A DNA stretch of 64,000 bases, from positions 1,184,001 to 1,248,000 of the forward strand of contig OZ220696.1 of the NCBI GenBank assembly GCA_965116495.1. The letters run 5' to 3'. Under the pieces are notes generated by a model, which had not been told where the DNA came from, ran no database searches, and worked only from the letters and a program-made list of their open reading frames with translations. This document shows positions 1 to 64,000 of the stretch, one piece after another (position 1 is the stretch's first letter; every line of letters begins with the position of its first letter). The position numbers and the translations under genes are program-made. This stretch comes from Gammaproteobacteria bacterium. Its GTDB lineage: Bacteria; Pseudomonadota; Gammaproteobacteria; Eutrophobiales; Eutrophobiaceae.

Positions 1-675
1 GGAATCAGGCACCAGTACATCTTCAAACAGCACCTCGTTAAAATCATGTTCGCCGGCAAGGTTGTTGATGGGTCTTACCGTCACCCCCGCCGCGCTCATG
101 GGGATAAGAAACTGGGTTAGACCGAACCGGCGGTCATCCTCCGCAGGTGCTGACGTCCGTAACAGCGCAATCATGTAATGTGTGCGGTGCGCATGGCTGG
201 TCCATAACTTGCTGCCATTTATACGCCACCCGGCACTTGTTTTTTCCGCCCTGGAACGTATCGAAAACAGGTCAGACCCCGAGTTCGCTTCGCTCATGCC
301 GATACAGAAAAAACACTCACCCCTGACGATTTCAGGTAGCAGATTGTTACATAGTTCGTCACTGCCGTATTTGAGAAGCATGGACCCGCTTTGCCGGTCG
401 GCCACCCAATGAGCTCTAATGGGCGCTCCGGCGGCCAGCAGTTCTTCCGCGACAACGTGGCGTTCAAGATAAGATCGTTCCCGGCCTCCGTAATTCCGCG
501 GCCAGGTCATGCCGATGTATCCCGCCTGTCCGCATTTACGGCTGAACCCGGGACAAAACCCGTCGCCTGAGTCTCCGGTTGCAGGAAGTTCCCTGCTGAT
601 AAATTCCCTGACTTCGTGTCTCAGCGCGGAAATATTGTCAGCCAAGTCCGGGACATCGAAATGAAAATAGCCCAT
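1..675 (-). CDS. Acyl-CoA dehydrogenase family protein (3' part runs off the window)
   Basis: Not in the ORF track. Manual translation from ATG at 675 gives MGYFHFDVPD...LRHEVREFI...WRINGSKLWTSHAH...NEVLFEDVLVP, which are typical ACAD motifs. Confidence 0.9.
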   Translation of the reverse strand, partial: MGYFHFDVPDLADNISALRHEVREFISRELPATGDSGDGFCPGFSRKCGQAGYIGMTWPRNYGGRERSYLERHVVAEELLAAGAPIRAHWVADRQSGSMLLKYGSDELCNNLLPEIVRGECFFCIGMSEANSGSDLFSIRSRAEKTSAGWRINGSKLWTSHAHRTHYMIALLRTSAPAEDDRRFGLTQFLIPMSAAGVTVRPINNLAGEHDFNEVLFEDVLVPDS

Positions 676-770
676 GTACCTTTCCCAAACAGAGTGAGAG
701 TTATAGTTTCAGTATACGATACAGTAAGATTAGCTGTAACGGCACAAATCAGGAATGGCCACGACTGACG

Positions 771-1658
771 ATGAAAATATTGATTCTTGGCGCTACCGGT
801 ACCATAGGGCACCAACTTGCTGAAGAAATTGTGCAGGGCGTCCCGCAAATTCAATTACGACTGACAAGCAGACGTAATGATGGCGTTACACAACTCGAAC
901 GGGAATTCCCTGATGCGGAAATCTGTAAAACGGATTTTCTGGACCCGGCAAGCCTGGAACCTGCAATCCGGGGGGTTGACAAAATCATGGTTGTCAATCC
1001 TGATGCGATCGATGAAAACCGGGCTTGTACAAACCTGGTCGAGGCAATCGGCACGGCAGGCGGAGTAACGCATGTACTACGGCTGCTGACTTACCCGCCA
1101 GGTCTCACACCGGCGGATATCAAGCCTGAAGCCCGTGCAATACCCATAGGCTTTAACCAGGGCATCGCCGCCAGGGAGATGCTGGATTCAAGTGATATAC
1201 CACTGACTTACGTTAATGTCATTTCCAGTTTCATGACCAATTTACTGTGGTCGGCCGAGTTGATACGCACCAGACAAAAATTTGTCATGCCGTGCCCGCA
1301 GGTGCAGACCTGGATACACCCCGCTGATATTGCGCATGTGTGCGCCGGGATACTGGTGGATAATCCTGCTTCTCATATCGGTAAGACCTATGAACTGTCC
1401 GGTGTCGAATTGATCTCTTACGATGATATTGCTGCTATGCTGACGCGTGAACTGGGTATTTCCATCGAATATTCCGACGATGAAGCATTATTACGGGAAA
1501 TGTTCGGTGAGGATTACGATCTCTCCATGAAATATTTTGAGTGTGAACGAGACTATTACGCCGCTGTCCGGGCAACGAATGCAGTAGAACAATTTACAGG
1601 TCGGCAACCGTATTCCATGCGAAAATGGATACGCGATAATGCCGGCAGGTTCCGGTAA
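771..1658 (+). CDS. NmrA-like NAD(P)-binding protein (atypical SDR)
   Basis: N-terminal ILILGATGTIG Rossmann motif; IHPADIA and GKTYELSG motifs. Confidence 0.85.
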   Translation: MKILILGATGTIGHQLAEEIVQGVPQIQLRLTSRRNDGVTQLEREFPDAEICKTDFLDPASLEPAIRGVDKIMVVNPDAIDENRACTNLVEAIGTAGGVTHVLRLLTYPPGLTPADIKPEARAIPIGFNQGIAAREMLDSSDIPLTYVNVISSFMTNLLWSAELIRTRQKFVMPCPQVQTWIHPADIAHVCAGILVDNPASHIGKTYELSGVELISYDDIAAMLTRELGISIEYSDDEALLREMFGEDYDLSMKYFECERDYYAAVRATNAVEQFTGRQPYSMRKWIRDNAGRFR

Positions 1659-1706
1659 CCATGTATCAATGACGCTCTGTTCAACACTGACAGGAATACA
1701 GATACC

Positions 1707-2696
1707 ATGATAGATGATGAAAGTTCCCTACATGCCCTGGTAGAGGGCACCAACTGGTGGGGGATAGCCACTTTATTCCGTTGTGAACTGGAAAACGACC
1801 CCCGAAATGTCGATATCGCCCTGGTAGGCGTCCCCCACAGCGCGGGGAACGGCACCAGCCAGCGTGACCAGCATTATGGTCCGCGCGCAGTGCGCCATGT
1901 CTCGGCGGAGTATCGCCGGTTCCACCGCGAGTTTGGATTAGACCCCTGGGAATTGTGCCGAATCCGGGATATGGGTGACCCCCGGTTGCCCCATGCCATG
2001 GTGAATGACCTGGCAATGAAGGATATAGAGGCATTTTTCAGGAAACTGGATGTGGCAAATGTGCGGCCCGTTTCGATTGGCGGGGACCATTCCATTGTTT
2101 TGCCTATCCTGCGCGCTATCGCCGGTCCCCAATCAAACCTGGCGGGTGAGCCGATTGCCGTGGTCCACGTGGATGCCCATACTGACACTTACTACGATGA
2201 AGTCCATTATATGGGAAACAGGGAGTGGGCCGGCGGTTGGGGTGTGCTGATGAAAGAGGAAGGCCTGGTTGATCCGGACTGCGTATTCCAGATCGGTATC
2301 AGGGGCCACGGTTATGCCCAGACGGATACGGACCTGGGCTATAATGTCATAGAATACAAGGAATTTCAAAAACTGGGGGCAGCAGGTGTCGTCAGGGAGA
2401 TAAGAGCCCGTATAACAGATGACAAGCCTGTTTACATTACCTTCGACCTGGATGCGCTGGACCCGACCGTGGCGCCGGGCGTGGCAAACGTGGAAGCCGG
2501 AGAAGGTATGAAAATGGGAGAAGCGCTGGAACTGTTGCAGGGTTTGCGCGGCATGAATGTAATCGGGGGCGATGTCGTTGAACTGGTGCCGACCAAGGAT
2601 AACCCCAATATGATTACAAGTATCAATGCCAGTGCCCTGATGTTCGAACAGATAAGTCTGATAGCCGATTACCTGAGCAAGCAAGGTCAAACCTGA
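1707..2696 (+). CDS. Ureohydrolase (agmatinase/arginase family)
   Basis: GGDHS, DAHTD and TFDLDALDP metal-binding motifs; GGDVVEL. Confidence 0.92.
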   Translation: MIDDESSLHALVEGTNWWGIATLFRCELENDPRNVDIALVGVPHSAGNGTSQRDQHYGPRAVRHVSAEYRRFHREFGLDPWELCRIRDMGDPRLPHAMVNDLAMKDIEAFFRKLDVANVRPVSIGGDHSIVLPILRAIAGPQSNLAGEPIAVVHVDAHTDTYYDEVHYMGNREWAGGWGVLMKEEGLVDPDCVFQIGIRGHGYAQTDTDLGYNVIEYKEFQKLGAAGVVREIRARITDDKPVYITFDLDALDPTVAPGVANVEAGEGMKMGEALELLQGLRGMNVIGGDVVELVPTKDNPNMITSINASALMFEQISLIADYLSKQGQT

Positions 2697-3148
2697 TGAT
2701 CCAGTGGCCTCGAGATGAAATTGAACGTGCTTTTAAGCACTATATCGAGCACACCAGGTACTGCGCCGGTTCCGGGAACTGGTCACGCTGGGCGGAACTG
2801 TTCACTGAAGACATCAGGTATTACAGTAACGGAGTCCTGATCTGGACTAACCGGGAAGAAGTGCGGACAGGTGTCGTCGAATATTATTCCGAATACCCGT
2901 TCAATCACGTAGTTGATTTTGCCCTGAACTGGCACGTTATGGATGAAATAAGCGGCCGGGTGGTGTTCACTATGAAAGTTATCATGGATGACCCCGGTGA
3001 CGGTTCCGACTTCAGCGAAGACGTCCTGATACATATCAATTTTGCCGGCAAAGGTAAGTGGAAACTGCAGGAGGATTATTTTAATCCCGACCTGTTCTCC
3101 AGGATGGCTGAAGACTGGATTGAATCAAGAGCTAGTCACACAGGGTAA
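2696..3148 (+). CDS. SnoaL/NTF2-like protein
   Basis: WAELFTED...EDYFNP pattern, 150 aa, TGATG coupling to the ureohydrolase. Confidence 0.75.
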   Translation: MIQWPRDEIERAFKHYIEHTRYCAGSGNWSRWAELFTEDIRYYSNGVLIWTNREEVRTGVVEYYSEYPFNHVVDFALNWHVMDEISGRVVFTMKVIMDDPGDGSDFSEDVLIHINFAGKGKWKLQEDYFNPDLFSRMAEDWIESRASHTG

Positions 3149-4340
3149 GATCATCCAGGACAAGACGGGCGAAATTATAATGCGGCTGATCCCAGAAGGG
3201 CGAGAAGTATTGCTGTGAGCACACGGGCGAATGCCGTGCTTTCTGAATTGCTTCAGTGATTGCGTTGTCTTCCCGGGCGGCTTCCTCGAACATCTCTGCA
3301 AACTGGTCGAAAGCTTCTACCAGTGCCGGATCGTTGGCACTGGATTTATGACAATAATAACCCCGCATTTCTGTTGTATTGTCCGGCCCGTCCGGCAGGG
3401 CAATACCGATTTCAATCATATTCGGCATGACGACAAGATACAGGTTGGGGTACAGCGTCAGAAAATAACCGGACTTTGGTGACGGTTTGTCTGTCCGGCT
3501 TAGCGGCGGGCAGGGCAACTCCGGATAGGTATCCGTCAATTCAGCGTGATTATAGGAAAACCCTACCAGGGCGCCATCATGGACCGGCTGGAATGTTCTG
3601 TTTCCGTCCCCGTCCACGCGCGGCACATCCGAGGATTCATTGTACATTCTGTGGGTGAACGACTCGTGTAACACATTCAAACAGGCATTTTCGCAGTAGG
3701 TTTTCCAGTTGGTATCAATGGTGTCTTCGGTGAGAAACGGCATCCCCTCCTGGTCCCGCGCTATCTCCAGCTTTTCCAGGTCATATTCCTCAAGCAGGTT
3801 GAGTACTGGTTGGATGTAGCCGTTGAACGGCTCAGCGTTGTCTGACAGGTTAATGAATAACAGGCCTTGCCAGACTACTGATTTGACCTGTTTGAGATCA
3901 CCTTCGCCCGGCGCCAGTGCGTCTGCCGTACAATCTTCGTAGCCATTCCAGTAAGGCATGGCAACCAGCTTGCCGTCCAGGCTGTATTCCCAGCCGTGGT
4001 AGGGGACAACCAGCTTTTCCAGCGAGCTTTTTGATTCCATAACAACAGGACAACCATCGTAAGGACAGATGTTATGGAATGTCCGCAGTGTATTATCCGT
4101 ACCGCGTACTGCAATAAACGGCATGCCGCAGACATCAAATTTCTTCACATCACCGGCGTTCTCTGCATCGTACGTGAAAACAGCCGCTACCCAGTGTCTC
4201 GAATAGATTCGCTCTGTTTCCAGGTTATAAACATCCCGGGAGATGAATGCCTGCCTGGGTAATGTCCTTGCCTGCTCTATCGGCCGGCGGATCGCAGCCT
4301 GTTCATCCGGGGAAATTAAATGATCAATATTACCTGACAT
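3132..4340 (-). CDS. Rieske-type aromatic ring-hydroxylating oxygenase alpha-subunit homologue with non-canonical cluster motif
   Basis: TLPRQAF...ERIY..HW, PYHGWEYSLDG, NWK..EN....H....H and C-terminal ED; choline-monooxygenase-like layout. Confidence 0.85.
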   Translation of the reverse strand: MSGNIDHLISPDEQAAIRRPIEQARTLPRQAFISRDVYNLETERIYSRHWVAAVFTYDAENAGDVKKFDVCGMPFIAVRGTDNTLRTFHNICPYDGCPVVMESKSSLEKLVVPYHGWEYSLDGKLVAMPYWNGYEDCTADALAPGEGDLKQVKSVVWQGLLFINLSDNAEPFNGYIQPVLNLLEEYDLEKLEIARDQEGMPFLTEDTIDTNWKTYCENACLNVLHESFTHRMYNESSDVPRVDGDGNRTFQPVHDGALVGFSYNHAELTDTYPELPCPPLSRTDKPSPKSGYFLTLYPNLYLVVMPNMIEIGIALPDGPDNTTEMRGYYCHKSSANDPALVEAFDQFAEMFEEAAREDNAITEAIQKARHSPVCSQQYFSPFWDQPHYNFARLVLDDLTLCD

Positions 4341-4360
4341 ATTAATACCTGGCTCCGGCA

Positions 4361-5389
4361 TCAACCATTATCCAGCATTTCCCTTACCAGTGGAACGACG
4401 CGTTCCTGAAATCGCCGCATGTTGTTTAACATGTAGTCAACAAATTCCGCGCCCGTAAAACCTCCGGGTTTATAGCCGCCCGAGCCGCCTGAAAGCTCCA
4501 CGATCGCCTGGTCAAACCCGAGGTCAAACACCCGTCTTTTCAAGGTTCTTGCAACTTCCTCGTCATTGCCGGCAATAAAACATTCATAAACATCGAAATT
4601 ATTACGGGTGTATTCGGTTGTCCGGTTGCCCTGCCTGGCGCAAGTTTCAATAAACGCGTCAAAATCGAATTCGCCGTCAACCAGTTTTACGCCCACGTTA
4701 CGCGCCAGTTTTACCGTGGAAAAATCACGGCCGGCTTCTTCAAAACGCATTTTTGCAATGGCCAGCAATTCGCGCACATGGTCATCGTCCGCATGATATA
4801 CGTTGATGTGATCCGCAAATTCCGCGGCGATCCTGGGCATCAGTTTTTTGCCGAATATCAACCCTATCCAGATGGGTGGATGAGGCTTCTGGACCGGTTT
4901 AGGCTCATTAACCGCATTCTTCAATTGATAGTATTGTCCATCGAACGTGACATGCTTCTCGGTCCACATCCGCCGAATGATATCCAGTTCCTCCCGGAGT
5001 ATGGCAATACGTTCAGACGGTTTTTCAGGATAAGGTTGACCCCAGGGCAGATGCTGCTGGGGTTCATCACCTGGGCCCATGGCCAGTTGTAACCGGCCAT
5101 TACTTATCTGGTCGACGATACTGCTCGATTTGGCCAGTACCGATGGATGACGTCTGGAGAAGGGTGATACCAGGGGACCGAATTTTACCTTTTTTGTCAG
5201 CTCTGCAATCACCGGCAGGACCGACCATGTGTCCAGGACCGGCGCTTCCTGCGTATAAGGTTCCGGCCCCACGATATTATCCATCATCCACAGGTAGTCG
5301 TAACCAAGTTCTTCGGCAGCAATCCATAATTCTTTTGCTTCTCGGTAGTTACCACCGAGGCCGTTTAAATATACCCCGAAATCAGCCAT
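4361..5389 (-). CDS. LLM-class flavin/F420-dependent oxidoreductase
   Basis: AEELGYD, RHPSVLAK..VDQISNGRL, PKPVQKPHPPIWIG; start at MADF after GGAG. Confidence 0.9.
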   Translation of the reverse strand: MADFGVYLNGLGGNYREAKELWIAAEELGYDYLWMMDNIVGPEPYTQEAPVLDTWSVLPVIAELTKKVKFGPLVSPFSRRHPSVLAKSSSIVDQISNGRLQLAMGPGDEPQQHLPWGQPYPEKPSERIAILREELDIIRRMWTEKHVTFDGQYYQLKNAVNEPKPVQKPHPPIWIGLIFGKKLMPRIAAEFADHINVYHADDDHVRELLAIAKMRFEEAGRDFSTVKLARNVGVKLVDGEFDFDAFIETCARQGNRTTEYTRNNFDVYECFIAGNDEEVARTLKRRVFDLGFDQAIVELSGGSGGYKPGGFTGAEFVDYMLNNMRRFQERVVPLVREMLDNG

Positions 5390-5502
5390 CTGTCGTTCCC
5401 CTTTGTGTATAAAAACCGGGCCACTACAAGCAATAATATCAAATGCAACCGTATCAGTTGAAAAACAATCAAACATTGCCATACTAGAAATGAATTGTAG
5501 CA

Positions 5503-5523
5503 AATACTACTAAATTAGTATTT
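5503..5523. promoter_or_regulatory. Operator-like motif, copy 1 (TACT-N5-AGTA core)
   Basis: Reverse complement is 20/21 identical to 8862-8882; lies between divergent genes. Confidence 0.6.
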
Positions 5524-5565
5524 TGTTTGACGCTGTTGCCACACGTAAACTAAAGGAGGTTGAGC

Positions 5566-5979
5566 GTGACTGAACCGAAGAGTATTTCCGGCCGTTGTCT
5601 CTGTGGCGGTATTCGCTATGAAATTGCCGGTGAAATCATCGGCGCCGGCCACTGCCATTGCGCCATGTGCCGGCAACAATCCGGTAGTGCATTTATGACT
5701 GCCGGATTCGTAGCACCCGGTGAGTTTCACTGGACCGAAGGGGAAAACCTGATAGCGAGCTATGAGTCCTCGCCCGGGGCATTTCGAATCTTCTGCAAGG
5801 TGTGCGGGTCGAACCTCGGCGCGACAGAAGAAGGGCGGGTCACACTGATCTTTCTGGGGACCGTGTCAGGCGATCCGGGCGTTCGCCCGGCAGAACATAT
5901 ATTCGTAGGTTCAAAAGCGCCCTGGCATGAAATTACCGACGACCTGCCACAGTACGACGGGTTCCCTCCCTCTGAGTGA
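5566..5979 (+). CDS. GFA family Zn-binding protein
   Basis: GRCLCG, CHCAMCR, FCKVCGS, HIFVGSKAPW; AAGGAGG RBS before the GTG. Confidence 0.92.
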   Translation: MTEPKSISGRCLCGGIRYEIAGEIIGAGHCHCAMCRQQSGSAFMTAGFVAPGEFHWTEGENLIASYESSPGAFRIFCKVCGSNLGATEEGRVTLIFLGTVSGDPGVRPAEHIFVGSKAPWHEITDDLPQYDGFPPSE

Positions 5980-6032
5980 AGCGCCGGGATGACTTATCCC
6001 GGCAGGTAAAATGTGAAGTATCGCCAAGATGA

Positions 6033-7208
6033 TCAGGTCGAAGTCTGAGGCTCCGGGTACGAATGGCGCCGTAATCCGGCGCTGAACACCAGGCTGCCGG
6101 CAGCGCAGATGAGCGCCAGGATTATTATGAACAGGCCCAGTTCACCATAACCGGAGGCAGTAATGATATTGCCGGCCAGAAACGGGGCGGTTGCCGCACC
6201 CATCAGGTTGATGCCTGTTGCCCTGGCCGCCCAGCGCCCTTCGCCGTCGAGCATTGCACAGCCGCCGATGAGATAGGGAAAACCCAGGAAGAAAGCGAAG
6301 GAGAAGCCCAGAATACTTAGCTCGTATACCCATGTCTGGCCGGTGTTATACACCAGGTAGCCCGCTATGCCCATGATGATGCTGCTCGTCACAAGCGGTA
6401 TGTCCCGCCTGATTCGCTTCCCGGCTGCGGCAGACACTGCAGCGCCACACAAGCCGGCGACCTGGGCCGTCGCGAGAAGCAAACTGATGCGGGTATCGGT
6501 TAACCCCAGGTTGACGCCACTGCGCTCGCTGAAGGACCAGATTGAACCCTCTACGACGCAATAGATAAACAGGAGACCAACGCCGAATACTCCGAGCCGG
6601 AAAACACTGCGGCTATCAAATTGTTCCTTTGATGGCGTTTGAGACTCTGTGTCAGTCGCCGTTCCCGGCAGCATCAGTAACGGGAACAAAGCCAACACCA
6701 GCACAATCAGGTAAATGCCTGTCACGCCGTCAAACATGAACCGTTGCTTCACGAAGCCGATAGCCGTTATCACCATTACCATGAGCACGGTATTTAATCC
6801 TACTACGACACCGGCAACACGGTCAGGATCTGATGCCCGGCTGATTATCGCGCTGCAGGCCGCCAGGCACATACCCGAACCAATACCGCAAAAAATACGA
6901 AGCACTGATAGATAAACCAGGGCATCCTGTGAAAGGCTGAGCAGGTTGCCTGTTGCAGCCAGGCACACACCCGCGACAGCAAGCCTTCGCAGCGGCAGTT
7001 TGTCAAGCCAGCCTGACAACAGCACGCAACTCACGGCTACGGCGCCGATTTCCAGACTGCAGACCAGGCCGGCCTGGCTCTCATCCGTTCCCAGCCCGTC
7101 CATCAGTGCGCCGATATAAAGCGGTGAACTGAAAATGGTCAGGTTGCCGATGAGAAAGCCGGCCAGGGCTTCCAGCGAATAGCGCAGGTCAGAGCTACCG
7201 GTCGCCAT
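6033..7208 (-). CDS. MFS transporter
   Basis: About 12 hydrophobic segments, 391 aa, motif-A-like WLDKLPLRR. Confidence 0.85.
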   Translation of the reverse strand: MATGSSDLRYSLEALAGFLIGNLTIFSSPLYIGALMDGLGTDESQAGLVCSLEIGAVAVSCVLLSGWLDKLPLRRLAVAGVCLAATGNLLSLSQDALVYLSVLRIFCGIGSGMCLAACSAIISRASDPDRVAGVVVGLNTVLMVMVITAIGFVKQRFMFDGVTGIYLIVLVLALFPLLMLPGTATDTESQTPSKEQFDSRSVFRLGVFGVGLLFIYCVVEGSIWSFSERSGVNLGLTDTRISLLLATAQVAGLCGAAVSAAAGKRIRRDIPLVTSSIIMGIAGYLVYNTGQTWVYELSILGFSFAFFLGFPYLIGGCAMLDGEGRWAARATGINLMGAATAPFLAGNIITASGYGELGLFIIILALICAAGSLVFSAGLRRHSYPEPQTST

Positions 7209-8796
7209 TCACTATGCCGTTTTGTTTAAAGATGTTGATTAATGGTCCCAGTTCATCCCTGTAGTGTTTCCATTTTCCCATGGATGACTGGTATATCGGC
7301 TGCCTGACCTGTACTGCACTGGCTGTGGTAGCCGGAGCCGGGTTATTGTGGAATTCGATGCATTGCGACTCCCACTCCAGGTTGCAATATTCCAGTAATT
7401 TCCTCACTTCCGCTTCCGTATTCTCAACAACATCCTCATAGGCCACACAATACAGCGCATCTCCCAGCACATCCCGCCAGTGCTCCACCAGTCGCCGATA
7501 AGCAAGGTAGTACCTGCCAAGTTCCTTCAAGTCATATGAAAACGGATAGATGCCGATGAACATTGTTTTGTAAATTGCAAAGCACGCATCCAGAGGGTCA
7601 CGCTCCAGGAGCACGATTTTTGCGTTCGGCAATGCAGCATGAATTATCCCGCAATACAGATAGTTCAGAGGTAATTTATCGATGAAATGTGGCGTATGGC
7701 CTGTCTTCGGCCTCGTACTTTCAATATAGTTTTCACCCAGCAGAGTGACGTCTGTTGCAACCGACCGGTCAATCATTTCCGTCATTTTCATTGTTGCGGA
7801 TCCTGATTTTTCCTGTATGGACTTGACCAGGACCGAGCTGAAGTTGTTCAGTTCGCCTGCTGAATATACCTTGCTGTGATTCCCGATGATCCTGTCTACC
7901 AGCGAGGTCCCGGTTCTGGGCAGTCCCAGGACAAAAATCGGTTCAGCGGATGCGTTGCCAGGACCGATTTTTGCCAGCGTGTCTTTTGTGTATACGTCGA
8001 TTATGCGGCCGAGCGCCTCGATATCGTCGGATACGTCATAGCGGGTATGGCGCCGCTGCAGGTCACAGGCGGATTTGATAAACCTGAATTGCTCGGCATA
8101 ACGCCCGGTATCCTCGTATTCCTTGGCAACGGCAAACCGCAATGAGATCTCACCACGCCAGTTTGTTACGCCGGAAAGCAGTAAGTCCTTCATTTGCTCA
8201 ATATGATTGTTTTCCTCCGTCCAGCTTTTCAGGTCGGCGCGGGCGTAATAGGCTTGATAGTTATGGGGGTCTGATTTGATGACCTGGTTGAAATTTGCTT
8301 CGGCCCCATCAATATCCCCGGTCATGCGCTGTATCAGGGCCAGGTTTGACCGGTAGAACGTATTGCCCGGTTCCTTATCCACCGCACGTCGGCTGTAAAC
8401 CAGCGCTTTTCCCGTTTCATCACACAGGGAATACATGGTTCCAATCATGTCATTCAGTGATGCTTCGCCCGGGTTGAATGAAACCGCCTTTTCCAGTTCC
8501 GGCAGGGATTGTGAATTTTTCCCGGCGCTGATATAAGCCCTTGCCAGCAGTAAATGGGAGCGGATATTTTCCGGGGCAAGCTCAACTACTTTCTCTGCAT
8601 TTTCTATCGCATTATCGTAATTGCGCTGTGCCATGTTTATGCTACAGAATAACGACCAGACCTGCGGTTTGTGCCGATACGACTTGAATAACTGGTTTGC
8701 AATATTGACGACTTCCTGCAGTTTTCCATTTGCCAGCAGGGTTTCAGCCCTTTGAACCATGTTTTCCAATTCGTTATTGATTGTTTCTGGGGGCAT
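7195..8796 (-). CDS. TPR-containing sulfotransferase family protein
   Basis: N-terminal TPRs; PIFVLGLPRTGTSL (5'-PSB), DKLPLN, RDPLD, YEDVV, TASAVQVRQP. Confidence 0.92.
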   Translation of the reverse strand: MPPETINNELENMVQRAETLLANGKLQEVVNIANQLFKSYRHKPQVWSLFCSINMAQRNYDNAIENAEKVVELAPENIRSHLLLARAYISAGKNSQSLPELEKAVSFNPGEASLNDMIGTMYSLCDETGKALVYSRRAVDKEPGNTFYRSNLALIQRMTGDIDGAEANFNQVIKSDPHNYQAYYARADLKSWTEENNHIEQMKDLLLSGVTNWRGEISLRFAVAKEYEDTGRYAEQFRFIKSACDLQRRHTRYDVSDDIEALGRIIDVYTKDTLAKIGPGNASAEPIFVLGLPRTGTSLVDRIIGNHSKVYSAGELNNFSSVLVKSIQEKSGSATMKMTEMIDRSVATDVTLLGENYIESTRPKTGHTPHFIDKLPLNYLYCGIIHAALPNAKIVLLERDPLDACFAIYKTMFIGIYPFSYDLKELGRYYLAYRRLVEHWRDVLGDALYCVAYEDVVENTEAEVRKLLEYCNLEWESQCIEFHNNPAPATTASAVQVRQPIYQSSMGKWKHYRDELGPLINIFKQNGIVNGDR

Positions 8797-8861
8797 GCCG
8801 GCTGTTTGTTATTTTCGGCCTGAAACGTACCGGTGGGCAAAGGAAATCCGGCTTCATTATT

Positions 8862-8882
8862 AAATACTGATTTAGTAGTATT
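8862..8882. promoter_or_regulatory. Operator-like motif, copy 2
   Basis: AAATACTGATTTAGTAGTATT between divergent sulfotransferase and MBL genes. Confidence 0.6.
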
Positions 8883-8935
8883 ATGTTTGCATTATACTGT
8901 ATGCGTGACTGTATATCACATAAACGACTTAAATC

Positions 8936-9754
8936 GTGAATAACATTGATCCGAATGAAAAGCCAGGAATGAGGCTGCAGGAGTTACCCATTGCGGAGCA
9001 GTGGTACAGCAGCACGACACTGGATGATGGTATAACCCTGCTCACGGAGCCTTATGTGGACCGGCTTATCCGTTGTAACATCTGGCACATAAAAGGAAGG
9101 GAACAGGACCTGTTGATCGATACCGGTCTGGGGGTGTGCAGTCTTAGAGAAGCGGCCCGGGACCTGTTGGAGTCGCGGATTATTGCAGTAGCCACGCATA
9201 CCCATTATGACCATATCGGCAACCATCATGAGTTTGATGTGCGCGCAGTGCATGAAGCGGAGGTCGAACTGATGAGCATGCCTGAACCGGCGCCTTTATT
9301 TCTATCCGAGTTTGGTGAACAGGCGAATTATATTATTGAAGCGGGATATACACCGGACGAAGACCTGATCAAGGCCTTGCCTTATGCCGGGTTCGAACCG
9401 CACCATCATCAAACACAGGCAGCACCTGCAACCTGGATACTCCAGGAGGGTGATGTGATAGACCTGGGTAACCGCGCCTTTGAAGTATTGCATTTACCCG
9501 GTCATACGCCGGGCAGTATCGGCCTGTGGGAAGCTGACACAGGCATCCTGTTTTCCGGGGATGCAATCTATGACGGACCATTGCTCGCCAACCTGCCGGA
9601 AGCTGATATCGACGATTACATCGACACGATGGAGCGCCTGATAAGACTGCCGGTCCGTACCGTGCATGGGGGCCATGAGAGAAGTTTCGATCAACCCCGG
9701 CTGCTGGAAATTGCCAGGAAGTACCTGGAATCCTGGCGTGACGGCAGCACCTGA
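8936..9754 (+). CDS. MBL-fold metallo-hydrolase
   Basis: THTHYDHIG, PGHTPG, SGD and GGH motifs. Confidence 0.92.
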   Translation: MNNIDPNEKPGMRLQELPIAEQWYSSTTLDDGITLLTEPYVDRLIRCNIWHIKGREQDLLIDTGLGVCSLREAARDLLESRIIAVATHTHYDHIGNHHEFDVRAVHEAEVELMSMPEPAPLFLSEFGEQANYIIEAGYTPDEDLIKALPYAGFEPHHHQTQAAPATWILQEGDVIDLGNRAFEVLHLPGHTPGSIGLWEADTGILFSGDAIYDGPLLANLPEADIDDYIDTMERLIRLPVRTVHGGHERSFDQPRLLEIARKYLESWRDGST

Positions 9755-9910
9755 TCCCAGGCCTGAAACAACAGTTTGACCGGGACCAATACCAGGCCGG
9801 ACCCCCCGTCCGTATAACCGGCTTTCACGCCGCAAATAATCGAGTCATAATCAACGGTTACGGACTGCGATGGCTTGCGGATTTTGATGCATAATTCCCC
9901 TTTATATCCT

Positions 9911-10342
9911 TTAAGGTAACGTGAAATCCACAGCTTCCAGTGACTGCAACATTTCCAGTGTATCGCTGGCGTACCACATGCAAGTAATCGTGTTATTTTC
10001 AATGAGAAACATATCTCTGATTCTCCATGAGACCCGTTTGCCATGTGCAGGTATGCCTTTGTAATCTTCTAAAAAATCCGCACTGTAAACAGCATCCACC
10101 GTTACCATGCCTGTTTCTTCACCCACAACAATATTATTGATATCAAAGTTTTCATTACGGAATGCCCTGTCTGATGGACGTATGATCTGCTCCAGCAGCG
10201 CTTCCTTTCCATTGACCACCCCGGCTTTTGTCCAGTCATAGCAGACAACATCTTCTGCAACGTCTTTAAACCCCTCTTCAAGGGTCTTCGCAGTGTGTAT
10301 TTGATTTATAATCGCCAGCGCATTATCGGTATTAATTTTCAT
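9911..10342 (-). CDS. SnoaL-like ester cyclase
   Basis: YKGIPAHGKRVSW...D...MLQSL is typical of SnoaL polyketide cyclase-like proteins. Confidence 0.8.
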   Translation of the reverse strand: MKINTDNALAIINQIHTAKTLEEGFKDVAEDVVCYDWTKAGVVNGKEALLEQIIRPSDRAFRNENFDINNIVVGEETGMVTVDAVYSADFLEDYKGIPAHGKRVSWRIRDMFLIENNTITCMWYASDTLEMLQSLEAVDFTLP

Positions 10343-10668
10343 GTTCTAATCTCAACTTTTAACCAGTCACCGTATAACCGTCTCAAGGACAGCCCGGGAT
10401 GGTCTGCAGGGACGCTTAAATGCAGGTTAAGGTTATCATCAGTTTGTACCTGCCTTTGCATACAGCCGATCAGTGTTTCATCTTCATCGTTCTGTACCCG
10501 CAGGTACCACCTTACCACCCGATTACGGAACCAGCTTGAACGATCGGACTCAAACGCCGTGAAGAACCAGCTATATTCATCATCGCTGGGCGTCGCCATC
10601 CCGGAAAAAATGAGTATCTCACCGTTAACATGCTCATACAGAAAATAGACCAGGCCGCCATGTACCAT
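10339..10668 (-). pseudogene. Probable orphan C-terminal fragment of a VanA-like Rieske oxygenase
   Basis: TP.....SWFF, QNDED....MQ and LSVPADHPGLSLRRL resemble the catalytic-domain C-terminus; no Rieske domain; frame stays open into the upstream lrp gene. Confidence 0.5.
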
Positions 10669-10702
10669 GAGTTTTTTATATACGCCACTGAAACTCTGCC
10701 GG

Positions 10703-11197
10703 CTATTGTAATGATGGTCTGTTATAAACCAGTTTACGGGTTTCCAGGATAAGATTAAGTTCCGTAGACTTTATTTCCGGGATGTTCCTTATCTGGCGTA
10801 ACACGGATAACAGTTCATCGTAATCCCTGCACACCAGTTCGGCCATCAGGTCAAACAATCCGGCCGTCAGGATGACATATTCAACCTGTTTTATGGCTGC
10901 AAGCCGGTCGGCGACCTCAACAAAATCGCCATCGACTTTCATGCCCACCGAAGCCACCGCGTTCAAACCCAGCGCCTTTGGGTCCATTACCGCGGTTATC
11001 TGGCAAACCTTGTCTTTAACCAGCCGGTTCACCCGCTGCCTGACCGCGGCTTCCGATAATCCCACTATCTCGGCAATGGCCCGGTACGGCATGCGCCCGT
11101 CATTGCGTAGTTCCGTGATAATGCCTATGTCATGCTCATCGAGCAAACCATGAAGGTTTTCAGCAGATTTCCTGCCGCGGTTTATATTTTTCGGCAT
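10703..11197 (-). CDS. Lrp/AsnC family transcriptional regulator
   Basis: LDEHD..II.EL..DGR.PY..IA..VGLSEAAVRQRVNRL HTH; AGLFDL. Confidence 0.93.
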   Translation of the reverse strand: MPKNINRGRKSAENLHGLLDEHDIGIITELRNDGRMPYRAIAEIVGLSEAAVRQRVNRLVKDKVCQITAVMDPKALGLNAVASVGMKVDGDFVEVADRLAAIKQVEYVILTAGLFDLMAELVCRDYDELLSVLRQIRNIPEIKSTELNLILETRKLVYNRPSLQ

Positions 11198-11332
11198 TCA
11201 GTTCTCCACCGTTCGCTTTAAGATACTGATATTATAGCTTAGCAAGCCGACTGAATCCGTAGTCAAATGCAGAATAAACTACTATTATCGTAAAGCCGAA
11301 CGGAATATATAGAACTTGATATCGAACGTCTG

Positions 11333-12337
11333 ATGGAAATATCAACGCTGATGGTAGGCTGGGGCTGGAACTACGAGCAGCTTCGGGCCGGGTGGTTGGA
11401 AATCGAGGAACTGGGTTACGACGCCTGTTATATGGGAGACGATTTGTTTCCCCATTACTTTGACGATGACCCTGCCAATGCCCAAGCCTCGGTAGAAGTT
11501 TACGATCCCTGGACGGTCCTGCCGGCCATGGCGGAGACAACACAGCGCATGCGCATCGGACCACTGGTCTCACCTTGCGGCCGGCGCCATCCGGCGCTGT
11601 TTGCCAAGATCACAACGCTGGTGGACATTATCAGTGAAGGCAGGTTGACGGTCGGCATGGGTGCCGGTAACTCCCCGGACCAGACCCGGGCCGTGGGTGA
11701 ATCCTATCTTGGTGCGACTGAGCGCAGCGCAAAGCTGGAGGAGGAAGTCCGGATACTGAATTCCCTGTGGACCGAGGAACGCACTACTTTTGAAGGCAAG
11801 TACTACACCGTGAAAAACCTGGTCAATTTCCCCAAACCGGCCCGCCGGTCCGGTCCGGAACTCCAGATCGCATTCAAGAGCAGGAAATTCCTCACACGTC
11901 TCGCCGCAGAGTTTGCCGACCGGGTGAATCTCCTTGGCACGGATGATGAAAAGGTAGTGGAGGCATTGAATACACTGAAAACCCATTGCGAAGATTTAGG
12001 CCGGAATTATGACGAGATAAAAAAAGGCCGGCTCGCCGCCATTTTGTTTACGGAGAGTGAAGTCGGATCCGATGAACTGGATCACGTCCTCGAGGAACGC
12101 GCCGCCCGGATCAACTATGACCCCGACGAACTCAAACGGGAACACAAGGGGTTTGTGCTTTCCTATGTCGGTCCGGTCAGTACCTGTGCTGCGGCATTGC
12201 GCAAACGTACCGTCGATATCGGCGTAACGGAACTCGTGATCTGTCCCGATACGGTCGGGGAAAATTCCTACGAGCGGACCATGGAAGGACTGCAAATATT
12301 CGCCCGGCAGGTGATGCCGCAGTTGAAAGCCTTATAG
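11333..12337 (+). CDS. LLM-class flavin/F420-dependent oxidoreductase
   Basis: EELGYD, RHPALFAK..VDIISEGRLTVGMGAG, FEGKYY...PKP. Confidence 0.9.
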   Translation: MEISTLMVGWGWNYEQLRAGWLEIEELGYDACYMGDDLFPHYFDDDPANAQASVEVYDPWTVLPAMAETTQRMRIGPLVSPCGRRHPALFAKITTLVDIISEGRLTVGMGAGNSPDQTRAVGESYLGATERSAKLEEEVRILNSLWTEERTTFEGKYYTVKNLVNFPKPARRSGPELQIAFKSRKFLTRLAAEFADRVNLLGTDDEKVVEALNTLKTHCEDLGRNYDEIKKGRLAAILFTESEVGSDELDHVLEERAARINYDPDELKREHKGFVLSYVGPVSTCAAALRKRTVDIGVTELVICPDTVGENSYERTMEGLQIFARQVMPQLKAL

Positions 12338-12341
12338 ATAC

Positions 12342-13493
12342 TCATCGTTGCACATACCTGAAAACCGGCCGATTCAACACCACCAGCATTAAGCCCAACG
12401 CCCCCAGGGTCAGCGCACCCGCAAACCACCCGACCGCCTCATATCCTGATTGCGCGGCCAATGCCCCGGCTATGATTGGACCGAATGCCAGGCCGAACGA
12501 TACGACGGGTGCGGACAGGGTGGTCCAGGCGCCGGATGTGTCGATTTCGGCCAGGGCGCCAAGGAAATAGGGATAGAGAAACAGGATGGTAAAGTTCAGA
12601 GGTAACAGACAAATAACATAGGTCTGCATGCTGGATGCGTGGGTGAGCCCGATAATAGAACCTGCGAGAAGTATAAGTCCTGCACTGAAGGGCAGGATAC
12701 GGCCATAGCGGACATTAACCAGAATGGCAATGACCGGTCCTGCGAGCCCGAGACCTGTCCCGACGCCAAGCAGCAACCCGATCGTTGTGGGTGAGAGACC
12801 TACCCGGTCACCCACACGTTCGCTGAATAACCAGACACTGAGGTCTGCCAGGGAAAATAACAGGAATGCCAGCAGGATCAGGATTCCCAGCGGCAGATGT
12901 GGAAATCTGGTGAGCGAAGATTTCCGCTTATCAGGCTTTTCTGCAACCGCGCGTTCCGGTAGAAAACTCAGAAAATAGCCCGTGAGCAGTACCACCGCAA
13001 GGACCAGGCACATGCCGGCGCGATAATCCCAGTGTACTGTCAATTGGGGTATCGCACTCACGAGAAGCATTGTGGCCGAACTGATGGCCAGTTGCGCTAC
13101 ACCAAAGATGCGTTCTGAATTGGCAGCCGTTGCACCCGCTGAGTTCGCAGCGCCCAGCACCAGTCCCTCGCCAAGCCCGATGACGAAGCGCGCAAGGGCG
13201 AACTGCCAAAGCTGCATGGAAACCAGGGCAACCAGGTATCCTGCGATAATAGCCAAAAGACCGAAAAGTGAGAAACGTCGAATATTTAGTACGGTTCCCT
13301 TTCCGGCAAACCAGACTGAAGCAATGGCAAGAGCCAGCATTTCCAGGCCGAATAACGCGCCAATTCCGGTATCCGTCAGGTTAAACCGCTCCATGAGCGG
13401 GCCGACGAGGACTACAAAACTGTATAGTCCTGCGTAGCCCACGACGTAGCCCGCGGCTACGCCGGCAGTCGATCGTAAGTGAGAATATTCCAT
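12342..13493 (-). CDS. MFS transporter
   Basis: About 12 hydrophobic segments; similar type to the MFS at 6033-7208 (W.FSER.G). Confidence 0.85.
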   Translation of the reverse strand: MEYSHLRSTAGVAAGYVVGYAGLYSFVVLVGPLMERFNLTDTGIGALFGLEMLALAIASVWFAGKGTVLNIRRFSLFGLLAIIAGYLVALVSMQLWQFALARFVIGLGEGLVLGAANSAGATAANSERIFGVAQLAISSATMLLVSAIPQLTVHWDYRAGMCLVLAVVLLTGYFLSFLPERAVAEKPDKRKSSLTRFPHLPLGILILLAFLLFSLADLSVWLFSERVGDRVGLSPTTIGLLLGVGTGLGLAGPVIAILVNVRYGRILPFSAGLILLAGSIIGLTHASSMQTYVICLLPLNFTILFLYPYFLGALAEIDTSGAWTTLSAPVVSFGLAFGPIIAGALAAQSGYEAVGWFAGALTLGALGLMLVVLNRPVFRYVQR

Positions 13494-13583
13494 GCGTGAA
13501 CCTTGCCCTTGAGGTAGTTTGGCTATCATTCTAGTCGAATTGCCCGGATAATTTGCGAAATTCGTTTTTCGGTGTTAGTATTT

Positions 13584-13598
13584 ATACTGAAGTAGTAG
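13584..13598. promoter_or_regulatory. Operator-like motif, copy 3
   Basis: ATACTGAAGTAGTAG between divergent MFS and TonB receptor genes. Confidence 0.5.
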
Positions 13599-13687
13599 GC
13601 ACGTGTGTTCCGGATTCCATTTATTGCGTACACATGGCGGCTATCCTGTAAGGAACGTTGAAGAAATCGCCATCTGAGGGGGAATTG

Positions 13688-16267
13688 ATGAAAACATCAT
13701 CGAAATTTCGCGCTTCCCGAAAGGGTTCCCGCGTCTCTGAATCTGCACGGTTCATCCTCACACCTCTGGCCGCCGGAATCCTGGCGGCAACCCAGGCCCC
13801 TGCCCAGGAGTTGGAGGAGATTATCGTCACCGCGACACGCCGGGCACAGACGGTACTGGATATCCCCTACAACATTTCCGCCTTCAGCGAAGAGGATCTC
13901 AAGAGGGCAGGAACAGCGACGCTGAGTGACCTGACCCGCCTGGTATCCGGACTGTTTACCATCGACCAGGGCCCCGGGGTTCGCGGCGCGAACAATAACT
14001 TCGTGCTGAGGGGACTCAATGCCCAGTCGGGTACGAACCAGCAGGATTTTCCACACCTTTCGGATCCCACGGTATCTACATATCTTGGGGAAACTCCGGT
14101 CTTTTTTCCTATGTCCATCAAGGATATAGAGCGTGTGGAAGTGTTGCGCGGCCCGCAGGGAACCCTGTATGGAGCCAGTTCTGCAGGGGGGACCATTCGG
14201 TTTATCCCAAACCGGCCTGATGCCGGCGCTTTTACCGTGGACGCCTCGTCTGATATCTCCATTACCGATGCGTCCGATGAGGTAAGCTATGGTTTCGACG
14301 CCGTTGTCAATGTGCCATTAGTTACAGACCGCATGGCGTTGCGCATAGCCGCCGGCTACGAAGAGCTGGGCGGTTTTATCGACGGTAACGGCTTTGTTGC
14401 CACCGAGGGCGGTGGTGGTAGTCCCGGTGAATTTCCGGGCAGGCCGACACCGAGGGTGGCGGATGACCTGGCCAGTGGCTTTGTGATCGATCCAAGGAAA
14501 GATACCAATGACTACGATAACTGGTACGCACGGGTATCCGTTCTCTGGCAACCTAACGATAGTTTAGAAGCGCTACTCTCCTACCATCACGAGGAGAGCA
14601 GCCAGGATGACCTGCAGGGAGTAAACCAGGGGTTTACGGGGTGCTTCTGCGACAACAGTGTTCCACAGTTCCCCGGTTCTTTTTTCGAAAACGTTGCCGG
14701 CATTCCCGGCGGAGCCTATCCAGACGGAGCGACCACGTTCCCCGGTAATGACGGTGATTATGCCCATAACAAGATAGCGCCGTCGCCCTACGAGGATGAG
14801 ACGGATGTCGTATCCGCAGAGATTAATGTCAATTTCGGGTTTGCCACGTTTACTTCGGCGACGTCGTATTTCGATACGGAGACCGATTACCTTCGTGTCG
14901 ACAACGGCTTTTACGAAGTCGTTCCCAGTCCGGACAATATCAATCTTGCTTACCTGTACGGTTACTATCCCCGCCTCATGGGTCTCGACAGGGATGTGCT
15001 CAGCAAGGATGGATTTTCCCAGGAGGTGCGTCTGGCCTCCAACTGGGACAAGCGCCTTGATTTTGTAATCGGCGCCTATTACCAGGATACGGATTTCGAA
15101 TGGTTCCTGGATGCGGAATTTCCCGGTTTCAATGAGTTCGACCAGGAGATTCTGGGCGGATACGGCTTCAACCCGCAATTACCCAACAAGGTTTTTGCTA
15201 TTGATTTTGACACCACGTTTGAAAATTTCGCGGTATTCGGCGAGCTTACCTATAGAATCACCGACCAGTGGCAGGTGACCGGCGGGATTCGCGCATTCTG
15301 GCAGGACTTCGAGGCGAAGCTGATACAGACGGTACCATTCTGCGGGCCATACTGCGCAAATGACGGTGAAGATTTACTGGGCACTACCGCAGTCGGGCCT
15401 ATCGGGTCAGACTTTGAAGACCAGTTGTTCAAGGTCAACACCTCCTATGACATCAGCGATGCAATGATGGTGTATTTTACCTGGGCGGAAGGATTCCGCC
15501 GCGGTGGCGCAAATCCCTTCCCCACAGGCGGTTTTTACGCCTCTCTACCGGAATTTCTCACCTATGATCCGGATCAGGTAACCAATTACGAAGCCGGAAT
15601 CAAGGGCAGACTCGCCGATAATGTGACCTATTCACTGGCTGGCTATTACATAGACTGGAATAAGTTTCAGTTCGATGAAACAACACCCGCAGGGCAACTG
15701 GGTGTGTTCAACGGTTCGGAGGCCCGCTCCATAGGAGTCGAACTGGAAGCCAACGGCAGGATAACGGAACAACTCCATTTCAACCTTGGCTACAGCTACA
15801 CGGATGCCGAGATAACTGAAGACTTTGTAATTCGGGACCTAGAGGCTTTTGGTGGAGTGTTCACCAACACCATTGAAGATTCCATAGCGGCATATGATGG
15901 TGATAATTTGCCTAATGTTCCCAAACACTCCTTCTCCGGCGGGCTGGATTTCGAACAACCACTTATGAATAACTGGTTTCTGAACTGGCATGTGGACACC
16001 AGCTTCCGGAGCAAATCGCAATCAACTTTTAACCGGGATGTCCTGTACGGCAGAAACTACTTTGAACCGGATTCATTTTTTATCTGGAATGCGTCGGTCA
16101 CCCTGGATGCCGGCAAATGGAGTGCGAGCATCTACGGCCGGAATCTTTTCAGCGAAGAAGGTATTACCGGCGGCACACCAGCAGGATTTTCCGGCAACCG
16201 GAGCGCCTATGAGTACGTGACCCGGCCCCGGACGATTGGTCTGGCAGTGAGTTACAGTTACAACTGA
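13688..16267 (+). CDS. TonB-dependent receptor
   Basis: Signal peptide, TonB box LEEIIVTATRR, plug motif ERVEVLRGPQGTLYG, C-terminal RPRTIGL. Confidence 0.95.
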   Translation: MKTSSKFRASRKGSRVSESARFILTPLAAGILAATQAPAQELEEIIVTATRRAQTVLDIPYNISAFSEEDLKRAGTATLSDLTRLVSGLFTIDQGPGVRGANNNFVLRGLNAQSGTNQQDFPHLSDPTVSTYLGETPVFFPMSIKDIERVEVLRGPQGTLYGASSAGGTIRFIPNRPDAGAFTVDASSDISITDASDEVSYGFDAVVNVPLVTDRMALRIAAGYEELGGFIDGNGFVATEGGGGSPGEFPGRPTPRVADDLASGFVIDPRKDTNDYDNWYARVSVLWQPNDSLEALLSYHHEESSQDDLQGVNQGFTGCFCDNSVPQFPGSFFENVAGIPGGAYPDGATTFPGNDGDYAHNKIAPSPYEDETDVVSAEINVNFGFATFTSATSYFDTETDYLRVDNGFYEVVPSPDNINLAYLYGYYPRLMGLDRDVLSKDGFSQEVRLASNWDKRLDFVIGAYYQDTDFEWFLDAEFPGFNEFDQEILGGYGFNPQLPNKVFAIDFDTTFENFAVFGELTYRITDQWQVTGGIRAFWQDFEAKLIQTVPFCGPYCANDGEDLLGTTAVGPIGSDFEDQLFKVNTSYDISDAMMVYFTWAEGFRRGGANPFPTGGFYASLPEFLTYDPDQVTNYEAGIKGRLADNVTYSLAGYYIDWNKFQFDETTPAGQLGVFNGSEARSIGVELEANGRITEQLHFNLGYSYTDAEITEDFVIRDLEAFGGVFTNTIEDSIAAYDGDNLPNVPKHSFSGGLDFEQPLMNNWFLNWHVDTSFRSKSQSTFNRDVLYGRNYFEPDSFFIWNASVTLDAGKWSASIYGRNLFSEEGITGGTPAGFSGNRSAYEYVTRPRTIGLAVSYSYN

Positions 16268-16272
16268 CAGGT

Positions 16273-17031
16273 TTGACACGGCTCTGCCCGTTTATGGAAA
16301 TTCAGGTTGTTTCGCATAAGGACCGGCCGGAATTCTCTGGCAGACTCAGTGAATTGGAAGGGGAATCATTTCCTGAATTTCTGCTGCATGACGGCTTCGA
16401 CGAATGCCGCCCGCACCTCTTGGGCGAGTTTGCCCGTTATCAGTTTTACTTCGTTGACAAGGCTACCGGAAACCTGTTAGGCGCGGCCAACGCTTTGCCC
16501 TACTTCCGGCAGGCTGATAAACCCCTGCCGGGATTTCAGCAATTACTGGTCACGTCCCCGGACCAGTTCAGGCGGGGCATCACGCCCAATGTCCTGTGCC
16601 CGATACAGGCCATGGTGGTCGATGGCGCACGGGGCAGCGGAGTCTCTGAACGCATCATCTCCGCTTACAAGGACCTGGCCTCAGCGGATGGCCTTAAGGC
16701 AATCTGTGTCCCGGTCAGACCCACGCTCAAGCCCCTTTATCCCCTGGCGCCGATACAGCGCTACATCACCTGGACACGGGAGAACGGTGAGAAATTCGAT
16801 CCCTGGCTGCGCATGCAGGAGCGCACCGGCGCAGAGTTTACGGAAATCACCCACGATTCAACCGTTATTACGGCTCCGGTTTCCGACTGGGAAGCCTGGA
16901 CCGGGATGAAGTTTCCCGAAAACGGTGAATATATCATTCAGGGAGGTCACACTCCGCTGCTCATCGACCGTGAAAATAATTCAGGAAGATACTCGGAACC
17001 CCATGTCTGGTATACCTACCAGCTCGGTTAA
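16273..17031 (+). CDS. GNAT-like protein of unknown specificity
   Basis: ARGSGVS acetyl-CoA loop; PVRPTLK..YP and DPWLR motifs; start codon uncertain. Confidence 0.7.
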   Translation: MTRLCPFMEIQVVSHKDRPEFSGRLSELEGESFPEFLLHDGFDECRPHLLGEFARYQFYFVDKATGNLLGAANALPYFRQADKPLPGFQQLLVTSPDQFRRGITPNVLCPIQAMVVDGARGSGVSERIISAYKDLASADGLKAICVPVRPTLKPLYPLAPIQRYITWTRENGEKFDPWLRMQERTGAEFTEITHDSTVITAPVSDWEAWTGMKFPENGEYIIQGGHTPLLIDRENNSGRYSEPHVWYTYQLG

Positions 17032-17063
17032 GCAGGCACAGGAAACACCTGGGGTCAGGACAT

Positions 17064-18254
17064 TTGGGGACCATCGAACCATTAAGCTTTGATCCGTTCG
17101 ATACGGACGTGGATGAAGACAAACGTTTCGCAATCTACCGGCAAGCCCGGGACGAGCAACCTGTCATGTTGCACGATGGTCCGCGCCGGATATGGTCCGT
17201 ATTTCGTTACGAAGATATTTTCCGCATCGTCCACGACCATGAAACGTTTCCATCGGTCCCGGAATTCAAAGGCAGCTTCGCGGTGCTGTTTGATGATCCA
17301 CCGCAGCACACCCGCCTGCGCAAGGTGGTGGATGAGACGTTCAGCCGGCGCGGGGTTGAACAACTGCGGGCACGTATAGCGGCGATTGTTGAAGAGCTTC
17401 TGCGTACTGCAATAGAAGCCGGTGAGACCGATTTCTACACCCGGGTAGCGGAATCATTGTTTAGTCGTATCATCAGCGAAATCCTGGGACTGCCCGGAAG
17501 CAATCAGGATACATTTCACCGGTGGTCGGAGGAGATCGTGAAGGTTGATGAATTACACCTGTTCACGGATCCTGATCCCAAGAAAAAATGGGACCTGGTG
17601 TTGCAACCCCTGTACCGGGAAGTCGGCGAATTTCTCACGCCGGCACTTGAACAGCGGCGCCGGTTCCCGGCAGAGGACCTGCTGGGCATACTCGTGCAGA
17701 ATACCCATGCCGGGACAATGCTTACCCGGGAAGAGTTGTATGAATTAGCCATACTGGTCGTGTTGGGCGGACAGGAGGCTGCGCCGCTGTTACTGGCCAA
17801 TGCAATCCTGTTGCTGGATAAATATCCTGCACAGCAATCCCTTTTGCGGTCCGATCCGGACCTGGTTTCCGGCGCCGTCGAGGAGGTGCTGCGCTTCAAA
17901 CCTTCATTCCGTAACGTGGAGCGTTACGTGGCTGCTGATACGCAACTGCATGGCGTTACCCTGAAGAAAGGCGACGTGGTGACGTGCTGGCTGGATTCGG
18001 CCAATCGTGATGAAAGAAAGTTTAAACGACCGGAAGAATTTGATATCACGCGTAAAATTAACGCACACCTTGCTTTCAATCGCGGCATACATATGTGTCT
18101 TGGCCTATTCCTGTCCCGGGTCCTTGCGCAGGAAACCTTGAAGATGTTGATACGCCTGACAGATTCGTTCAAAGTCAGTGGAACACCGGTTCCTTTTCCC
18201 GCACCCAGCCTCAACGGCCCGCAAAACCTCCCTGTAAAACTGATAGCAGCTTAA
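17064..18254 (+). CDS. Cytochrome P450
   Basis: DPPQHTRLR, EEVLR (ExxR), SANRDE, heme motif FNRGIHMCLG. Confidence 0.95.
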   Translation: MGTIEPLSFDPFDTDVDEDKRFAIYRQARDEQPVMLHDGPRRIWSVFRYEDIFRIVHDHETFPSVPEFKGSFAVLFDDPPQHTRLRKVVDETFSRRGVEQLRARIAAIVEELLRTAIEAGETDFYTRVAESLFSRIISEILGLPGSNQDTFHRWSEEIVKVDELHLFTDPDPKKKWDLVLQPLYREVGEFLTPALEQRRRFPAEDLLGILVQNTHAGTMLTREELYELAILVVLGGQEAAPLLLANAILLLDKYPAQQSLLRSDPDLVSGAVEEVLRFKPSFRNVERYVAADTQLHGVTLKKGDVVTCWLDSANRDERKFKRPEEFDITRKINAHLAFNRGIHMCLGLFLSRVLAQETLKMLIRLTDSFKVSGTPVPFPAPSLNGPQNLPVKLIAA

Positions 18255-18337
18255 CCTGCTCAACATTACCCGCGCTGTCTCACAATTCCAATGAGACCCT
18301 GTCTATTCAGAGACTTCAGTGAAATAATGTTCAGGCC

Positions 18338-19942
18338 ATGACACAGGCGCAAACTGCAGAACAAATAGAGCGTATCGTCAATGATGCCATTCAGCACGGC
18401 CGGTTTGATGCTGCAATTGCGCAAAGCCGGGAACTGGCAAGGGTTGAACCCGGTAATGCACTCGGCTGGTTTTTATTGGGGCGGGCAACCCGGCTGTGCG
18501 GAGATATAAAAAAAGCATCTGCATTCCTTGAGAAAGCCGTCAGCCTTGATGCCAATAATGCACAGTCATTACTGGAACTGGCTTACTGCTATTTTGGCCG
18601 CGGCCTGTCGGCAAAAAGCCTTGAAGTGCTTGATCGGATGGAAAAACTGGAAACGGATGATGCAACCACGTCAGGGCGGGCTGCGATGTTATACAACCAG
18701 TTGGGGGAACACTCAAAACCCCTCGCCTTGTTTCAAAATGGACTGACAAAACAACCGGATACGGCCTGGTTACATTTTGGTTTGGCAGAAACACTGCGTT
18801 TCAATGGTGACTTTGTCAAGGCAGAGGCGGAGTATAACGATGCGCTTCGATGTGATGAGCATTGCTATGAGGCATATTATGAACTGGCAAATCTGCGTAC
18901 CTACACCAGAGAAACCAATCACACCAGGAAAATTGAAGCCCTGTTGAATAGTGGAGTACGATCCAAGCGCAATGCTGCAAAGCTTTTGTACGCCCTGGCA
19001 AAGGAATATGAAGATTTTGGAGAGTATAAACGCGCGTTTATAAATATGGTGCGCGCCGGGGAGCTGCTGGCCCAGATCAATAAGTATGATGTGAATTCCG
19101 ATGTCGGTTTCTCTAAAGAAATGGCTGATGCCTATTCAAAGGAATACGCCGACGCAAATACTGTTGCCGGTGGATTTGAAAGCGAAGTCCCGATATTTAT
19201 TACAGGCATGCCCCGTACGGGCACAACGCTGGTCGAACGTATTCTGGGCAGCCACAGTAAAGTATATCCTGGCGGGGAACACCTGGGCCTTGTCACACAA
19301 TTGCATGAACTTATCCCGGAGGCTGAATATGCGTCAGGGGGATTGGTCTTTCTCAGTAAGGACCTTATCAGACAATCAACCCGGCTCGATCATAAGCAAC
19401 TGGGGGTGAAATATATTGAATCTTTACGCTGGCGCATTAAAAATCATCCGTATTTTACAGACAAACTACCCATCAATTTTTATTACATCGGCCTCATCCG
19501 GCAAGCGCTCCCGCATGCCAAAATTATTCATTTGACGCGCAATCCAATGGATACGTGTATCAGTAATTTCAAACAATATTTTACTGAAGGAGCGTACCTG
19601 TTTTCGTACAGTTTAGAGGATTTGAGCGCCTACTATATGGCTTATCGCCGTCTTATGGATCACTGGCACAATGTGTATCCCGGTGTGATTCTTGACGTGA
19701 GCTACGAGGGTCTTGTGAATGATATTGAAGGCGAATCCAAACGTATACTGAACTATTGCGGCCTGGATTTCGAACCGGAATGCCTCAGCTTCTACGAGAA
19801 CAATACGCCAACGACCTCTCGCAGCGCGCGCCAGGTGCGCGAGGCTGTCTACACTTCATCCGCCGGTGGCTGGAAGCGTTATGAAAAATATCTCCAGCCG
19901 TTGGTTGCACACTTCCGCGCGAATGGAATTCCTATCAATTGA
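18338..19942 (+). CDS. TPR-containing sulfotransferase family protein
   Basis: TPRs; PIFITGMPRTGTTL, DKLPIN, RNPMD, YEGLV. Confidence 0.92.
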   Translation: MTQAQTAEQIERIVNDAIQHGRFDAAIAQSRELARVEPGNALGWFLLGRATRLCGDIKKASAFLEKAVSLDANNAQSLLELAYCYFGRGLSAKSLEVLDRMEKLETDDATTSGRAAMLYNQLGEHSKPLALFQNGLTKQPDTAWLHFGLAETLRFNGDFVKAEAEYNDALRCDEHCYEAYYELANLRTYTRETNHTRKIEALLNSGVRSKRNAAKLLYALAKEYEDFGEYKRAFINMVRAGELLAQINKYDVNSDVGFSKEMADAYSKEYADANTVAGGFESEVPIFITGMPRTGTTLVERILGSHSKVYPGGEHLGLVTQLHELIPEAEYASGGLVFLSKDLIRQSTRLDHKQLGVKYIESLRWRIKNHPYFTDKLPINFYYIGLIRQALPHAKIIHLTRNPMDTCISNFKQYFTEGAYLFSYSLEDLSAYYMAYRRLMDHWHNVYPGVILDVSYEGLVNDIEGESKRILNYCGLDFEPECLSFYENNTPTTSRSARQVREAVYTSSAGGWKRYEKYLQPLVAHFRANGIPIN

Positions 19943-19977
19943 TAGTACGGTCGTCAAGCGGCCGCGAATATATTAGT

Positions 19978-20982
19978 ATGCCGACTATGGTTGACGACAT
20001 ATATGCCAGGACAATCAAGATGTTCGGTTCCCGTCCCGAGCCTGCGTTTGAAACCGCGGCTGAACTCAAGGCTGTCTGGGGCCGGGAGTGGGGCTGTGAT
20101 ACCGACGTGGGGAAATTGAAAACGGTATTGATGCACCGGCCCGGCTCCGAATTCGATATTATCGATACAACCAAACGCATAGAAAGTATCGGCTCTTACG
20201 GCGATATTGAGGAAGGCTGGTATTTCCAGAGTGATACCATTCCTGACCTGCCGTCGATGCAGGCCGACCACGACGGCCTGGTGCGGGTCCTGAAAGAAGA
20301 GGGTGTTGAGGTAATTATGCTGGAAGGGGATATCGGCGGCCGCTTCAAATCCTGTTATACGCGTGATTCCTCCATTGCCGTCAAGGGCGGCGCCATAGTT
20401 TCGCGGCTTGCGCCGAAGATGCGCCGGGGAGAGGAGTTGCCTGTCTCCCGGACCCTGGCGAGACATGGCGTACCTATATTGCATACGATAAATGGCACCG
20501 GGATGCTGGAAGGAGGAAGTTTTGCCTGGTTGAATTCCACAACTGCCGTGGTCGGACGTTCAATCCGGGTGAACAATGCCGCTATCGAACAACTGGAAAA
20601 TACCCTGAAACACCAGGGAGTAGAGCTGATAGTGACCGACCTGTGCGGCTATTCCATCCATATTGACCTGTATTTTCTCATGATCGATGTCAATCTGGCT
20701 CTTGTGAATGCCGCTAACCTGGCATACGTATTTTTGCAGCGATTAAAGCAGCTGAACATCGATACCGTTGAAATCACGCCGGATGATGACCCATGGGTTA
20801 TGAATGGACTGGCTGTTGCACCGGGCCGCGTTATCATGTCTCCCGGATTGTCTGCCGGGACCCGCACAGAACTGGAACGGCGTAATATTGAGATAATTGA
20901 GATTCCCTACGGCAACATGCAGAAAAACGGCGGCGGCATACACTGTTCCACCTGCCCGCTTATGCGCGAGTCAATGGATTAA
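19978..20982 (+). CDS. Amidinotransferase/arginine deiminase/DDAH (pentein) family enzyme
   Basis: LKTVLMHRPG.E, YTRD, EGG, HID, C-terminal GGIHCST. Confidence 0.9.
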   Translation: MPTMVDDIYARTIKMFGSRPEPAFETAAELKAVWGREWGCDTDVGKLKTVLMHRPGSEFDIIDTTKRIESIGSYGDIEEGWYFQSDTIPDLPSMQADHDGLVRVLKEEGVEVIMLEGDIGGRFKSCYTRDSSIAVKGGAIVSRLAPKMRRGEELPVSRTLARHGVPILHTINGTGMLEGGSFAWLNSTTAVVGRSIRVNNAAIEQLENTLKHQGVELIVTDLCGYSIHIDLYFLMIDVNLALVNAANLAYVFLQRLKQLNIDTVEITPDDDPWVMNGLAVAPGRVIMSPGLSAGTRTELERRNIEIIEIPYGNMQKNGGGIHCSTCPLMRESMD

Positions 20983-21004
20983 CAGGTGGTGTCATATCAG
21001 GTAA

Positions 21005-21871
21005 TCACAGAAACCCGCGCAATTCTGCAATAAACTGCTCCAGCTGATCATGGTGCGGCCAGTGGCCGGCATCGTCATACAGGGAAACCTCTGCGTTGGC
21101 GAAATAGTTCAGTCTGCCGTCTTCAGCAGGGTTGGATGCCCAACTGTCCTTGCCGTAGATTAAACGGGTTGGACAGGTAATCGAACCCCAAAGCACCTTG
21201 ACGACCTCCGGGTCCAGGTCGACAGGCGGCATTACGCGCACGCAGTTATCGAATTTCCAACTGTAGCTGCCGTCTTCGTTCTGGATGATGCCGTGGTCGG
21301 TGAGATGGCGGGCCTGCTCATCCGACAAATGACTGTTGGCCGACTTCATGCGCCGGTAAGCTTGCGCCAGGGAGTTGTAGCGTTTCGGCTGTCTCCCAGA
21401 CAACTGCCGCCGCTCATCAATCCAGCTACGCAGGCGCTGCGCCATAGGCACACTCTCCTGGTTCGCCTGGGTTTCCGGCGGCAACCCCAGGCCTTCAATA
21501 GCAACGAGTTTGCGTACCGCCTGTGGATACAGGCCCGTGTAGCGCAATGAAACAGAACCGCCCAGGGAATGGGCGACAATCGTGACCGGTTGCAGGTCAA
21601 GCTGGTGTATCAACTGGGCCAGGTCGTAGACAAAAGCCGACATCGAATAAGTCCCGTCCGGCGACCAGTCACTGTCGCCATGCCCCCTGAGGTCGGGCGC
21701 AATAACGTGCCAGTCCTGCGCCAGTTCGCGCGCAACCCAGTCCCAGCTCCGGCAATGGTCCCTGTTTCCATGTACCAGCAACAGCGGCGGCGCACCAGGA
21801 TTGCCCCAATCAACATAGTGCAGGCGCAGGCGCTGGGAAATATATATATGGGAGGTAGGCCCGGTAATCAT
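21005..21871 (-). CDS. Alpha/beta hydrolase
   Basis: LLVHG, DLRGHGDS, AHSLGG nucleophile elbow, AGHWPH. Confidence 0.92.
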   Translation of the reverse strand: MITGPTSHIYISQRLRLHYVDWGNPGAPPLLLVHGNRDHCRSWDWVARELAQDWHVIAPDLRGHGDSDWSPDGTYSMSAFVYDLAQLIHQLDLQPVTIVAHSLGGSVSLRYTGLYPQAVRKLVAIEGLGLPPETQANQESVPMAQRLRSWIDERRQLSGRQPKRYNSLAQAYRRMKSANSHLSDEQARHLTDHGIIQNEDGSYSWKFDNCVRVMPPVDLDPEVVKVLWGSITCPTRLIYGKDSWASNPAEDGRLNYFANAEVSLYDDAGHWPHHDQLEQFIAELRGFL

Positions 21872-22626
21872 TACTGCACAGATATATCGCAGCCCAGGAA
21901 ATTTCTATTCTGACTATGAGCGGCTTCCATTACAGAAAAAGAACCTGCCGCGGGATCCACAATAATATCTCCCTCATTGCTCACTGACGCGATTAACTTG
22001 CTTTGCAAATCAACCGGCTTTCGGTGCGGGTTACCACCGTTGTTTTTTACCTGTTCTGTCCATACATCCGGAATATTATGTAATTTCCACACTCCCTTGG
22101 CTTTGCGGGGCTGTTTTTGAAATATGACCAGATACTCGCCCATTCTCCGGGTGCGGTAGCCCATGCCCATCCTGTTTTTGTTCCAGACAATCATGTCCAC
22201 GACATCAAGATTAGTGCCGTCAATCCAGGGTTTGAAACCCTGGCACAGGTGGAATTTATCTATCCATAAAAACAAGTGGCCTGATGGCATCAGTATTTTG
22301 TCAATTCCGACAATGAACTCCTTTATTTTCAACTCCGTCATTTGCAGCAGGCTAGACCGCCTCTTTCCGCGTTGCTTCCCTTCATTCCCATAACTCATCT
22401 TATCCAGTAACCCTCGATATTGAGGGTCAAAGAAAACTATGGGAAAGGAACCAGCGGGCAGCATTGAAAGAAACTCCAATCCGTCCATTTCCAACTTGGA
22501 ATTGAGTATCAATTCACGGGACAGGTTTATCTCGGGCTGTATGATATCCCGATCAGGTGAATAAACAGAGGGGGTTGCTTTATTAGATGAATCCGGTTCC
22601 GCGCGTGCTTCTACTGTATTTGACAT
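21871..22626 (-). CDS. Orphan N4C/N6A DNA methyltransferase (beta-class order)
   Basis: Motif IV FDPQY, H.KP..L, motif I IVDPAAGS, RNFLGCDI. Confidence 0.85.
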   Translation of the reverse strand: MSNTVEARAEPDSSNKATPSVYSPDRDIIQPEINLSRELILNSKLEMDGLEFLSMLPAGSFPIVFFDPQYRGLLDKMSYGNEGKQRGKRRSSLLQMTELKIKEFIVGIDKILMPSGHLFLWIDKFHLCQGFKPWIDGTNLDVVDMIVWNKNRMGMGYRTRRMGEYLVIFQKQPRKAKGVWKLHNIPDVWTEQVKNNGGNPHRKPVDLQSKLIASVSNEGDIIVDPAAGSFSVMEAAHSQNRNFLGCDISVQ

Positions 22627-22855
22627 GACCCTCTCTCTTTGCATGATTACGGTGGTTAGCACAACGATATCCATGATTAAATTGGACAGTCCCGGGAACT
22701 GCATACATCCAATTTAGCTTATTTTTCATGTCTATTAATTGTACAACGGTAATGATTGCAGCATTAGCTATCTTAACCTGGAAACAAACGAGACATCGTC
22801 AGTTACAAGTTAACATTTTATGACGGAATTTCCTAGTTTAAGGAGTGTTAAGGAG

Positions 22856-22884
22856 TTGACAGGCTGAAAAGCAGGACATAGACT
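22856..22884 (+). promoter_or_regulatory. Sigma70-type promoter inside the inverted-repeat cassette
   Basis: TTGACA-17 bp-TAGACT. Confidence 0.7.
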
Positions 22885-23028
22885 TGTTTATGCTGCTAGC
22901 TGCAACCGGGTCGCACCGGGTTTTGTTAGGGGCAGGTTCTCACTGCCTGCCCCGATTCTAACAACAGTTCAATCTTCGCGTACACTTATCGCAAGTTCAA
23001 ACCTGTCCTGCATAATAGAATCGATAAG

Positions 23029-23439
23029 ATGAGAATATATGCCATACCGCTTTTATCGATCGCCCTGTTTGTATTGCTTGGGTGCTACCAGACTGTTCCA
23101 TCTTCAACAACTGAAACCTGGCGGTGCTTTGCGCGACAAGAATGGAAAGAAGCCAGAATTCTTCATGGCCGCAACCCACGAGGGAGTGGCGTTGTTCGGC
23201 TGACGCGCTCCTTAGAGGGAAACAAAGAAACTGCGGCAGGCACTGTAACTACAGCAGGAGTAACTTACCAAGCTGTATTCAAACTTGTTGGGACCACAAA
23301 ACTCTGGGCTTATACGTCACAGGGGCGAGAGGCATACTTTCTAATTCTGCCAGACGGCCAAGGTTCTGGAGCAATAGTGAACGCATATGGCGAAAGACAT
23401 GTGACAACACCCAGAACTCTTCAATGTGTGTCTCCCTGA
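23029..23439 (+). CDS. Hypothetical lipoprotein
   Basis: Hydrophobic N-terminus ending in an LLGC lipobox; 136 aa; family not recognised. Confidence 0.65.
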   Translation: MRIYAIPLLSIALFVLLGCYQTVPSSTTETWRCFARQEWKEARILHGRNPRGSGVVRLTRSLEGNKETAAGTVTTAGVTYQAVFKLVGTTKLWAYTSQGREAYFLILPDGQGSGAIVNAYGERHVTTPRTLQCVSP

Positions 23440-23470
23440 CATCATCAATACCTTAAACTAGGAAATTCCG

Positions 23471-23758
23471 TCACTTGTTTATCACATTAATCACTGCTGT
23501 TGGATTGTTATCGACTATTTTAAGTAATACTCGAGCCGTACCTCTCGGTACGCGAAGCCCTTGCTCCCAGTGACGTAGCGCTCCAAGCGAAATACCGAAA
23601 GTAGCACAAAACCGCTGCTGACTCATACCGGTTTTCTTCCGAATGGCTTTGACATCGATTGCTTCAGGCCGATGTGTCCTGACTCTCGATTTATCTCCCC
23701 TGGCATGGGAAATTGCGTCTTCCAGACCGGCAGCTATTTCAGTGTATGCTTTGCCCAT
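23471..23758 (-). CDS. higA: HigA-type HTH antitoxin
   Basis: DVKAIR...GMSQ..F...GIS...LRHWEQG.R.P.G.A. Confidence 0.85.
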   Translation of the reverse strand: MGKAYTEIAAGLEDAISHARGDKSRVRTHRPEAIDVKAIRKKTGMSQQRFCATFGISLGALRHWEQGLRVPRGTARVLLKIVDNNPTAVINVINK

Positions 23759-24092
23759 TTTTTTGCCTCCAGAATACCACCAGCTTTTCGACTACTTTAG
23801 CCAGAAGATTTCTTTCCGTTTTCGACAAACCGGCTTTTTCGTTCTTGCCAAATGCCGTCAGCAGATACAGCGGCATAGTTTCATCATAAAAATAATAAAC
23901 AACACGGATTCCACCACTTTTACCCCTACCAGACCGCGCCCAGCGCAGTTTACGAATACCTCCGCTTCCCTCCATAATCACTCCGGCACAGGGATGCTCA
24001 GAGAGATAAGTGATCAAATCTTCTCGTTCACTATCCGACAGTAAACGAGATACTTTCCTTTGAAACATCCTTGTCTCAGCAACAGTAATCAT
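23739..24092 (-). CDS. higB: HigB/RelE-family toxin
   Basis: GSGGIRKLRW...GRGKSGGIRVVY...KNEKA; toxin-first gene order. Confidence 0.88.
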   Translation of the reverse strand: MITVAETRMFQRKVSRLLSDSEREDLITYLSEHPCAGVIMEGSGGIRKLRWARSGRGKSGGIRVVYYFYDETMPLYLLTAFGKNEKAGLSKTERNLLAKVVEKLVVFWRQKNGQSIH

Positions 24093-24172
24093 ACAACGAT
24101 AATATGCTACAATGGAGTACTATTCAATGAATATTTTCGAGCGTGCTCATCCGTGCTTGAGATTGTTGCCAT

Positions 24173-24619
24173 CTACATCAGACCCCGTTCGGCCATGGAC
24201 GTCACGGTCTTGTCCCCGACAACGAGACGGTCCAGCACGCGCACGTCCACCAGGGACAGGGCCTGGGTCAGCTTGACGGTAATCTGCCGGTCGGCCTGGC
24301 TCGGCTCGGCGATGCCGGAGGGGTGGTTGTGGGAGAAGATGATGGCTGCGGCATTCAGCTGCAGGCAGCGATTCACCACCTCGCGCGGGTACACGCTGGC
24401 GCCGTCGATGGTCCCGGTGAACAGAATCTCGTTACTGATGATGCGGTGGCGGTTATCCAGGAACAGGCAGGCGAACACCTCCTGCTCGAAACGGCTCAAC
24501 CAGGCCCTGAGGTAGTTCTTGGTCTTGTCCGGGTTGCTCAGCACCGGGTGGTCACGGGCCTCTGCAAGGTGCAGCGGGTGAACCGGGCCGGGGTAGAGTG
24601 CGGGCACCGATGCCGGCAT
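24173..24619 (-). CDS. radC: RadC-like JAB/MPN domain protein (short, N-terminus possibly degraded)
   Basis: [34 protein letters not shown]. Confidence 0.85.
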
Positions 24620-25163
24620 AGGTCGCCGGCGCAGCGACCGCCGGTTGGATGAAACGGACTGTGTTGGCGTGTTATTTGTTCATACGGAGAACATCACACA
24701 CAGTCGGCAACCATGCTTTCCGGTAATGAGCGAAACCACAAATCTCCAAGCGTTTTTCTCAACATCCACGCCACCACGTCAGCGTTCTGAATGGGACATG
24801 ACTTGTTTATGCCGTTGGATGAGCCTGGACCAGCAGGTGCTGTCCGGATTGTCGGTAAGGGGATTGGAGGTTTGGGCCGAGAACACGTCCGCGTTGTCGG
24901 GCGGCCTTAACACCAGGGTCGGACTGATGTGGTGTCGGTCACGCAGGTGTCGTCCTTGCGGCAGTCATCATCGATAATCTAATCCGTATGGCGTTTTGCA
25001 TGTTCATTCGTCGGGTAACTATAAACACCCTGAACTTGGTAAACTTACATACTCGGTTGAAGGTTGCTGTCATAAGTTGGCAATGTTTTCAGCCATGTCT
25101 TCCGGTAACACCTTCCAATAACGTATTTGATAATATAGTATCAATCGATTAGACTAATAACTC

Positions 25164-25457
25164 ATGATTGATAGCATACTTTCACAGTATCAGTTGCCGG
25201 GTGATATCCAGCATTCGTTGTCGGCCTCGTTCAGGACCGCGCGGCAATTCAGAAAGCACAGCCGCAAAGAGGCAAGCAGCCGGAGCGGTGTGCCGGAGGG
25301 GACTATTCGGCGATTCGAGGATACCGGCGAGATATCATTGAGACAGCTGCTGATGTTGTGTGATGTTTACGGCAGTCTTATCACCGCCAGCTCGATGTTT
25401 CCGAAACCTGAGCCACAAAGCATGGACGAGCTGATTGCGATGGGTAATTCCAAATGA
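25164..25457 (+). CDS. HipB-like XRE HTH antitoxin
   Basis: SRSGVPEGTIRRFEDTGEISL HTH; overlaps the hipA start. Confidence 0.8.
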   Translation: MIDSILSQYQLPGDIQHSLSASFRTARQFRKHSRKEASSRSGVPEGTIRRFEDTGEISLRQLLMLCDVYGSLITASSMFPKPEPQSMDELIAMGNSK

Positions 25458-26806
25458 AACTGCTGACTGTCCTCTACCACGGTTTCGGCGCAGGCAAGCC
25501 AATGAGAATGGGGCGTCTGGCCTGGCATGAACAGCATGCCTGGTTTGAGTTTTCGGCAGACTTTCTGCAACACAACACCTACCCGTCTCCTTTTTTCCTT
25601 AAGTTGACAACAAAATTACAGAAGGGGCCAACAAAGCCCTTCAACGGATTGCATGGATTATTCAGCGATTCCCTGCCGGATGGCTGGGGGCTTTATCTCA
25701 TGGACAAGGCGTTCAGACAGACCGGACGAGACCTTGCCGCGATCACCCCGCTTGACAGGTTAGCCTATGTGGGCAATCGAGCAATGGGGGCAATATCGTA
25801 TGAACCGGATGAGATGGAAAACGCAGAACGCGACGGGAGTATGGAGCTGGATATGGCGACAGTCGGACATGAAGCGACCAATTTGTACCTGGGGGAACTC
25901 TCGGACGTGCTGGCGCATCATGCAATTAATGGGACGCCCTCTGCCGGGGCCAGGCCGAAAATCCTCATCGGCATAAGTGGTGACAGCGCGATTGAGGGCG
26001 CCGGCGATCTCCCGTCTGGCTATGCCCATTGGCTGGCCAAGTTCCCAACTGGACGAACACCCGATAAAAAAACGGAAGGCACTATAGAGTATATCTACGC
26101 GCTGATGGCCCGCCGGGCCGGCATCAATATGAGTGAAACAAGGCTTTCACCCAACCGGGACGGCAATGCGTATTTCATGACGCGCCGCTTTGACAGAACG
26201 GCGGGTAACCGTCGTCACCATGTGCACAGTGTGGCCGGTATGTTGAACACGGACTTCAGGATCGCCAACCTTGACTACAAGGACCTCATAAAACTGTGTG
26301 GCTTGCTGACACATTCCCATACGGAGAAGGTAGAGCTGTTCCGGCGCATGGTCTTCAATGTGTTATCCGGCAACCGGGATGACCATACAAGGAATTTCGC
26401 CTTCATGTTGACGGACAAAAACGAATGGGTCAATACGCCGGCGTATGACGTCACCTGGTCCCGGGGGATGGTCGGCGAACATACCATGAGCGTTAACGGA
26501 AAGGGCAAGGATATCCGTCTTGATGATATTCGTGCTGTCGCCAGGACTTCATCGATAACCGGACAGGATGTGAACAGCGTCGTTGATAGCGTCATGGAAG
26601 CGGTTTCCGGCTGGCATTCCTTGGCACTGCAATACGATGTGCCGTCTGAACAACGCCAGGACATACAGCAATATTTGTTGCGTCAGCAGCGCGCGCTCTC
26701 AACCGCAGCCGTGTCCGTTTCACCGGTAGAAAACGATACCTATCACATGGAACACATAACAGACAAGGACGACGTGTCTGAGCCTTCGATGGAGCGCCAA
26801 GCGTAA
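25454..26806 (+). CDS. hipA: HipA-family kinase toxin
   Basis: FSDSLPDGWG, SAGARPK, RRFDR, GNRDDHTRNF, PAYD. Confidence 0.92.
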   Translation: MKLLTVLYHGFGAGKPMRMGRLAWHEQHAWFEFSADFLQHNTYPSPFFLKLTTKLQKGPTKPFNGLHGLFSDSLPDGWGLYLMDKAFRQTGRDLAAITPLDRLAYVGNRAMGAISYEPDEMENAERDGSMELDMATVGHEATNLYLGELSDVLAHHAINGTPSAGARPKILIGISGDSAIEGAGDLPSGYAHWLAKFPTGRTPDKKTEGTIEYIYALMARRAGINMSETRLSPNRDGNAYFMTRRFDRTAGNRRHHVHSVAGMLNTDFRIANLDYKDLIKLCGLLTHSHTEKVELFRRMVFNVLSGNRDDHTRNFAFMLTDKNEWVNTPAYDVTWSRGMVGEHTMSVNGKGKDIRLDDIRAVARTSSITGQDVNSVVDSVMEAVSGWHSLALQYDVPSEQRQDIQQYLLRQQRALSTAAVSVSPVENDTYHMEHITDKDDVSEPSMERQA

Positions 26807-26968
26807 TACCAGGCTTTGTTGGTACCATTCTGCGACCTTGCACCCTGTCGCCATTAGTTTAAAACCGCCGCTCTCCCTTCTATAATCCGCCCAACGTTCT
26901 TGTCCCAGCGAATATTATTTGACTCCACTCTTAAAACCGGGCCATTTCAAACTGTACCTGTTTCGGAC

Positions 26969-27091
26969 TCACATATAATGATTCAGAAGCTCAATGTCAT
27001 GGGTGAAAATGTCCGCCGACAGGTAAAACGGCTGTTCTTGGGAATAACCGTCCCGATAGTCGGCAATCACTCGAACGATACTATTGTTCAT
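26969..27091 (-). pseudogene. N-terminal stub of a GbcA-like Rieske oxygenase
   Basis: Manual translation MNNSIVRVIADYRDGYSQEQPFYLSADIFTHDIELL then stop; resembles the (G)YSLxQPFYxxxxIF start of such enzymes. Confidence 0.45.
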
Positions 27092-27163
27092 GGTTGAATA
27101 TTATATAATCAGGAATAATTTCCTTACGAGTAAAATACTACCCAAATCTCGCCGTTTCGTTAA

Positions 27164-30100
27164 ATGACTGCTGAACAAACCCTTTGGGGGACAGAGGCAT
27201 CCCCTTATAACCTCAATCCTCCTGATAACTCACTGTGGTGGTTGATTAAACGTCTCTATGGCGAAGGCTATGATTTGAGTGACGCAGCAGTTACTGAGGC
27301 AATCAACTCGTATACAAGAAACTTCACAGTCCCAATCCGGAATGGTGTCATTACCGTTCACATCGAATCATTGCCGCCCGAGCAACAACAGGTCGCTTTA
27401 CGCGCAACCGAATCCTGGGCGATGCTTATCGGCCATACTGTTACCATCGATAACCGCTCTGTCAATGATAACCATGCGCCCGTGCTGCTTTTTACCAATG
27501 AAGATGCCTACAGCGCAACAGGAAGCAATTATATTGCCGGTTATGGAAGAGGATACGACAGGCTGAGTGGCATGTGGGAAATCACCGGCACAATAAATGT
27601 GCCAACAAGTTTCTACGACGCTACAAACAGCATATCTGCCTATATTCATGAAATCGGTCACTCTCTCAGTCTTGATCATCCTGGCCCATATACTGTTACC
27701 GGTGACCAGAGCACATTTATAAACGGCGACCCCCTGGACCGATTCGATGCGCGCGTTTTGTCCAATGACCACGACCGTTTCACCGTCTTGACCTATTTCC
27801 CCCCACTGGATGAAGAAAACCGTGAAATCCCATATGAACCCGTTACCCCGATGCTCGCAGATATCCTGATCATTCAATTGCTGTACGGCAAGGGAGAAAA
27901 AATCCACCACGGCGATACGGTGTATGGCGTCAATGCCGATACCGGTTCCTTCCTGGAACACTACTTTCCGGACATGGCTGAAGAAAACTACGCGCTGACC
28001 CTGGTGGATACCGGTGGTTATGACACACTGGACTTCTCCGACCACGACCCCGCGGCACACGATCAAACACTGCGCATTAACCTGAACCCCTACTGGAGTT
28101 CGGATGTGTATAACACGCCGGGTAATGTCATCATCGGCCCCGACACCTGGATTGAGCGGGCCGTAGGCGGTGCGGGTGATGATCACATTACCGGCAATAT
28201 CATTGACAATGATCTCGTCGGCAATGCCGGTGATGACACGTTGCTGGGTGGGCCCGGCAACGACACACTGCACGGTGGACCCGGTCGCGACATCCTGGAC
28301 GGGCACACCGGATCGGACACCGCCGATTACTCGGACTCCCCTGTGGGAATAGATGTAAATCTGGACACCGGCACGGCCCGAGGGGGCGATGCGGCCGGTG
28401 ACACGTTGATTTCCATCGAAAATCTCACCGGTTCATCTTACCGGGACACCTTGACCGGCGATGCCAACGATAACATCCTGGGGGGTGGGGCAGGCGCTGA
28501 CCGGTTGGACGGCGGACCAGGCCAGGACACTGCCGCTTATACTACCTCTGACAACCGGGTTCAGATAAACCTGGCCACAGGCAGCATCAGCGGCGGTGAT
28601 GCCGCGGGCGATACGTTCCTGTCCATTGAAAACCTGGCGGGCTCCGGACACAACGACAGTTTAACCGGCGATGCCGGCGATAACGTCCTTACGGGGGAGG
28701 CAGGCGCTGACGTTCTGGTTGGCGGGCCAGGTATTGATACGGCGAGTTACCTGAGCTCTGATACGTCAGTCACCGTGCGCCTGCATGCCTTGCTGGCCAC
28801 CGGTGGCGATGCAGAAGGAGATGTTTTCGGCGTCACCATGACCGTCTCCTACATGCAACCCGACGGCGCGACGGCAACCGAAACCGTGCCCGATATCGAG
28901 AACCTGGCCGGCTCAGACTACGACGATATCCTGGCTGGCGACCGGCGGGATAACGTCTTAAACGGTTACGCCGGTCACGACAAACTGTACGGCGGCCCGG
29001 GCGGTGGCGATGATACGCTGTCAGGTGGCAGCGGTGATGATTCCCTGTATGGCGGGCTTGGTATGGATTTACTCGTCGGTGAAGGTGGCCACGACGCCCT
29101 TATTGGCGGGGCGGGGAATGACACCCTGGACGGTGGTGACGGTGATGATACCTTGCGGGGTGGGTCGGGCGCAGATGTCTTGATGGGTGGCGCCGGTCTC
29201 GACCGTGCCGATTATTCCGACTCGGACAATGCCGTCACCGTACGCCTGCACTCGCTGGCTAGCGCGGGCGGTGATGCGCAGGGAGATATCTTCGGCAACA
29301 CCATCCCCGTTGCCTACCGGCGGGCCGACGGGAGTACCGGGGTCGAGTCATTGCCTGACATTGAGCACCTGACGGGATCAGCGCATAACGACATCCTGGC
29401 GGGTGACCGGCGAGATAACGTCCTCATCGGCGGTGGCGGTGACGATATCTTGTATGGTGGGCCCGGAGGGGGCAACGACACCCTGTTCGGAAACAATGGC
29501 AACGATACCTTGTACGGCGGATTGGGTGATGACGTACTGAACGGAGAAGCCGGTGATGACCAACTCAAAGGTGGCGCCGGCAACGATATCCTGAAAGGCG
29601 GGACAGGGCGCAATACTCTGGATGGCGGCACGGGTCGGGATAGCGCGAGTTTTGAATTTGCCGCCGCCGGCATCACGGCAAACCTTGATGACCCAGCGGA
29701 ATCGGATAACCTGGTCAGACAGAATACGCTGGTTTCCATCGAGAACCTGACCGGGTCAAACTACGGCGACACGTTAATCGGCGATGCAGGTGATAACGTT
29801 CTTGCCGGCCTGAACGGGGACGATGCATTACATGGAGGCCCAGGGGATGACGTGTTACGCGGCGGGCCCGGCGCCGATGTCCTGGATGGCGGCGACGGCA
29901 TGGACACCGCCGATTACAGCCAGGCCACGTCCGGCATCCTGCACACGGAAGGGGATACACTGAACGACGTCGAAATTATCATCGGTTCGGACTATCGCGA
30001 CCACCTGTTCGGTCCCGACACCCAACCGCATGAGTCGTATGCTTCAACAGGAACGTATACTTTCTATCGGAGCAGAACCAGCGAAGATATTACCATTCAA

Positions 30101-30550
30101 GGCGGCAAAGGTAATGACAGTATCCACTCCAACACCGGCAACGACACCTTGTACGGTGGGCCGGGCAATGATTGGATTACAAGCACGGGGGGTGATAATA
30201 CCCTCTACGGTGGACCGGGCAATGATCAACTAAGCACAGACGAAGAAGGCTATAACACCATCCATCCCGGCACAGGGGATAACCGAATCTACCTCGGAGA
30301 AGGAGCCGACACAGTGGTTATCGCACTGAAACCGGATGTTACAAGGGGTGGAATAGACCATATTGATGGGTTCGACCCCTTTGAAGACACGATAGACCTG
30401 ACCGCGTTCAACCTGGACGATGATTATGAACTGAACCTTTTCCTGAATGCCAACGACGCTATGGAACTGGATCTCACGGACGTCGGCGGCGGTAGTATCT
30501 GGTTCCTGGACATCACCGATCCACTGCCGGATGAGGTGTTCATCATCTAA
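27164..30550 (+). CDS. Serralysin-like M10 metalloprotease domain fused to many RTX (GGxGxD) Ca-binding repeats
   Basis: HEIGHSLSLDH, TPMLADI..IQLLYG, DTGGYDTLDFS, IE.A.GG.GDD; many GGxGxDxL nonamers; C-terminal EVFII. Confidence 0.9.
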   Translation: MTAEQTLWGTEASPYNLNPPDNSLWWLIKRLYGEGYDLSDAAVTEAINSYTRNFTVPIRNGVITVHIESLPPEQQQVALRATESWAMLIGHTVTIDNRSVNDNHAPVLLFTNEDAYSATGSNYIAGYGRGYDRLSGMWEITGTINVPTSFYDATNSISAYIHEIGHSLSLDHPGPYTVTGDQSTFINGDPLDRFDARVLSNDHDRFTVLTYFPPLDEENREIPYEPVTPMLADILIIQLLYGKGEKIHHGDTVYGVNADTGSFLEHYFPDMAEENYALTLVDTGGYDTLDFSDHDPAAHDQTLRINLNPYWSSDVYNTPGNVIIGPDTWIERAVGGAGDDHITGNIIDNDLVGNAGDDTLLGGPGNDTLHGGPGRDILDGHTGSDTADYSDSPVGIDVNLDTGTARGGDAAGDTLISIENLTGSSYRDTLTGDANDNILGGGAGADRLDGGPGQDTAAYTTSDNRVQINLATGSISGGDAAGDTFLSIENLAGSGHNDSLTGDAGDNVLTGEAGADVLVGGPGIDTASYLSSDTSVTVRLHALLATGGDAEGDVFGVTMTVSYMQPDGATATETVPDIENLAGSDYDDILAGDRRDNVLNGYAGHDKLYGGPGGGDDTLSGGSGDDSLYGGLGMDLLVGEGGHDALIGGAGNDTLDGGDGDDTLRGGSGADVLMGGAGLDRADYSDSDNAVTVRLHSLASAGGDAQGDIFGNTIPVAYRRADGSTGVESLPDIEHLTGSAHNDILAGDRRDNVLIGGGGDDILYGGPGGGNDTLFGNNGNDTLYGGLGDDVLNGEAGDDQLKGGAGNDILKGGTGRNTLDGGTGRDSASFEFAAAGITANLDDPAESDNLVRQNTLVSIENLTGSNYGDTLIGDAGDNVLAGLNGDDALHGGPGDDVLRGGPGADVLDGGDGMDTADYSQATSGILHTEGDTLNDVEIIIGSDYRDHLFGPDTQPHESYASTGTYTFYRSRTSEDITIQGGKGNDSIHSNTGNDTLYGGPGNDWITSTGGDNTLYGGPGNDQLSTDEEGYNTIHPGTGDNRIYLGEGADTVVIALKPDVTRGGIDHIDGFDPFEDTIDLTAFNLDDDYELNLFLNANDAMELDLTDVGGGSIWFLDITDPLPDEVFII
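28735..29540 (+). repeat. Internal ~160-codon tandem duplication in the RTX protein (approximate limits)
   Basis: VTVRLH...GGDA.GD.FG...PDIE.L.GS...DILAGDRRDNVL...LYGGPGGG.DTL...LYGGLG occurs twice, about 480 bp apart. Confidence 0.8.
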
Positions 30551-30923
30551 GATCAACAGGGACGAAAACGCGAAATGCTCAAATTCATCAAGATGCACCA
30601 TCTGACTGATGATGAATACGGAGCGCTGTAATCGTATCTGATAAGGTGCGTGTCCTGCTGCAAGAACTATATTGGGCTCGCATATGCAGACCTCATCTGT
30701 CATACCTGACAGGGTCGTGGGAAAGCGGGCTGATTACAGACCCTGATAAAGGCGGTACTGCCCTGTCGTCTTATCGGTTGTCATCCGCTGAGCAAAGTTC
30801 ATTTCAAGGGGGGGCTAACAAGTTGAACGTCATCCAGGCTACCAGCCAGGATCAACGTTCCGGCGTGCATGGAATTGGACTTGGCCAGGCCAAACTCTAT
30901 TTCATACACGAGAGAGACAAGGT

Positions 30924-31025
30924 CTACTCGGTGCGGTCGCGCCGGGCGAGGAACCGGGCCAACCAGAGCATGGCCAGGCCGCCCAGTACCGCCGCGAGCG
31001 CTGCAACAGCAAGGGCTGTATTCAT
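30924..31025 (-). CDS. Small single-TM peptide (33 aa)
   Basis: Manual: MNTALAVAALAAVLGGLAMLWLARFLARRDRTE; GGAG RBS; 1 nt after the upstream stop. Confidence 0.55.
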   Translation of the reverse strand: MNTALAVAALAAVLGGLAMLWLARFLARRDRTE

Positions 31026-31026
31026 A

Positions 31027-31194
31027 TCAGTTCTCCAGGCTGGCGGCCCAGATCAAGGCCAAACCGCCCAACGTAATCCCCAGGCTGAGTGGACCCTGGT
31101 CGGCGTTAAATACGCCAGTGACAAGGCCCGTGGCCGTCACGACAACGCCGACTTGTCGTAATGCCGCACTGAGGTGGTCAAAATTTGGTTTCAT
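31027..31194 (-). CDS. Small two-TM membrane protein (55 aa)
   Basis: MKPNFDHLSAALRQVGVVVTATGLVTGVF...LGITLGGLALIWAASLEN; extended -10 TGtTATACT 9 nt upstream. Confidence 0.55.
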   Translation of the reverse strand: MKPNFDHLSAALRQVGVVVTATGLVTGVFNADQGPLSLGITLGGLALIWAASLEN

Positions 31195-31430
31195 CTTTGC
31201 CAAAGTATAACACAGGGCATTCACCAGGTTATCAGAAACAAGGCCGAATCCAGGATCTGGCCATGTCGCTACAGCGTCTCCCCGCCCCCCACCACACCTT
31301 GCAAGGCCAAACCAGTCCGCTGAGAACCAGAATAGCCTGTTGCCCCCTTTTCTGTCCGGCAGCTTTCTATAGCACTCTCTGTGCTCTCTGTTGCGATAAT
31401 ATGGCGGATCCGCTATAATCAGGAACGAAC

Positions 31431-31798
31431 ATGGAAGAATATAAATATATAGAGTGGGTCGGATCGAGTAAAAACGACTTGAAGAAGTTTCCAGCTTATG
31501 TGAAAGATCAGGTCGGTTTTGCCCTTTATCAAGCCCAAATGGGACTAAAACACCGTAATGTGAAATCACTCAGGAATATTGGTTCCAATGTCCTGGAAAT
31601 AGTCTCACGGTATGATGGCAACACTTACCGGGTAGTGTACACAGTTCAGTTCAGTTCAGGAGGGTTGTTTATGTATTACATACTTTCCAGAAGAAGGCCA
31701 AGAGAGGTATATCGACACCAAAGCAGGATATCGATCTGATTAAGCGCAGACTAAAAGCAGCGGCCCAACACTACAAAATCACCTATAGTGAAGATTAG
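31431..31798 (+). pseudogene. RelE/gp49-like toxin, frameshifted by one extra pentamer
   Basis: IEWVGSSKNDL..FP; removing one CAGTT unit at 31642-31659 restores VYVLHTFQKK...DIDLIKRRL to TAG at 31798. Confidence 0.85.
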
Positions 31799-31802
31799 TT
31801 TA

Positions 31803-32129
31803 ATGAATATAGAGAAAATAAAGCTCGAACGTAGTAGCGGTAATGTGTTTACAGACCTGGAACACCCTGACGCCGAGGTTCACCTGTTAAAGGCAGAACT
31901 CGTCATCCGCATTGACAAAATCATACGCCAGCGTAGGCTCAAACAGGTTGAAGCGGCGAAATTGCTTGGATTGTCCCAGCCCGACATTTCGCGACTCCTG
32001 CAAGGAAACTTTCGGGAGTATTCCATAGAGCGCCTCCTGCGCCTGCTGACCATACTTGGACGTGACGTAAAGATGGTTATTCAAAAGTCGGGCCATCACC
32101 AACAAGGAAGGCTAAGTGTCGAAGCGTAG
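31803..32129 (+). CDS. XRE HTH antitoxin
   Basis: SSGNVFTDL...LKQVEAAKLLGLSQPDISRL..G....YS.ERL. Confidence 0.88.
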   Translation: MNIEKIKLERSSGNVFTDLEHPDAEVHLLKAELVIRIDKIIRQRRLKQVEAAKLLGLSQPDISRLLQGNFREYSIERLLRLLTILGRDVKMVIQKSGHHQQGRLSVEA

Positions 32130-32181
32130 ATGCTTCAGGGGTCAGAGTAAAAATTCCAAAAACCAAGGTGGAAAACACGAC

Positions 32182-32469
32182 TCAAGCCGCCTTTTTTGGC
32201 TCTGTGGTAATTTTCAGTTCCCGCCCAACCCTGGCCAGCATATTCACCAGCGCATCAATGCTGAATTTGAAAATATGGCCATTCATCAGTGCGCTTACTT
32301 CAGGCTGGTTGATACAGAGCAAGGCAGCGGCATCCTTCTGTTTAAGTCCTTTCTTACGGATATATTCCCTGATTTCTATCAGTAATTCCGCACGGACTTT
32401 CATGTTGGCGGCTTCCTGTTTGTCGAAACCGATATCCTCAAAGATGTTGTCTGTAGTGATGTCTTTCAT
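32182..32469 (-). CDS. XRE HTH antitoxin
   Basis: NIFEDIGF..EA...LKQKDAA..L.INQPEVS.LMNG...FSID.L. Confidence 0.88.
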   Translation of the reverse strand: MKDITTDNIFEDIGFDKQEAANMKVRAELLIEIREYIRKKGLKQKDAAALLCINQPEVSALMNGHIFKFSIDALVNMLARVGRELKITTEPKKAA

Positions 32470-32473
32470 TGTG

Positions 32474-32797
32474 TCATCTCTTAATCAGTTTGAGCCTGTT
32501 TCTGGCAAGGTCCATGTCTTGTTTGGACGTACGCTGCGTCTTTTTACGGAATGCATGAAGCACGTAAATTGACTCACGGAGTTTGGCAACATAAATAACC
32601 CGGTATTGTCCTTCATACTGGAGCCGGATTTCCCTGACACCTGGACCGATACTGCTCATGGGTTTCCAATCAGCTGGCTCATAACCTGACTGTACGGCCA
32701 TCAGTTCAGCGCCGACCATTTGTCTAACCTTCTCCGGGAAAGATTTCACGTTTTCCCTGGATGTGCCTAACCATGTCACAGGCTTTAAATTCGTCAT
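32474..32797 (-). CDS. RelE/gp49-like toxin
   Basis: DWKPM..IGPGVREIR...YRVIYVAK...YVLHAF.KKT. Confidence 0.9.
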   Translation of the reverse strand: MTNLKPVTWLGTSRENVKSFPEKVRQMVGAELMAVQSGYEPADWKPMSSIGPGVREIRLQYEGQYRVIYVAKLRESIYVLHAFRKKTQRTSKQDMDLARNRLKLIKR

Positions 32798-32843
32798 AAC
32801 GGATTATAGAATATTATCTATAATCCAGTCAAGATGATCCTAG

Positions 32844-32999
32844 CTGGAACTGTCTCTATCGGCGTTTGCCGGCATGCTCGGGGTAAGCCTGCGTATCCTG
32901 CAGGACTGGGAACAAGGCAGGCGGCAGCCGCAAGGCCCGGCTATTGCCCTTCTGCGTATTGCCGAGCAACATCCGAACGTGTTTGCGGATTTAAAATGA
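32844..32999 (+). pseudogene. 5'-truncated HigA-type HTH antitoxin
   Basis: Manual: LELSLSAFAGMLGVSLRILQDWEQGRRQPQGPAIALLRIAEQHP..., preceded by an in-frame stop. Confidence 0.75.
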
Positions 33000-33017
33000 A
33001 TAAATCAAGGTGAGATA

Positions 33018-33040
33018 TGGTGCCGGAAGGGGGAATAGAA
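33018..33040 (-). mobile_element. att site: tRNA 3'-end fragment (probably tRNA-Leu-like)
   Basis: Minus strand TTCTATTCCCCCTTCCGGCACCA resembles a T-arm plus acceptor end with CCA; 13-bp core repeated at 37199-37211. Confidence 0.7.
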
Positions 33041-33162
33041 ATACACTGATAACCTATTGTTTTTAATTTATTTAATATCATCTCCTTGCCTTTTTTCCCA
33101 CGATTTTCCCAACAAGATTTGGATTGATAAAGACGAGTAATTCCAGGGCCGGTACTACTATC

Positions 33163-33933
33163 TTATTCGGTGAACCGTTGCCGCAAGTCTTCCAGCATAG
33201 CGGCTGAAATTGAAAATCTTTCCTCCAGGTAGCGCTCAATTGTTCCGTGATTGTCTTCTATATAGTTCAGGGCGCCCAATATATATTCTGATTTCACGCC
33301 CAGCATGGCAAGGACAGAGGCCCTGTCCATCCCGGTGCCCTCCCCGCCGCCGTACCTGGCCGAAGCCTGGGCAACCTGCTGTTCAGGCACAAAATATTTG
33401 CCGGAAAGCAGGTAATCTTCAACAACAATTTCCCTGGGTACGCCCAGGGCCGATAGCAGGAGAGTTGAGCCAAAACCCGTGCGGTCCTTGCCGGCCGAGC
33501 AATGAATGAGCATCGCCCCATGCTCAAGCTCCGACAGGCACCGGAACATGCCGCTGAATTCATCAACATGGCTTGAAGCAAACTCAACATATATACCACG
33601 CATCATGTCGTCTATACACTGTACGGAGATTCTCTTTCCCGGTCCTGGTTTCACATAGGATTCCATTTGTCCCGGATCGATCGCCAACTGCATAACCTGA
33701 GCGTTATCGGGCAATCGGCTGGGGTCTTTTCGTCTTTCACTTTGCCCCCGGAAATCACAACAATAGACGATATCAAGACCGGAAAGATATTCGATGTCCC
33801 TATCTGTCAGGTCGCTCAATTGGCCTGACCGGAATAACCGGTTCCACTTGACCCGCCGCCCGTCGGTGGTTGGATAACCCCCAAGGTCGCGAAAGTTGAC
33901 GCCGCCCTCCAGCGGTAATAATCGTTCCGGCAT
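33163..33933 (-). CDS. Tyrosine/lipid phosphatase (Y_phosphatase3 / PtpB-like)
   Basis: NFRDLGGY, FRSG.L, DFR...ER, HCSAGKDRTG, DYLLS. Confidence 0.93.
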   Translation of the reverse strand: MPERLLPLEGGVNFRDLGGYPTTDGRRVKWNRLFRSGQLSDLTDRDIEYLSGLDIVYCCDFRGQSERRKDPSRLPDNAQVMQLAIDPGQMESYVKPGPGKRISVQCIDDMMRGIYVEFASSHVDEFSGMFRCLSELEHGAMLIHCSAGKDRTGFGSTLLLSALGVPREIVVEDYLLSGKYFVPEQQVAQASARYGGGEGTGMDRASVLAMLGVKSEYILGALNYIEDNHGTIERYLEERFSISAAMLEDLRQRFTE

Positions 33934-33946
33934 TCGGCTATTCAAC
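33848..33946. repeat. 99-bp direct repeat, copy 1
   Basis: Matches 40532-40630 except one T/C difference. Confidence 0.95.
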
Positions 33947-33983
33947 AGGTTGCGACCACAATTTTCCTGGCCACAGATTTCAT
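33938..33983 (-). pseudogene. Internally deleted DUF3604 paralogue (start fused to last codons)
   Basis: GGAG RBS then MKSVARKIVVATC, versus MKFAVWKIAVAMC at 42505; joins directly to GTTGAATAG, the end of the intact gene. Confidence 0.6.
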
Positions 33984-34063
33984 ATCAGGCTCCTGAAATT
34001 TAAAACGGCAATTATTTGTGGTCACGTCATCATCGAGGAAAACGTATTTGTTGGCCCTTACGT

Positions 34064-34210
34064 GAGACTGTAACAAAAACTGTGTAAACCGCCTATCATT
34101 AACCTTAACTATGGGTGAGGATAGGTATCATGAAAAAACAAGAAATGGAAGCCTTCGCGCATGAAGTAGCGAAGGGCCTTAAGACTGAGGAAGACCTGTG
34201 AACCGCCCCG
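34064..34210 (+). mobile_element. IS256-family left-end remnant cut by an IS3-type terminus
   Basis: GAGACTGTAACAAAAACTGTGTAAA end; ORF stub MKKQEMEAFAHEVAKGLKTEEDL (34130-34201); TGAACCGCCCCG at 34199. Confidence 0.65.
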
Positions 34211-34364
34211 CCAGGGGACATAAGGCATGGAACCGATAAACCACATTTCCTCGCCGTCTACAAGGTCATGACACGAACCATATATGTCCCCAGAACTACT
34301 CTAATAGCTTGCGCAACTGAAGAATGCCCTTGACAATATATGCTTTGTAGAGCATATTTAGAAT

Positions 34365-34733
34365 ATGCTGTGGGAAGTCGGATTGGCTCCGGCCTTCGAC
34401 CTGGAATTCGATGTCCTACCCACTACAGCGCAGGATGAATTGCTTGCGCAGGCGAAGTTGCTGGAGGCATTTGGGCCGGCGCTGGGCCGCCCAAAGGTGG
34501 ACACCCTGAACGGGTCGCGCCACGCCAACATGAAGGAGCTTCGCTTTCAGGCTGGTGACGGGGTGTGGCAGGTCGCTTTTGCCTTTGACCCCCAAAGGAA
34601 GGCCATCCTGCTCGTGGCCGGTGATAAATCGGGCGTAAACGAACGACGTTTTTACAGACAGTTGATAAAGAGGGCGGACGCAAGGTTCAGCATGCATCTC
34701 GACCGGCTGAAAGATGAAAGGAGGACAAGATGA
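34365..34733 (+). CDS. RelE/gp49-like toxin
   Basis: FGPALGRP.VDTL.GSRHANMKELRF...FAFDP.RKAILLVAGDKSG. Confidence 0.9.
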   Translation: MLWEVGLAPAFDLEFDVLPTTAQDELLAQAKLLEAFGPALGRPKVDTLNGSRHANMKELRFQAGDGVWQVAFAFDPQRKAILLVAGDKSGVNERRFYRQLIKRADARFSMHLDRLKDERRTR

Positions 34734-35074
34734 CGACACTCACCAACAGACTGGACAAACTCCCGCCGGCGCGCCGAAAGAAAGTGGAGGAACGCGCCAG
34801 GGAGTTGGTTGCCGAGGAAATGTCCCTGCAAGACCTGCGCAAGGCGCGTAAGCAGACGCAGGTACGCGTTGCAAAGGAACTCGGGATCAATCAGGAGAAC
34901 GTATCCCGTATCGAAAAGCGTAGCGACCTGCTGCTCTCAACCCTCAGCGGTTACGTCGAGGCGATGGGCGGAAAGTTAAGTCTGGTAGCAGAGTTTCCGG
35001 ACCGGCCACCGGTGGCGCTCACCGGGATTGCTGCGCTTGAGGAGGAGAAGCCGGCGGCCAAGACGCGTATTTAG
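34730..35074 (+). CDS. XRE HTH antitoxin
   Basis: LRKARKQTQ..VA..LGINQENVSRIEKRSDLLLSTL..YVEAMGG. Confidence 0.9.
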   Translation: MTTLTNRLDKLPPARRKKVEERARELVAEEMSLQDLRKARKQTQVRVAKELGINQENVSRIEKRSDLLLSTLSGYVEAMGGKLSLVAEFPDRPPVALTGIAALEEEKPAAKTRI

Positions 35075-35328
35075 GGGTCAGGTCGCAGATTGCCCGGTTC
35101 AGTCAAAAACATGACGAAAATTATTGAAAACGGGATAATCTCAGAGATTCCTTAAGTTTGATAGGGACTGTAAATTTTCTGTTTAAGGACACCACGGCGC
35201 AGAAGCTATCGGGGCCCGCAGGGATAATACCCTGCAATACTGGGGTTGGTTTTCAGGGGCGTGCAATAGTGCATGAATATTTAATAAAATTACTTGCATT
35301 ATAAGCTGAAACAGCGTACCATGTGTCC

Positions 35329-35925
35329 ATGAGTGCCGTAGACAAACTGAAACGACATCTCCGCCCGGGGCAGGTCTACCGCCGCGCCGATCTCCTGCCG
35401 TGGTCAAACGCCGTGGACCGGCACCTGAAGCAGCTTGTTGAGGAGGGAACTCTGACTAAGCTATCGGGCGGACTTTACTATTGCCCCAAGCGCACAAACT
35501 TTGGGGCTGCGCCGGCTGGCGATGAAAAGCTTGTCGAAGTGTTTCTGAAAGATCACCGTTTTTTGCTGACGTCACCTAATGCCTACAACGTGCTCGGGGT
35601 GGGCTCAACGCAGCTCTACAACGAGACCGTCGTTTACAACCACAAGCGCCATGGCCGTTTCGATCTTGGCAAACGCACGTTTAATTTTCGGATGAAGCCG
35701 CATTTCCCCTCAAAGCTCTCAAGGGAGTTCCTTCTGGTCGATCTGGTGGACAACCTTGATCGTCTGGCCGAGCACAAACCCTCGCTGCTGGAGGGGGTGA
35801 AAAAGCAGGCACAGAGTGCCGATCATAAGGCCCTGAAAAAAGCCGTTCGCGAGTACGGTGGCGTAAAAGCCAGGAAATTCTTTGGGCCATTATTGGCCCA
35901 AGGGGCAATGCCTCATGCCACATGA
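35329..35925 (+). CDS. AbiEi-like (type IV TA) antitoxin/regulator
   Basis: N-terminal wHTH (VDRHLKQLVEEGTLTKLSGGLYY), AYNVLGVGSTQ; upstream of an AbiEii-like gene. Confidence 0.7.
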   Translation: MSAVDKLKRHLRPGQVYRRADLLPWSNAVDRHLKQLVEEGTLTKLSGGLYYCPKRTNFGAAPAGDEKLVEVFLKDHRFLLTSPNAYNVLGVGSTQLYNETVVYNHKRHGRFDLGKRTFNFRMKPHFPSKLSREFLLVDLVDNLDRLAEHKPSLLEGVKKQAQSADHKALKKAVREYGGVKARKFFGPLLAQGAMPHAT

Positions 35926-36865
35926 ATTTCTTCACCAGGACAAGGAATTTGCCGATCTGATCCGCATCGTTGGTGAGGAGCGCCCCGTCGACTCCGTCCT
36001 AGTCGAAAAAGACTACTGGATCATGCATTGCCTGTACGGCCTGCAACAGATGGGCTTGTCTTTTGATCTCAAGGGTGGAACATCGCTTTCCAAGGGTTAC
36101 GGCATCATCGACAGGTTCTCTGAGGATATCGATATTCGCATAGAGCCTCCCGAGGAGATGAATGTCGCCACTAATCCAAACCAGCAAAAAAAAGCCCACG
36201 ACGAAAGCCGCAAAGCATTCTATGACTGGCTGGCTGAAACGATCTCTATCGACGGGATTACGAGCGTTGTCCGCGATCATGAATTTGATGATGACCATTA
36301 TCGCAGCGGTGGTATTCGCCTTTACTATGACACACAGATAGGAACCCTGGCTGGTTTGAAAGACGGCATCCTTCTTGAAGTGGGTTTTGATGTTGTGACA
36401 CCCAACATGCCGCGCACGATTTCTTCCTGGGCCTACGACTTTGCTGTTGACAAGATTGAAGTGACCGACAACAGGGCCATTGATGTGGCCTGTTATCATC
36501 CTGGCTACACCTTCGTCGAAAAGCTTCAGACCATCTCGACGAAGTTCCGGCAGCAGCAGGAGCAGGGTGACTTCCCGGCCAATTTCATGCGTCACTACTA
36601 CGATATTTTCTGCCTATTGCAGGAACCGGAGGTACGCACGTTCATCGGAACCAGGCACTACAAGGCGCATAAGCAAAACCGGTTTCGCAAGAAAGACAAC
36701 CCTGTTTTGGCCAAAAACGAGGCTTTTCTGCTCAGCGATCTCGCAACACGCGAAATCTATGCCGATGCCTATGCCCGTCCCCGTACGTTGTACTATGCAT
36801 TGAAGCCGGACTTTGAGACTATCATGAATGCGTTGGCAGAGGCAGTAACCATCGAAGGCGTCTGA
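35915..36865 (+). CDS. AbiEii/AbiGii-family nucleotidyltransferase toxin
   Basis: VEKDYW, LKGGTSLSKGY..IDRFSEDIDI, EKL, RHYYD. Confidence 0.9.
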   Translation: MPHEFLHQDKEFADLIRIVGEERPVDSVLVEKDYWIMHCLYGLQQMGLSFDLKGGTSLSKGYGIIDRFSEDIDIRIEPPEEMNVATNPNQQKKAHDESRKAFYDWLAETISIDGITSVVRDHEFDDDHYRSGGIRLYYDTQIGTLAGLKDGILLEVGFDVVTPNMPRTISSWAYDFAVDKIEVTDNRAIDVACYHPGYTFVEKLQTISTKFRQQQEQGDFPANFMRHYYDIFCLLQEPEVRTFIGTRHYKAHKQNRFRKKDNPVLAKNEAFLLSDLATREIYADAYARPRTLYYALKPDFETIMNALAEAVTIEGV

Positions 36866-36869
36866 GCGG

Positions 36870-37040
36870 TCCCGGGTAGCCACCCAAACCGATATCATGA
36901 CGTTCACGATCAATCGTGAGTCGTTGTATCCATGATTTTGTGCCTGCGCGCGTGACTTTCAAATATCGCGTATTGCCGACACGATAAAATCCCGGGGCTT
37001 TAATGGGATTTGCTTCTAATGCGGTCAGTTCTTTTCTCAT
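36870..37040 (-). pseudogene. P4-type tyrosine integrase stub (arm-binding domain only)
   Basis: PGFYRVG..RYLKVTRAGTKSWIQRLTI...RHDIGLGGYP; similarity ends at the AbiEii 3' end. Confidence 0.8.
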
Positions 37041-37295
37041 ATGTTCCTATATGTTCCCAACATTTTTCCCAGCATTTATAAGAAGAATATAGAAGAACAG
37101 AAAAGAAAAGGCAAGAAGCTATTTTACAAAAAATCCTTTTTATTATAAAAGGTTATCGAGCAATATAGGAACTACTGAGAACCACCAAAAAAGAGAAGTG
37201 GTGCCGGAAGGAATATGAATGAACTAATAACCTATTGTTTTTAACGTGCTTTATATTATTCCCATGCTCTATACCCAACGTTTATCCCAACAATA
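37040..37295. mobile_element. attP-like region: tRNA-derived core with arm-type repeats and an IHF-like site
   Basis: Core TGGTGCCGGAAGG at 37199-37211; CCCA(A/G)C repeats on both sides; TAACCTATTGTTTTTA shared with ~33050. Confidence 0.6.
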
Positions 37296-37502
37296 TTTTA
37301 ACCAATAAAGTCAATATTTAGTGTCTGAACTCTACCGGGCCGACCAAGGCAAAGAAATATAGTCTGAAGTTGTACATGGTAACTATATAATAAAACAATA
37401 TTTTTCTCTTTTCTTTCCTGTTACTGTAATTTATAGTAGTACTATACAAAATTTCATGATATCGTCTATTATTAGAAATAATTTGTACTATGGTATAGCA
37501 CT

Positions 37503-38297
37503 ATGGGTAGCCAACCTTCAAAAAGACAACAGCGATTAGCTGCATTAATACGCGCAACGTCCGGCACAATCCGTGGGTCTGACGCCACGCGGGTTCTTGG
37601 CGTTGACCGGCAACATGCATCCAGATTGCTGGCGGGATGGCATAAACAAGGGGTAATCAGGCGGGTTGCACACGGCTTGTATGTTCCTGTTCCGCCGTCT
37701 GCCCTGGGTCAAAAACAGGTGCTTGAAGACCCCTGGGTGCTGGTTCCCGAGTTATACACACCAGGTTACGTCGGTGGCTGGAGTGCCTTGGAACACTGGG
37801 AGTTGACAGAACAGCTTTTCCGGTCAGTCTGTGTACTTACTCCTAAGCGCGTGGCCAATGGTGTAATCACTCATCAAGGTGTCAACTTCTTTATCAAACA
37901 TGTTGCTGAAAAGCATTTATTCGGGACAAAATCCATATGGTTGGGAAATAAGAAGATACTGGTTTCAGACCCATACAAAACACTGTTGGATTGTATCGAT
38001 GACCCGGACCTGGGCGCAGGCTTGCAACATGTAACAGACTGCTTGCTCGAATTTGCGCGAGTGTTCAATAAACAGAGTGATCTTAATGCATTATTGAAAT
38101 ATGCCATCCAATTAGATAACGGCGCATTATTCAAAAAACTGGGTTACCTGGCTGAAACGCTTGAGTTCAAGCCTTCTTTTATCAATGCATGCCGGCAACG
38201 TATTACATCGGGTTATTCCACTCTCGATAAAAAGTCTGAAAAAAATCGTCTGGTTACACGCTGGAATTTATGGGTACCGGGAGATAGGGCGAAATGA
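37503..38297 (+). CDS. AbiEi-family antitoxin
   Basis: wHTH RRVAHGLY, YVGGWSALEHW.LTEQ, VSDPYKTLLD, RWNL. Confidence 0.85.
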   Translation: MGSQPSKRQQRLAALIRATSGTIRGSDATRVLGVDRQHASRLLAGWHKQGVIRRVAHGLYVPVPPSALGQKQVLEDPWVLVPELYTPGYVGGWSALEHWELTEQLFRSVCVLTPKRVANGVITHQGVNFFIKHVAEKHLFGTKSIWLGNKKILVSDPYKTLLDCIDDPDLGAGLQHVTDCLLEFARVFNKQSDLNALLKYAIQLDNGALFKKLGYLAETLEFKPSFINACRQRITSGYSTLDKKSEKNRLVTRWNLWVPGDRAK

Positions 38298-38671
38298 TTG
38301 TCAAGGATGAAATGCTGGCTTTTGCCGATGAGACGGGTTTAACGCCAAACGTTGTAGAGAAAGACTATGCGCTCGGTTGGTTGCTCGCTGCAGTTAATTC
38401 GAACCCTGTCCTATCGCAATCGTGGGTATTCAAGGGAGGCACTTGTCTGAAGAAACGCTACTTTGAAACTTACAGGTTTTCAGAAGATTTAGATTTCACG
38501 CTTCGAGATCAGAGTCATATCAATGAGACAGTTTTGAAAGAGCAATTCGTCTCCATTTCGGAATGGCTATATGAAGAAACAGGAATAGAAATTCCTTCTG
38601 ACAGGCTTGTATTTGACATATATGCCAATCCCAGGGGCGGACAATCCTGTCAGGGGCGCGTATATTGCTGA
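38294..38671 (+). pseudogene. AbiEii toxin, C-terminally truncated
   Basis: VEKDY, FKGGTCLKK.YF..YRFSEDLDF; stops at 125 aa against the convergent gene; no EK/RD motifs. Confidence 0.75.
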
Positions 38672-38673
38672 AG

Positions 38674-39630
38674 TCATCTGAGAATATGCCGTCTCACATT
38701 TTCGATTTTCCATAATAGTGCCGGAGATCGCGCCAATCGACCTGCCAGTTCCTCATCGTCAGGAAACAGCAACTCAGGCGATAGTTCACCGGCATGCACC
38801 AGGTCAATATATTCCCGCTCGGCCTCATCAAGCGTAACCAGCGGTTTCATAACGAACCATGCCTGTTTCTTCAACTCATTTGCAACTGGCCACACATTAC
38901 CCTGAAGCATCGGTACAAGCTGTTCCTCTATGCTTCTATCGGTGACACGCGCGAAGCGATCCTGTCCGTATTGATAAAGCGGAAGCGGCAGTGTAACCGC
39001 CAGCGCCACATGAATACGTCGCAATCGTTGGCTACCCCAAATATCCGCTCCGTATTTTGGCAATCGAATGGTATCGAATAGATCGCGCGGCAGCGCCCGG
39101 TCCAGAGTCGCGCGCAGCTTACCGGCATACAGTTCTTCCATAGGCACGACCCGAGTTTCCGGGGATGAAATTCCCGGTGGTTGCCAGAGCGGCCGTGTTG
39201 TGACTTCACCGAGGGGTACGCGAAATAAAAAGTTGAGATCGATCTCAATACGGTCTCGCGTACCGACCGAACTTGTGTAGGTGAGATAGAACTTCCGTCC
39301 GGCATGGGCATCGCGTGATTGTTGTACTCGGTATCCCTGTCCCTCTCCGATATTAGCGAGAGCCCGTTCAACCTTCGGGCGTTCAGCTTGCATACCCGCC
39401 GGATCCTCATGCCCGATATAATTGAAATCCAGATCAACCGAAAGCCGGGCCGGGGGGCCAAACAACAGATTCAATGCCGTACCACCTTTCAATATCAATA
39501 CACGTGATAGCAACGGATGACGCCCAACATCCGCGGCTAATTCACCCAGGCGGATCACTTTCTCCAATGTCTCCGTACGAAAACCAGTCTCCGTTGCGAT
39601 TCCTTCAATGAATTCAGCGCTGAGATTCAT
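38674..39630 (-). CDS. AbiEii-family nucleotidyltransferase toxin
   Basis: LEKV, LKGGTALNL, RLSVDLDFN, GKL.A..DR..PRDLFD. Confidence 0.9.
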   Translation of the reverse strand: MNLSAEFIEGIATETGFRTETLEKVIRLGELAADVGRHPLLSRVLILKGGTALNLLFGPPARLSVDLDFNYIGHEDPAGMQAERPKVERALANIGEGQGYRVQQSRDAHAGRKFYLTYTSSVGTRDRIEIDLNFLFRVPLGEVTTRPLWQPPGISSPETRVVPMEELYAGKLRATLDRALPRDLFDTIRLPKYGADIWGSQRLRRIHVALAVTLPLPLYQYGQDRFARVTDRSIEEQLVPMLQGNVWPVANELKKQAWFVMKPLVTLDEAEREYIDLVHAGELSPELLFPDDEELAGRLARSPALLWKIENVRRHILR

Positions 39631-40417
39631 CCGGCTCCATACCCTCCAGTATTGCGCCCGGGACGATCAGATTCCATCGTCGCACCAGTACGCCGCCACG
39701 TTGATCCCTGGCAAGATAAAGCGGCGCCTTTGGGACGTGCTTTTCTATTAATGCAAGATCACCATCGCTGACATAAAATGTCTTTCGATACAGCTCAAGG
39801 AACCAGCCGACCGCTGCCCACAACACCTTTTGTCCGAAAACATCCAGAAGCTCAAGCAACAGCGGCAACTCCAGAACAGGGAACCCCGCCGCCGACTCGA
39901 CAAACTCCGCAAGCCCGCCCACCAGGTCCGGCCGACGGAAACCATCGATCAAAGTACGTTCGGGCCCGGTAACTCGTAATTCACGATCAAGCCGGTGGAC
40001 GGAGCGCATGCCCCGATCAAAAGCCCGATGGCGCACCAGTGATTGCGGGTGGGACAGGAAGCGCAGTTCAAGGCCATCCAGATCGAACGACTGTGAACGC
40101 CTGGCGCTGTATGCGGTGCATAGCCGCCATTCGGAATGCGCGGCGCCCAGCAGTTCAAGCGCCGAATGATGGGAAAAGACCGCATCGGGTCGCATCGCCA
40201 CTGCCACTAGAAAACGATCCGGCTGAAATTTGGCAGCATCCACCCCCGGTGGCACCGAGGCATAGACCCCCCGTGTGAGCTTCTTCAGCTTGTTTCGTGC
40301 GGCTGCGTATTTCAGGCGCTCCAACGTTGCTTTACGCCCGCCGGACGGTGCCAATACCCGTGCGGCTTCATCGAGATTGAAGACCCGGTGCGTTTGCAAG
40401 AAGGTGCCCGTATCCAT
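39614..40417 (-). CDS. AbiEi-family antitoxin
   Basis: KKLTRGVY, SHHSALELLG, VTGPERTLID, RRWNL. Confidence 0.85.
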   Translation of the reverse strand: MDTGTFLQTHRVFNLDEAARVLAPSGGRKATLERLKYAAARNKLKKLTRGVYASVPPGVDAAKFQPDRFLVAVAMRPDAVFSHHSALELLGAAHSEWRLCTAYSARRSQSFDLDGLELRFLSHPQSLVRHRAFDRGMRSVHRLDRELRVTGPERTLIDGFRRPDLVGGLAEFVESAAGFPVLELPLLLELLDVFGQKVLWAAVGWFLELYRKTFYVSDGDLALIEKHVPKAPLYLARDQRGGVLVRRWNLIVPGAILEGMEPDESQR

Positions 40418-40531
40418 GAGTCAAAACTTGTCAATATTTGCGGATATTGGGAGGATATTCCCCTTTATATGGCATATGTGTCAAGTATTTTATGCTGAAA
40501 TTACTTGCCTGACCGTCTATCGCAATAAAAA

Positions 40532-40630
40532 TTGACCCGCCGCCCGTCGGTGGTTGGATAACCCCCAAGGTCGCGAAAGTTGACGCCGCCCTCCAGCGGC
40601 AATAATCGTTCCGGCATTCGGCTATTCAAC
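40532..40630. repeat. 99-bp direct repeat, copy 2 (DUF3604 stop plus the first ~28 codons of the phosphatase)
   Basis: Matches 33848-33946; ATG at 40617 starts MPERLLPLEGGVNFRDLGGY and then breaks off. Confidence 0.95.
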
Positions 40631-42505
40631 TGTTGGTGTATACCAGATCGGTGATGTATAAGCGCGCTCCTGGAGAAACATCGGCGTTTCGGCTGCAGGT
40701 TCGTCGCCGAAGATCTTTACATCGTAGGCCGTCCAGCGCGGGGTCGGAATCTCTATCACGCGCGCGTAGTACACCGCCGGCTGTGATGCATCAAATTCCG
40801 GGTCCTGCCAGAAGCCAACCAGTTGTGCATCACCTATCGAATCGGTCCAACTGGCATTGGCCACGTCCACTGTGTTCCCTACCGCAGGCAGCGTGCCGTC
40901 GTGCCTTGGTTCGCGCCGGTGTGCATCACCCCAGACCACGTTGAATATCTTCTCATGGGTCATGCCGCCGCCATCCAGCCAGCCCTTCACGATCTGGATA
41001 CGGTCGAGATTACCGCTCAAGGGGTCTTTCAGCGCGGCTACCAGGAAGGTGGGGGCCTGTCGTCCCGCTTCAGGGTGCAGGGTGCCTCCCATGGGCACTC
41101 CGCCGGCATACCCCTTGGGTACCAGCATCGGCGAGTTCGCATCCTCTGCGGAAAAATGCCAACCGCCGAATAAGCGTACCGTCATGCGCGGCCCGGTGGT
41201 GGCATAGACTTCCTTGCGCTGCATCGCATCCCATATGGACTCCCGGGTATTCTCTTCCGCCCATACCGCCGCATAGCCGGACGCGCTGGTTTCCCACACC
41301 CGCCACTGAGGCAGATCCGGAGCCGCCATGGGCAAAGCCATGCGGGCCGGCTTCGGCTCGTAACTCGCGAACTTGCCGAAGAAGTTGTTTTCACCGGCAG
41401 TTGAAAGTGCTGTGTGACTGTCCGTGGACCCCACCATACCGAATTGGTACGGGTTGACGCCGAGGGCGCGCGCCAGTTTGAGTCCGTTTTTCAGCGCCTC
41501 GCGGGCGTATTCGTATTGGAGCATGCCGGGTGTTTTCAACTTCGCTAAAGTGGCGTTGCCTCTGTCCCAGGTCTCGAAATCCGCGAATTCGTCTGTGGGA
41601 GAGAGATAGGGATGGGCCTCGCCGTCCCCTTTTATTTGAGTCACTTCGTAGAGCGGTTCCCAGCGGGCGCGTGTCTGCACATATTCCGCGTCAATGGCAG
41701 CCCCCGTGTTGGGGTTGGTCTCTACCGGAAACATCTGGCCGTTGCTCAGGTTGCCGTTGTGAGCAAGCGCCAGCACCTTGCCGCCGGTTTCCTTCTCGTA
41801 GCGCTGCATCCATTTCCACAGGTCCTGAGGATTAATGCTGTCGGCGGCCGTGAACGGTTGCAGTTTGCGCGCGCTATCCGCCCCGCCCCGGTAGAGCACA
41901 TTGCGATGCAGCTTGTCTCCACCTTTCATCGGCGTCCATTCGTAACCGATAAAGGCGGTAAAGCGCCCGGGATCGTTGTACCGATCCGCCGTCTCTACGT
42001 AGCGTTCCCAGACCGAGCGCATGATCGTCTGGTCCAGGAGTGGTCCTGAATAGTCACCATCGAGCACGCGCATGATCACACGCATTGCACCCTTCGCCGC
42101 CTCGCCTCCCGCCTTGAGTCCGTTGTGCATATCCAGAAGCTCGGGATGCTCCAGCAGTGCCGGGTTGCCCAGGATCAATTGGTCCATGACCCCCAGCGCA
42201 TCGGAATGATCGGATACCACCAGAAAGTCCAGGGGACGGGCGAGGCGCACGGCCTGGCCGCTGCTGGAAACTACTTTTTCACCGCGGGCAAACCGGTACG
42301 CGTCTTCGACAGTCAAAGTTACTCCCGTCGCGCGGGCATCCAGAGAGTTGGTGGTATGCAGGTGAGTATCACCCCAGAGAGGTTGTGTCGGATAGTTCAC
42401 ATCTGCATAGGGCGAATAGCGCAGCTCAGCGCCTGACGCCACAAAGGGGACAATGCAGAGCAACGAACACATGGCGACCGCTATTTTCCAGACTGCAAAT
42501 TTCAT
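40622..42505 (-). CDS. DUF3604 domain protein (exported PHP-like metallohydrolase)
   Basis: Signal peptide; WGDTHLHT..S.DA, LDFLVVSDH, IGYEWT, HNGNLSNG, GSTDSH, QERAYTSPIWY. Confidence 0.9.
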   Translation of the reverse strand: MKFAVWKIAVAMCSLLCIVPFVASGAELRYSPYADVNYPTQPLWGDTHLHTTNSLDARATGVTLTVEDAYRFARGEKVVSSSGQAVRLARPLDFLVVSDHSDALGVMDQLILGNPALLEHPELLDMHNGLKAGGEAAKGAMRVIMRVLDGDYSGPLLDQTIMRSVWERYVETADRYNDPGRFTAFIGYEWTPMKGGDKLHRNVLYRGGADSARKLQPFTAADSINPQDLWKWMQRYEKETGGKVLALAHNGNLSNGQMFPVETNPNTGAAIDAEYVQTRARWEPLYEVTQIKGDGEAHPYLSPTDEFADFETWDRGNATLAKLKTPGMLQYEYAREALKNGLKLARALGVNPYQFGMVGSTDSHTALSTAGENNFFGKFASYEPKPARMALPMAAPDLPQWRVWETSASGYAAVWAEENTRESIWDAMQRKEVYATTGPRMTVRLFGGWHFSAEDANSPMLVPKGYAGGVPMGGTLHPEAGRQAPTFLVAALKDPLSGNLDRIQIVKGWLDGGGMTHEKIFNVVWGDAHRREPRHDGTLPAVGNTVDVANASWTDSIGDAQLVGFWQDPEFDASQPAVYYARVIEIPTPRWTAYDVKIFGDEPAAETPMFLQERAYTSPIWYTPTVE

Positions 42506-42628
42506 CTCAAGCTCCGTGTTCAGGTACAGGGTTAATGTCATGCTGTGCGAAATTCCCAGCCCGGCCCACTTCAGTTGCTGCGGCTTGGAATTTGTATTAT
42601 GCACATCCGCGCCTCTACTACAAGTCAC

Positions 42629-42672
42629 TTGATCTTAATTGCAGGTGAGCTTATACTTAACGAACGTTCAGT
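42629..42672 (+). promoter_or_regulatory. Promoter and TetR-type operator
   Basis: TTGATC-17-TATACT; imperfect palindrome ACTTAACGAACGTTCAGT at 42655-42672. Confidence 0.6.
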
Positions 42673-42685
42673 CAGGAGACGTTTC

Positions 42686-43267
42686 ATGAAAGCCACTGCT
42701 ACACACATGCTCTCGGTCGCTGCAAAGCAATTTGCCGAAAAGGGTTATTCGGGCGCTTCCATGCGCAACATCGCCAATGCCGTCGGGACGACCCAGGCAG
42801 CGATATACCACCATTTTCCAAACAAGAACGCCCTCTACCTGGCCGTGCTGGCCAGACATTTTGATGCTAAATCCAGTGGCATGGCTGATGATCTGGCCCA
42901 GGTCAGTGATCCGGAAGAGCGTTTGCAAATCCTGGTTCACCGTTTGCTTGATCTGGTGGAGGAAGATGAACAGTTTCGCCAGCTCTATTTTCGCGAACTG
43001 CTGGAGACTGACGAACAGCGTTTGCGCGTACTGGCAGACAACGTGTTTGGCGAATTGGCTGTCACCCTGACCGCTCTCCTGGGTGAACTGGCGCCGCGAA
43101 TGGACTCTCACCTTATGCTGCTTTCACTCGGCGGCCTGGTTTGCCACCACCTTGAGGCGCGCAAGCTCAGTCCCTTCCTGCCGGGAGGTAAACGTAAACA
43201 CCAACAGCTGGATGTGCTGGCTGAACACATTACGGAACTCCTCCTTCACGGAGTACAGCGGTCATGA
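42686..43267 (+). CDS. TetR/AcrR family regulator
   Basis: FAEKGYSGASMRNIA..VG...AAIYHHFPNK..LY. Confidence 0.93.
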   Translation: MKATATHMLSVAAKQFAEKGYSGASMRNIANAVGTTQAAIYHHFPNKNALYLAVLARHFDAKSSGMADDLAQVSDPEERLQILVHRLLDLVEEDEQFRQLYFRELLETDEQRLRVLADNVFGELAVTLTALLGELAPRMDSHLMLLSLGGLVCHHLEARKLSPFLPGGKRKHQQLDVLAEHITELLLHGVQRS

Positions 43268-45705
43268 GGCAGGGAAAAAACGACTATCTGCACAAGGCCG
43301 ATGAGCTGTTCGGTCACCTGGGCCTTTGGATGTATGGCCACAAACTCATCGTCCTGCTGTGCGCACTGGGATTACTGGTCACCGGTCTTTACTTCGCCGG
43401 CAAGACTCGTGCCGACAACGGTCTGGACAGCTTTTTTGACGCGACAGACACTGCCTATAACGCCTATATAACCTACCAGGATGAGTTCGGTTCAGACGAG
43501 GTGGCTTATATCCTTTACACGGTTCCCAACAGTCCCTACGGCCCCTTTGACCTGGACGCCATGCAGCGCATAGCGCAACTGACCGAGGCCCTGGAATACG
43601 AGGTGCCTTTCGTAAGGGACGTTACCAGCCTGAGTAACGTGGAGTTCATCACCGCCGATGGCGATTTCCTTGAGATCCACGAGTTGGCGCTGGATATGCC
43701 GGAGGACCAGGCCGGCCTGCTGGAACGCGGCGATGCGATGATGCAAAAGCCCAGTTACCGTGGCGCCATCGTCAACAACGAGGCCACCCATGGCGCTATC
43801 ATCCTGGAAATGACTATTTCCATCAACGATCCGCTGGACGAAATAAGACTGGACCCGGAAGGTGGCGACGGGCTGCCCAACCTGTATCCGCAGGCGGCCA
43901 AACACAAGATCGACGAGATCCTGTCCCGGCCGGAATACACCGGTATTGATTTTTACCTGGGCGGTGATGTCCAGATGAGCTCGGCCTACAACGAGACCGT
44001 CACACGTGACACGGTCCGGCAAACCCTGTTGACACTGGCCTTGGTCAGTATCATTGCCATGATATGCTTCCGCATGCAGTTTCTGGGGCTGGCCGGGCCG
44101 CTTTCCGTTGTGATTCTCGCCCTGATCCTGACCATAGGCTTCATGGGCCTTGTCGGCTACGAGATGGGGATTCTGTTCCTTATTGTGCCCACCTTCCTGA
44201 CCGCCATCGGTGTTGCGCAGTCGGTACACCTGATCACCGAATTCAACCTGATGCGCGCCCGGGGCCTGGACCGGCGAGAGGCAGTACAACAGGCCATGGA
44301 ACACGTGGCCATGCCCTGCCTCCTGGCGGCATTTACCACGGCGGCAGCGTTCCTGGTCATGGCGACCTCTAAACTGCGCGCCTTGTCGGAAATAGCCGTG
44401 TACCAGAGCGTTGGTGTGATGCTTGCCTTCCTTGCCAGCATCACCGTCATGGTCTGTTACATGTCCATGGGCAAAGACAGACCGCACAAATCACTCGATC
44501 CGTCGGAGAGGAAGTCCGGCCTGTTGTATCATCTCCTCCACCGCGTTGCAGCATTGAACCTTAAGCGTCCCTTCGCCATCATGGCGGTGTTCGGTGTAAT
44601 TCTGACAGGTTCCATGATCGGGATCGGCAAACTGCACGTAGGCTTCAACTTCCTGGAGGAATTCAAGCCACATACCCGGTTCCGGCTGGATACCGACCAC
44701 ATACAAAACGTGATGGGCGGCATGCTTAACGTGGTTTTCATCTACGACAGCGGTAAGGCCGACGGCATCAAGAGCAGCGAGATGCTTGCCCACCTTGAAG
44801 GGCTCCAGGCCTATGCTGAGCGGTCGACCATTGTCGAAAAGAGCTACTCTGTGGTCGATATTCTCAAGGATATAAACCAGAGTTTTCACGGTGATGACCC
44901 GGCCTACTACCGACTGCCGGAAAGCGGCGAGTTAATCGCACAGTACCTGTTGTTGTATGAGATCTCCGGCGGCGAAGAACTCAGTGATTTCGTAAGTGGC
45001 GACTACCGCCGGACTGCCCTGGAACTGCGGGTGGATATTACTGATTCGAGACATATCAAGGCCTTGATCGACGACCTGGAGCGCTATATGGCGGCGCACC
45101 CTGTATCCGGCGCAGAGATCCGGATCACAGGCATGGGTTTATTATGGGTCAGGATAGCCAGTTATATCGCCGAGAGCCAGATGTGGGGCTACGGGCTTGC
45201 CTTCATCATCATCGCCCTGGTAATGTGCCTGGCTTTCCGTTCAGTGAAAGTTGGCCTGCTTGTCATGATTCCCAACCTGTTTCCTGCTGTTCTGGTTCTG
45301 GGCTTTATGGGCTTGAACGGCATGCAACTGGACTATTTCAAGCTGATGCTGGCCACGGTAGCCATCGGTATCGCGGTTGACGACACGGTGCACATTTCCA
45401 CCCGCATACGAAAAGAGTTCCACCGTTCCGGCAACTACGAGGAAGCCATTCGGACCAGTCTGTTGAGCACGGGCCGGGCTCTTGTCATTACCACTATCAT
45501 CCTTTCACTGTCCTTCCTTGTATACACGGTTTCCGATATGGCAATACTGGCAGATTTCGGGATACTGCTATCTGCCACCATGGTTTCGGCATTGGTCGCC
45601 GACCTGTTCCTGTTACCTTGCCTGGTGCTGGTGCTGAAGCCCTTTGGGCCGGAATACGAACCGGCCACTGTCAGTGATCCGGCGCCCGCAACCCACACAG
45701 TATGA
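43264..45705 (+). CDS. MMPL/RND family transporter
   Basis: Two-repeat RND topology; AIGIAVDDTVH, GRALVITT. Confidence 0.92.
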   Translation: MRQGKNDYLHKADELFGHLGLWMYGHKLIVLLCALGLLVTGLYFAGKTRADNGLDSFFDATDTAYNAYITYQDEFGSDEVAYILYTVPNSPYGPFDLDAMQRIAQLTEALEYEVPFVRDVTSLSNVEFITADGDFLEIHELALDMPEDQAGLLERGDAMMQKPSYRGAIVNNEATHGAIILEMTISINDPLDEIRLDPEGGDGLPNLYPQAAKHKIDEILSRPEYTGIDFYLGGDVQMSSAYNETVTRDTVRQTLLTLALVSIIAMICFRMQFLGLAGPLSVVILALILTIGFMGLVGYEMGILFLIVPTFLTAIGVAQSVHLITEFNLMRARGLDRREAVQQAMEHVAMPCLLAAFTTAAAFLVMATSKLRALSEIAVYQSVGVMLAFLASITVMVCYMSMGKDRPHKSLDPSERKSGLLYHLLHRVAALNLKRPFAIMAVFGVILTGSMIGIGKLHVGFNFLEEFKPHTRFRLDTDHIQNVMGGMLNVVFIYDSGKADGIKSSEMLAHLEGLQAYAERSTIVEKSYSVVDILKDINQSFHGDDPAYYRLPESGELIAQYLLLYEISGGEELSDFVSGDYRRTALELRVDITDSRHIKALIDDLERYMAAHPVSGAEIRITGMGLLWVRIASYIAESQMWGYGLAFIIIALVMCLAFRSVKVGLLVMIPNLFPAVLVLGFMGLNGMQLDYFKLMLATVAIGIAVDDTVHISTRIRKEFHRSGNYEEAIRTSLLSTGRALVITTIILSLSFLVYTVSDMAILADFGILLSATMVSALVADLFLLPCLVLVLKPFGPEYEPATVSDPAPATHTV

Positions 45706-46066
45706 GAGATCGTCATGTTTGCAAAGAAATACATGTATTTGATTACCCTGGCCATGAGCTCCCCGGCGCTTGCGCAGGCGGTCCATGATCAGGACGCCGT
45801 GGAAAAAGGCATCGCCATCGCCGCCGAAGCAGATCGCCGCGACAGCGGTTACGTGGACAGCGAGGAGTCCTTCACCATGGTGCTGCGGGACAGCAAGGGG
45901 CGCGAGCGTTTTCGTACCCTGCGCACGAAAACTCTGGAACGCACTGACGACGGCGACTGGAGCCTGACCATCTTCGACGAACCGGCGGACGTTAAAGGCA
46001 CCGCCATGCTCACCTACAGCCACGGCCTGGAGCCTGACGACCAGTGGCTTTACCTGCCGGCCTTAA

Positions 46067-48153
46067 CCCAAGTTTACCAATCTAAAAAATAAATCGTTAT
46101 ATGTCAATGGGTTAGATTGACATAATTCCGCTTATGGCACTACATTCGCGCCATGTTGCGGACGCTGTACTCAGACGATCTCTTTCTGCGTACCGCCGGG
46201 TGGTCCACGAATTCCCAAGGCGTCCAGGATGGCCTGTTGCGGCGGTTCCGGACGGGTGGCCTTGCGCACGTGCACGGTACGTCCGTCTTTGCGCCGGACC
46301 GTGGCGGTCACCCGCTGACGGGCGCCGAGGATGCGCCGCAGCGTGGTCCAACTTGCGTTGCGGCAGGATTCATCGCCGTGCGCGGCCAGACGACGGCGGA
46401 CCACCTGGACCAGTTGGTAGGCGATGACGGTGATGAACAGGTGGCCCTCGGCGCGTCGGGGCGTGCGGTGATAGATGGGGCGCAATCCCAGCTCGGATTT
46501 CAAGGCGCGGAACACTGCTTCGATGTCGGTGAGCAGGGTGTAGGTCTGCCACAGCCGCGCCTCATCCCAGTCGGTGAGGTTGCTGCGCAGGCAATAGATG
46601 CCGGGGTGGGTGAGCATCGAGCCGGTGACCGGCTGGCGCTGCCAGCGTACGGCCACGGCCCGTTGGCCCTTGGCATCGGTGTCGACCTCGATGGTATAGT
46701 GCTGGCCGATGCCGTGGCTGCGGGCTTTCAAGCGTCCGATACGTTCCCGGACGTAGCCTGGCTGCTTGCGCGTACGCGGCCGGGACAGGCCCTCGTGCAG
46801 CGCGCTGAGGCCCTGCTCAAAGCGCGCCATGAAGCGTTCGGCGATGGCGCGCTCTTTCTCGGCCCGCGCCGCCGAGTAACAGTACAGGCGCACCTCACCG
46901 GCCTTGGCATCGGCCACCTGCTCCAGTTGGACCGTCTCGCCCCCACGGGTACGATGGGCCAGGGCGGCGTCCACGTCGAACCGGCGCTGTTGTTCCCGGC
47001 TCACCACGATGTAACGGTAGTCGTTATCCTTGAGCCAGGTGACCTGCGCCTCGGTGGCGATGCCCCGGTCGAGAATGACCAAGGCCCCCGGCGGGGTCTT
47101 GAGCGCCTCCAGCATCCCGGCCAGGGTGGTCTCCTCGCGCACGTTGCCGGCAAACACCCGTGAACGGCGCACGAAGCCGCTCGCATCGAGCACCAGCCCC
47201 AGGGTGAGCAGCTTGCAGTCGCTGCGTTTCTCTTTCGAATGGCCGCGCTGCGCCAGCGGCTGCCCGTGGGCCTCGCCCTCGTAGTAGGTGTTGGTCAGGT
47301 CATACAGGGTGACCGTCGGCGCCAGGTCAAACAAGTCCATGGCCTGCGCGAACAGGTGTGTCTCAATGACCGCACGGTGTTTGAGCAGCGCATCGGAAGC
47401 CCGGTACAACTGCATGGCGCCCATGCGTTCGAAGTTCACGTCCAGCAACTCGCCCAGGGCACTGCGCTCGCATAACCAGGCATGGGTGGCCCGCTCCGAG
47501 GCCGGGCACGCCAGCCGGCCCACGATGGAGCCGATGGTGGCGGCGCGCAGGGATGCATTGACGCCCTGTGCCGCGAGTAACTCGTCCAGCCCCACCTGTG
47601 CCAGGGCCCACAACCCCACCTGCTCCACGCCCACGCTGCGCGGGCGGGTCAAGGCCAGCGAGTCCAGATCGACTGCCATCCACGCCGGCGCCGTTCCCGT
47701 CTCGTCCGGTCGAGACCGGGCCAGCAGTTGGGCGCTAATCTGTTGTGCCGCACTCTCCACGCCGGCGGGCAGGCTCGCCAGCAGCGACGTCTGGCCCTGG
47801 CGCAACGCCTCAATACGTTGGCACAGGGTCGGCCAGTGTTGTTTATCGATAGCAAACTCGCTGCCGAGGTTCAGCAGGGTGCGTTGGCGCACCTTGGTGC
47901 CCGCGCGCTCACTGTGCACCAGGCGGTGGGAGTAATAGGCCTGGCCGTCGGTACGGCGGGTGAGGGTACGGCGGATGAACATAGGGGGAGAGGATACCGC
48001 TCTACCACACCGATGTCAATATAAATATTCATATTATGGCACTACAATGGCCAGACAACCCGTCACTCACCAAAAATCAATGCGTTACGATGACGAACCC
48101 GGCAGAAAATAGCAACATCCAACTAAATGCCAGTGAATCTTGGTAAACTTGGG
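46067..48153 (-). mobile_element. IS1634-family insertion sequence
   Basis: 14-bp terminal inverted repeats CCCAAGTTTACCAA / TTGGTAAACTTGGG; flanking TTAA at 46063-46066 and 48154-48157. Confidence 0.92.
46171..47982 (-). CDS. IS1634-family DDE transposase
   Basis: MFIRRT...QRTLLNLG, YDLTNTYYEG, GHSKEKRSD, LDRGI, IEAVFRALKSELGLRPIYH. Confidence 0.93.
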   Translation of the reverse strand: MFIRRTLTRRTDGQAYYSHRLVHSERAGTKVRQRTLLNLGSEFAIDKQHWPTLCQRIEALRQGQTSLLASLPAGVESAAQQISAQLLARSRPDETGTAPAWMAVDLDSLALTRPRSVGVEQVGLWALAQVGLDELLAAQGVNASLRAATIGSIVGRLACPASERATHAWLCERSALGELLDVNFERMGAMQLYRASDALLKHRAVIETHLFAQAMDLFDLAPTVTLYDLTNTYYEGEAHGQPLAQRGHSKEKRSDCKLLTLGLVLDASGFVRRSRVFAGNVREETTLAGMLEALKTPPGALVILDRGIATEAQVTWLKDNDYRYIVVSREQQRRFDVDAALAHRTRGGETVQLEQVADAKAGEVRLYCYSAARAEKERAIAERFMARFEQGLSALHEGLSRPRTRKQPGYVRERIGRLKARSHGIGQHYTIEVDTDAKGQRAVAVRWQRQPVTGSMLTHPGIYCLRSNLTDWDEARLWQTYTLLTDIEAVFRALKSELGLRPIYHRTPRRAEGHLFITVIAYQLVQVVRRRLAAHGDESCRNASWTTLRRILGARQRVTATVRRKDGRTVHVRKATRPEPPQQAILDALGIRGPPGGTQKEIV

Positions 48154-48592
48154 TTAAAACGCGTGAAACGAATTTCCTCCAAAAATCGCTCCGGGCCGTT
48201 CATGGGCAGCGAGTTTGCCTTTGAGGATTTGAGCGACTTCGAGTTGGAAAAATACAGCTATCGATACCTGCGTGATGAGCCGTGTGGCGAGCACAGCTGT
48301 TTTGTCTCCGAGTGGGTGCCCGCCTATGAGCACTCCGGTTACACCCGGATCGAAGTCTGGCACGACCGGGAGGAATACCGTGAGCAAAAAATAGAGTTCT
48401 ACGATAAAGTCGGCAAGCACCTGAAAACACTGGTGCTTAACGACTACTCACTTTACCGGGAACGCTTCTGGCGCCCCCTGAAGATGGAGATGACCAACCA
48501 CAAGACAGGCAAGGCCACCCTGCTCCACTTCAACAATATTGAGTTGGGAGCAGGTCTGACCGAGCGTGAGTTCGACCAGAACTCCCTCAGAC

Positions 48593-49822
48593 GTGCCAAG
48601 TAACCGTTTCCGTACCGGCGCCAGGCTATCCGGCGCTATGCTGGCCGGTATCCTGGCTACACCCGCCGCCATTGCAATGGATCCGGAGAAAATGCAGTGG
48701 TCCGGCCACGTGGGCGGGGAGTACCGGTATTTCACGGATGCCGGCGCCGGCGGGGCGCGCTACCAGCACAATGTTTCCCTTGTCGCCGAACCGGAGCTTT
48801 ACTATCCCGTCCGCGCCTCCGGCGACAGCCTGCGTCTCACGGCGTTCCTGCGCCTGGACGAGCACGATGATGAGCGCTCCCATGGTGACATACGCGAAAT
48901 GAAGTGGCACAAGGTGGCGGACCGCTGGGAATTGACCCTGGGAGTCGACCGGATATTCTGGGGTGTCACCGAGACCATTCACCTGGTCAATATCATAAAC
49001 CAGCAGGACTTTGTGGAGAACCCGGATGGCGAGGACCTGCTCGGGCAACCCATGATACGCCTCGAGCTTGTGCGGGACTGGGGAACACTGGGATTATTTG
49101 TCCTGCCCTACTTCCGTGAACGTTCCTATCCCGGCACAGAAGGACGCCCGGGATCCGCCCTCGTGGTCGACACCGACAATCCCGTTTATGAGTCCGGCAC
49201 GGAACAATGGCACACGGACTTTGCCCTGCGCTGGAGCCACTATATCGGCAACTGGGACCTGGGCGCTTCCTATTTCTACGGCACCAGCCGCGAGCCGCGC
49301 TTCGACCCGATGTTCTCAAGCATAACGAAGCAAGGCGTAACAACCCTGCGGCCTGTCTACGATATCATTCACCAGGCGGGTGTTGACGTGCAGGGCACCT
49401 TCGATGCGTGGTTGTGGAAGCTGGAGGCCATCTACCGGGATGGGCAGGACGATGCGTTTTTCGCCGGCGCCGTCGGACTGGAATACACCTTCTTCGATAT
49501 CTCCGGCTACGGTATCGATATCGGCCTGGTCACCGAGTATCTCTACGATGAGCGGACATTTTTCATCAGTACCGATAATGATCTCAGCCTGGGCATGAGA
49601 CTGACGTTGAACGATATCGATTCGACCGAATTTCTGGCCGCCGTGGTGCAGGACCTGGACAATCAGTCACGCTATGTCTTTGTGGAGGCCAGCCGGCGTA
49701 TCGGGGATTCCTTCAAACTCTCCGTGGAAGCCCGCGGCATTAACAACGTCGCTGAGGGCGACCCCCTGCAATTCTATGACGGCGACAATTTTATCCAGGT
49801 GGAGCTGGCGTACTACTTCTGA
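48593..49822 (+). CDS. Putative outer-membrane beta-barrel protein (start uncertain)
   Basis: Signal peptide, FWGVTE..HLVNIINQ.D, C-terminal AYYF; last gene of the MMPL operon. Confidence 0.75.
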   Translation: MPSNRFRTGARLSGAMLAGILATPAAIAMDPEKMQWSGHVGGEYRYFTDAGAGGARYQHNVSLVAEPELYYPVRASGDSLRLTAFLRLDEHDDERSHGDIREMKWHKVADRWELTLGVDRIFWGVTETIHLVNIINQQDFVENPDGEDLLGQPMIRLELVRDWGTLGLFVLPYFRERSYPGTEGRPGSALVVDTDNPVYESGTEQWHTDFALRWSHYIGNWDLGASYFYGTSREPRFDPMFSSITKQGVTTLRPVYDIIHQAGVDVQGTFDAWLWKLEAIYRDGQDDAFFAGAVGLEYTFFDISGYGIDIGLVTEYLYDERTFFISTDNDLSLGMRLTLNDIDSTEFLAAVVQDLDNQSRYVFVEASRRIGDSFKLSVEARGINNVAEGDPLQFYDGDNFIQVELAYYF

Positions 49823-49825
49823 CAT

Positions 49826-49848
49826 TATGCCTCCGGTTGGCTCTCAGT
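49826..49848. repeat. 23-bp direct repeat, copy 1
   Basis: TATGCCTCCGGTTGGCTCTCAGT, 22/23 identical to 52552-52574. Confidence 0.85.
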
Positions 49849-49850
49849 GT

Positions 49851-50036
49851 TCTTACAATGTCGTCAACGCCGAAATTTCTCTAAGTAGTGCCGACGAAAG
49901 GTGGAAATTTAAAATTTGGGCAAAAAATCTGTTTGAAGAAGACTATTCCATATTTACCAACACAGGTCAGTTTGGTGATCTGGTGGCATTTGCACCACCA
50001 CGCGTTGCGGGTGCCGGAGTAGAATTTAATTTCTAA
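49851..50036 (+). pseudogene. C-terminal fragment of a TonB-dependent receptor
   Basis: YNVVNA.I...WAKNLFEEDY...PPRVAGAGVEFNF. Confidence 0.8.
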
Positions 50037-50056
50037 TATTCTTACGACATCTTCAT

Positions 50057-51151
50057 CTATTCATCCATTTTTAATATAGGTTTGATTGTTTTACCGGAAT
50101 GGGTGTCGGAAACCGCTTCGTTGATCTGCTCCAACGAATAAAAACCCGCGAGCTTGTCCATTGGGAATGAACCGTCAAGATACATTTCTATCAGTTGCGG
50201 AATAATTTCAACTGGATCGCAATCACCATTTACCACACCACGAATGACTTTACCGCTTATCAGTGGTAGCACATTTAGTGTAACCTGCGGTTCTTTCGAG
50301 GCACCAAGCAAGGTCAATGTTCCACGTGTTTTTAAAGCGTCAGCCGCAGTAGAGATAAGCGCCGGTACACCGCTGGTATCAACACCTTGATCAATCCCAC
50401 CCAGTTCTGCCAGTTCGCCGGCAAGATCCTGGTCCGTAGTATTAATAGAATCACTAGCTCCAAGCTCACGTGCCAAAGCAAGACGGCTCTCAACTCGGTC
50501 CACTGCAATAATTTTGCCTGCATTCATGGCTTTCGCAGCCATCAAGGCCGCCATACCGACGGCACCGGTGCCAAATACAGCAAGTGTCGTGTCCGGCCCT
50601 GGTTTTAATACATTCATCACTGTACCGGCACCTGTTAAATAACCACAGCTTAGTGGCCCCATGAGCTCCAGTGGTACGTCCTTACGGATCTTGATGGCAT
50701 TCCGCGCCTGCGCCAGAGAGTAAGTTGCAAAGGAAGACTGGGAAAAAAAACCACCGCCAATGGCTTCTCCACTTTCGGCATGCAATGTGGGTGAACCATC
50801 CAGACGACGCCCCATGAAATTTAAAGGCATGTACTGCTCACAATAGGCTGGGTGTGAATCGCTACAGGGAGCACAGGCCCCGCAGGTATTGAATGTAAGA
50901 ACGACGTGATCACCCGGCTCATAGCCGCTGACATTGGCCCCCACTTTTTCGACTACACCTGCACCTTCATGTCCAAGTACAAAGGGAAGCGGCAAAGGCA
51001 TGATCTGGTCGACGATTGACAAATCCGTATGACAAATTCCAGTGGCGACGATCTGCACCAATAATTCATCGTCATTTGGGTCTGCCAGATCTATTCCTTC
51101 TACACTAAATTGACCTCCTGCCTCCCGTGCAACAGCAGCTTTTATTTTCAT
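50057..51151 (-). CDS. Zn-dependent (aryl/terpene) alcohol dehydrogenase
   Basis: GICHTD, GHEGAG, CGAC..C.......C, FGTGAVG. Confidence 0.93.
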   Translation of the reverse strand: MKIKAAVAREAGGQFSVEGIDLADPNDDELLVQIVATGICHTDLSIVDQIMPLPLPFVLGHEGAGVVEKVGANVSGYEPGDHVVLTFNTCGACAPCSDSHPAYCEQYMPLNFMGRRLDGSPTLHAESGEAIGGGFFSQSSFATYSLAQARNAIKIRKDVPLELMGPLSCGYLTGAGTVMNVLKPGPDTTLAVFGTGAVGMAALMAAKAMNAGKIIAVDRVESRLALARELGASDSINTTDQDLAGELAELGGIDQGVDTSGVPALISTAADALKTRGTLTLLGASKEPQVTLNVLPLISGKVIRGVVNGDCDPVEIIPQLIEMYLDGSFPMDKLAGFYSLEQINEAVSDTHSGKTIKPILKMDE

Positions 51152-51177
51152 ATTACTTCCCCCTGAGTCCGTCTTGC

Positions 51178-52425
51178 TTAATTACGTTCGCTTATTATCA
51201 TTGGTAGTGTTTCAAGACCCCGGAAGGTCATGGGCGGTGAAAAATCCAACTCATCATTTACCAAACTAAATTCAAAACGCTCGATAAAGGCAGGAAAAAA
51301 TTCACTCAATACCATCTTTGCAAGGCGAAGACCAATACAGTGATGCATGCCCGGTGCAAATACCAGGTTTTGGCCCTGATCCCGTTCAAAATTAAATTCA
51401 TGAGGCTCAGCAAACACAGACGGATCCTGGTTTGCTGCACTTTGAAAAAGCAACACAAATTGTCCTTTCTTTATTATATTTCCATCCCACTCAAAATCTT
51501 CCGCGACAACCCGGGACATGAAGGTCGACATCTGTGCGCGCCGTTGAATCTCCATTATCGCGTCTATGTCAATATCGTCGGATTGTCGTAACCTGTCGAT
51601 AGCTTCAGGCTGACGAGCCAGTTCAGCCACACCCAATGCCATGGTATTCACAGTCGTGTCATGACCGGCAATCAACACAATATGGCAAACGCCAAGCATC
51701 TCTTCCTCTGTTAACTTATCTCCCGCATCAACCGCCAATACCAATTCGGAAATAAAATCGCCGGTGGGATTTTTGCGTTTTTCCTCAAACTTGGGTTTGA
51801 ATAATTCGTTCAACTCATTGATGACGCCGTCAACCTTGAATAATTGCTCAAGCGGTACATTGATGTTACCGATGGTATTCAAGTCGATTGACCAGCGTTG
51901 CATCTCGTTAATCAATGTATCGTCAAAGTCACAGACCTTCAGGATCATGCGAGCCGGAATGATGCGTGCCACGTTTTCAACAAATTCAACCGGGCCATCT
52001 ATTTCTGCAACCGCATCCAGCGCCTCCTTAATATAGCGCTGCACATCAGGACGAATCGCTTCTACCACTGCGCGCCCAAATGCCCTTTGAATCAAGCGAC
52101 GTATTCTCTGGTGCTCGTCATCGTCCATGTTCAGCAGCCAGGTCTTCGGCGTCTGCATCACAGCAGGAATCTGCGTCCTCTCTTCATCGCTCAGGTGTGC
52201 GGTGGCAAAAAACGGCAACCTCTCATTGGATAGTGGGAGTTTTCCCGAATAACCCCTGAGAACTTCGCGATGACCCGTCACCATCCAGGCCTGGTTGATC
52301 TCACTCCAGTATATCGGGCTGGTCTTTCGTAAATCGTCCAGGCGTTCTGTCAGGGAACTACCCAGGCTTTGTATGTCCAGTGGGAAATCCAGCTCGCTGA
52401 CAACGCTTTGAGTAGGACCGGTCAT
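51178..52425 (-). CDS. Cytochrome P450
   Basis: AGHDTT, EIQR, AANQDP, FAPGMHHCIG. Confidence 0.95.
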   Translation of the reverse strand: MTGPTQSVVSELDFPLDIQSLGSSLTERLDDLRKTSPIYWSEINQAWMVTGHREVLRGYSGKLPLSNERLPFFATAHLSDEERTQIPAVMQTPKTWLLNMDDDEHQRIRRLIQRAFGRAVVEAIRPDVQRYIKEALDAVAEIDGPVEFVENVARIIPARMILKVCDFDDTLINEMQRWSIDLNTIGNINVPLEQLFKVDGVINELNELFKPKFEEKRKNPTGDFISELVLAVDAGDKLTEEEMLGVCHIVLIAGHDTTVNTMALGVAELARQPEAIDRLRQSDDIDIDAIMEIQRRAQMSTFMSRVVAEDFEWDGNIIKKGQFVLLFQSAANQDPSVFAEPHEFNFERDQGQNLVFAPGMHHCIGLRLAKMVLSEFFPAFIERFEFSLVNDELDFSPPMTFRGLETLPMIISERN

Positions 52426-52551
52426 GTCTAAAACTCCTTGCGGGATGTTTAGGAACGAATAATTTTAACCCATATTATAACAAACGCTATACAAAAAAGT
52501 TATCACCAGCCCGGATGTTGTGCAAGTAACTTATAAGGCGCAGTAATTGGG

Positions 52552-52574
52552 TATGCCTCCGGTTGGCTCCCAGT
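52552..52574. repeat. 23-bp direct repeat, copy 2
   Basis: TATGCCTCCGGTTGGCTCCCAGT. Confidence 0.85.
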
Positions 52575-52666
52575 ACGTTCGTTGAGTTTATCGGGCAGGC
52601 GTTCAAGGCCGCGCAACGACATGGCAGAAGAGAATACAAAGTCCAGACTATCCCGTATCCGGTCAG

Positions 52667-53437
52667 TCAAAGCTGCCAACCTCCATCGACGGCCAGGTTC
52701 ACACCCGATATGTACCTGCCTTTTTCTGATGCCAGGAAGACTACCGCATTGGCGATGTCTTCAGGTGTACCCAGGTTACCCAGGGGGACTTGCGCTGTAA
52801 TCGCCTTGATGGCCTTCTCGTCCATCTGGCCGTCCATACCTCTTGCCAGTTTTCCTCCTGCCAACCAGCCCGAACGGATGCTGTTTGCCCGGATGCCATA
52901 GCGACCATTTTCCCTGGCCACCACCTCCAGCAGGTTCTCAATGGCTGCCTTGGGCGCGCTGGAGAGCACACTCTTCGGCAGGTGTCGTGTCGCCTGGGTG
53001 GTGGTCACTGCGGTAATACTGCCGCCGCCGGTATCCTTCAATACGGGAAGCGCAGCCTGGATCAGGTTGAAACAGGCATGGGTGTCCTGCGTAAAGATGT
53101 TTTTCCAGGCTTCCAGACTTGTGGAACCGACAAAATCTATGGGTATTGCCGGACCTGCTGCATACACAACGCTATGGACGGCGACGTACTTTTCCTTGAC
53201 CTGCTGCATAAATGAATGGGTGGCAGCCTCATCATGCAAAGCCAGTTGATAGTAGTCCACTGCGATGTCTGAAGATATACAGGATTGCATTACCTGTCGC
53301 GCCCCCTGCTCGTTCAGGTGATAGGTGAACGCCACCGGCGATCCCGACCTCGCAAACGCCTCTACGATTGCCGCGCCGATCCCCCCGCTACCGCCGGCCA
53401 CAACCGCAACCCCCTCTTTAAACTCCTTTACACCCAT
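52667..53437 (-). CDS. SDR family oxidoreductase
   Basis: AGGSGGIG, SSAPK at the YxxxK position, GIRAN, VDGG. Confidence 0.9.
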   Translation of the reverse strand: MGVKEFKEGVAVVAGGSGGIGAAIVEAFARSGSPVAFTYHLNEQGARQVMQSCISSDIAVDYYQLALHDEAATHSFMQQVKEKYVAVHSVVYAAGPAIPIDFVGSTSLEAWKNIFTQDTHACFNLIQAALPVLKDTGGGSITAVTTTQATRHLPKSVLSSAPKAAIENLLEVVARENGRYGIRANSIRSGWLAGGKLARGMDGQMDEKAIKAITAQVPLGNLGTPEDIANAVVFLASEKGRYISGVNLAVDGGWQL

Positions 53438-53507
53438 TATTCATTCAGCGCCAGATACGGCGATCAATCAGCATATGCTATACCTACCATACTGAGATTT
53501 CATTTAC

Positions 53508-53540
53508 AAAAAAAGCCACCAGTGTTGCTATTGGTGGCTT
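53508..53540 (-). terminator. Rho-independent terminator after the TonB receptor gene
   Basis: AAGCCACCA...TGGTGGCTT stem followed by a T run on the minus strand. Confidence 0.75.
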
Positions 53541-53565
53541 CGTTATTTCGGATTGCGAGTTCATA

Positions 53566-56055
53566 CTAGAAATCGTATGCAATATATCCTCCAAGCTGTC
53601 TCGGATCGCCCGGGACGCCAAAAAGAAGGAAGCCGTTGCCGATCGCCCCGGTTTTGAAGTAGCCCTCGTCAAACAGGTTCCTGCCATAAAAACCAACCTT
53701 CCAGTTGCCGTTGTTGGGTATGTACTGCATGTTCAGATTAACGGTCGCATAACTGGCATCTGTCGTGCCGCCGGAACCAACGCGGTTCTCTGCGTCATAC
53801 CATGACCCATCGTTGTAGCGCAGCGAAGGTGTGATGCTCAGCTCACCGCTGGTGAGAAAAGGCACCCTGTAATCCAGTCCGGCTGCCAGTGTGAAGGGCG
53901 GGGCGCCGGCAAATTTCTTACCGTTCGTCGCCGCAAAGCCTGAAGTGCCGGCAAGGGTATTGAAAAAGGGTGAATCCTGCTCATATTCAGAATCCGTAAT
54001 GGTCATGTTCACATACCAGGTCAGGCCGTCATTTATCAGGCCGCTCAGATCAATTTCCGCACCGTACAGCTCACCCTCAGGCACGTTATAGATAACCTGG
54101 CCACCGACGTTGTTATCAATGAAGCTGATGTGGGGATTTTCGTAATCATAGTACCAGACCGCACCATTAACGAGCAGGTTACCACCCATCCATTGCGACT
54201 TGAAACCTATTTCATAGGATGTGACTTCCTCCGGTTCGGAAACACCAAATGCGGGGCCATCCGCATTCAGGTAGGCCGATTTGAAACCGGTGGAGGTACC
54301 ACCGTAGAACATCCAGCTATCCGTCTTGTATTCCAGCCGGGCCGTATAGGTAAATTCATCGTCTTCCCTTTCAATTAGTCCGGCATTGGCATTCAATATT
54401 ACCAGAACAGGGTTGGTAAAAGGGTTGGTCAGATCGGTATGATCCTGCAACTCCAGTTCGTCCCTGTTATAGCGGCCACCCAGGGTAACGCTCCAGTTAC
54501 CGGTAAACGGATAGGTAATCTGCCCATAGACCGCGTAGGAAGTGGTTTCCCATTCATTCCGGGTACTTATGTTAAAACCACCGAAGCTGTTGCCATCCAC
54601 ACCATGCAACTGCTGCTCGTTAAAATAATTAAAGCCGATGAGCCAGTCCCAGTCCCAGGTATCATTCGACACCAGACGGATTTCCTCCTGAAACATGTCG
54701 TTTTCATACTGGCCGGTAAATCCGAGGCCGAGATTTGGCAGGCCCAACAAGCCCAGGGTCACGGCCCCCGGACTGCTTGGATCGATATTACCCACACCTG
54801 CAGCGCCGAAATAGTCGATGTCCGCATACGCGGTAATGGATGTCAGGGTAAACCGTTCAAAATCGATGTCGATACGGCCGCTGAAAGCGGTCTCTTCGAC
54901 TTGATGGCCGGAACCGGAAAAGGGCGATGCACTACCAAGAGTACCCGCAACCAACGCCCCGCCAGCGCCGGCGCCGGCAATTTCATTGCTGTTAATCAAG
55001 TTGGCGTGAGTGCCGCCTCTCCCCCGGGAAAAGTCGATGCCGGCTGCGGTACCGATGGCAGTGGGTATCGGACCAATCGTAGGTATAACCAAAAAGGGTG
55101 TATTCCGGTCACCGGGCGGCAGTCCGAATCCGCCTCCCAGTATCCCGGCCATAAGGACTTCACCGCTGCTCAGACCGTTTGCCGCCAAGGTATCGGCATC
55201 AAGGCCAATTGCTGCCAATGGACCACCCGGAGCCGTGCGTGGATCAATCTGCCGGATTTGTGCCGCAGAGGGTACCTCCCGATCGGATAATCCATAGTAG
55301 ACATTAACCCCGTCAAGCTGGTCCAAATAGCTGCCCTTGAGCAGCACCGAGATATTGTCCTGTTCAAACAATAACTTGCCGGTCAACCCCCATTCTTCCA
55401 GATCATGTATGCCACCCCTGGCTAGGTTCTGGCTGTCGGGCAGAAAGTCGTAAAACGGGTCATGTTCCTTGAAAAAACCTTCCAGACTGAGAGCAGTGTT
55501 ATCCGTCAGGCCCGTTGCTGCATAAACACTCAGGTCTATTGCGTCATGTTCGCCATAGCCGACTTTAACATTACCGGACGGTCCAACGCCGACTTCCGGT
55601 CTCCTGGTCTCAATGACGATGGAGCCGCCGGTTGAGTTTTTCCCATACAACGCTCCCTGTGGACCTTTCAGAACCTGAACGCTGGACGTGTTAACACCGA
55701 CATTGCTGGCATAAGAACGTGGTATATACACACCATCCACATTGATGGTGGAACCCATATACACAGCGCCGCCCGGTATGATACTGCCCATCCCCCGGAT
55801 GACCGGTATCAGGTAGCCACCCGTATTCATCATGTTAACACCGGAAATGGCAGTGCCAAGCTCTTCCGTACGAGTAATCGCCGCTTTTTCCAGGCCTTCC
55901 TCTGTGAGTGCAGAAATCGAAATGGCTACATCCTGGATGGATTCCTCACGTTTCTGGGCGGTGACAATGATTTCTTCCAGTTGTGCCAGTGCCGGTGTCA
56001 TCGACAGGCACAGACCGGTTGTAATGACAGAAATGATGTATAGTTTAATTTTCAT
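53566..56055 (-). CDS. TonB-dependent receptor
   Basis: Signal peptide, LEEIIVTAQKR, VLKGPQGALYG, C-terminal PRQLG..IAYDF. Confidence 0.95.
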   Translation of the reverse strand: MKIKLYIISVITTGLCLSMTPALAQLEEIIVTAQKREESIQDVAISISALTEEGLEKAAITRTEELGTAISGVNMMNTGGYLIPVIRGMGSIIPGGAVYMGSTINVDGVYIPRSYASNVGVNTSSVQVLKGPQGALYGKNSTGGSIVIETRRPEVGVGPSGNVKVGYGEHDAIDLSVYAATGLTDNTALSLEGFFKEHDPFYDFLPDSQNLARGGIHDLEEWGLTGKLLFEQDNISVLLKGSYLDQLDGVNVYYGLSDREVPSAAQIRQIDPRTAPGGPLAAIGLDADTLAANGLSSGEVLMAGILGGGFGLPPGDRNTPFLVIPTIGPIPTAIGTAAGIDFSRGRGGTHANLINSNEIAGAGAGGALVAGTLGSASPFSGSGHQVEETAFSGRIDIDFERFTLTSITAYADIDYFGAAGVGNIDPSSPGAVTLGLLGLPNLGLGFTGQYENDMFQEEIRLVSNDTWDWDWLIGFNYFNEQQLHGVDGNSFGGFNISTRNEWETTSYAVYGQITYPFTGNWSVTLGGRYNRDELELQDHTDLTNPFTNPVLVILNANAGLIEREDDEFTYTARLEYKTDSWMFYGGTSTGFKSAYLNADGPAFGVSEPEEVTSYEIGFKSQWMGGNLLVNGAVWYYDYENPHISFIDNNVGGQVIYNVPEGELYGAEIDLSGLINDGLTWYVNMTITDSEYEQDSPFFNTLAGTSGFAATNGKKFAGAPPFTLAAGLDYRVPFLTSGELSITPSLRYNDGSWYDAENRVGSGGTTDASYATVNLNMQYIPNNGNWKVGFYGRNLFDEGYFKTGAIGNGFLLFGVPGDPRQLGGYIAYDF

Positions 56056-56079
56056 CGAATTCCCCCGTCGTCAGACATT

Positions 56080-56160
56080 GATATACGTACACGCTCTTGA
56101 CCTACGCAAGAGTATATAATAGTCATAGAACGTTTGCTATACTAGCAGATGCTACAAGGA
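56080..56160. promoter_or_regulatory. Duplicated ~80-bp regulatory element, copy 1
   Basis: CTCTTG-N7-CAAGAG palindrome plus TGCTATACTAGCAgaTGCTA; near copy at 61415-61498. Confidence 0.75.
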
Positions 56161-56242
56161 AAAGACAGCAGCTGAGCATGAGTATAGCTGAGCATGTTGT
56201 CAACAATTAGAATTGTCCGGTTTAGAGCGTTGTTGATGTGCG

Positions 56243-57415
56243 TCACAAACGTCTTGCGATTGTTGCACGCATAATTTCGGAGGTGCCTAAAAATATCCGG
56301 TGAACCCGTGCGAAAGAATACATTTTGGAAATCGGCATCTCGTCGCTGTACCCCATGCCCCCATGCAATTGCAAGCACTCATCCATAACCCTCGCCTCAA
56401 GTTCACTGCCCCAGAGCTTGGCAATCGCTGATTCATCAGCGCCGAGTTGATTCTTGTTCAGTTTCTTCAAATAACTGTCAATCAGGGCTCTCCCTGCCGC
56501 AATGTCAGCTCTTACGGATGCCAGTTTGAATTGGGTATTCTGGAACTCAAATATCCGTTGCCCGAAGGCCTTGCGCTCTTTTGTATAGTCTATCGTCAAA
56601 GCCATCGCCAACTCGCAGGCGGCGACACAACGTGCCGCTGTTGCCATCCTGCCCGTTGCGATAGAGCCCATGGCGCAACGCAAGCCCCTCCCCTCCACAC
56701 CCCCCATAAGGTTACGGGCAGGAATACGGACGTCATCAAAAAATATCTCCGCCACACCACCACAGCCCTTTGTCATCAGTGGCGTTGGTTTACTCACGGT
56801 TATACCTTTTGTTCCCTCAAACGGAACGATAAACATCGAAATAGCGTCGCTGTTGCCCTCTTTTTCCGTCTTGGCCACAACAAACAACACAGAAATGAGC
56901 GGCCCATTCGACATCCACATTTTTGAACCATTAATGACATAATCATCCCCATCTCTGCGGGCAAATGTCTTTATGGCTCGAGCATCACTTCCGGCGCCGG
57001 ATTCAGAAAGGCCAACTTCAGCGATTCCCTTTCCTGACGCAAAAAATGGCAGCCATTCTTTCTTTTGCTCTTCGGTTCCTCCATCGAGCAGCACATAACT
57101 TGCTAATTCCGTACATAACCCAGCTTCAAGTGAAGCGCCGCTTGCAGAAAAACCGTGCTCTTCGTGAAGTATTACCTGATGCAGTAGATCACCACCGCCA
57201 CCGCCATACTCTTCAGGTATTCCGGCACAGAGAATCCCGTATTCGGCAGCTGTTTTGAACAGTGCTGCCGGGAAAAAGCCATCCTTCTCCCATTGCCGGT
57301 AATTCGGCTCAACCTCCTGTTGAAAAAATCGTCGCACTACTTCACGAAAGGCTTCGTGTTCAGGCTGAAATACTTCCCGGTTATAACCTAAGGATGCAAC
57401 ATCACTCATTTTCAT
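56243..57415 (-). CDS. Acyl-CoA dehydrogenase
   Basis: SESGAGSD, INGSKMW.SNG, RKAFG..I..FQ, QLHGGMGY, GTSEIM. Confidence 0.95.
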   Translation of the reverse strand: MKMSDVASLGYNREVFQPEHEAFREVVRRFFQQEVEPNYRQWEKDGFFPAALFKTAAEYGILCAGIPEEYGGGGGDLLHQVILHEEHGFSASGASLEAGLCTELASYVLLDGGTEEQKKEWLPFFASGKGIAEVGLSESGAGSDARAIKTFARRDGDDYVINGSKMWMSNGPLISVLFVVAKTEKEGNSDAISMFIVPFEGTKGITVSKPTPLMTKGCGGVAEIFFDDVRIPARNLMGGVEGRGLRCAMGSIATGRMATAARCVAACELAMALTIDYTKERKAFGQRIFEFQNTQFKLASVRADIAAGRALIDSYLKKLNKNQLGADESAIAKLWGSELEARVMDECLQLHGGMGYSDEMPISKMYSFARVHRIFLGTSEIMRATIARRL

Positions 57416-58718
57416 TACCGCTACCAGTCGTTCACCACGTTACAGGGAGGCCGAAGCAACGACATAACCGTTATATCCATCGGAGACCTCATTTTTTTAT
57501 TACCGGGGATGAAACCTGACATTAAGTTCATATAAACCCCGAAAAAAAGCCATGGGCATAAAATTAAGCTTATCGTCTTGAACATCAACACCTTTGAACC
57601 TTTTGACCATAGCCAATAAAAACTCGCCAACCTCCATTTTTGCCAGCATATGCCCTACACAATGGTGTACTCCAGGAGCGAAAACCATGGAGTTGGTATT
57701 GTCACGACTAAAATCGAGACCTAAAGGGTTATCATAAACTCTCGGATCGCGATTAGCCGCCGCCACGCAAAGCATGACCATATCACCAGCTTTAATTTGT
57801 TTACCGTGCCATTCAAAATCGTAACTGGCCACACGTAATTGGCCCGCATTCATGCAAACATAGCGCATGAATTCATTAACAATGTCGGTGATTTTATCAG
57901 GGCACTCCTCGATATACTGCCATGCTTCGGGGTGTCGACTCAGTGCTTCAACGATCATGGTAATTGTGCTGGAGGTACTCTCATGACCGGCAACAATCAA
58001 AATCAGCATCTGAGCAAAAAATTCATCTTCTGTGATTTTTTCACCTTCATCACTTGCCTGGGCTAAGGCAGTAATGAGGTCATCCTTTGGCTCTAACAAT
58101 CGCTTTTCTCTTTCAATTCGGCCAAGCTCATTCATTTCTGAGGCACATTTTTCAGCGCGTGTTATCTGTTTTTCTGTGGACCCAATCGAGGAAGTCACCT
58201 CCATTATGGCGTTAGACCATTCACGCATATTGGCGAACTGCTCTTCAGGAATTCCCAGCATTTTGAAAATAACAAAGCCGGGTAGGGGTCTTGAAATCTG
58301 TTCCTGAAATTCAATTTCAGGGGAGTCAACTGCTTTTCTCAAGAGCTCTCGAACCTTTTCTCGAACGATGGGGCGAATTTGTTCTACGGCTTTTTTGGTG
58401 ACAGCTTTCATCAACAACTTTCTAAGGCGTGTATGCTCAGGCGCTTCGGTATCGACAATAACCAGTGGAAGGTATTTTGAAAGCACTGGAAATTTCTTGG
58501 AGCGATCATCAGGGGGGATTCTCGACATTACGCTGGAAACCAAACGACCTTTACAGGACAAGGCGGGGTACTTGTAGTTAAAAGCATCAGCAACATCCTG
58601 ATGGCGAGTTATCATTGCGTATTTCACTGAATCCTGCCACCCGTTTCACGTGAAGGCTGCCACCCGGAACGCAGCAAAGCTGCCACCCCCGGGCGCGTGA
58701 TGACGTGGGTGTTGGTCA

Positions 58719-59477
58719 TTATGACTCTGTTGGGGTCATCGTCGTCAATATTTTTTTCTGTTTTCGCATGGATTCTCCCTTGAGGTTGATTTTGTAAGCA
58801 TTGTGCACCAAGCGGTCGAGGATGGCATCGGCGAGGGTGGGGTCGCCGATACTGTCATGCCATTTTTCGGGCGGTAATTGACTGGTAGCGAGGGTGGAGC
58901 GTGCGCCGTGGCGGTCTTCCAGGATTTCCAGCAGGTCACGGCGCTGCTCTGCGTTCAGTTTGACCAGGCCCCAGTCATCGAGGATGAGGACCTGGGTTCT
59001 CGCCAGGGTGGACAGGAGTTTAGGGTAGCGTCCGTCCCCTTTGGCGATAGTCATGTCCTGGAGGAGTCTGGGCAGGCGCAGGTAGAGGGCGGTGTGGCCC
59101 ACTCGGCAGGCGCTGTGCGCCAGGGCGCAGGCGAGCCAGGTTTTGCCGACGCCGGTGGGGCCGGTGATGAGGATATTGAGGTGTTCCCTGACCCACTGGC
59201 AGGTGGCCAGTGATTGCATCAGGGATTTATCCAGTCCGCGCGGGTGGTGATAGTCGATATCCTCCAGGGCGGCATTGTGTTTGAGGCGGGCGCGGCGCAA
59301 CCGGTTGGAAGTGCGCCGGTTGTCCCGCTCGGTGAGCTCCCGGTCGACGAGCAGGCCGAGGCGTTCCTCGAAGCTGAGCGTGTCGATATCGGGCAGGGTC
59401 ATTTGCTCGGTGAGCGCGGCAACCATACCGGTGCACTTCAGGGTGTGGAGTTTATCCAGGGTGGGATGTGTCAACAT
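58719..59477 (-). CDS. istB: IS21 helper ATPase IstB
   Basis: GPTGVGKT Walker A, LILDDWG, TSQ, ADAILDRLVH. Confidence 0.95.
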   Translation of the reverse strand: MLTHPTLDKLHTLKCTGMVAALTEQMTLPDIDTLSFEERLGLLVDRELTERDNRRTSNRLRRARLKHNAALEDIDYHHPRGLDKSLMQSLATCQWVREHLNILITGPTGVGKTWLACALAHSACRVGHTALYLRLPRLLQDMTIAKGDGRYPKLLSTLARTQVLILDDWGLVKLNAEQRRDLLEILEDRHGARSTLATSQLPPEKWHDSIGDPTLADAILDRLVHNAYKINLKGESMRKQKKILTTMTPTES

Positions 59478-59496
59478 AGTGCTCTCCTGTTGTGGA

Positions 59497-61038
59497 TCAG
59501 TGGTAGTAGGATGGGCCACGCAGATTGTCGTGGTCATCAGGCAAGTCCGCCTCGGTCTGTTCGGCAAGGGGTTGCCGGTCGAGGCCGTGGCGGAGGATGG
59601 ATTCGAGACTCTTGTAGCTGTGGCTGCCCAGGGTGAGGGCGCGTTGGCAGGCGGCCTCCAGCCGGTCATTGCCATAGGTTTTGCCAAGACGCAGAATGCC
59701 TAAACAGCTGCGGTAGGCCTGCTGGGGGTGCTTGCGGGCAGACAGGACACGGAGGATAAGGGTTTCTGTGGCCGGCCCGACCTGCGCGGCCCAGCGGCCC
59801 AGGCGTTGCGGAGACCACTCGCCGGCCTGGCGGTGTGCCTCGGGCATGTGGGCCGTGACGGTGGTATGGCGCGCCTTGTGGCAGGAGCGCCGATGGCTGG
59901 CGATGCGTTGTCCACGGTGGAAACACTCAATGGTGTTGGCGGTGATGCGCACGTCCACTTGTTTTTTGATGAGCGCATGGGGCACGGAGTAGTAATGGCC
60001 ATGGACCTCGACGTGATAGTCGATATGGACCCGTGCCTGCTTCCACTCGGCGTATTCGTACGGCTCGACGGGCAGGGGGCGCAGGGCCGGTTTGTCCAGT
60101 TGCTCAAACAGGGTGCGCCGGGTGCCCGGCAGTTTCTTGAAGGGCCGGTTGTTGAGCGTCTCAAGCAACGCCCGGATGGCCCGGTTCAACTCGGCCAGGG
60201 AGAAGCACTGACGCCGGCGCAGCGCGGCGAGGATCCAGCGCTCCACCACCTGGACTGCGACCTCTGCTTTCGCTTTGTCACGGGGGCGCCGCACCCGCGC
60301 CGGGACGATAGCGACCCCGTAATGGGCGGCCAGGTCCTGGTAGGTGGGGTTGATATCCGGCTCATACCGGTGTGCCCTGGCAACGCCTGCGCGTAAATTG
60401 TCGGGCACCACCACCGCCGGCACACCACCGAAGTAGTCAAAACAGCGCACGTGGGCGCCGGTCCAGTCTGCCAGTCCCTGGGTCCAGGTGGCCTCGGCAT
60501 AGGTGTAGTTCGATGCACCCAGCGCTGCCACAAACACCTCTGCCTCACGCACCTCCCCGGTCGCCGGGTTGATGACCTGGGCACGCATACCGGCATAATC
60601 CACGAACAGCTTCTCACCGGCCCGGTGACTCTGGCGCATCACCAGGTCCAGCTTGCCGGCCCAGGCCCGGTACTGCCGGCAGAACCAAGTGTACTGATAC
60701 CCGTGCGGGTAAGTCTGGCGATACTCATGCCATAACAACTGCAGGGTGACGCCCGGGCGTTTCAACTCCCGATGAACTTCTGACCAATCGGGCATGCCGC
60801 GGGCCGCAGCGGGCACGGCCGGGGTGGGCGGAAACAGCAGACGCTCCAGCGCCCCGTCATCCAGCTCAACCGGCAACGGCCAACCCAGCCCGGCCGCCTC
60901 GGCCCGGCGCAGGTACGCATCCACCGCCGGACGGGAAAGGCCACAACTCCTGGCGGTCTGGCGTTTACTCAGGCCCTGGCCCCAACACAGGCGTAATACT
61001 TCTTTTATCTTTCTCATGGACAACCTCTTTGCGGGCAT
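59497..61038 (-). CDS. istA: IS21 transposase IstA
   Basis: [38 protein letters not shown]. Confidence 0.95.
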
Positions 61039-61123
61039 CTGTGTCTCCTCCTTTCAGTAGAAATAAGGACACAGGATACCCGTGGTTATCCACGTCAAAC
61101 GCGCCGGCTATCTACCTCCCTGG

Positions 61124-61210
61124 GGGTGGCAGCTTTGCCGTGTAATGGGTGGCAGCTTTCGTGTGTAATGGGTGGCAGCTTTGCCGTATAATCGGTGGCA
61201 GCTTTGCCGT
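61124..61210. repeat. Four ~23-bp subterminal tandem repeats of IS21
   Basis: GGTGGCAGCTTT...GT(G/A)TAAT units with 23-bp period. Confidence 0.9.
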
Positions 61211-61414
61211 GAAATACGCAGTTATCATCCAGCAATTGGCTGTTTTATTCCAATAGACCGGGTCATATTCACGCAATTCATCCAAAAGTGTCAGGAACTC
61301 ATTTCCCATTTCTGCAGGCCCTGCTGAAAGATTGATATCAAAAACACCTTCATTTGTGCGCATAGAAAACTCCACTTAACTGGGTTAACACATCCGACAT
61401 CAAAAATTAGTATG

Positions 61415-61498
61415 GATATACGTACAACAGCCTCTTGACCTGCGCAAGAGCATATAATAGGTTTATATCGATTGCTATACTAGCATATGCTATAAGGA
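61415..61498. promoter_or_regulatory. Duplicated ~80-bp regulatory element, copy 2
   Basis: CTCTTG-N7-CAAGAG and TGCTATACTAGCATATGCTA between divergent P450 and dehydrogenase genes. Confidence 0.75.
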
Positions 61499-61602
61499 TA
61501 AAGGCCGATGAAAAGGCAGCTAATGTTGCGGGTGCATTGCATTCACCTGCTAAAACCAGTTATATTTCAGAAAAAACAATCGGTTACGCGGGAGGATATA
61601 GC

Positions 61603-62493
61603 GTGGAAAGAGTAGGTTTTATAGGCGTGGGTATGATGGGAGGCGCTATCGCTGCGCGAATGATCGAAAACGGGGTGCCCGTGCTGGCCTACGACAACAA
61701 TCCCGGTACACTCAAGGCAGTGGCATCCAGCGGGGTGACACCCGCAGCATCCGTCAAGGAAGTTGCTGATAATGTTGAAATTATATTTGCCTGCCTGCCG
61801 GACGCAGGGATCTGCCGTAGCGTCGCGCTGGACCCCGGCGGCATCGCCGATGGTGACAGGGTGACAATTTATATCGAGACCTCCACCATGGGTGGTGAAG
61901 CGGTCATCGAAATTGCCGAAGGCCTCGCGAAACGCGGCATTACCCTGCTTGACTCACCAATCGTCGGTGGCGTACCGGCCCTGGAGGCCGGCACACTGGG
62001 CGTACTGGCCTCCGGGCCCGCAAAGGCCTTTGAACAAGCGAAATATGCGCTGGAAACGTTTGCCGGACGACTGTTTCACCTCGGAGAACAGGCCGGCATG
62101 GGACAGGCCGGAAAAGTGGTGAACAACTCCGTTGCCTACGCGGCCTTACTGGCCACCTGCGAGGCCGTTGCCGTCGGGATGAAAGCGGGCTTAAGCATGC
62201 AAACGGCCGTCGACATTATCAATCAGGGCAGTGGCGCGAATTTCTTTTCCCAAATTGTTGTTCCCAATTTCATACTGCAGGGAAAATTCGAAGGCACCGG
62301 TGCAGTCGAAATCGGCGTGAAGGACGTCAAGCTGTTCCTCGCTGAGGCAGCGCGGCTGGGCATCGACCCGCCGGTGGCCAACGCAGTATCCGCCCTTCAG
62401 AAAGCAGTTGTCGAGTCCGGCCCCCCCGGACGGGACACCATGACCTACTTCCACTATTTCAGTGACCTGGCGGGTTTGCCTCGCCAGGGTTAA
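61603..62493 (+). CDS. 3-hydroxyisobutyrate dehydrogenase-family NAD(P)-dependent oxidoreductase
   Basis: VGFIGVGMMG, DSPIVGG, KVVNN, KD; GGAGG RBS before the GTG. Confidence 0.9.
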   Translation: MERVGFIGVGMMGGAIAARMIENGVPVLAYDNNPGTLKAVASSGVTPAASVKEVADNVEIIFACLPDAGICRSVALDPGGIADGDRVTIYIETSTMGGEAVIEIAEGLAKRGITLLDSPIVGGVPALEAGTLGVLASGPAKAFEQAKYALETFAGRLFHLGEQAGMGQAGKVVNNSVAYAALLATCEAVAVGMKAGLSMQTAVDIINQGSGANFFSQIVVPNFILQGKFEGTGAVEIGVKDVKLFLAEAARLGIDPPVANAVSALQKAVVESGPPGRDTMTYFHYFSDLAGLPRQG

Positions 62494-62504
62494 CGTTGTA
62501 GCGT

Positions 62505-62798
62505 CTAGTCCAGCCCTTCAGCCAGTACGAACTGGACCTCGGCAGCATCTATCCGCGTATCCTTCGCTTCACTGTACTCAGGACTGTTATACCAGTTTAC
62601 AGCCTGTTCATAACTGGGAAATTTGTACACGATTACGCAAACGCCCTGTTTACCTTCAACGAACTGCTGATTGCCCCTCGATGTAACGAGCGCTTCCCCG
62701 CCAAACTGCTTTATAATCGGCACAGCCGCTTCACGGTACAACTGCAGTTTCTCGATATCGTTGATACCTTGTATCGTTACTATTGCATAACCTGCCAT
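62505..62798 (-). CDS. DUF1330 domain protein
   Basis: Y......I.QFGG...EG...FPSYEQAVNWYNSPEY...R. Confidence 0.88.
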   Translation of the reverse strand: MAGYAIVTIQGINDIEKLQLYREAAVPIIKQFGGEALVTSRGNQQFVEGKQGVCVIVYKFPSYEQAVNWYNSPEYSEAKDTRIDAAEVQFVLAEGLD

Positions 62799-62828
62799 TC
62801 TCATTTCTCCTGCAAGGTTTGACAAACT

Positions 62829-63710
62829 CTATGCATCACTGCTTCTTCCTGAGCCGATGAATATCAGGATAAATGCCGTGGACATCATGACCAGGCTGTA
62901 AACACTCGGGACCACGGCCCACTCAGGTTGCTCCAGGATATTCAGTGCGATCATGGCGCCCAATGCGACATTCTGGATACCGACTTCGATAGCAACGGTG
63001 AGCCGTCGTACTCTATCCAGACCAAATGCAAAAGCCAGCGCATACCCGCCCAGTAAGGTTGCAAGGTTGAAGACCAGCAGCAAAGACCAGAGACGATTCA
63101 GGTTTTGCATGAAGAAGTCAAATTCCAGCGCCACCGACCCAATGAGTAATACCAGCAGGATGAGAATACCCGCACCCCGCATCCAGCGGTCAGATCTGAC
63201 TGCAAAGCCGCGCACATATCGGCGCACCGCCATCCCGGCCAGCAGCGGAACAAATACCAGTACGAGCAATTGTATTACAGTGCTCCGGACAGGCAACGCA
63301 ACTATGTCTGCTTCACCTGCCACCTGCCGCGCACTCTGGAGAAGGTCCAGTCCAAAATGCAGCACCAGTGGTACGGTGACCAGGGCCAGGATACTGGACA
63401 TGGCTGTCAGCGTGACCGACAGGGGGATATCCGCACGGGCGAGATAGGAGACCGTATTGGAAACGACACCCCCCGGGCACACCGCCAGGATAAGAACACC
63501 AGCAGAAACGGCCAGCGGGAGTGACGTGCCGTAAAGCAGCACTATGGCAATGGCGGGTAACAATACAAACTGGCCAAACAAACCCACGAAAACCGCGCGC
63601 GGATAACGTACTACCCTGCGCCAGTCTTCGGGCACGAGTTGCATACCCATACCAAACATCAGAAGTATCAACCCTGAAGGCACAAAGATTTTATAGATCG
63701 ATTCCAGCAT
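62829..63710 (-). CDS. Bile acid:sodium symporter (BASS) family transporter
   Basis: MFGMG, GQFVLLP, CPGGVVSN, EVGIQN. Confidence 0.92.
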   Translation of the reverse strand: MLESIYKIFVPSGLILLMFGMGMQLVPEDWRRVVRYPRAVFVGLFGQFVLLPAIAIVLLYGTSLPLAVSAGVLILAVCPGGVVSNTVSYLARADIPLSVTLTAMSSILALVTVPLVLHFGLDLLQSARQVAGEADIVALPVRSTVIQLLVLVFVPLLAGMAVRRYVRGFAVRSDRWMRGAGILILLVLLIGSVALEFDFFMQNLNRLWSLLLVFNLATLLGGYALAFAFGLDRVRRLTVAIEVGIQNVALGAMIALNILEQPEWAVVPSVYSLVMMSTAFILIFIGSGRSSDA

Positions 63711-63834
63711 ATATTGTCGCCCATCGTGTGGTTGCAGACTTTGTATTAATTCCGGCTTGCAGGTTTCCAACAATAAGTTTATTGTAGCATGTGCTATATT
63801 CGTTACAACCCGTGAGGCCGGGAGAAAAAATCAA

Positions 63835-64000
63835 GTGAGCCGTTCTGCATCAGTACTGGAGGGTCTTTCTGTTGCCGATTTCGGGCTGGGCATGCCGGCC
63901 GCCCTGGTGTGCAAGTTCCTGCGGGAGGCCGGCGCAAAGATCAGCCGGATTGAACCCCCGGCGGGCGACCCGTTCTACGACATTTACCCGGCTTACCAGG
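63835..64000 (+). CDS. CaiB/BaiF CoA-transferase (5' part only)
   Basis: Manual: VLEGLSVADFGLGMPAALVCKFLREAGAKISRIEPPAGDPF. Confidence 0.8.
   Translation, partial: MSRSASVLEGLSVADFGLGMPAALVCKFLREAGAKISRIEPPAGDPFYDIYPAYQ

What the first reader, a model, noticed from the sequence alone, without database searches (positions are those of the whole stretch)
3132..4340. Full-length Rieske-oxygenase homologue that has lost half of its [2Fe-2S] ligands and the bridging acid
The canonical CxH...CxxH reads HNICPYDGC...LVVPYHGW, checked in the DNA near 3995-4070: first His is Tyr, second Cys is Val, with an Asp and an extra Cys nearby. The catalytic NWK..EN..(D/E)xYH reads ENACLNVLHESFTH, so the electron-bridging Asp/Glu is Asn while the 2-His-1-carboxylate iron site appears kept. 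No reductase gene is in the window. Coordinated loss in an intact ORF suggests a cluster-less or re-liganded non-heme iron enzyme with different chemistry.
Basis: partly seen in the sequence, partly recalled or inferred. Interest (0 to 1): 0.8.

Follow-up and report, generated by a model that had tools for sequence, protein, structure and literature searches.

The report
Rieske oxygenase family without iron-sulfur cluster
This intact gene belongs to a widespread, conserved family of Rieske-oxygenase relatives that lack the amino acids for the iron-sulfur cluster and the electron bridge but keep those for the catalytic iron, so it likely works without the usual electron supply, probably splitting a nitrogen-rich small molecule with oxygen.

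Summary
Confirmed. The 402-aa ORF is not a decayed gene. It belongs to one clade (253 distinct sequences; Proteobacteria, Acidimicrobiia, Myxococcota, Chloroflexi) under purifying selection (dN/dS 0.12-0.25). Rieske Cys2 is present in 0/251, His1 in 5/250; the bridging acid is Asn in 251/253. The iron triad is invariant (His 253/253, His 253/253, Asp 242/242). No Cys is invariant, so a re-liganded cluster is unlikely. The cluster was lost once, from intact sisters that already carried the new pocket Glu. In 5 of 37 genomes it is the only ring-hydroxylase alpha subunit, so it needs no canonical partner. The missing reductase in the window is uninformative: 0/50 canonical paralogues have one within 9 kb. 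Its recurrent neighbours are a metallo-beta-lactamase-fold or alpha/beta hydrolase, amine oxidoreductases and amidino hydrolases. Best reading: a cluster-less mononuclear iron enzyme (about 0.85), most likely a reductase-free dioxygenase cleaving a nitrogen-rich substrate before a hydrolase (about 0.4). Metal content, activity and substrate are untested. Ten literature searches found no description. This scan met the same clade earlier in another genome (e1-6796160).

The parts
3132..4340 (-). Gene for the cluster-less Rieske-oxygenase homologue (402 aa, P0001)
3996..4067 (-). Degenerate Rieske ligand loops: Cys92, Tyr94 (for His), Asp95 (for Arg), Cys97, Val112 (for Cys), His115
   Evidence: codons; family counts
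3651..3689 (-). Catalytic-helix motif: Asn218, Asn222 (for the bridging Asp/Glu), His225, Glu226, His230
3267..3269 (-). Asp358, carboxylate of the 2-His-1-carboxylate triad
   Evidence: 242/242; aligned to the CntA and Stc2 ED motif
4361..5503 (-). Luciferase-like (F420-type) oxidoreductase directly upstream, same strand, 20-nt gap; likely co-transcribed
   Evidence: L001 orthologue closest to TIGR03560, below its cut-off
8936..9754 (+). Metallo-beta-lactamase-fold hydrolase, the most constant partner of the family
16273..17031 (+). GNAT-like protein of the family that recurs beside the gene in other genomes
1707..2696 (+). Agmatinase-like ureohydrolase of the same island
19939..20982 (+). 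Arginine-deiminase/DDAH-like amidino hydrolase of the same island
5560..5979 (+). Glutathione-dependent formaldehyde-activating (GFA) family protein of the same island

Best explanation
The protein is an intact member of a conserved clade of Rieske-oxygenase homologues that lacks the canonical cluster ligands and the bridging acid but keeps the His-His-Asp triad, so it likely holds a single iron and no iron-sulfur cluster, and it most likely acts as a reductase-free dioxygenase that takes all its electrons from a nitrogen-rich substrate. The inferred cycle: an electron-rich N-heterocycle, amidine or guanidine binds beside Fe(II), held by Glu226, Arg241 and conserved tyrosines; O2 binds the iron and is reduced by the substrate itself; a ring or C-N/C-C bond is cleaved to an N-formyl or N-acyl product. 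A partner hydrolase (MBL-fold in some lineages, alpha/beta-fold in others) would remove the acyl group, and amine oxidoreductases, amidino hydrolases and aldehyde dehydrogenases would finish the job. The emptied Rieske domain is likely kept as the structural partner of the head-to-tail assembly. Shown: ligand loss, triad retention, single origin, purifying selection, gene neighbours. Inferred: metal, oligomer, O2 use, substrate class. Odds: cluster-less about 0.85; this chemistry about 0.4.
For: Ligand counts in 253 distinct members: Cys2 0/251, His1 5/250, none with four ligands, one with three; Asn at the bridge 251/253; His225 and His230 253/253, Asp358 242/242. CntA needs its bridging Glu: E205A/Q/D lose activity (PMC7948474, PMC7986066, passages). 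One clade, 100/99, with the ligand columns dropped; two separate losses rejected, p-AU 0.005. dN/dS 0.12-0.25 in 15 pairs. AlphaFold pLDDT 94.9, full RO fold, Z 36.2, rmsd 2.9 over 346 residues to CntA. Only RO alpha subunit in 5 of 37 genomes; no reductase or small ferredoxin found in 158 loci. Hydrolase partner: MBL in 31 and alpha/beta hydrolase in 24 of 94 lineage groups, both in only 3, which looks like two solutions to one step. The MBL tracks the gene in 5 of 6 carriers and 0 of 17 non-carriers of the own genus, and in 28 of 37 other carriers. Cofactor-free O2 chemistry on 2-His-1-carboxylate iron (extradiol dioxygenases, IPNS, HEPD) and the dioxygenase-then-deformylase pattern (NicX/NicD, tryptophan dioxygenase/formamidase) are recalled, not from a call.
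Against: No biochemical datum. Model coordinates could not be inspected, so pocket roles rest on alignment to CntA. Substrate unknown; neighbourhoods are varied, and 33 of 94 groups show none of the five commonest partners (many contigs are short). The MBL is missing from 9 of 37 carrier genomes. The exclusion statistic (p 0.013) ignores kinship and truncation. A neutral Asn beside the iron-binding His would be expected to raise the iron potential and could favour Lewis-acid over O2 chemistry (inference). The neighbour control comes from one genome and the profiles were built from the family's own neighbours, which biases it towards zero.
Confidence: 0.4

Rival explanations
1. Non-redox metallo-hydrolase or lyase: the His-His-Asp metal activates water or an amidine, and Glu226 of the H-E-x-x-x-H motif acts as general base.
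For: Glu226 is in 248/253 members and 0/64 canonical controls. It aligns with CntA Cys209, which lies next to the iron (PMC10952381, passages). No redox partner is conserved, and the neighbours handle amides and amidines.
Against: Glu226 is older than the cluster loss: 9 of 98 representatives with an intact cluster motif carry it, most with a following Arg like Arg241, and seven of them form the sister grade. So it was inherited from redox enzymes, more likely as a substrate contact. The loci already hold one or more hydrolases.
Confidence: 0.2
2. Oxygen-donor enzyme: the iron uses pre-reduced oxygen, either H2O2 from a flavin amine oxidase (a natural peroxide shunt) or the N-O bond of an amine oxide or hydroxylamine substrate, to dealkylate an amine.
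For: A flavin amine oxidase lies within 3 kb in 27 of 94 groups, directly adjacent and co-directional in 17, against 0 of 50 canonical paralogues (one control gene misses the 3-kb limit by about 100 bases). CntA, the closest solved structure, reacts with H2O2 plus substrate without reductase (PMC10952381, PMC7986066, passages). An acid-base Glu with an Arg suits peroxide cleavage (recalled from heme peroxygenases). GFA genes in 4 groups hint at formaldehyde release.
Against: The oxidase orthologue is in only 11 of 37 carrier genomes and in 0 of 23 genomes of the window's own genus, the own genome included (a second oxidase type was not in the query and 29 candidates per genome were scored). 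The oxidase can as well act on the amine product downstream.
Confidence: 0.17
3. Still a monooxygenase, but fed from outside: by a Rieske domain on another protein (NdmC/NdmD, split Micromonas CAO), by a canonical alpha subunit in a mixed oligomer, or by a small cosubstrate (reduced F420 or flavin, 2-oxoacid, ascorbate).
For: NdmC lacks the cluster and takes electrons from the Rieske domain of NdmD (PMC10380055, passages); Micromonas CAO is split in two chains (PMC9615114, passages). A canonical RO lies within 3 kb in 12 of 94 groups. F420-type LLM genes in 11 groups, directly upstream in the window; L007 also carries F420 synthesis genes.
Against: The bridge that a donor Rieske centre would use is Asn, on the catalytic chain itself. 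The emptied Rieske domain still fills the donor position. Five genomes have no other RO alpha subunit (completeness not given; one has an unexplained 550-aa Rieske protein). No LLM in 83 of 94 groups. A small cosubstrate cannot be excluded by these tools.
Confidence: 0.13
4. Re-liganded centre: Cys92, Cys97, Asp95, Tyr94 and His115 bind a new 2Fe-2S cluster or a single metal at the old Rieske site.
For: Asp95 250/250, His115 250/251, Tyr94 237/250, Cys97 224/250; the domain is as conserved as the catalytic one.
Against: No Cys is invariant; Cys92 is Val, Ser, Gly or Thr in 91/250; six members have neither Cys; one lacks all four canonical ligands. A working redox centre would be expected to keep the bridging acid. 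Asp95 replaces the Arg that follows His1 in canonical enzymes and need not face the site.
Confidence: 0.06
5. Non-catalytic binding or regulatory protein, or a decayed gene.
For: Loss of an essential cofactor is what decay or a pseudo-enzyme looks like in a single sequence.
Against: Invariant metal triad and pocket residues in 253 sequences down to 33% identity, dN/dS 0.12-0.25, single ancient origin, repeated placement among enzymes.
Confidence: 0.04

Closest known systems
Group V quaternary-amine Rieske oxygenases: carnitine monooxygenase CntA (6Y8J/6ZGP) and stachydrine demethylase Stc2 (3VCA)
   Same: Whole fold and domain order (Z 36.2, rmsd 2.9 over 346 residues to CntA; Z 35.5, rmsd 3.3 over 364 to Stc2); His-His-Asp triad; best profile hits in the PDB.
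   Different: About 19-24% identity. Both keep C-x-H/C-x-x-H and the bridging Glu and depend on a reductase; here two ligands and the bridge are gone, and Glu226 stands at the CntA Cys209 position.
NdmC (7-methylxanthine N7-demethylase) with NdmD and NdmE
   Same: An RO catalytic chain without its own 2Fe-2S cluster (PMC10380055, passages).
   Different: NdmC is fed by the Rieske domain of the reductase NdmD in a fixed complex. Here the Rieske domain is kept but emptied, the bridge is Asn, and no reductase was found in 158 loci.
Split chlorophyllide a oxygenase of Micromonas (MpCAO)
   Same: Cluster and iron site need not both work in one chain (PMC9615114, passages; the original paper PMC3707637 was not held).
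   Different: The two chains complement each other and still use NADPH and a reductase. Here five genomes hold no second alpha subunit.
Reductase-free 2-His-1-carboxylate iron enzymes (extradiol dioxygenases, isopenicillin N synthase, hydroxyethylphosphonate dioxygenase, SznF cupin domain); recalled, not from a call
   Same: What it is proposed to work like: one iron, O2, electrons from the substrate.
   Different: Unrelated folds; this activity is not shown for the present family.
Uncharacterised cluster-intact sister ROs (P0144, P0145, P0146, P0148, P0155, P0161, P0246; some auto-named 'choline monooxygenase')
   Same: Share Glu226 and mostly an Arg like Arg241; form the grade from which the clade arises.
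   Different: Keep all four cluster ligands and the bridging Asp/Glu.

Membership tests
Rieske non-heme iron oxygenase alpha subunit | Cys-x-His...Cys-x-x-His ligand motif of the Rieske cluster (PMC12445004, passage) | tested here: not met
   Tyr94 and Val112 in this protein; no member of 250 keeps four ligands
Rieske non-heme iron oxygenase alpha subunit | Bridging Asp/Glu between the cluster His of one subunit and the iron His of the next | tested here: not met
   Asn222; Asn in 251/253, Glu in 2; Asp/Glu in 64/64 controls
Rieske non-heme iron oxygenase alpha subunit | 2-His-1-carboxylate mononuclear iron ligands | tested here: met
   His225, His230, Asp358 invariant, aligned to CntA and Stc2; sequence only
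Rieske non-heme iron oxygenase alpha subunit | Rieske domain plus Bet v1-like catalytic domain fold | tested here: met
   Pfam; AlphaFold and structure searches
Rieske non-heme iron oxygenase alpha subunit | Head-to-tail trimer | not tested
Rieske non-heme iron oxygenase alpha subunit | Dependence on NAD(P)H and a reductase | not testable with these tools
   gene neighbourhood is uninformative: 0/50 canonical paralogues have a reductase within 9 kb
Named RO equivalogs (GbcA, AndAc, HcaE, BenA, AntA) | NCBIfam score above the curated cut-off | tested here: not met
   best 98 bits against a cut-off of 670
Group Va quaternary-amine ROs (CntA type) | Aromatic residue at the CntA Tyr203 position for cation-pi binding (PMC7948474, section 6) | tested here: inconclusive
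   a one-residue insertion makes the position ambiguous; Ala219 here, Trp in 23 and Tyr in 3 of 173
NdmC-type RO fed by a Rieske domain in trans | A linked partner that carries a Rieske domain and a reductase | tested here: not met
   no reductase or small ferredoxin hit in 158 loci; no fused form found, weak evidence
Reductase-free substrate-activated Fe(II) dioxygenases | O2 incorporation into substrate without external reductant | not testable with these tools
   needs purified enzyme and a substrate
HExxH/HExxxH metallohydrolases | Metallopeptidase fold with a catalytic Glu after the first His | tested here: not met
   motif present (248/253) but on an RO fold and already present in cluster-intact ROs

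The most novel reading that the evidence does not exclude
A branch of the Rieske oxygenases has dropped its whole electron-transfer chain and become a self-sufficient ring- or C-N-cleaving iron dioxygenase for nitrogen heterocycles or cyclic guanidines. It is used for catabolism in marine and sponge-associated bacteria and recruited into an arginine-derived polyketide pathway in Crenothrix, Leucothrix, Thiothrix and Methylobacter, and living intermediates of the transition survive (intact sisters with the new pocket; cluster-less forms that keep the bridging Glu).
Probability: 0.35. Interest if true: 0.85.

Novelty: new variant of a known kind. Interest (0 to 1): 0.7.

Why it matters
Rieske oxygenases are defined by the pairing of cluster and iron, and every characterised member met in the papers read here, including the split NdmC/NdmD and Micromonas CAO cases, still draws electrons through a Rieske cluster. 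A natural, widespread family that has lost the cluster and the bridge shows what the iron site can do alone, which bears on the open question of the active oxidant in these enzymes (PMC13178082, passages). It would offer a reductase-free scaffold for biocatalysis, where missing redox partners are a named obstacle (PMC12445004, passages). It points to an unrecognised route of organic-nitrogen turnover in marine bacteria, and to mis-annotation: members are auto-named 'choline monooxygenase'. Cultured carriers exist (record titles of L007/L024 and L020), so the test is straightforward.

Tried and rejected
Strain-specific decay or sequence error: rejected. Missing reductase as evidence: rejected by the own-genome control. 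Glu226 as an innovation that came with cluster loss: rejected. Amine-oxidase H2O2 as a general requirement: not supported. An LLM replacing the amine oxidase: 2 of 94 groups have both, p 0.72, no signal. Order 'cluster lost first, bridge later': suggested by the tree, but a reversion inside the crown was not rejected, p-AU 0.065. The first large tree (FastTree, re-rooted in a script) gave unreliable support labels and was replaced. Fusion search for longer forms: none scored, weak evidence. Neighbourhoods of the intact sisters: none of the loci from 401 sampled genomes carried the H-E motif with an intact cluster, as far as the motif script could read them. ESM Atlas gave only generic RO clusters for P0001. 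Fold of the unknown partner c21: pLDDT 68.7, no Foldseek match at E 0.001, best Z 6.8, inconclusive. No RNA holder was listed for the region, which says nothing on expression. The promoter and terminator scan gave no more than chance. Literature: ten searches found no description of this family; the library omits most subscription papers, two wanted papers were not held, and no supplements were read, so a mention in a large phylogeny or network supplement is not excluded.

Full report
Observation. Window 3132-4340 (-) encodes an intact 402-aa protein with Rieske and ring-hydroxylase domains. At the four cluster positions it has Cys92, Tyr94, Val112 and His115; Asp95 and Cys97 follow; the bridging position is Asn222; His225, His230 and Asp358 are kept (codons). 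Alignment to CntA places Asn222 on the bridging Glu and Glu226 on Cys209. Contigs of two runs span the gene without a difference (either may be the source sample).

Family. The protein search returned 111 hits; 90 score E below 1e-66 at 33-89% identity, then a gap opens to canonical enzymes at E above 1e-31. All of the first group share the altered motifs. Scans of GTDB genomes and metagenomes gave 80 and 78 loci (the best of 114 and 105 stretches), whose titles include Gamma- and Alphaproteobacteria, Acidimicrobiia, Myxococcota and Chloroflexi; two of the runs holding part of the region are listed as sponge metagenomes, of which one was laid. A full HMM search of 50%-identity representatives added deep members. 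Pooling P0001-P0091, the locus copies scoring over 250 bits and representatives P0113-P0143 gives 253 distinct sequences: Cys2 0/251; His1 5/250 (Tyr 237, Phe 8); Asp95 250/250; His115 250/251; Cys92 159/250; Cys97 224/250; neither Cys in 6; four ligands in none, three in one, none in one; Asn222 251/253 (Glu 2); His225 and His230 253/253; Asp358 242/242; Glu226 248/253; Arg241 250/253. Further cluster-less fragments ranked below P0143 were left out of this count. All 64 canonical controls have the full set and an acidic bridge, and none has Glu at 226. dN/dS is 0.12-0.25 over 15 pairs of six close genes, and 0.07-0.31 in the Rieske domain alone.

Origin. With the ligand, bridge and Glu226 columns dropped, 29 cluster-less rows of 67 form one clade (100/99); an earlier tree of 78 rows with all columns agreed (SH-aLRT 100). 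Two separate losses are rejected (p-AU 0.005). The clade arises among cluster-intact ROs that already have Glu226 and mostly an Arg like Arg241 (99/95); 9 of 98 intact representatives are of this kind. The first cluster-less split, P0139 and P0141, keeps the bridging Glu, which suggests that the cluster went first and the bridge later; the alternative placement was not rejected (p-AU 0.065), so the order is not shown.

Structure. AlphaFold gives pLDDT 94.9 with both domains folded. The nearest solved structures are the group V amine oxygenases CntA and Stc2.

Electron supply. In CntA the bridging Glu is needed for transfer from cluster to iron, and E205A, E205Q and E205D lose activity (PMC7948474 and PMC7986066, passages). 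An Asn there, with no cluster, leaves the canonical path broken at both ends. No reductase or small ferredoxin was found in 158 loci with 8 reductases and 12 ferredoxins of the own genome as queries; the four weak hits were canonical alpha subunits. This absence alone means little: 0 of 50 canonical paralogues in the own genome have a reductase within 9 kb, and 10 of 50 have a reductase or ferredoxin. More telling, in 5 of 37 carrier genomes the gene is the only ring-hydroxylase alpha subunit; their other Rieske domains sit in frames of 107-233 aa, apart from one of 550 aa; completeness was not given. A canonical RO lies within 3 kb in 12 of 94 groups, so a mixed oligomer is possible there but cannot be the rule.

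Neighbours. The 158 loci and the window fall into 94 groups at 80% identity. Within 3 kb: MBL-fold hydrolase 28/94, flavin amine oxidase 27/94 (17 adjacent and co-directional), alpha/beta hydrolase 22/94, GNAT-like 12/94, F420-type LLM 10/94; among 60 groups with full flanks 19, 18, 15, 9 and 9; beside 50 canonical paralogues 0, 0, 5, 0 and 1 (one-genome control, profiles built from these neighbours). Over whole loci the two hydrolase types rarely meet (31 and 24 groups, 3 shared), and 61 of 94 groups have at least one of the five. Guanidino-acting enzymes occur in 11 groups, and amidases, carbamoylases, aminotransferases and aldehyde dehydrogenases recur. At genome level the MBL accompanies the gene in 5 of 6 carriers and 0 of 17 non-carriers of the own genus, with equal copy number in two genomes that have two copies, and in 28 of 37 other carriers (kin are not independent, and a few matches run through a stop). 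The amine oxidase orthologue is in 11 of 37 and in 0 of 23 genomes of the own genus. In the window the gene follows an LLM gene within a roughly 22-kb island that also holds an agmatinase-like and an ADI/DDAH-like enzyme, the MBL, the GNAT, a second LLM, GFA, two MFS carriers and a TonB receptor. One subclade (titles Crenothrix, Methylobacter, Thiothrix, Leucothrix) sits instead with two unknown genes, a heme-oxygenase-like diiron protein and polyketide synthases, and in three loci with a GntD/VioC-type hydroxylase and a histidine-ammonia-lyase-like enzyme.

Mechanism. Shown: loss of ligands and bridge, invariant triad, single origin, purifying selection, recurrent hydrolase and amine-pathway partners. 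Inferred: one iron and no cluster (about 0.85). For the chemistry I favour a dioxygenase that draws four electrons from an electron-rich nitrogen substrate and hands an N-acyl product to a hydrolase (0.4), because the smallest recurring modules are this gene plus one hydrolase, sometimes with a transporter, the pattern recalled from ring-cleaving dioxygenases with deformylases. Rivals: non-redox hydrolase or lyase (0.2), weakened because Glu226 predates the loss; H2O2 or N-oxide as oxygen donor (0.17), feasible since CntA shows a peroxide shunt (PMC10952381, PMC7986066, passages) but not general; outside electron donor (0.13); re-liganded centre (0.06); non-catalytic or decayed (0.04).

Comparison and novelty. 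It fails two defining RO features and falls far below every named equivalog cut-off, so it is RO-derived and not an RO by definition. NdmC and split Micromonas CAO lack a cluster on the catalytic chain but take electrons from a Rieske partner (PMC10380055, PMC9615114, passages). Papers seen: passages of PMC12445004, PMC7948474 (passages and section 6), PMC10952381, PMC7986066, PMC13178082, PMC10380055, PMC9615114, and, without bearing on the family, bioRxiv 2025.03.13.642940, PMC12963167, PMC13625510 and PMC13010261; others only as search listings; no supplements. Ten searches found no description of the family, within a library that lacks most subscription papers. Verdict: real, conserved, a new variant of a known kind; interest 0.7.

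Noticed in passing
L018, L020, L073, L019, L015, L012 (gene at about 8001-9210 in full loci); extensions L189, L190: A biosynthetic-looking cluster: this gene, two unknown genes (about 165 and 420 aa), a secreted-looking 160-aa protein, a tandem heme-oxygenase-like protein, polyketide synthases, and in three loci a GntD/VioC-type hydroxylase (above the GntD cut-off in L018) and a histidine-ammonia-lyase-like enzyme. Product unknown, possibly arginine-derived.
   Followed up: partly
L018:9737-11002 and five homologues (alignment A2): All-helical 420-aa protein without Pfam or NCBIfam hit and without a clear fold match.
   Followed up: partly
G000 whole genome: About 50 canonical RO alpha genes but only 8 candidate reductases, none within 9 kb of an alpha gene: a few reductases must serve many oxygenases.
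   Followed up: partly
window 8936-9754 (+): The partner MBL looks like human MBLAC2 (resemblance recalled, not tested); the abstract of PMC7949124, seen in a search listing, reports acyl-CoA hydrolase activity for that protein.
   Followed up: no
L060:5688-6950 and 7962-9176; L068:6925-9575: L060 holds two divergent copies of the family in one cluster; L068 holds a frameshifted copy directly before a second copy.
   Followed up: no
L007:9906-13689: A CofC-radical SAM (CofH-type) fusion and an F420:NADP oxidoreductase next to the gene and two LLMs, so the island may carry its own F420 supply.
   Followed up: no
L006 and L058: Records titled Neomarinimicrobiota (74% identical to this protein) and Patescibacteria (2.1-kb contig) carry the gene: binning errors or transfers.
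   Followed up: no
window 27164-30550 (+): 1128-aa protein with a zinc-protease-like motif and many glycine-rich calcium-binding repeats (RTX/serralysin-like; label from reading the sequence).
   Followed up: no
window 21871-22704, 25454-26806, 35323-40417: A DNA methyltransferase-like gene, a HipA-like kinase and AbiEi/AbiEii-like gene pairs (labels recalled from the sequences, not scanned), a mobile or defence-type stretch beside the catabolic island.
   Followed up: no
PMC13625510, PMC13010261: Gromomycin and darumycin clusters (guanidine terpenes) carry three Rieske proteins of unresolved role; whether any lacks cluster ligands was not checked.
   Followed up: no
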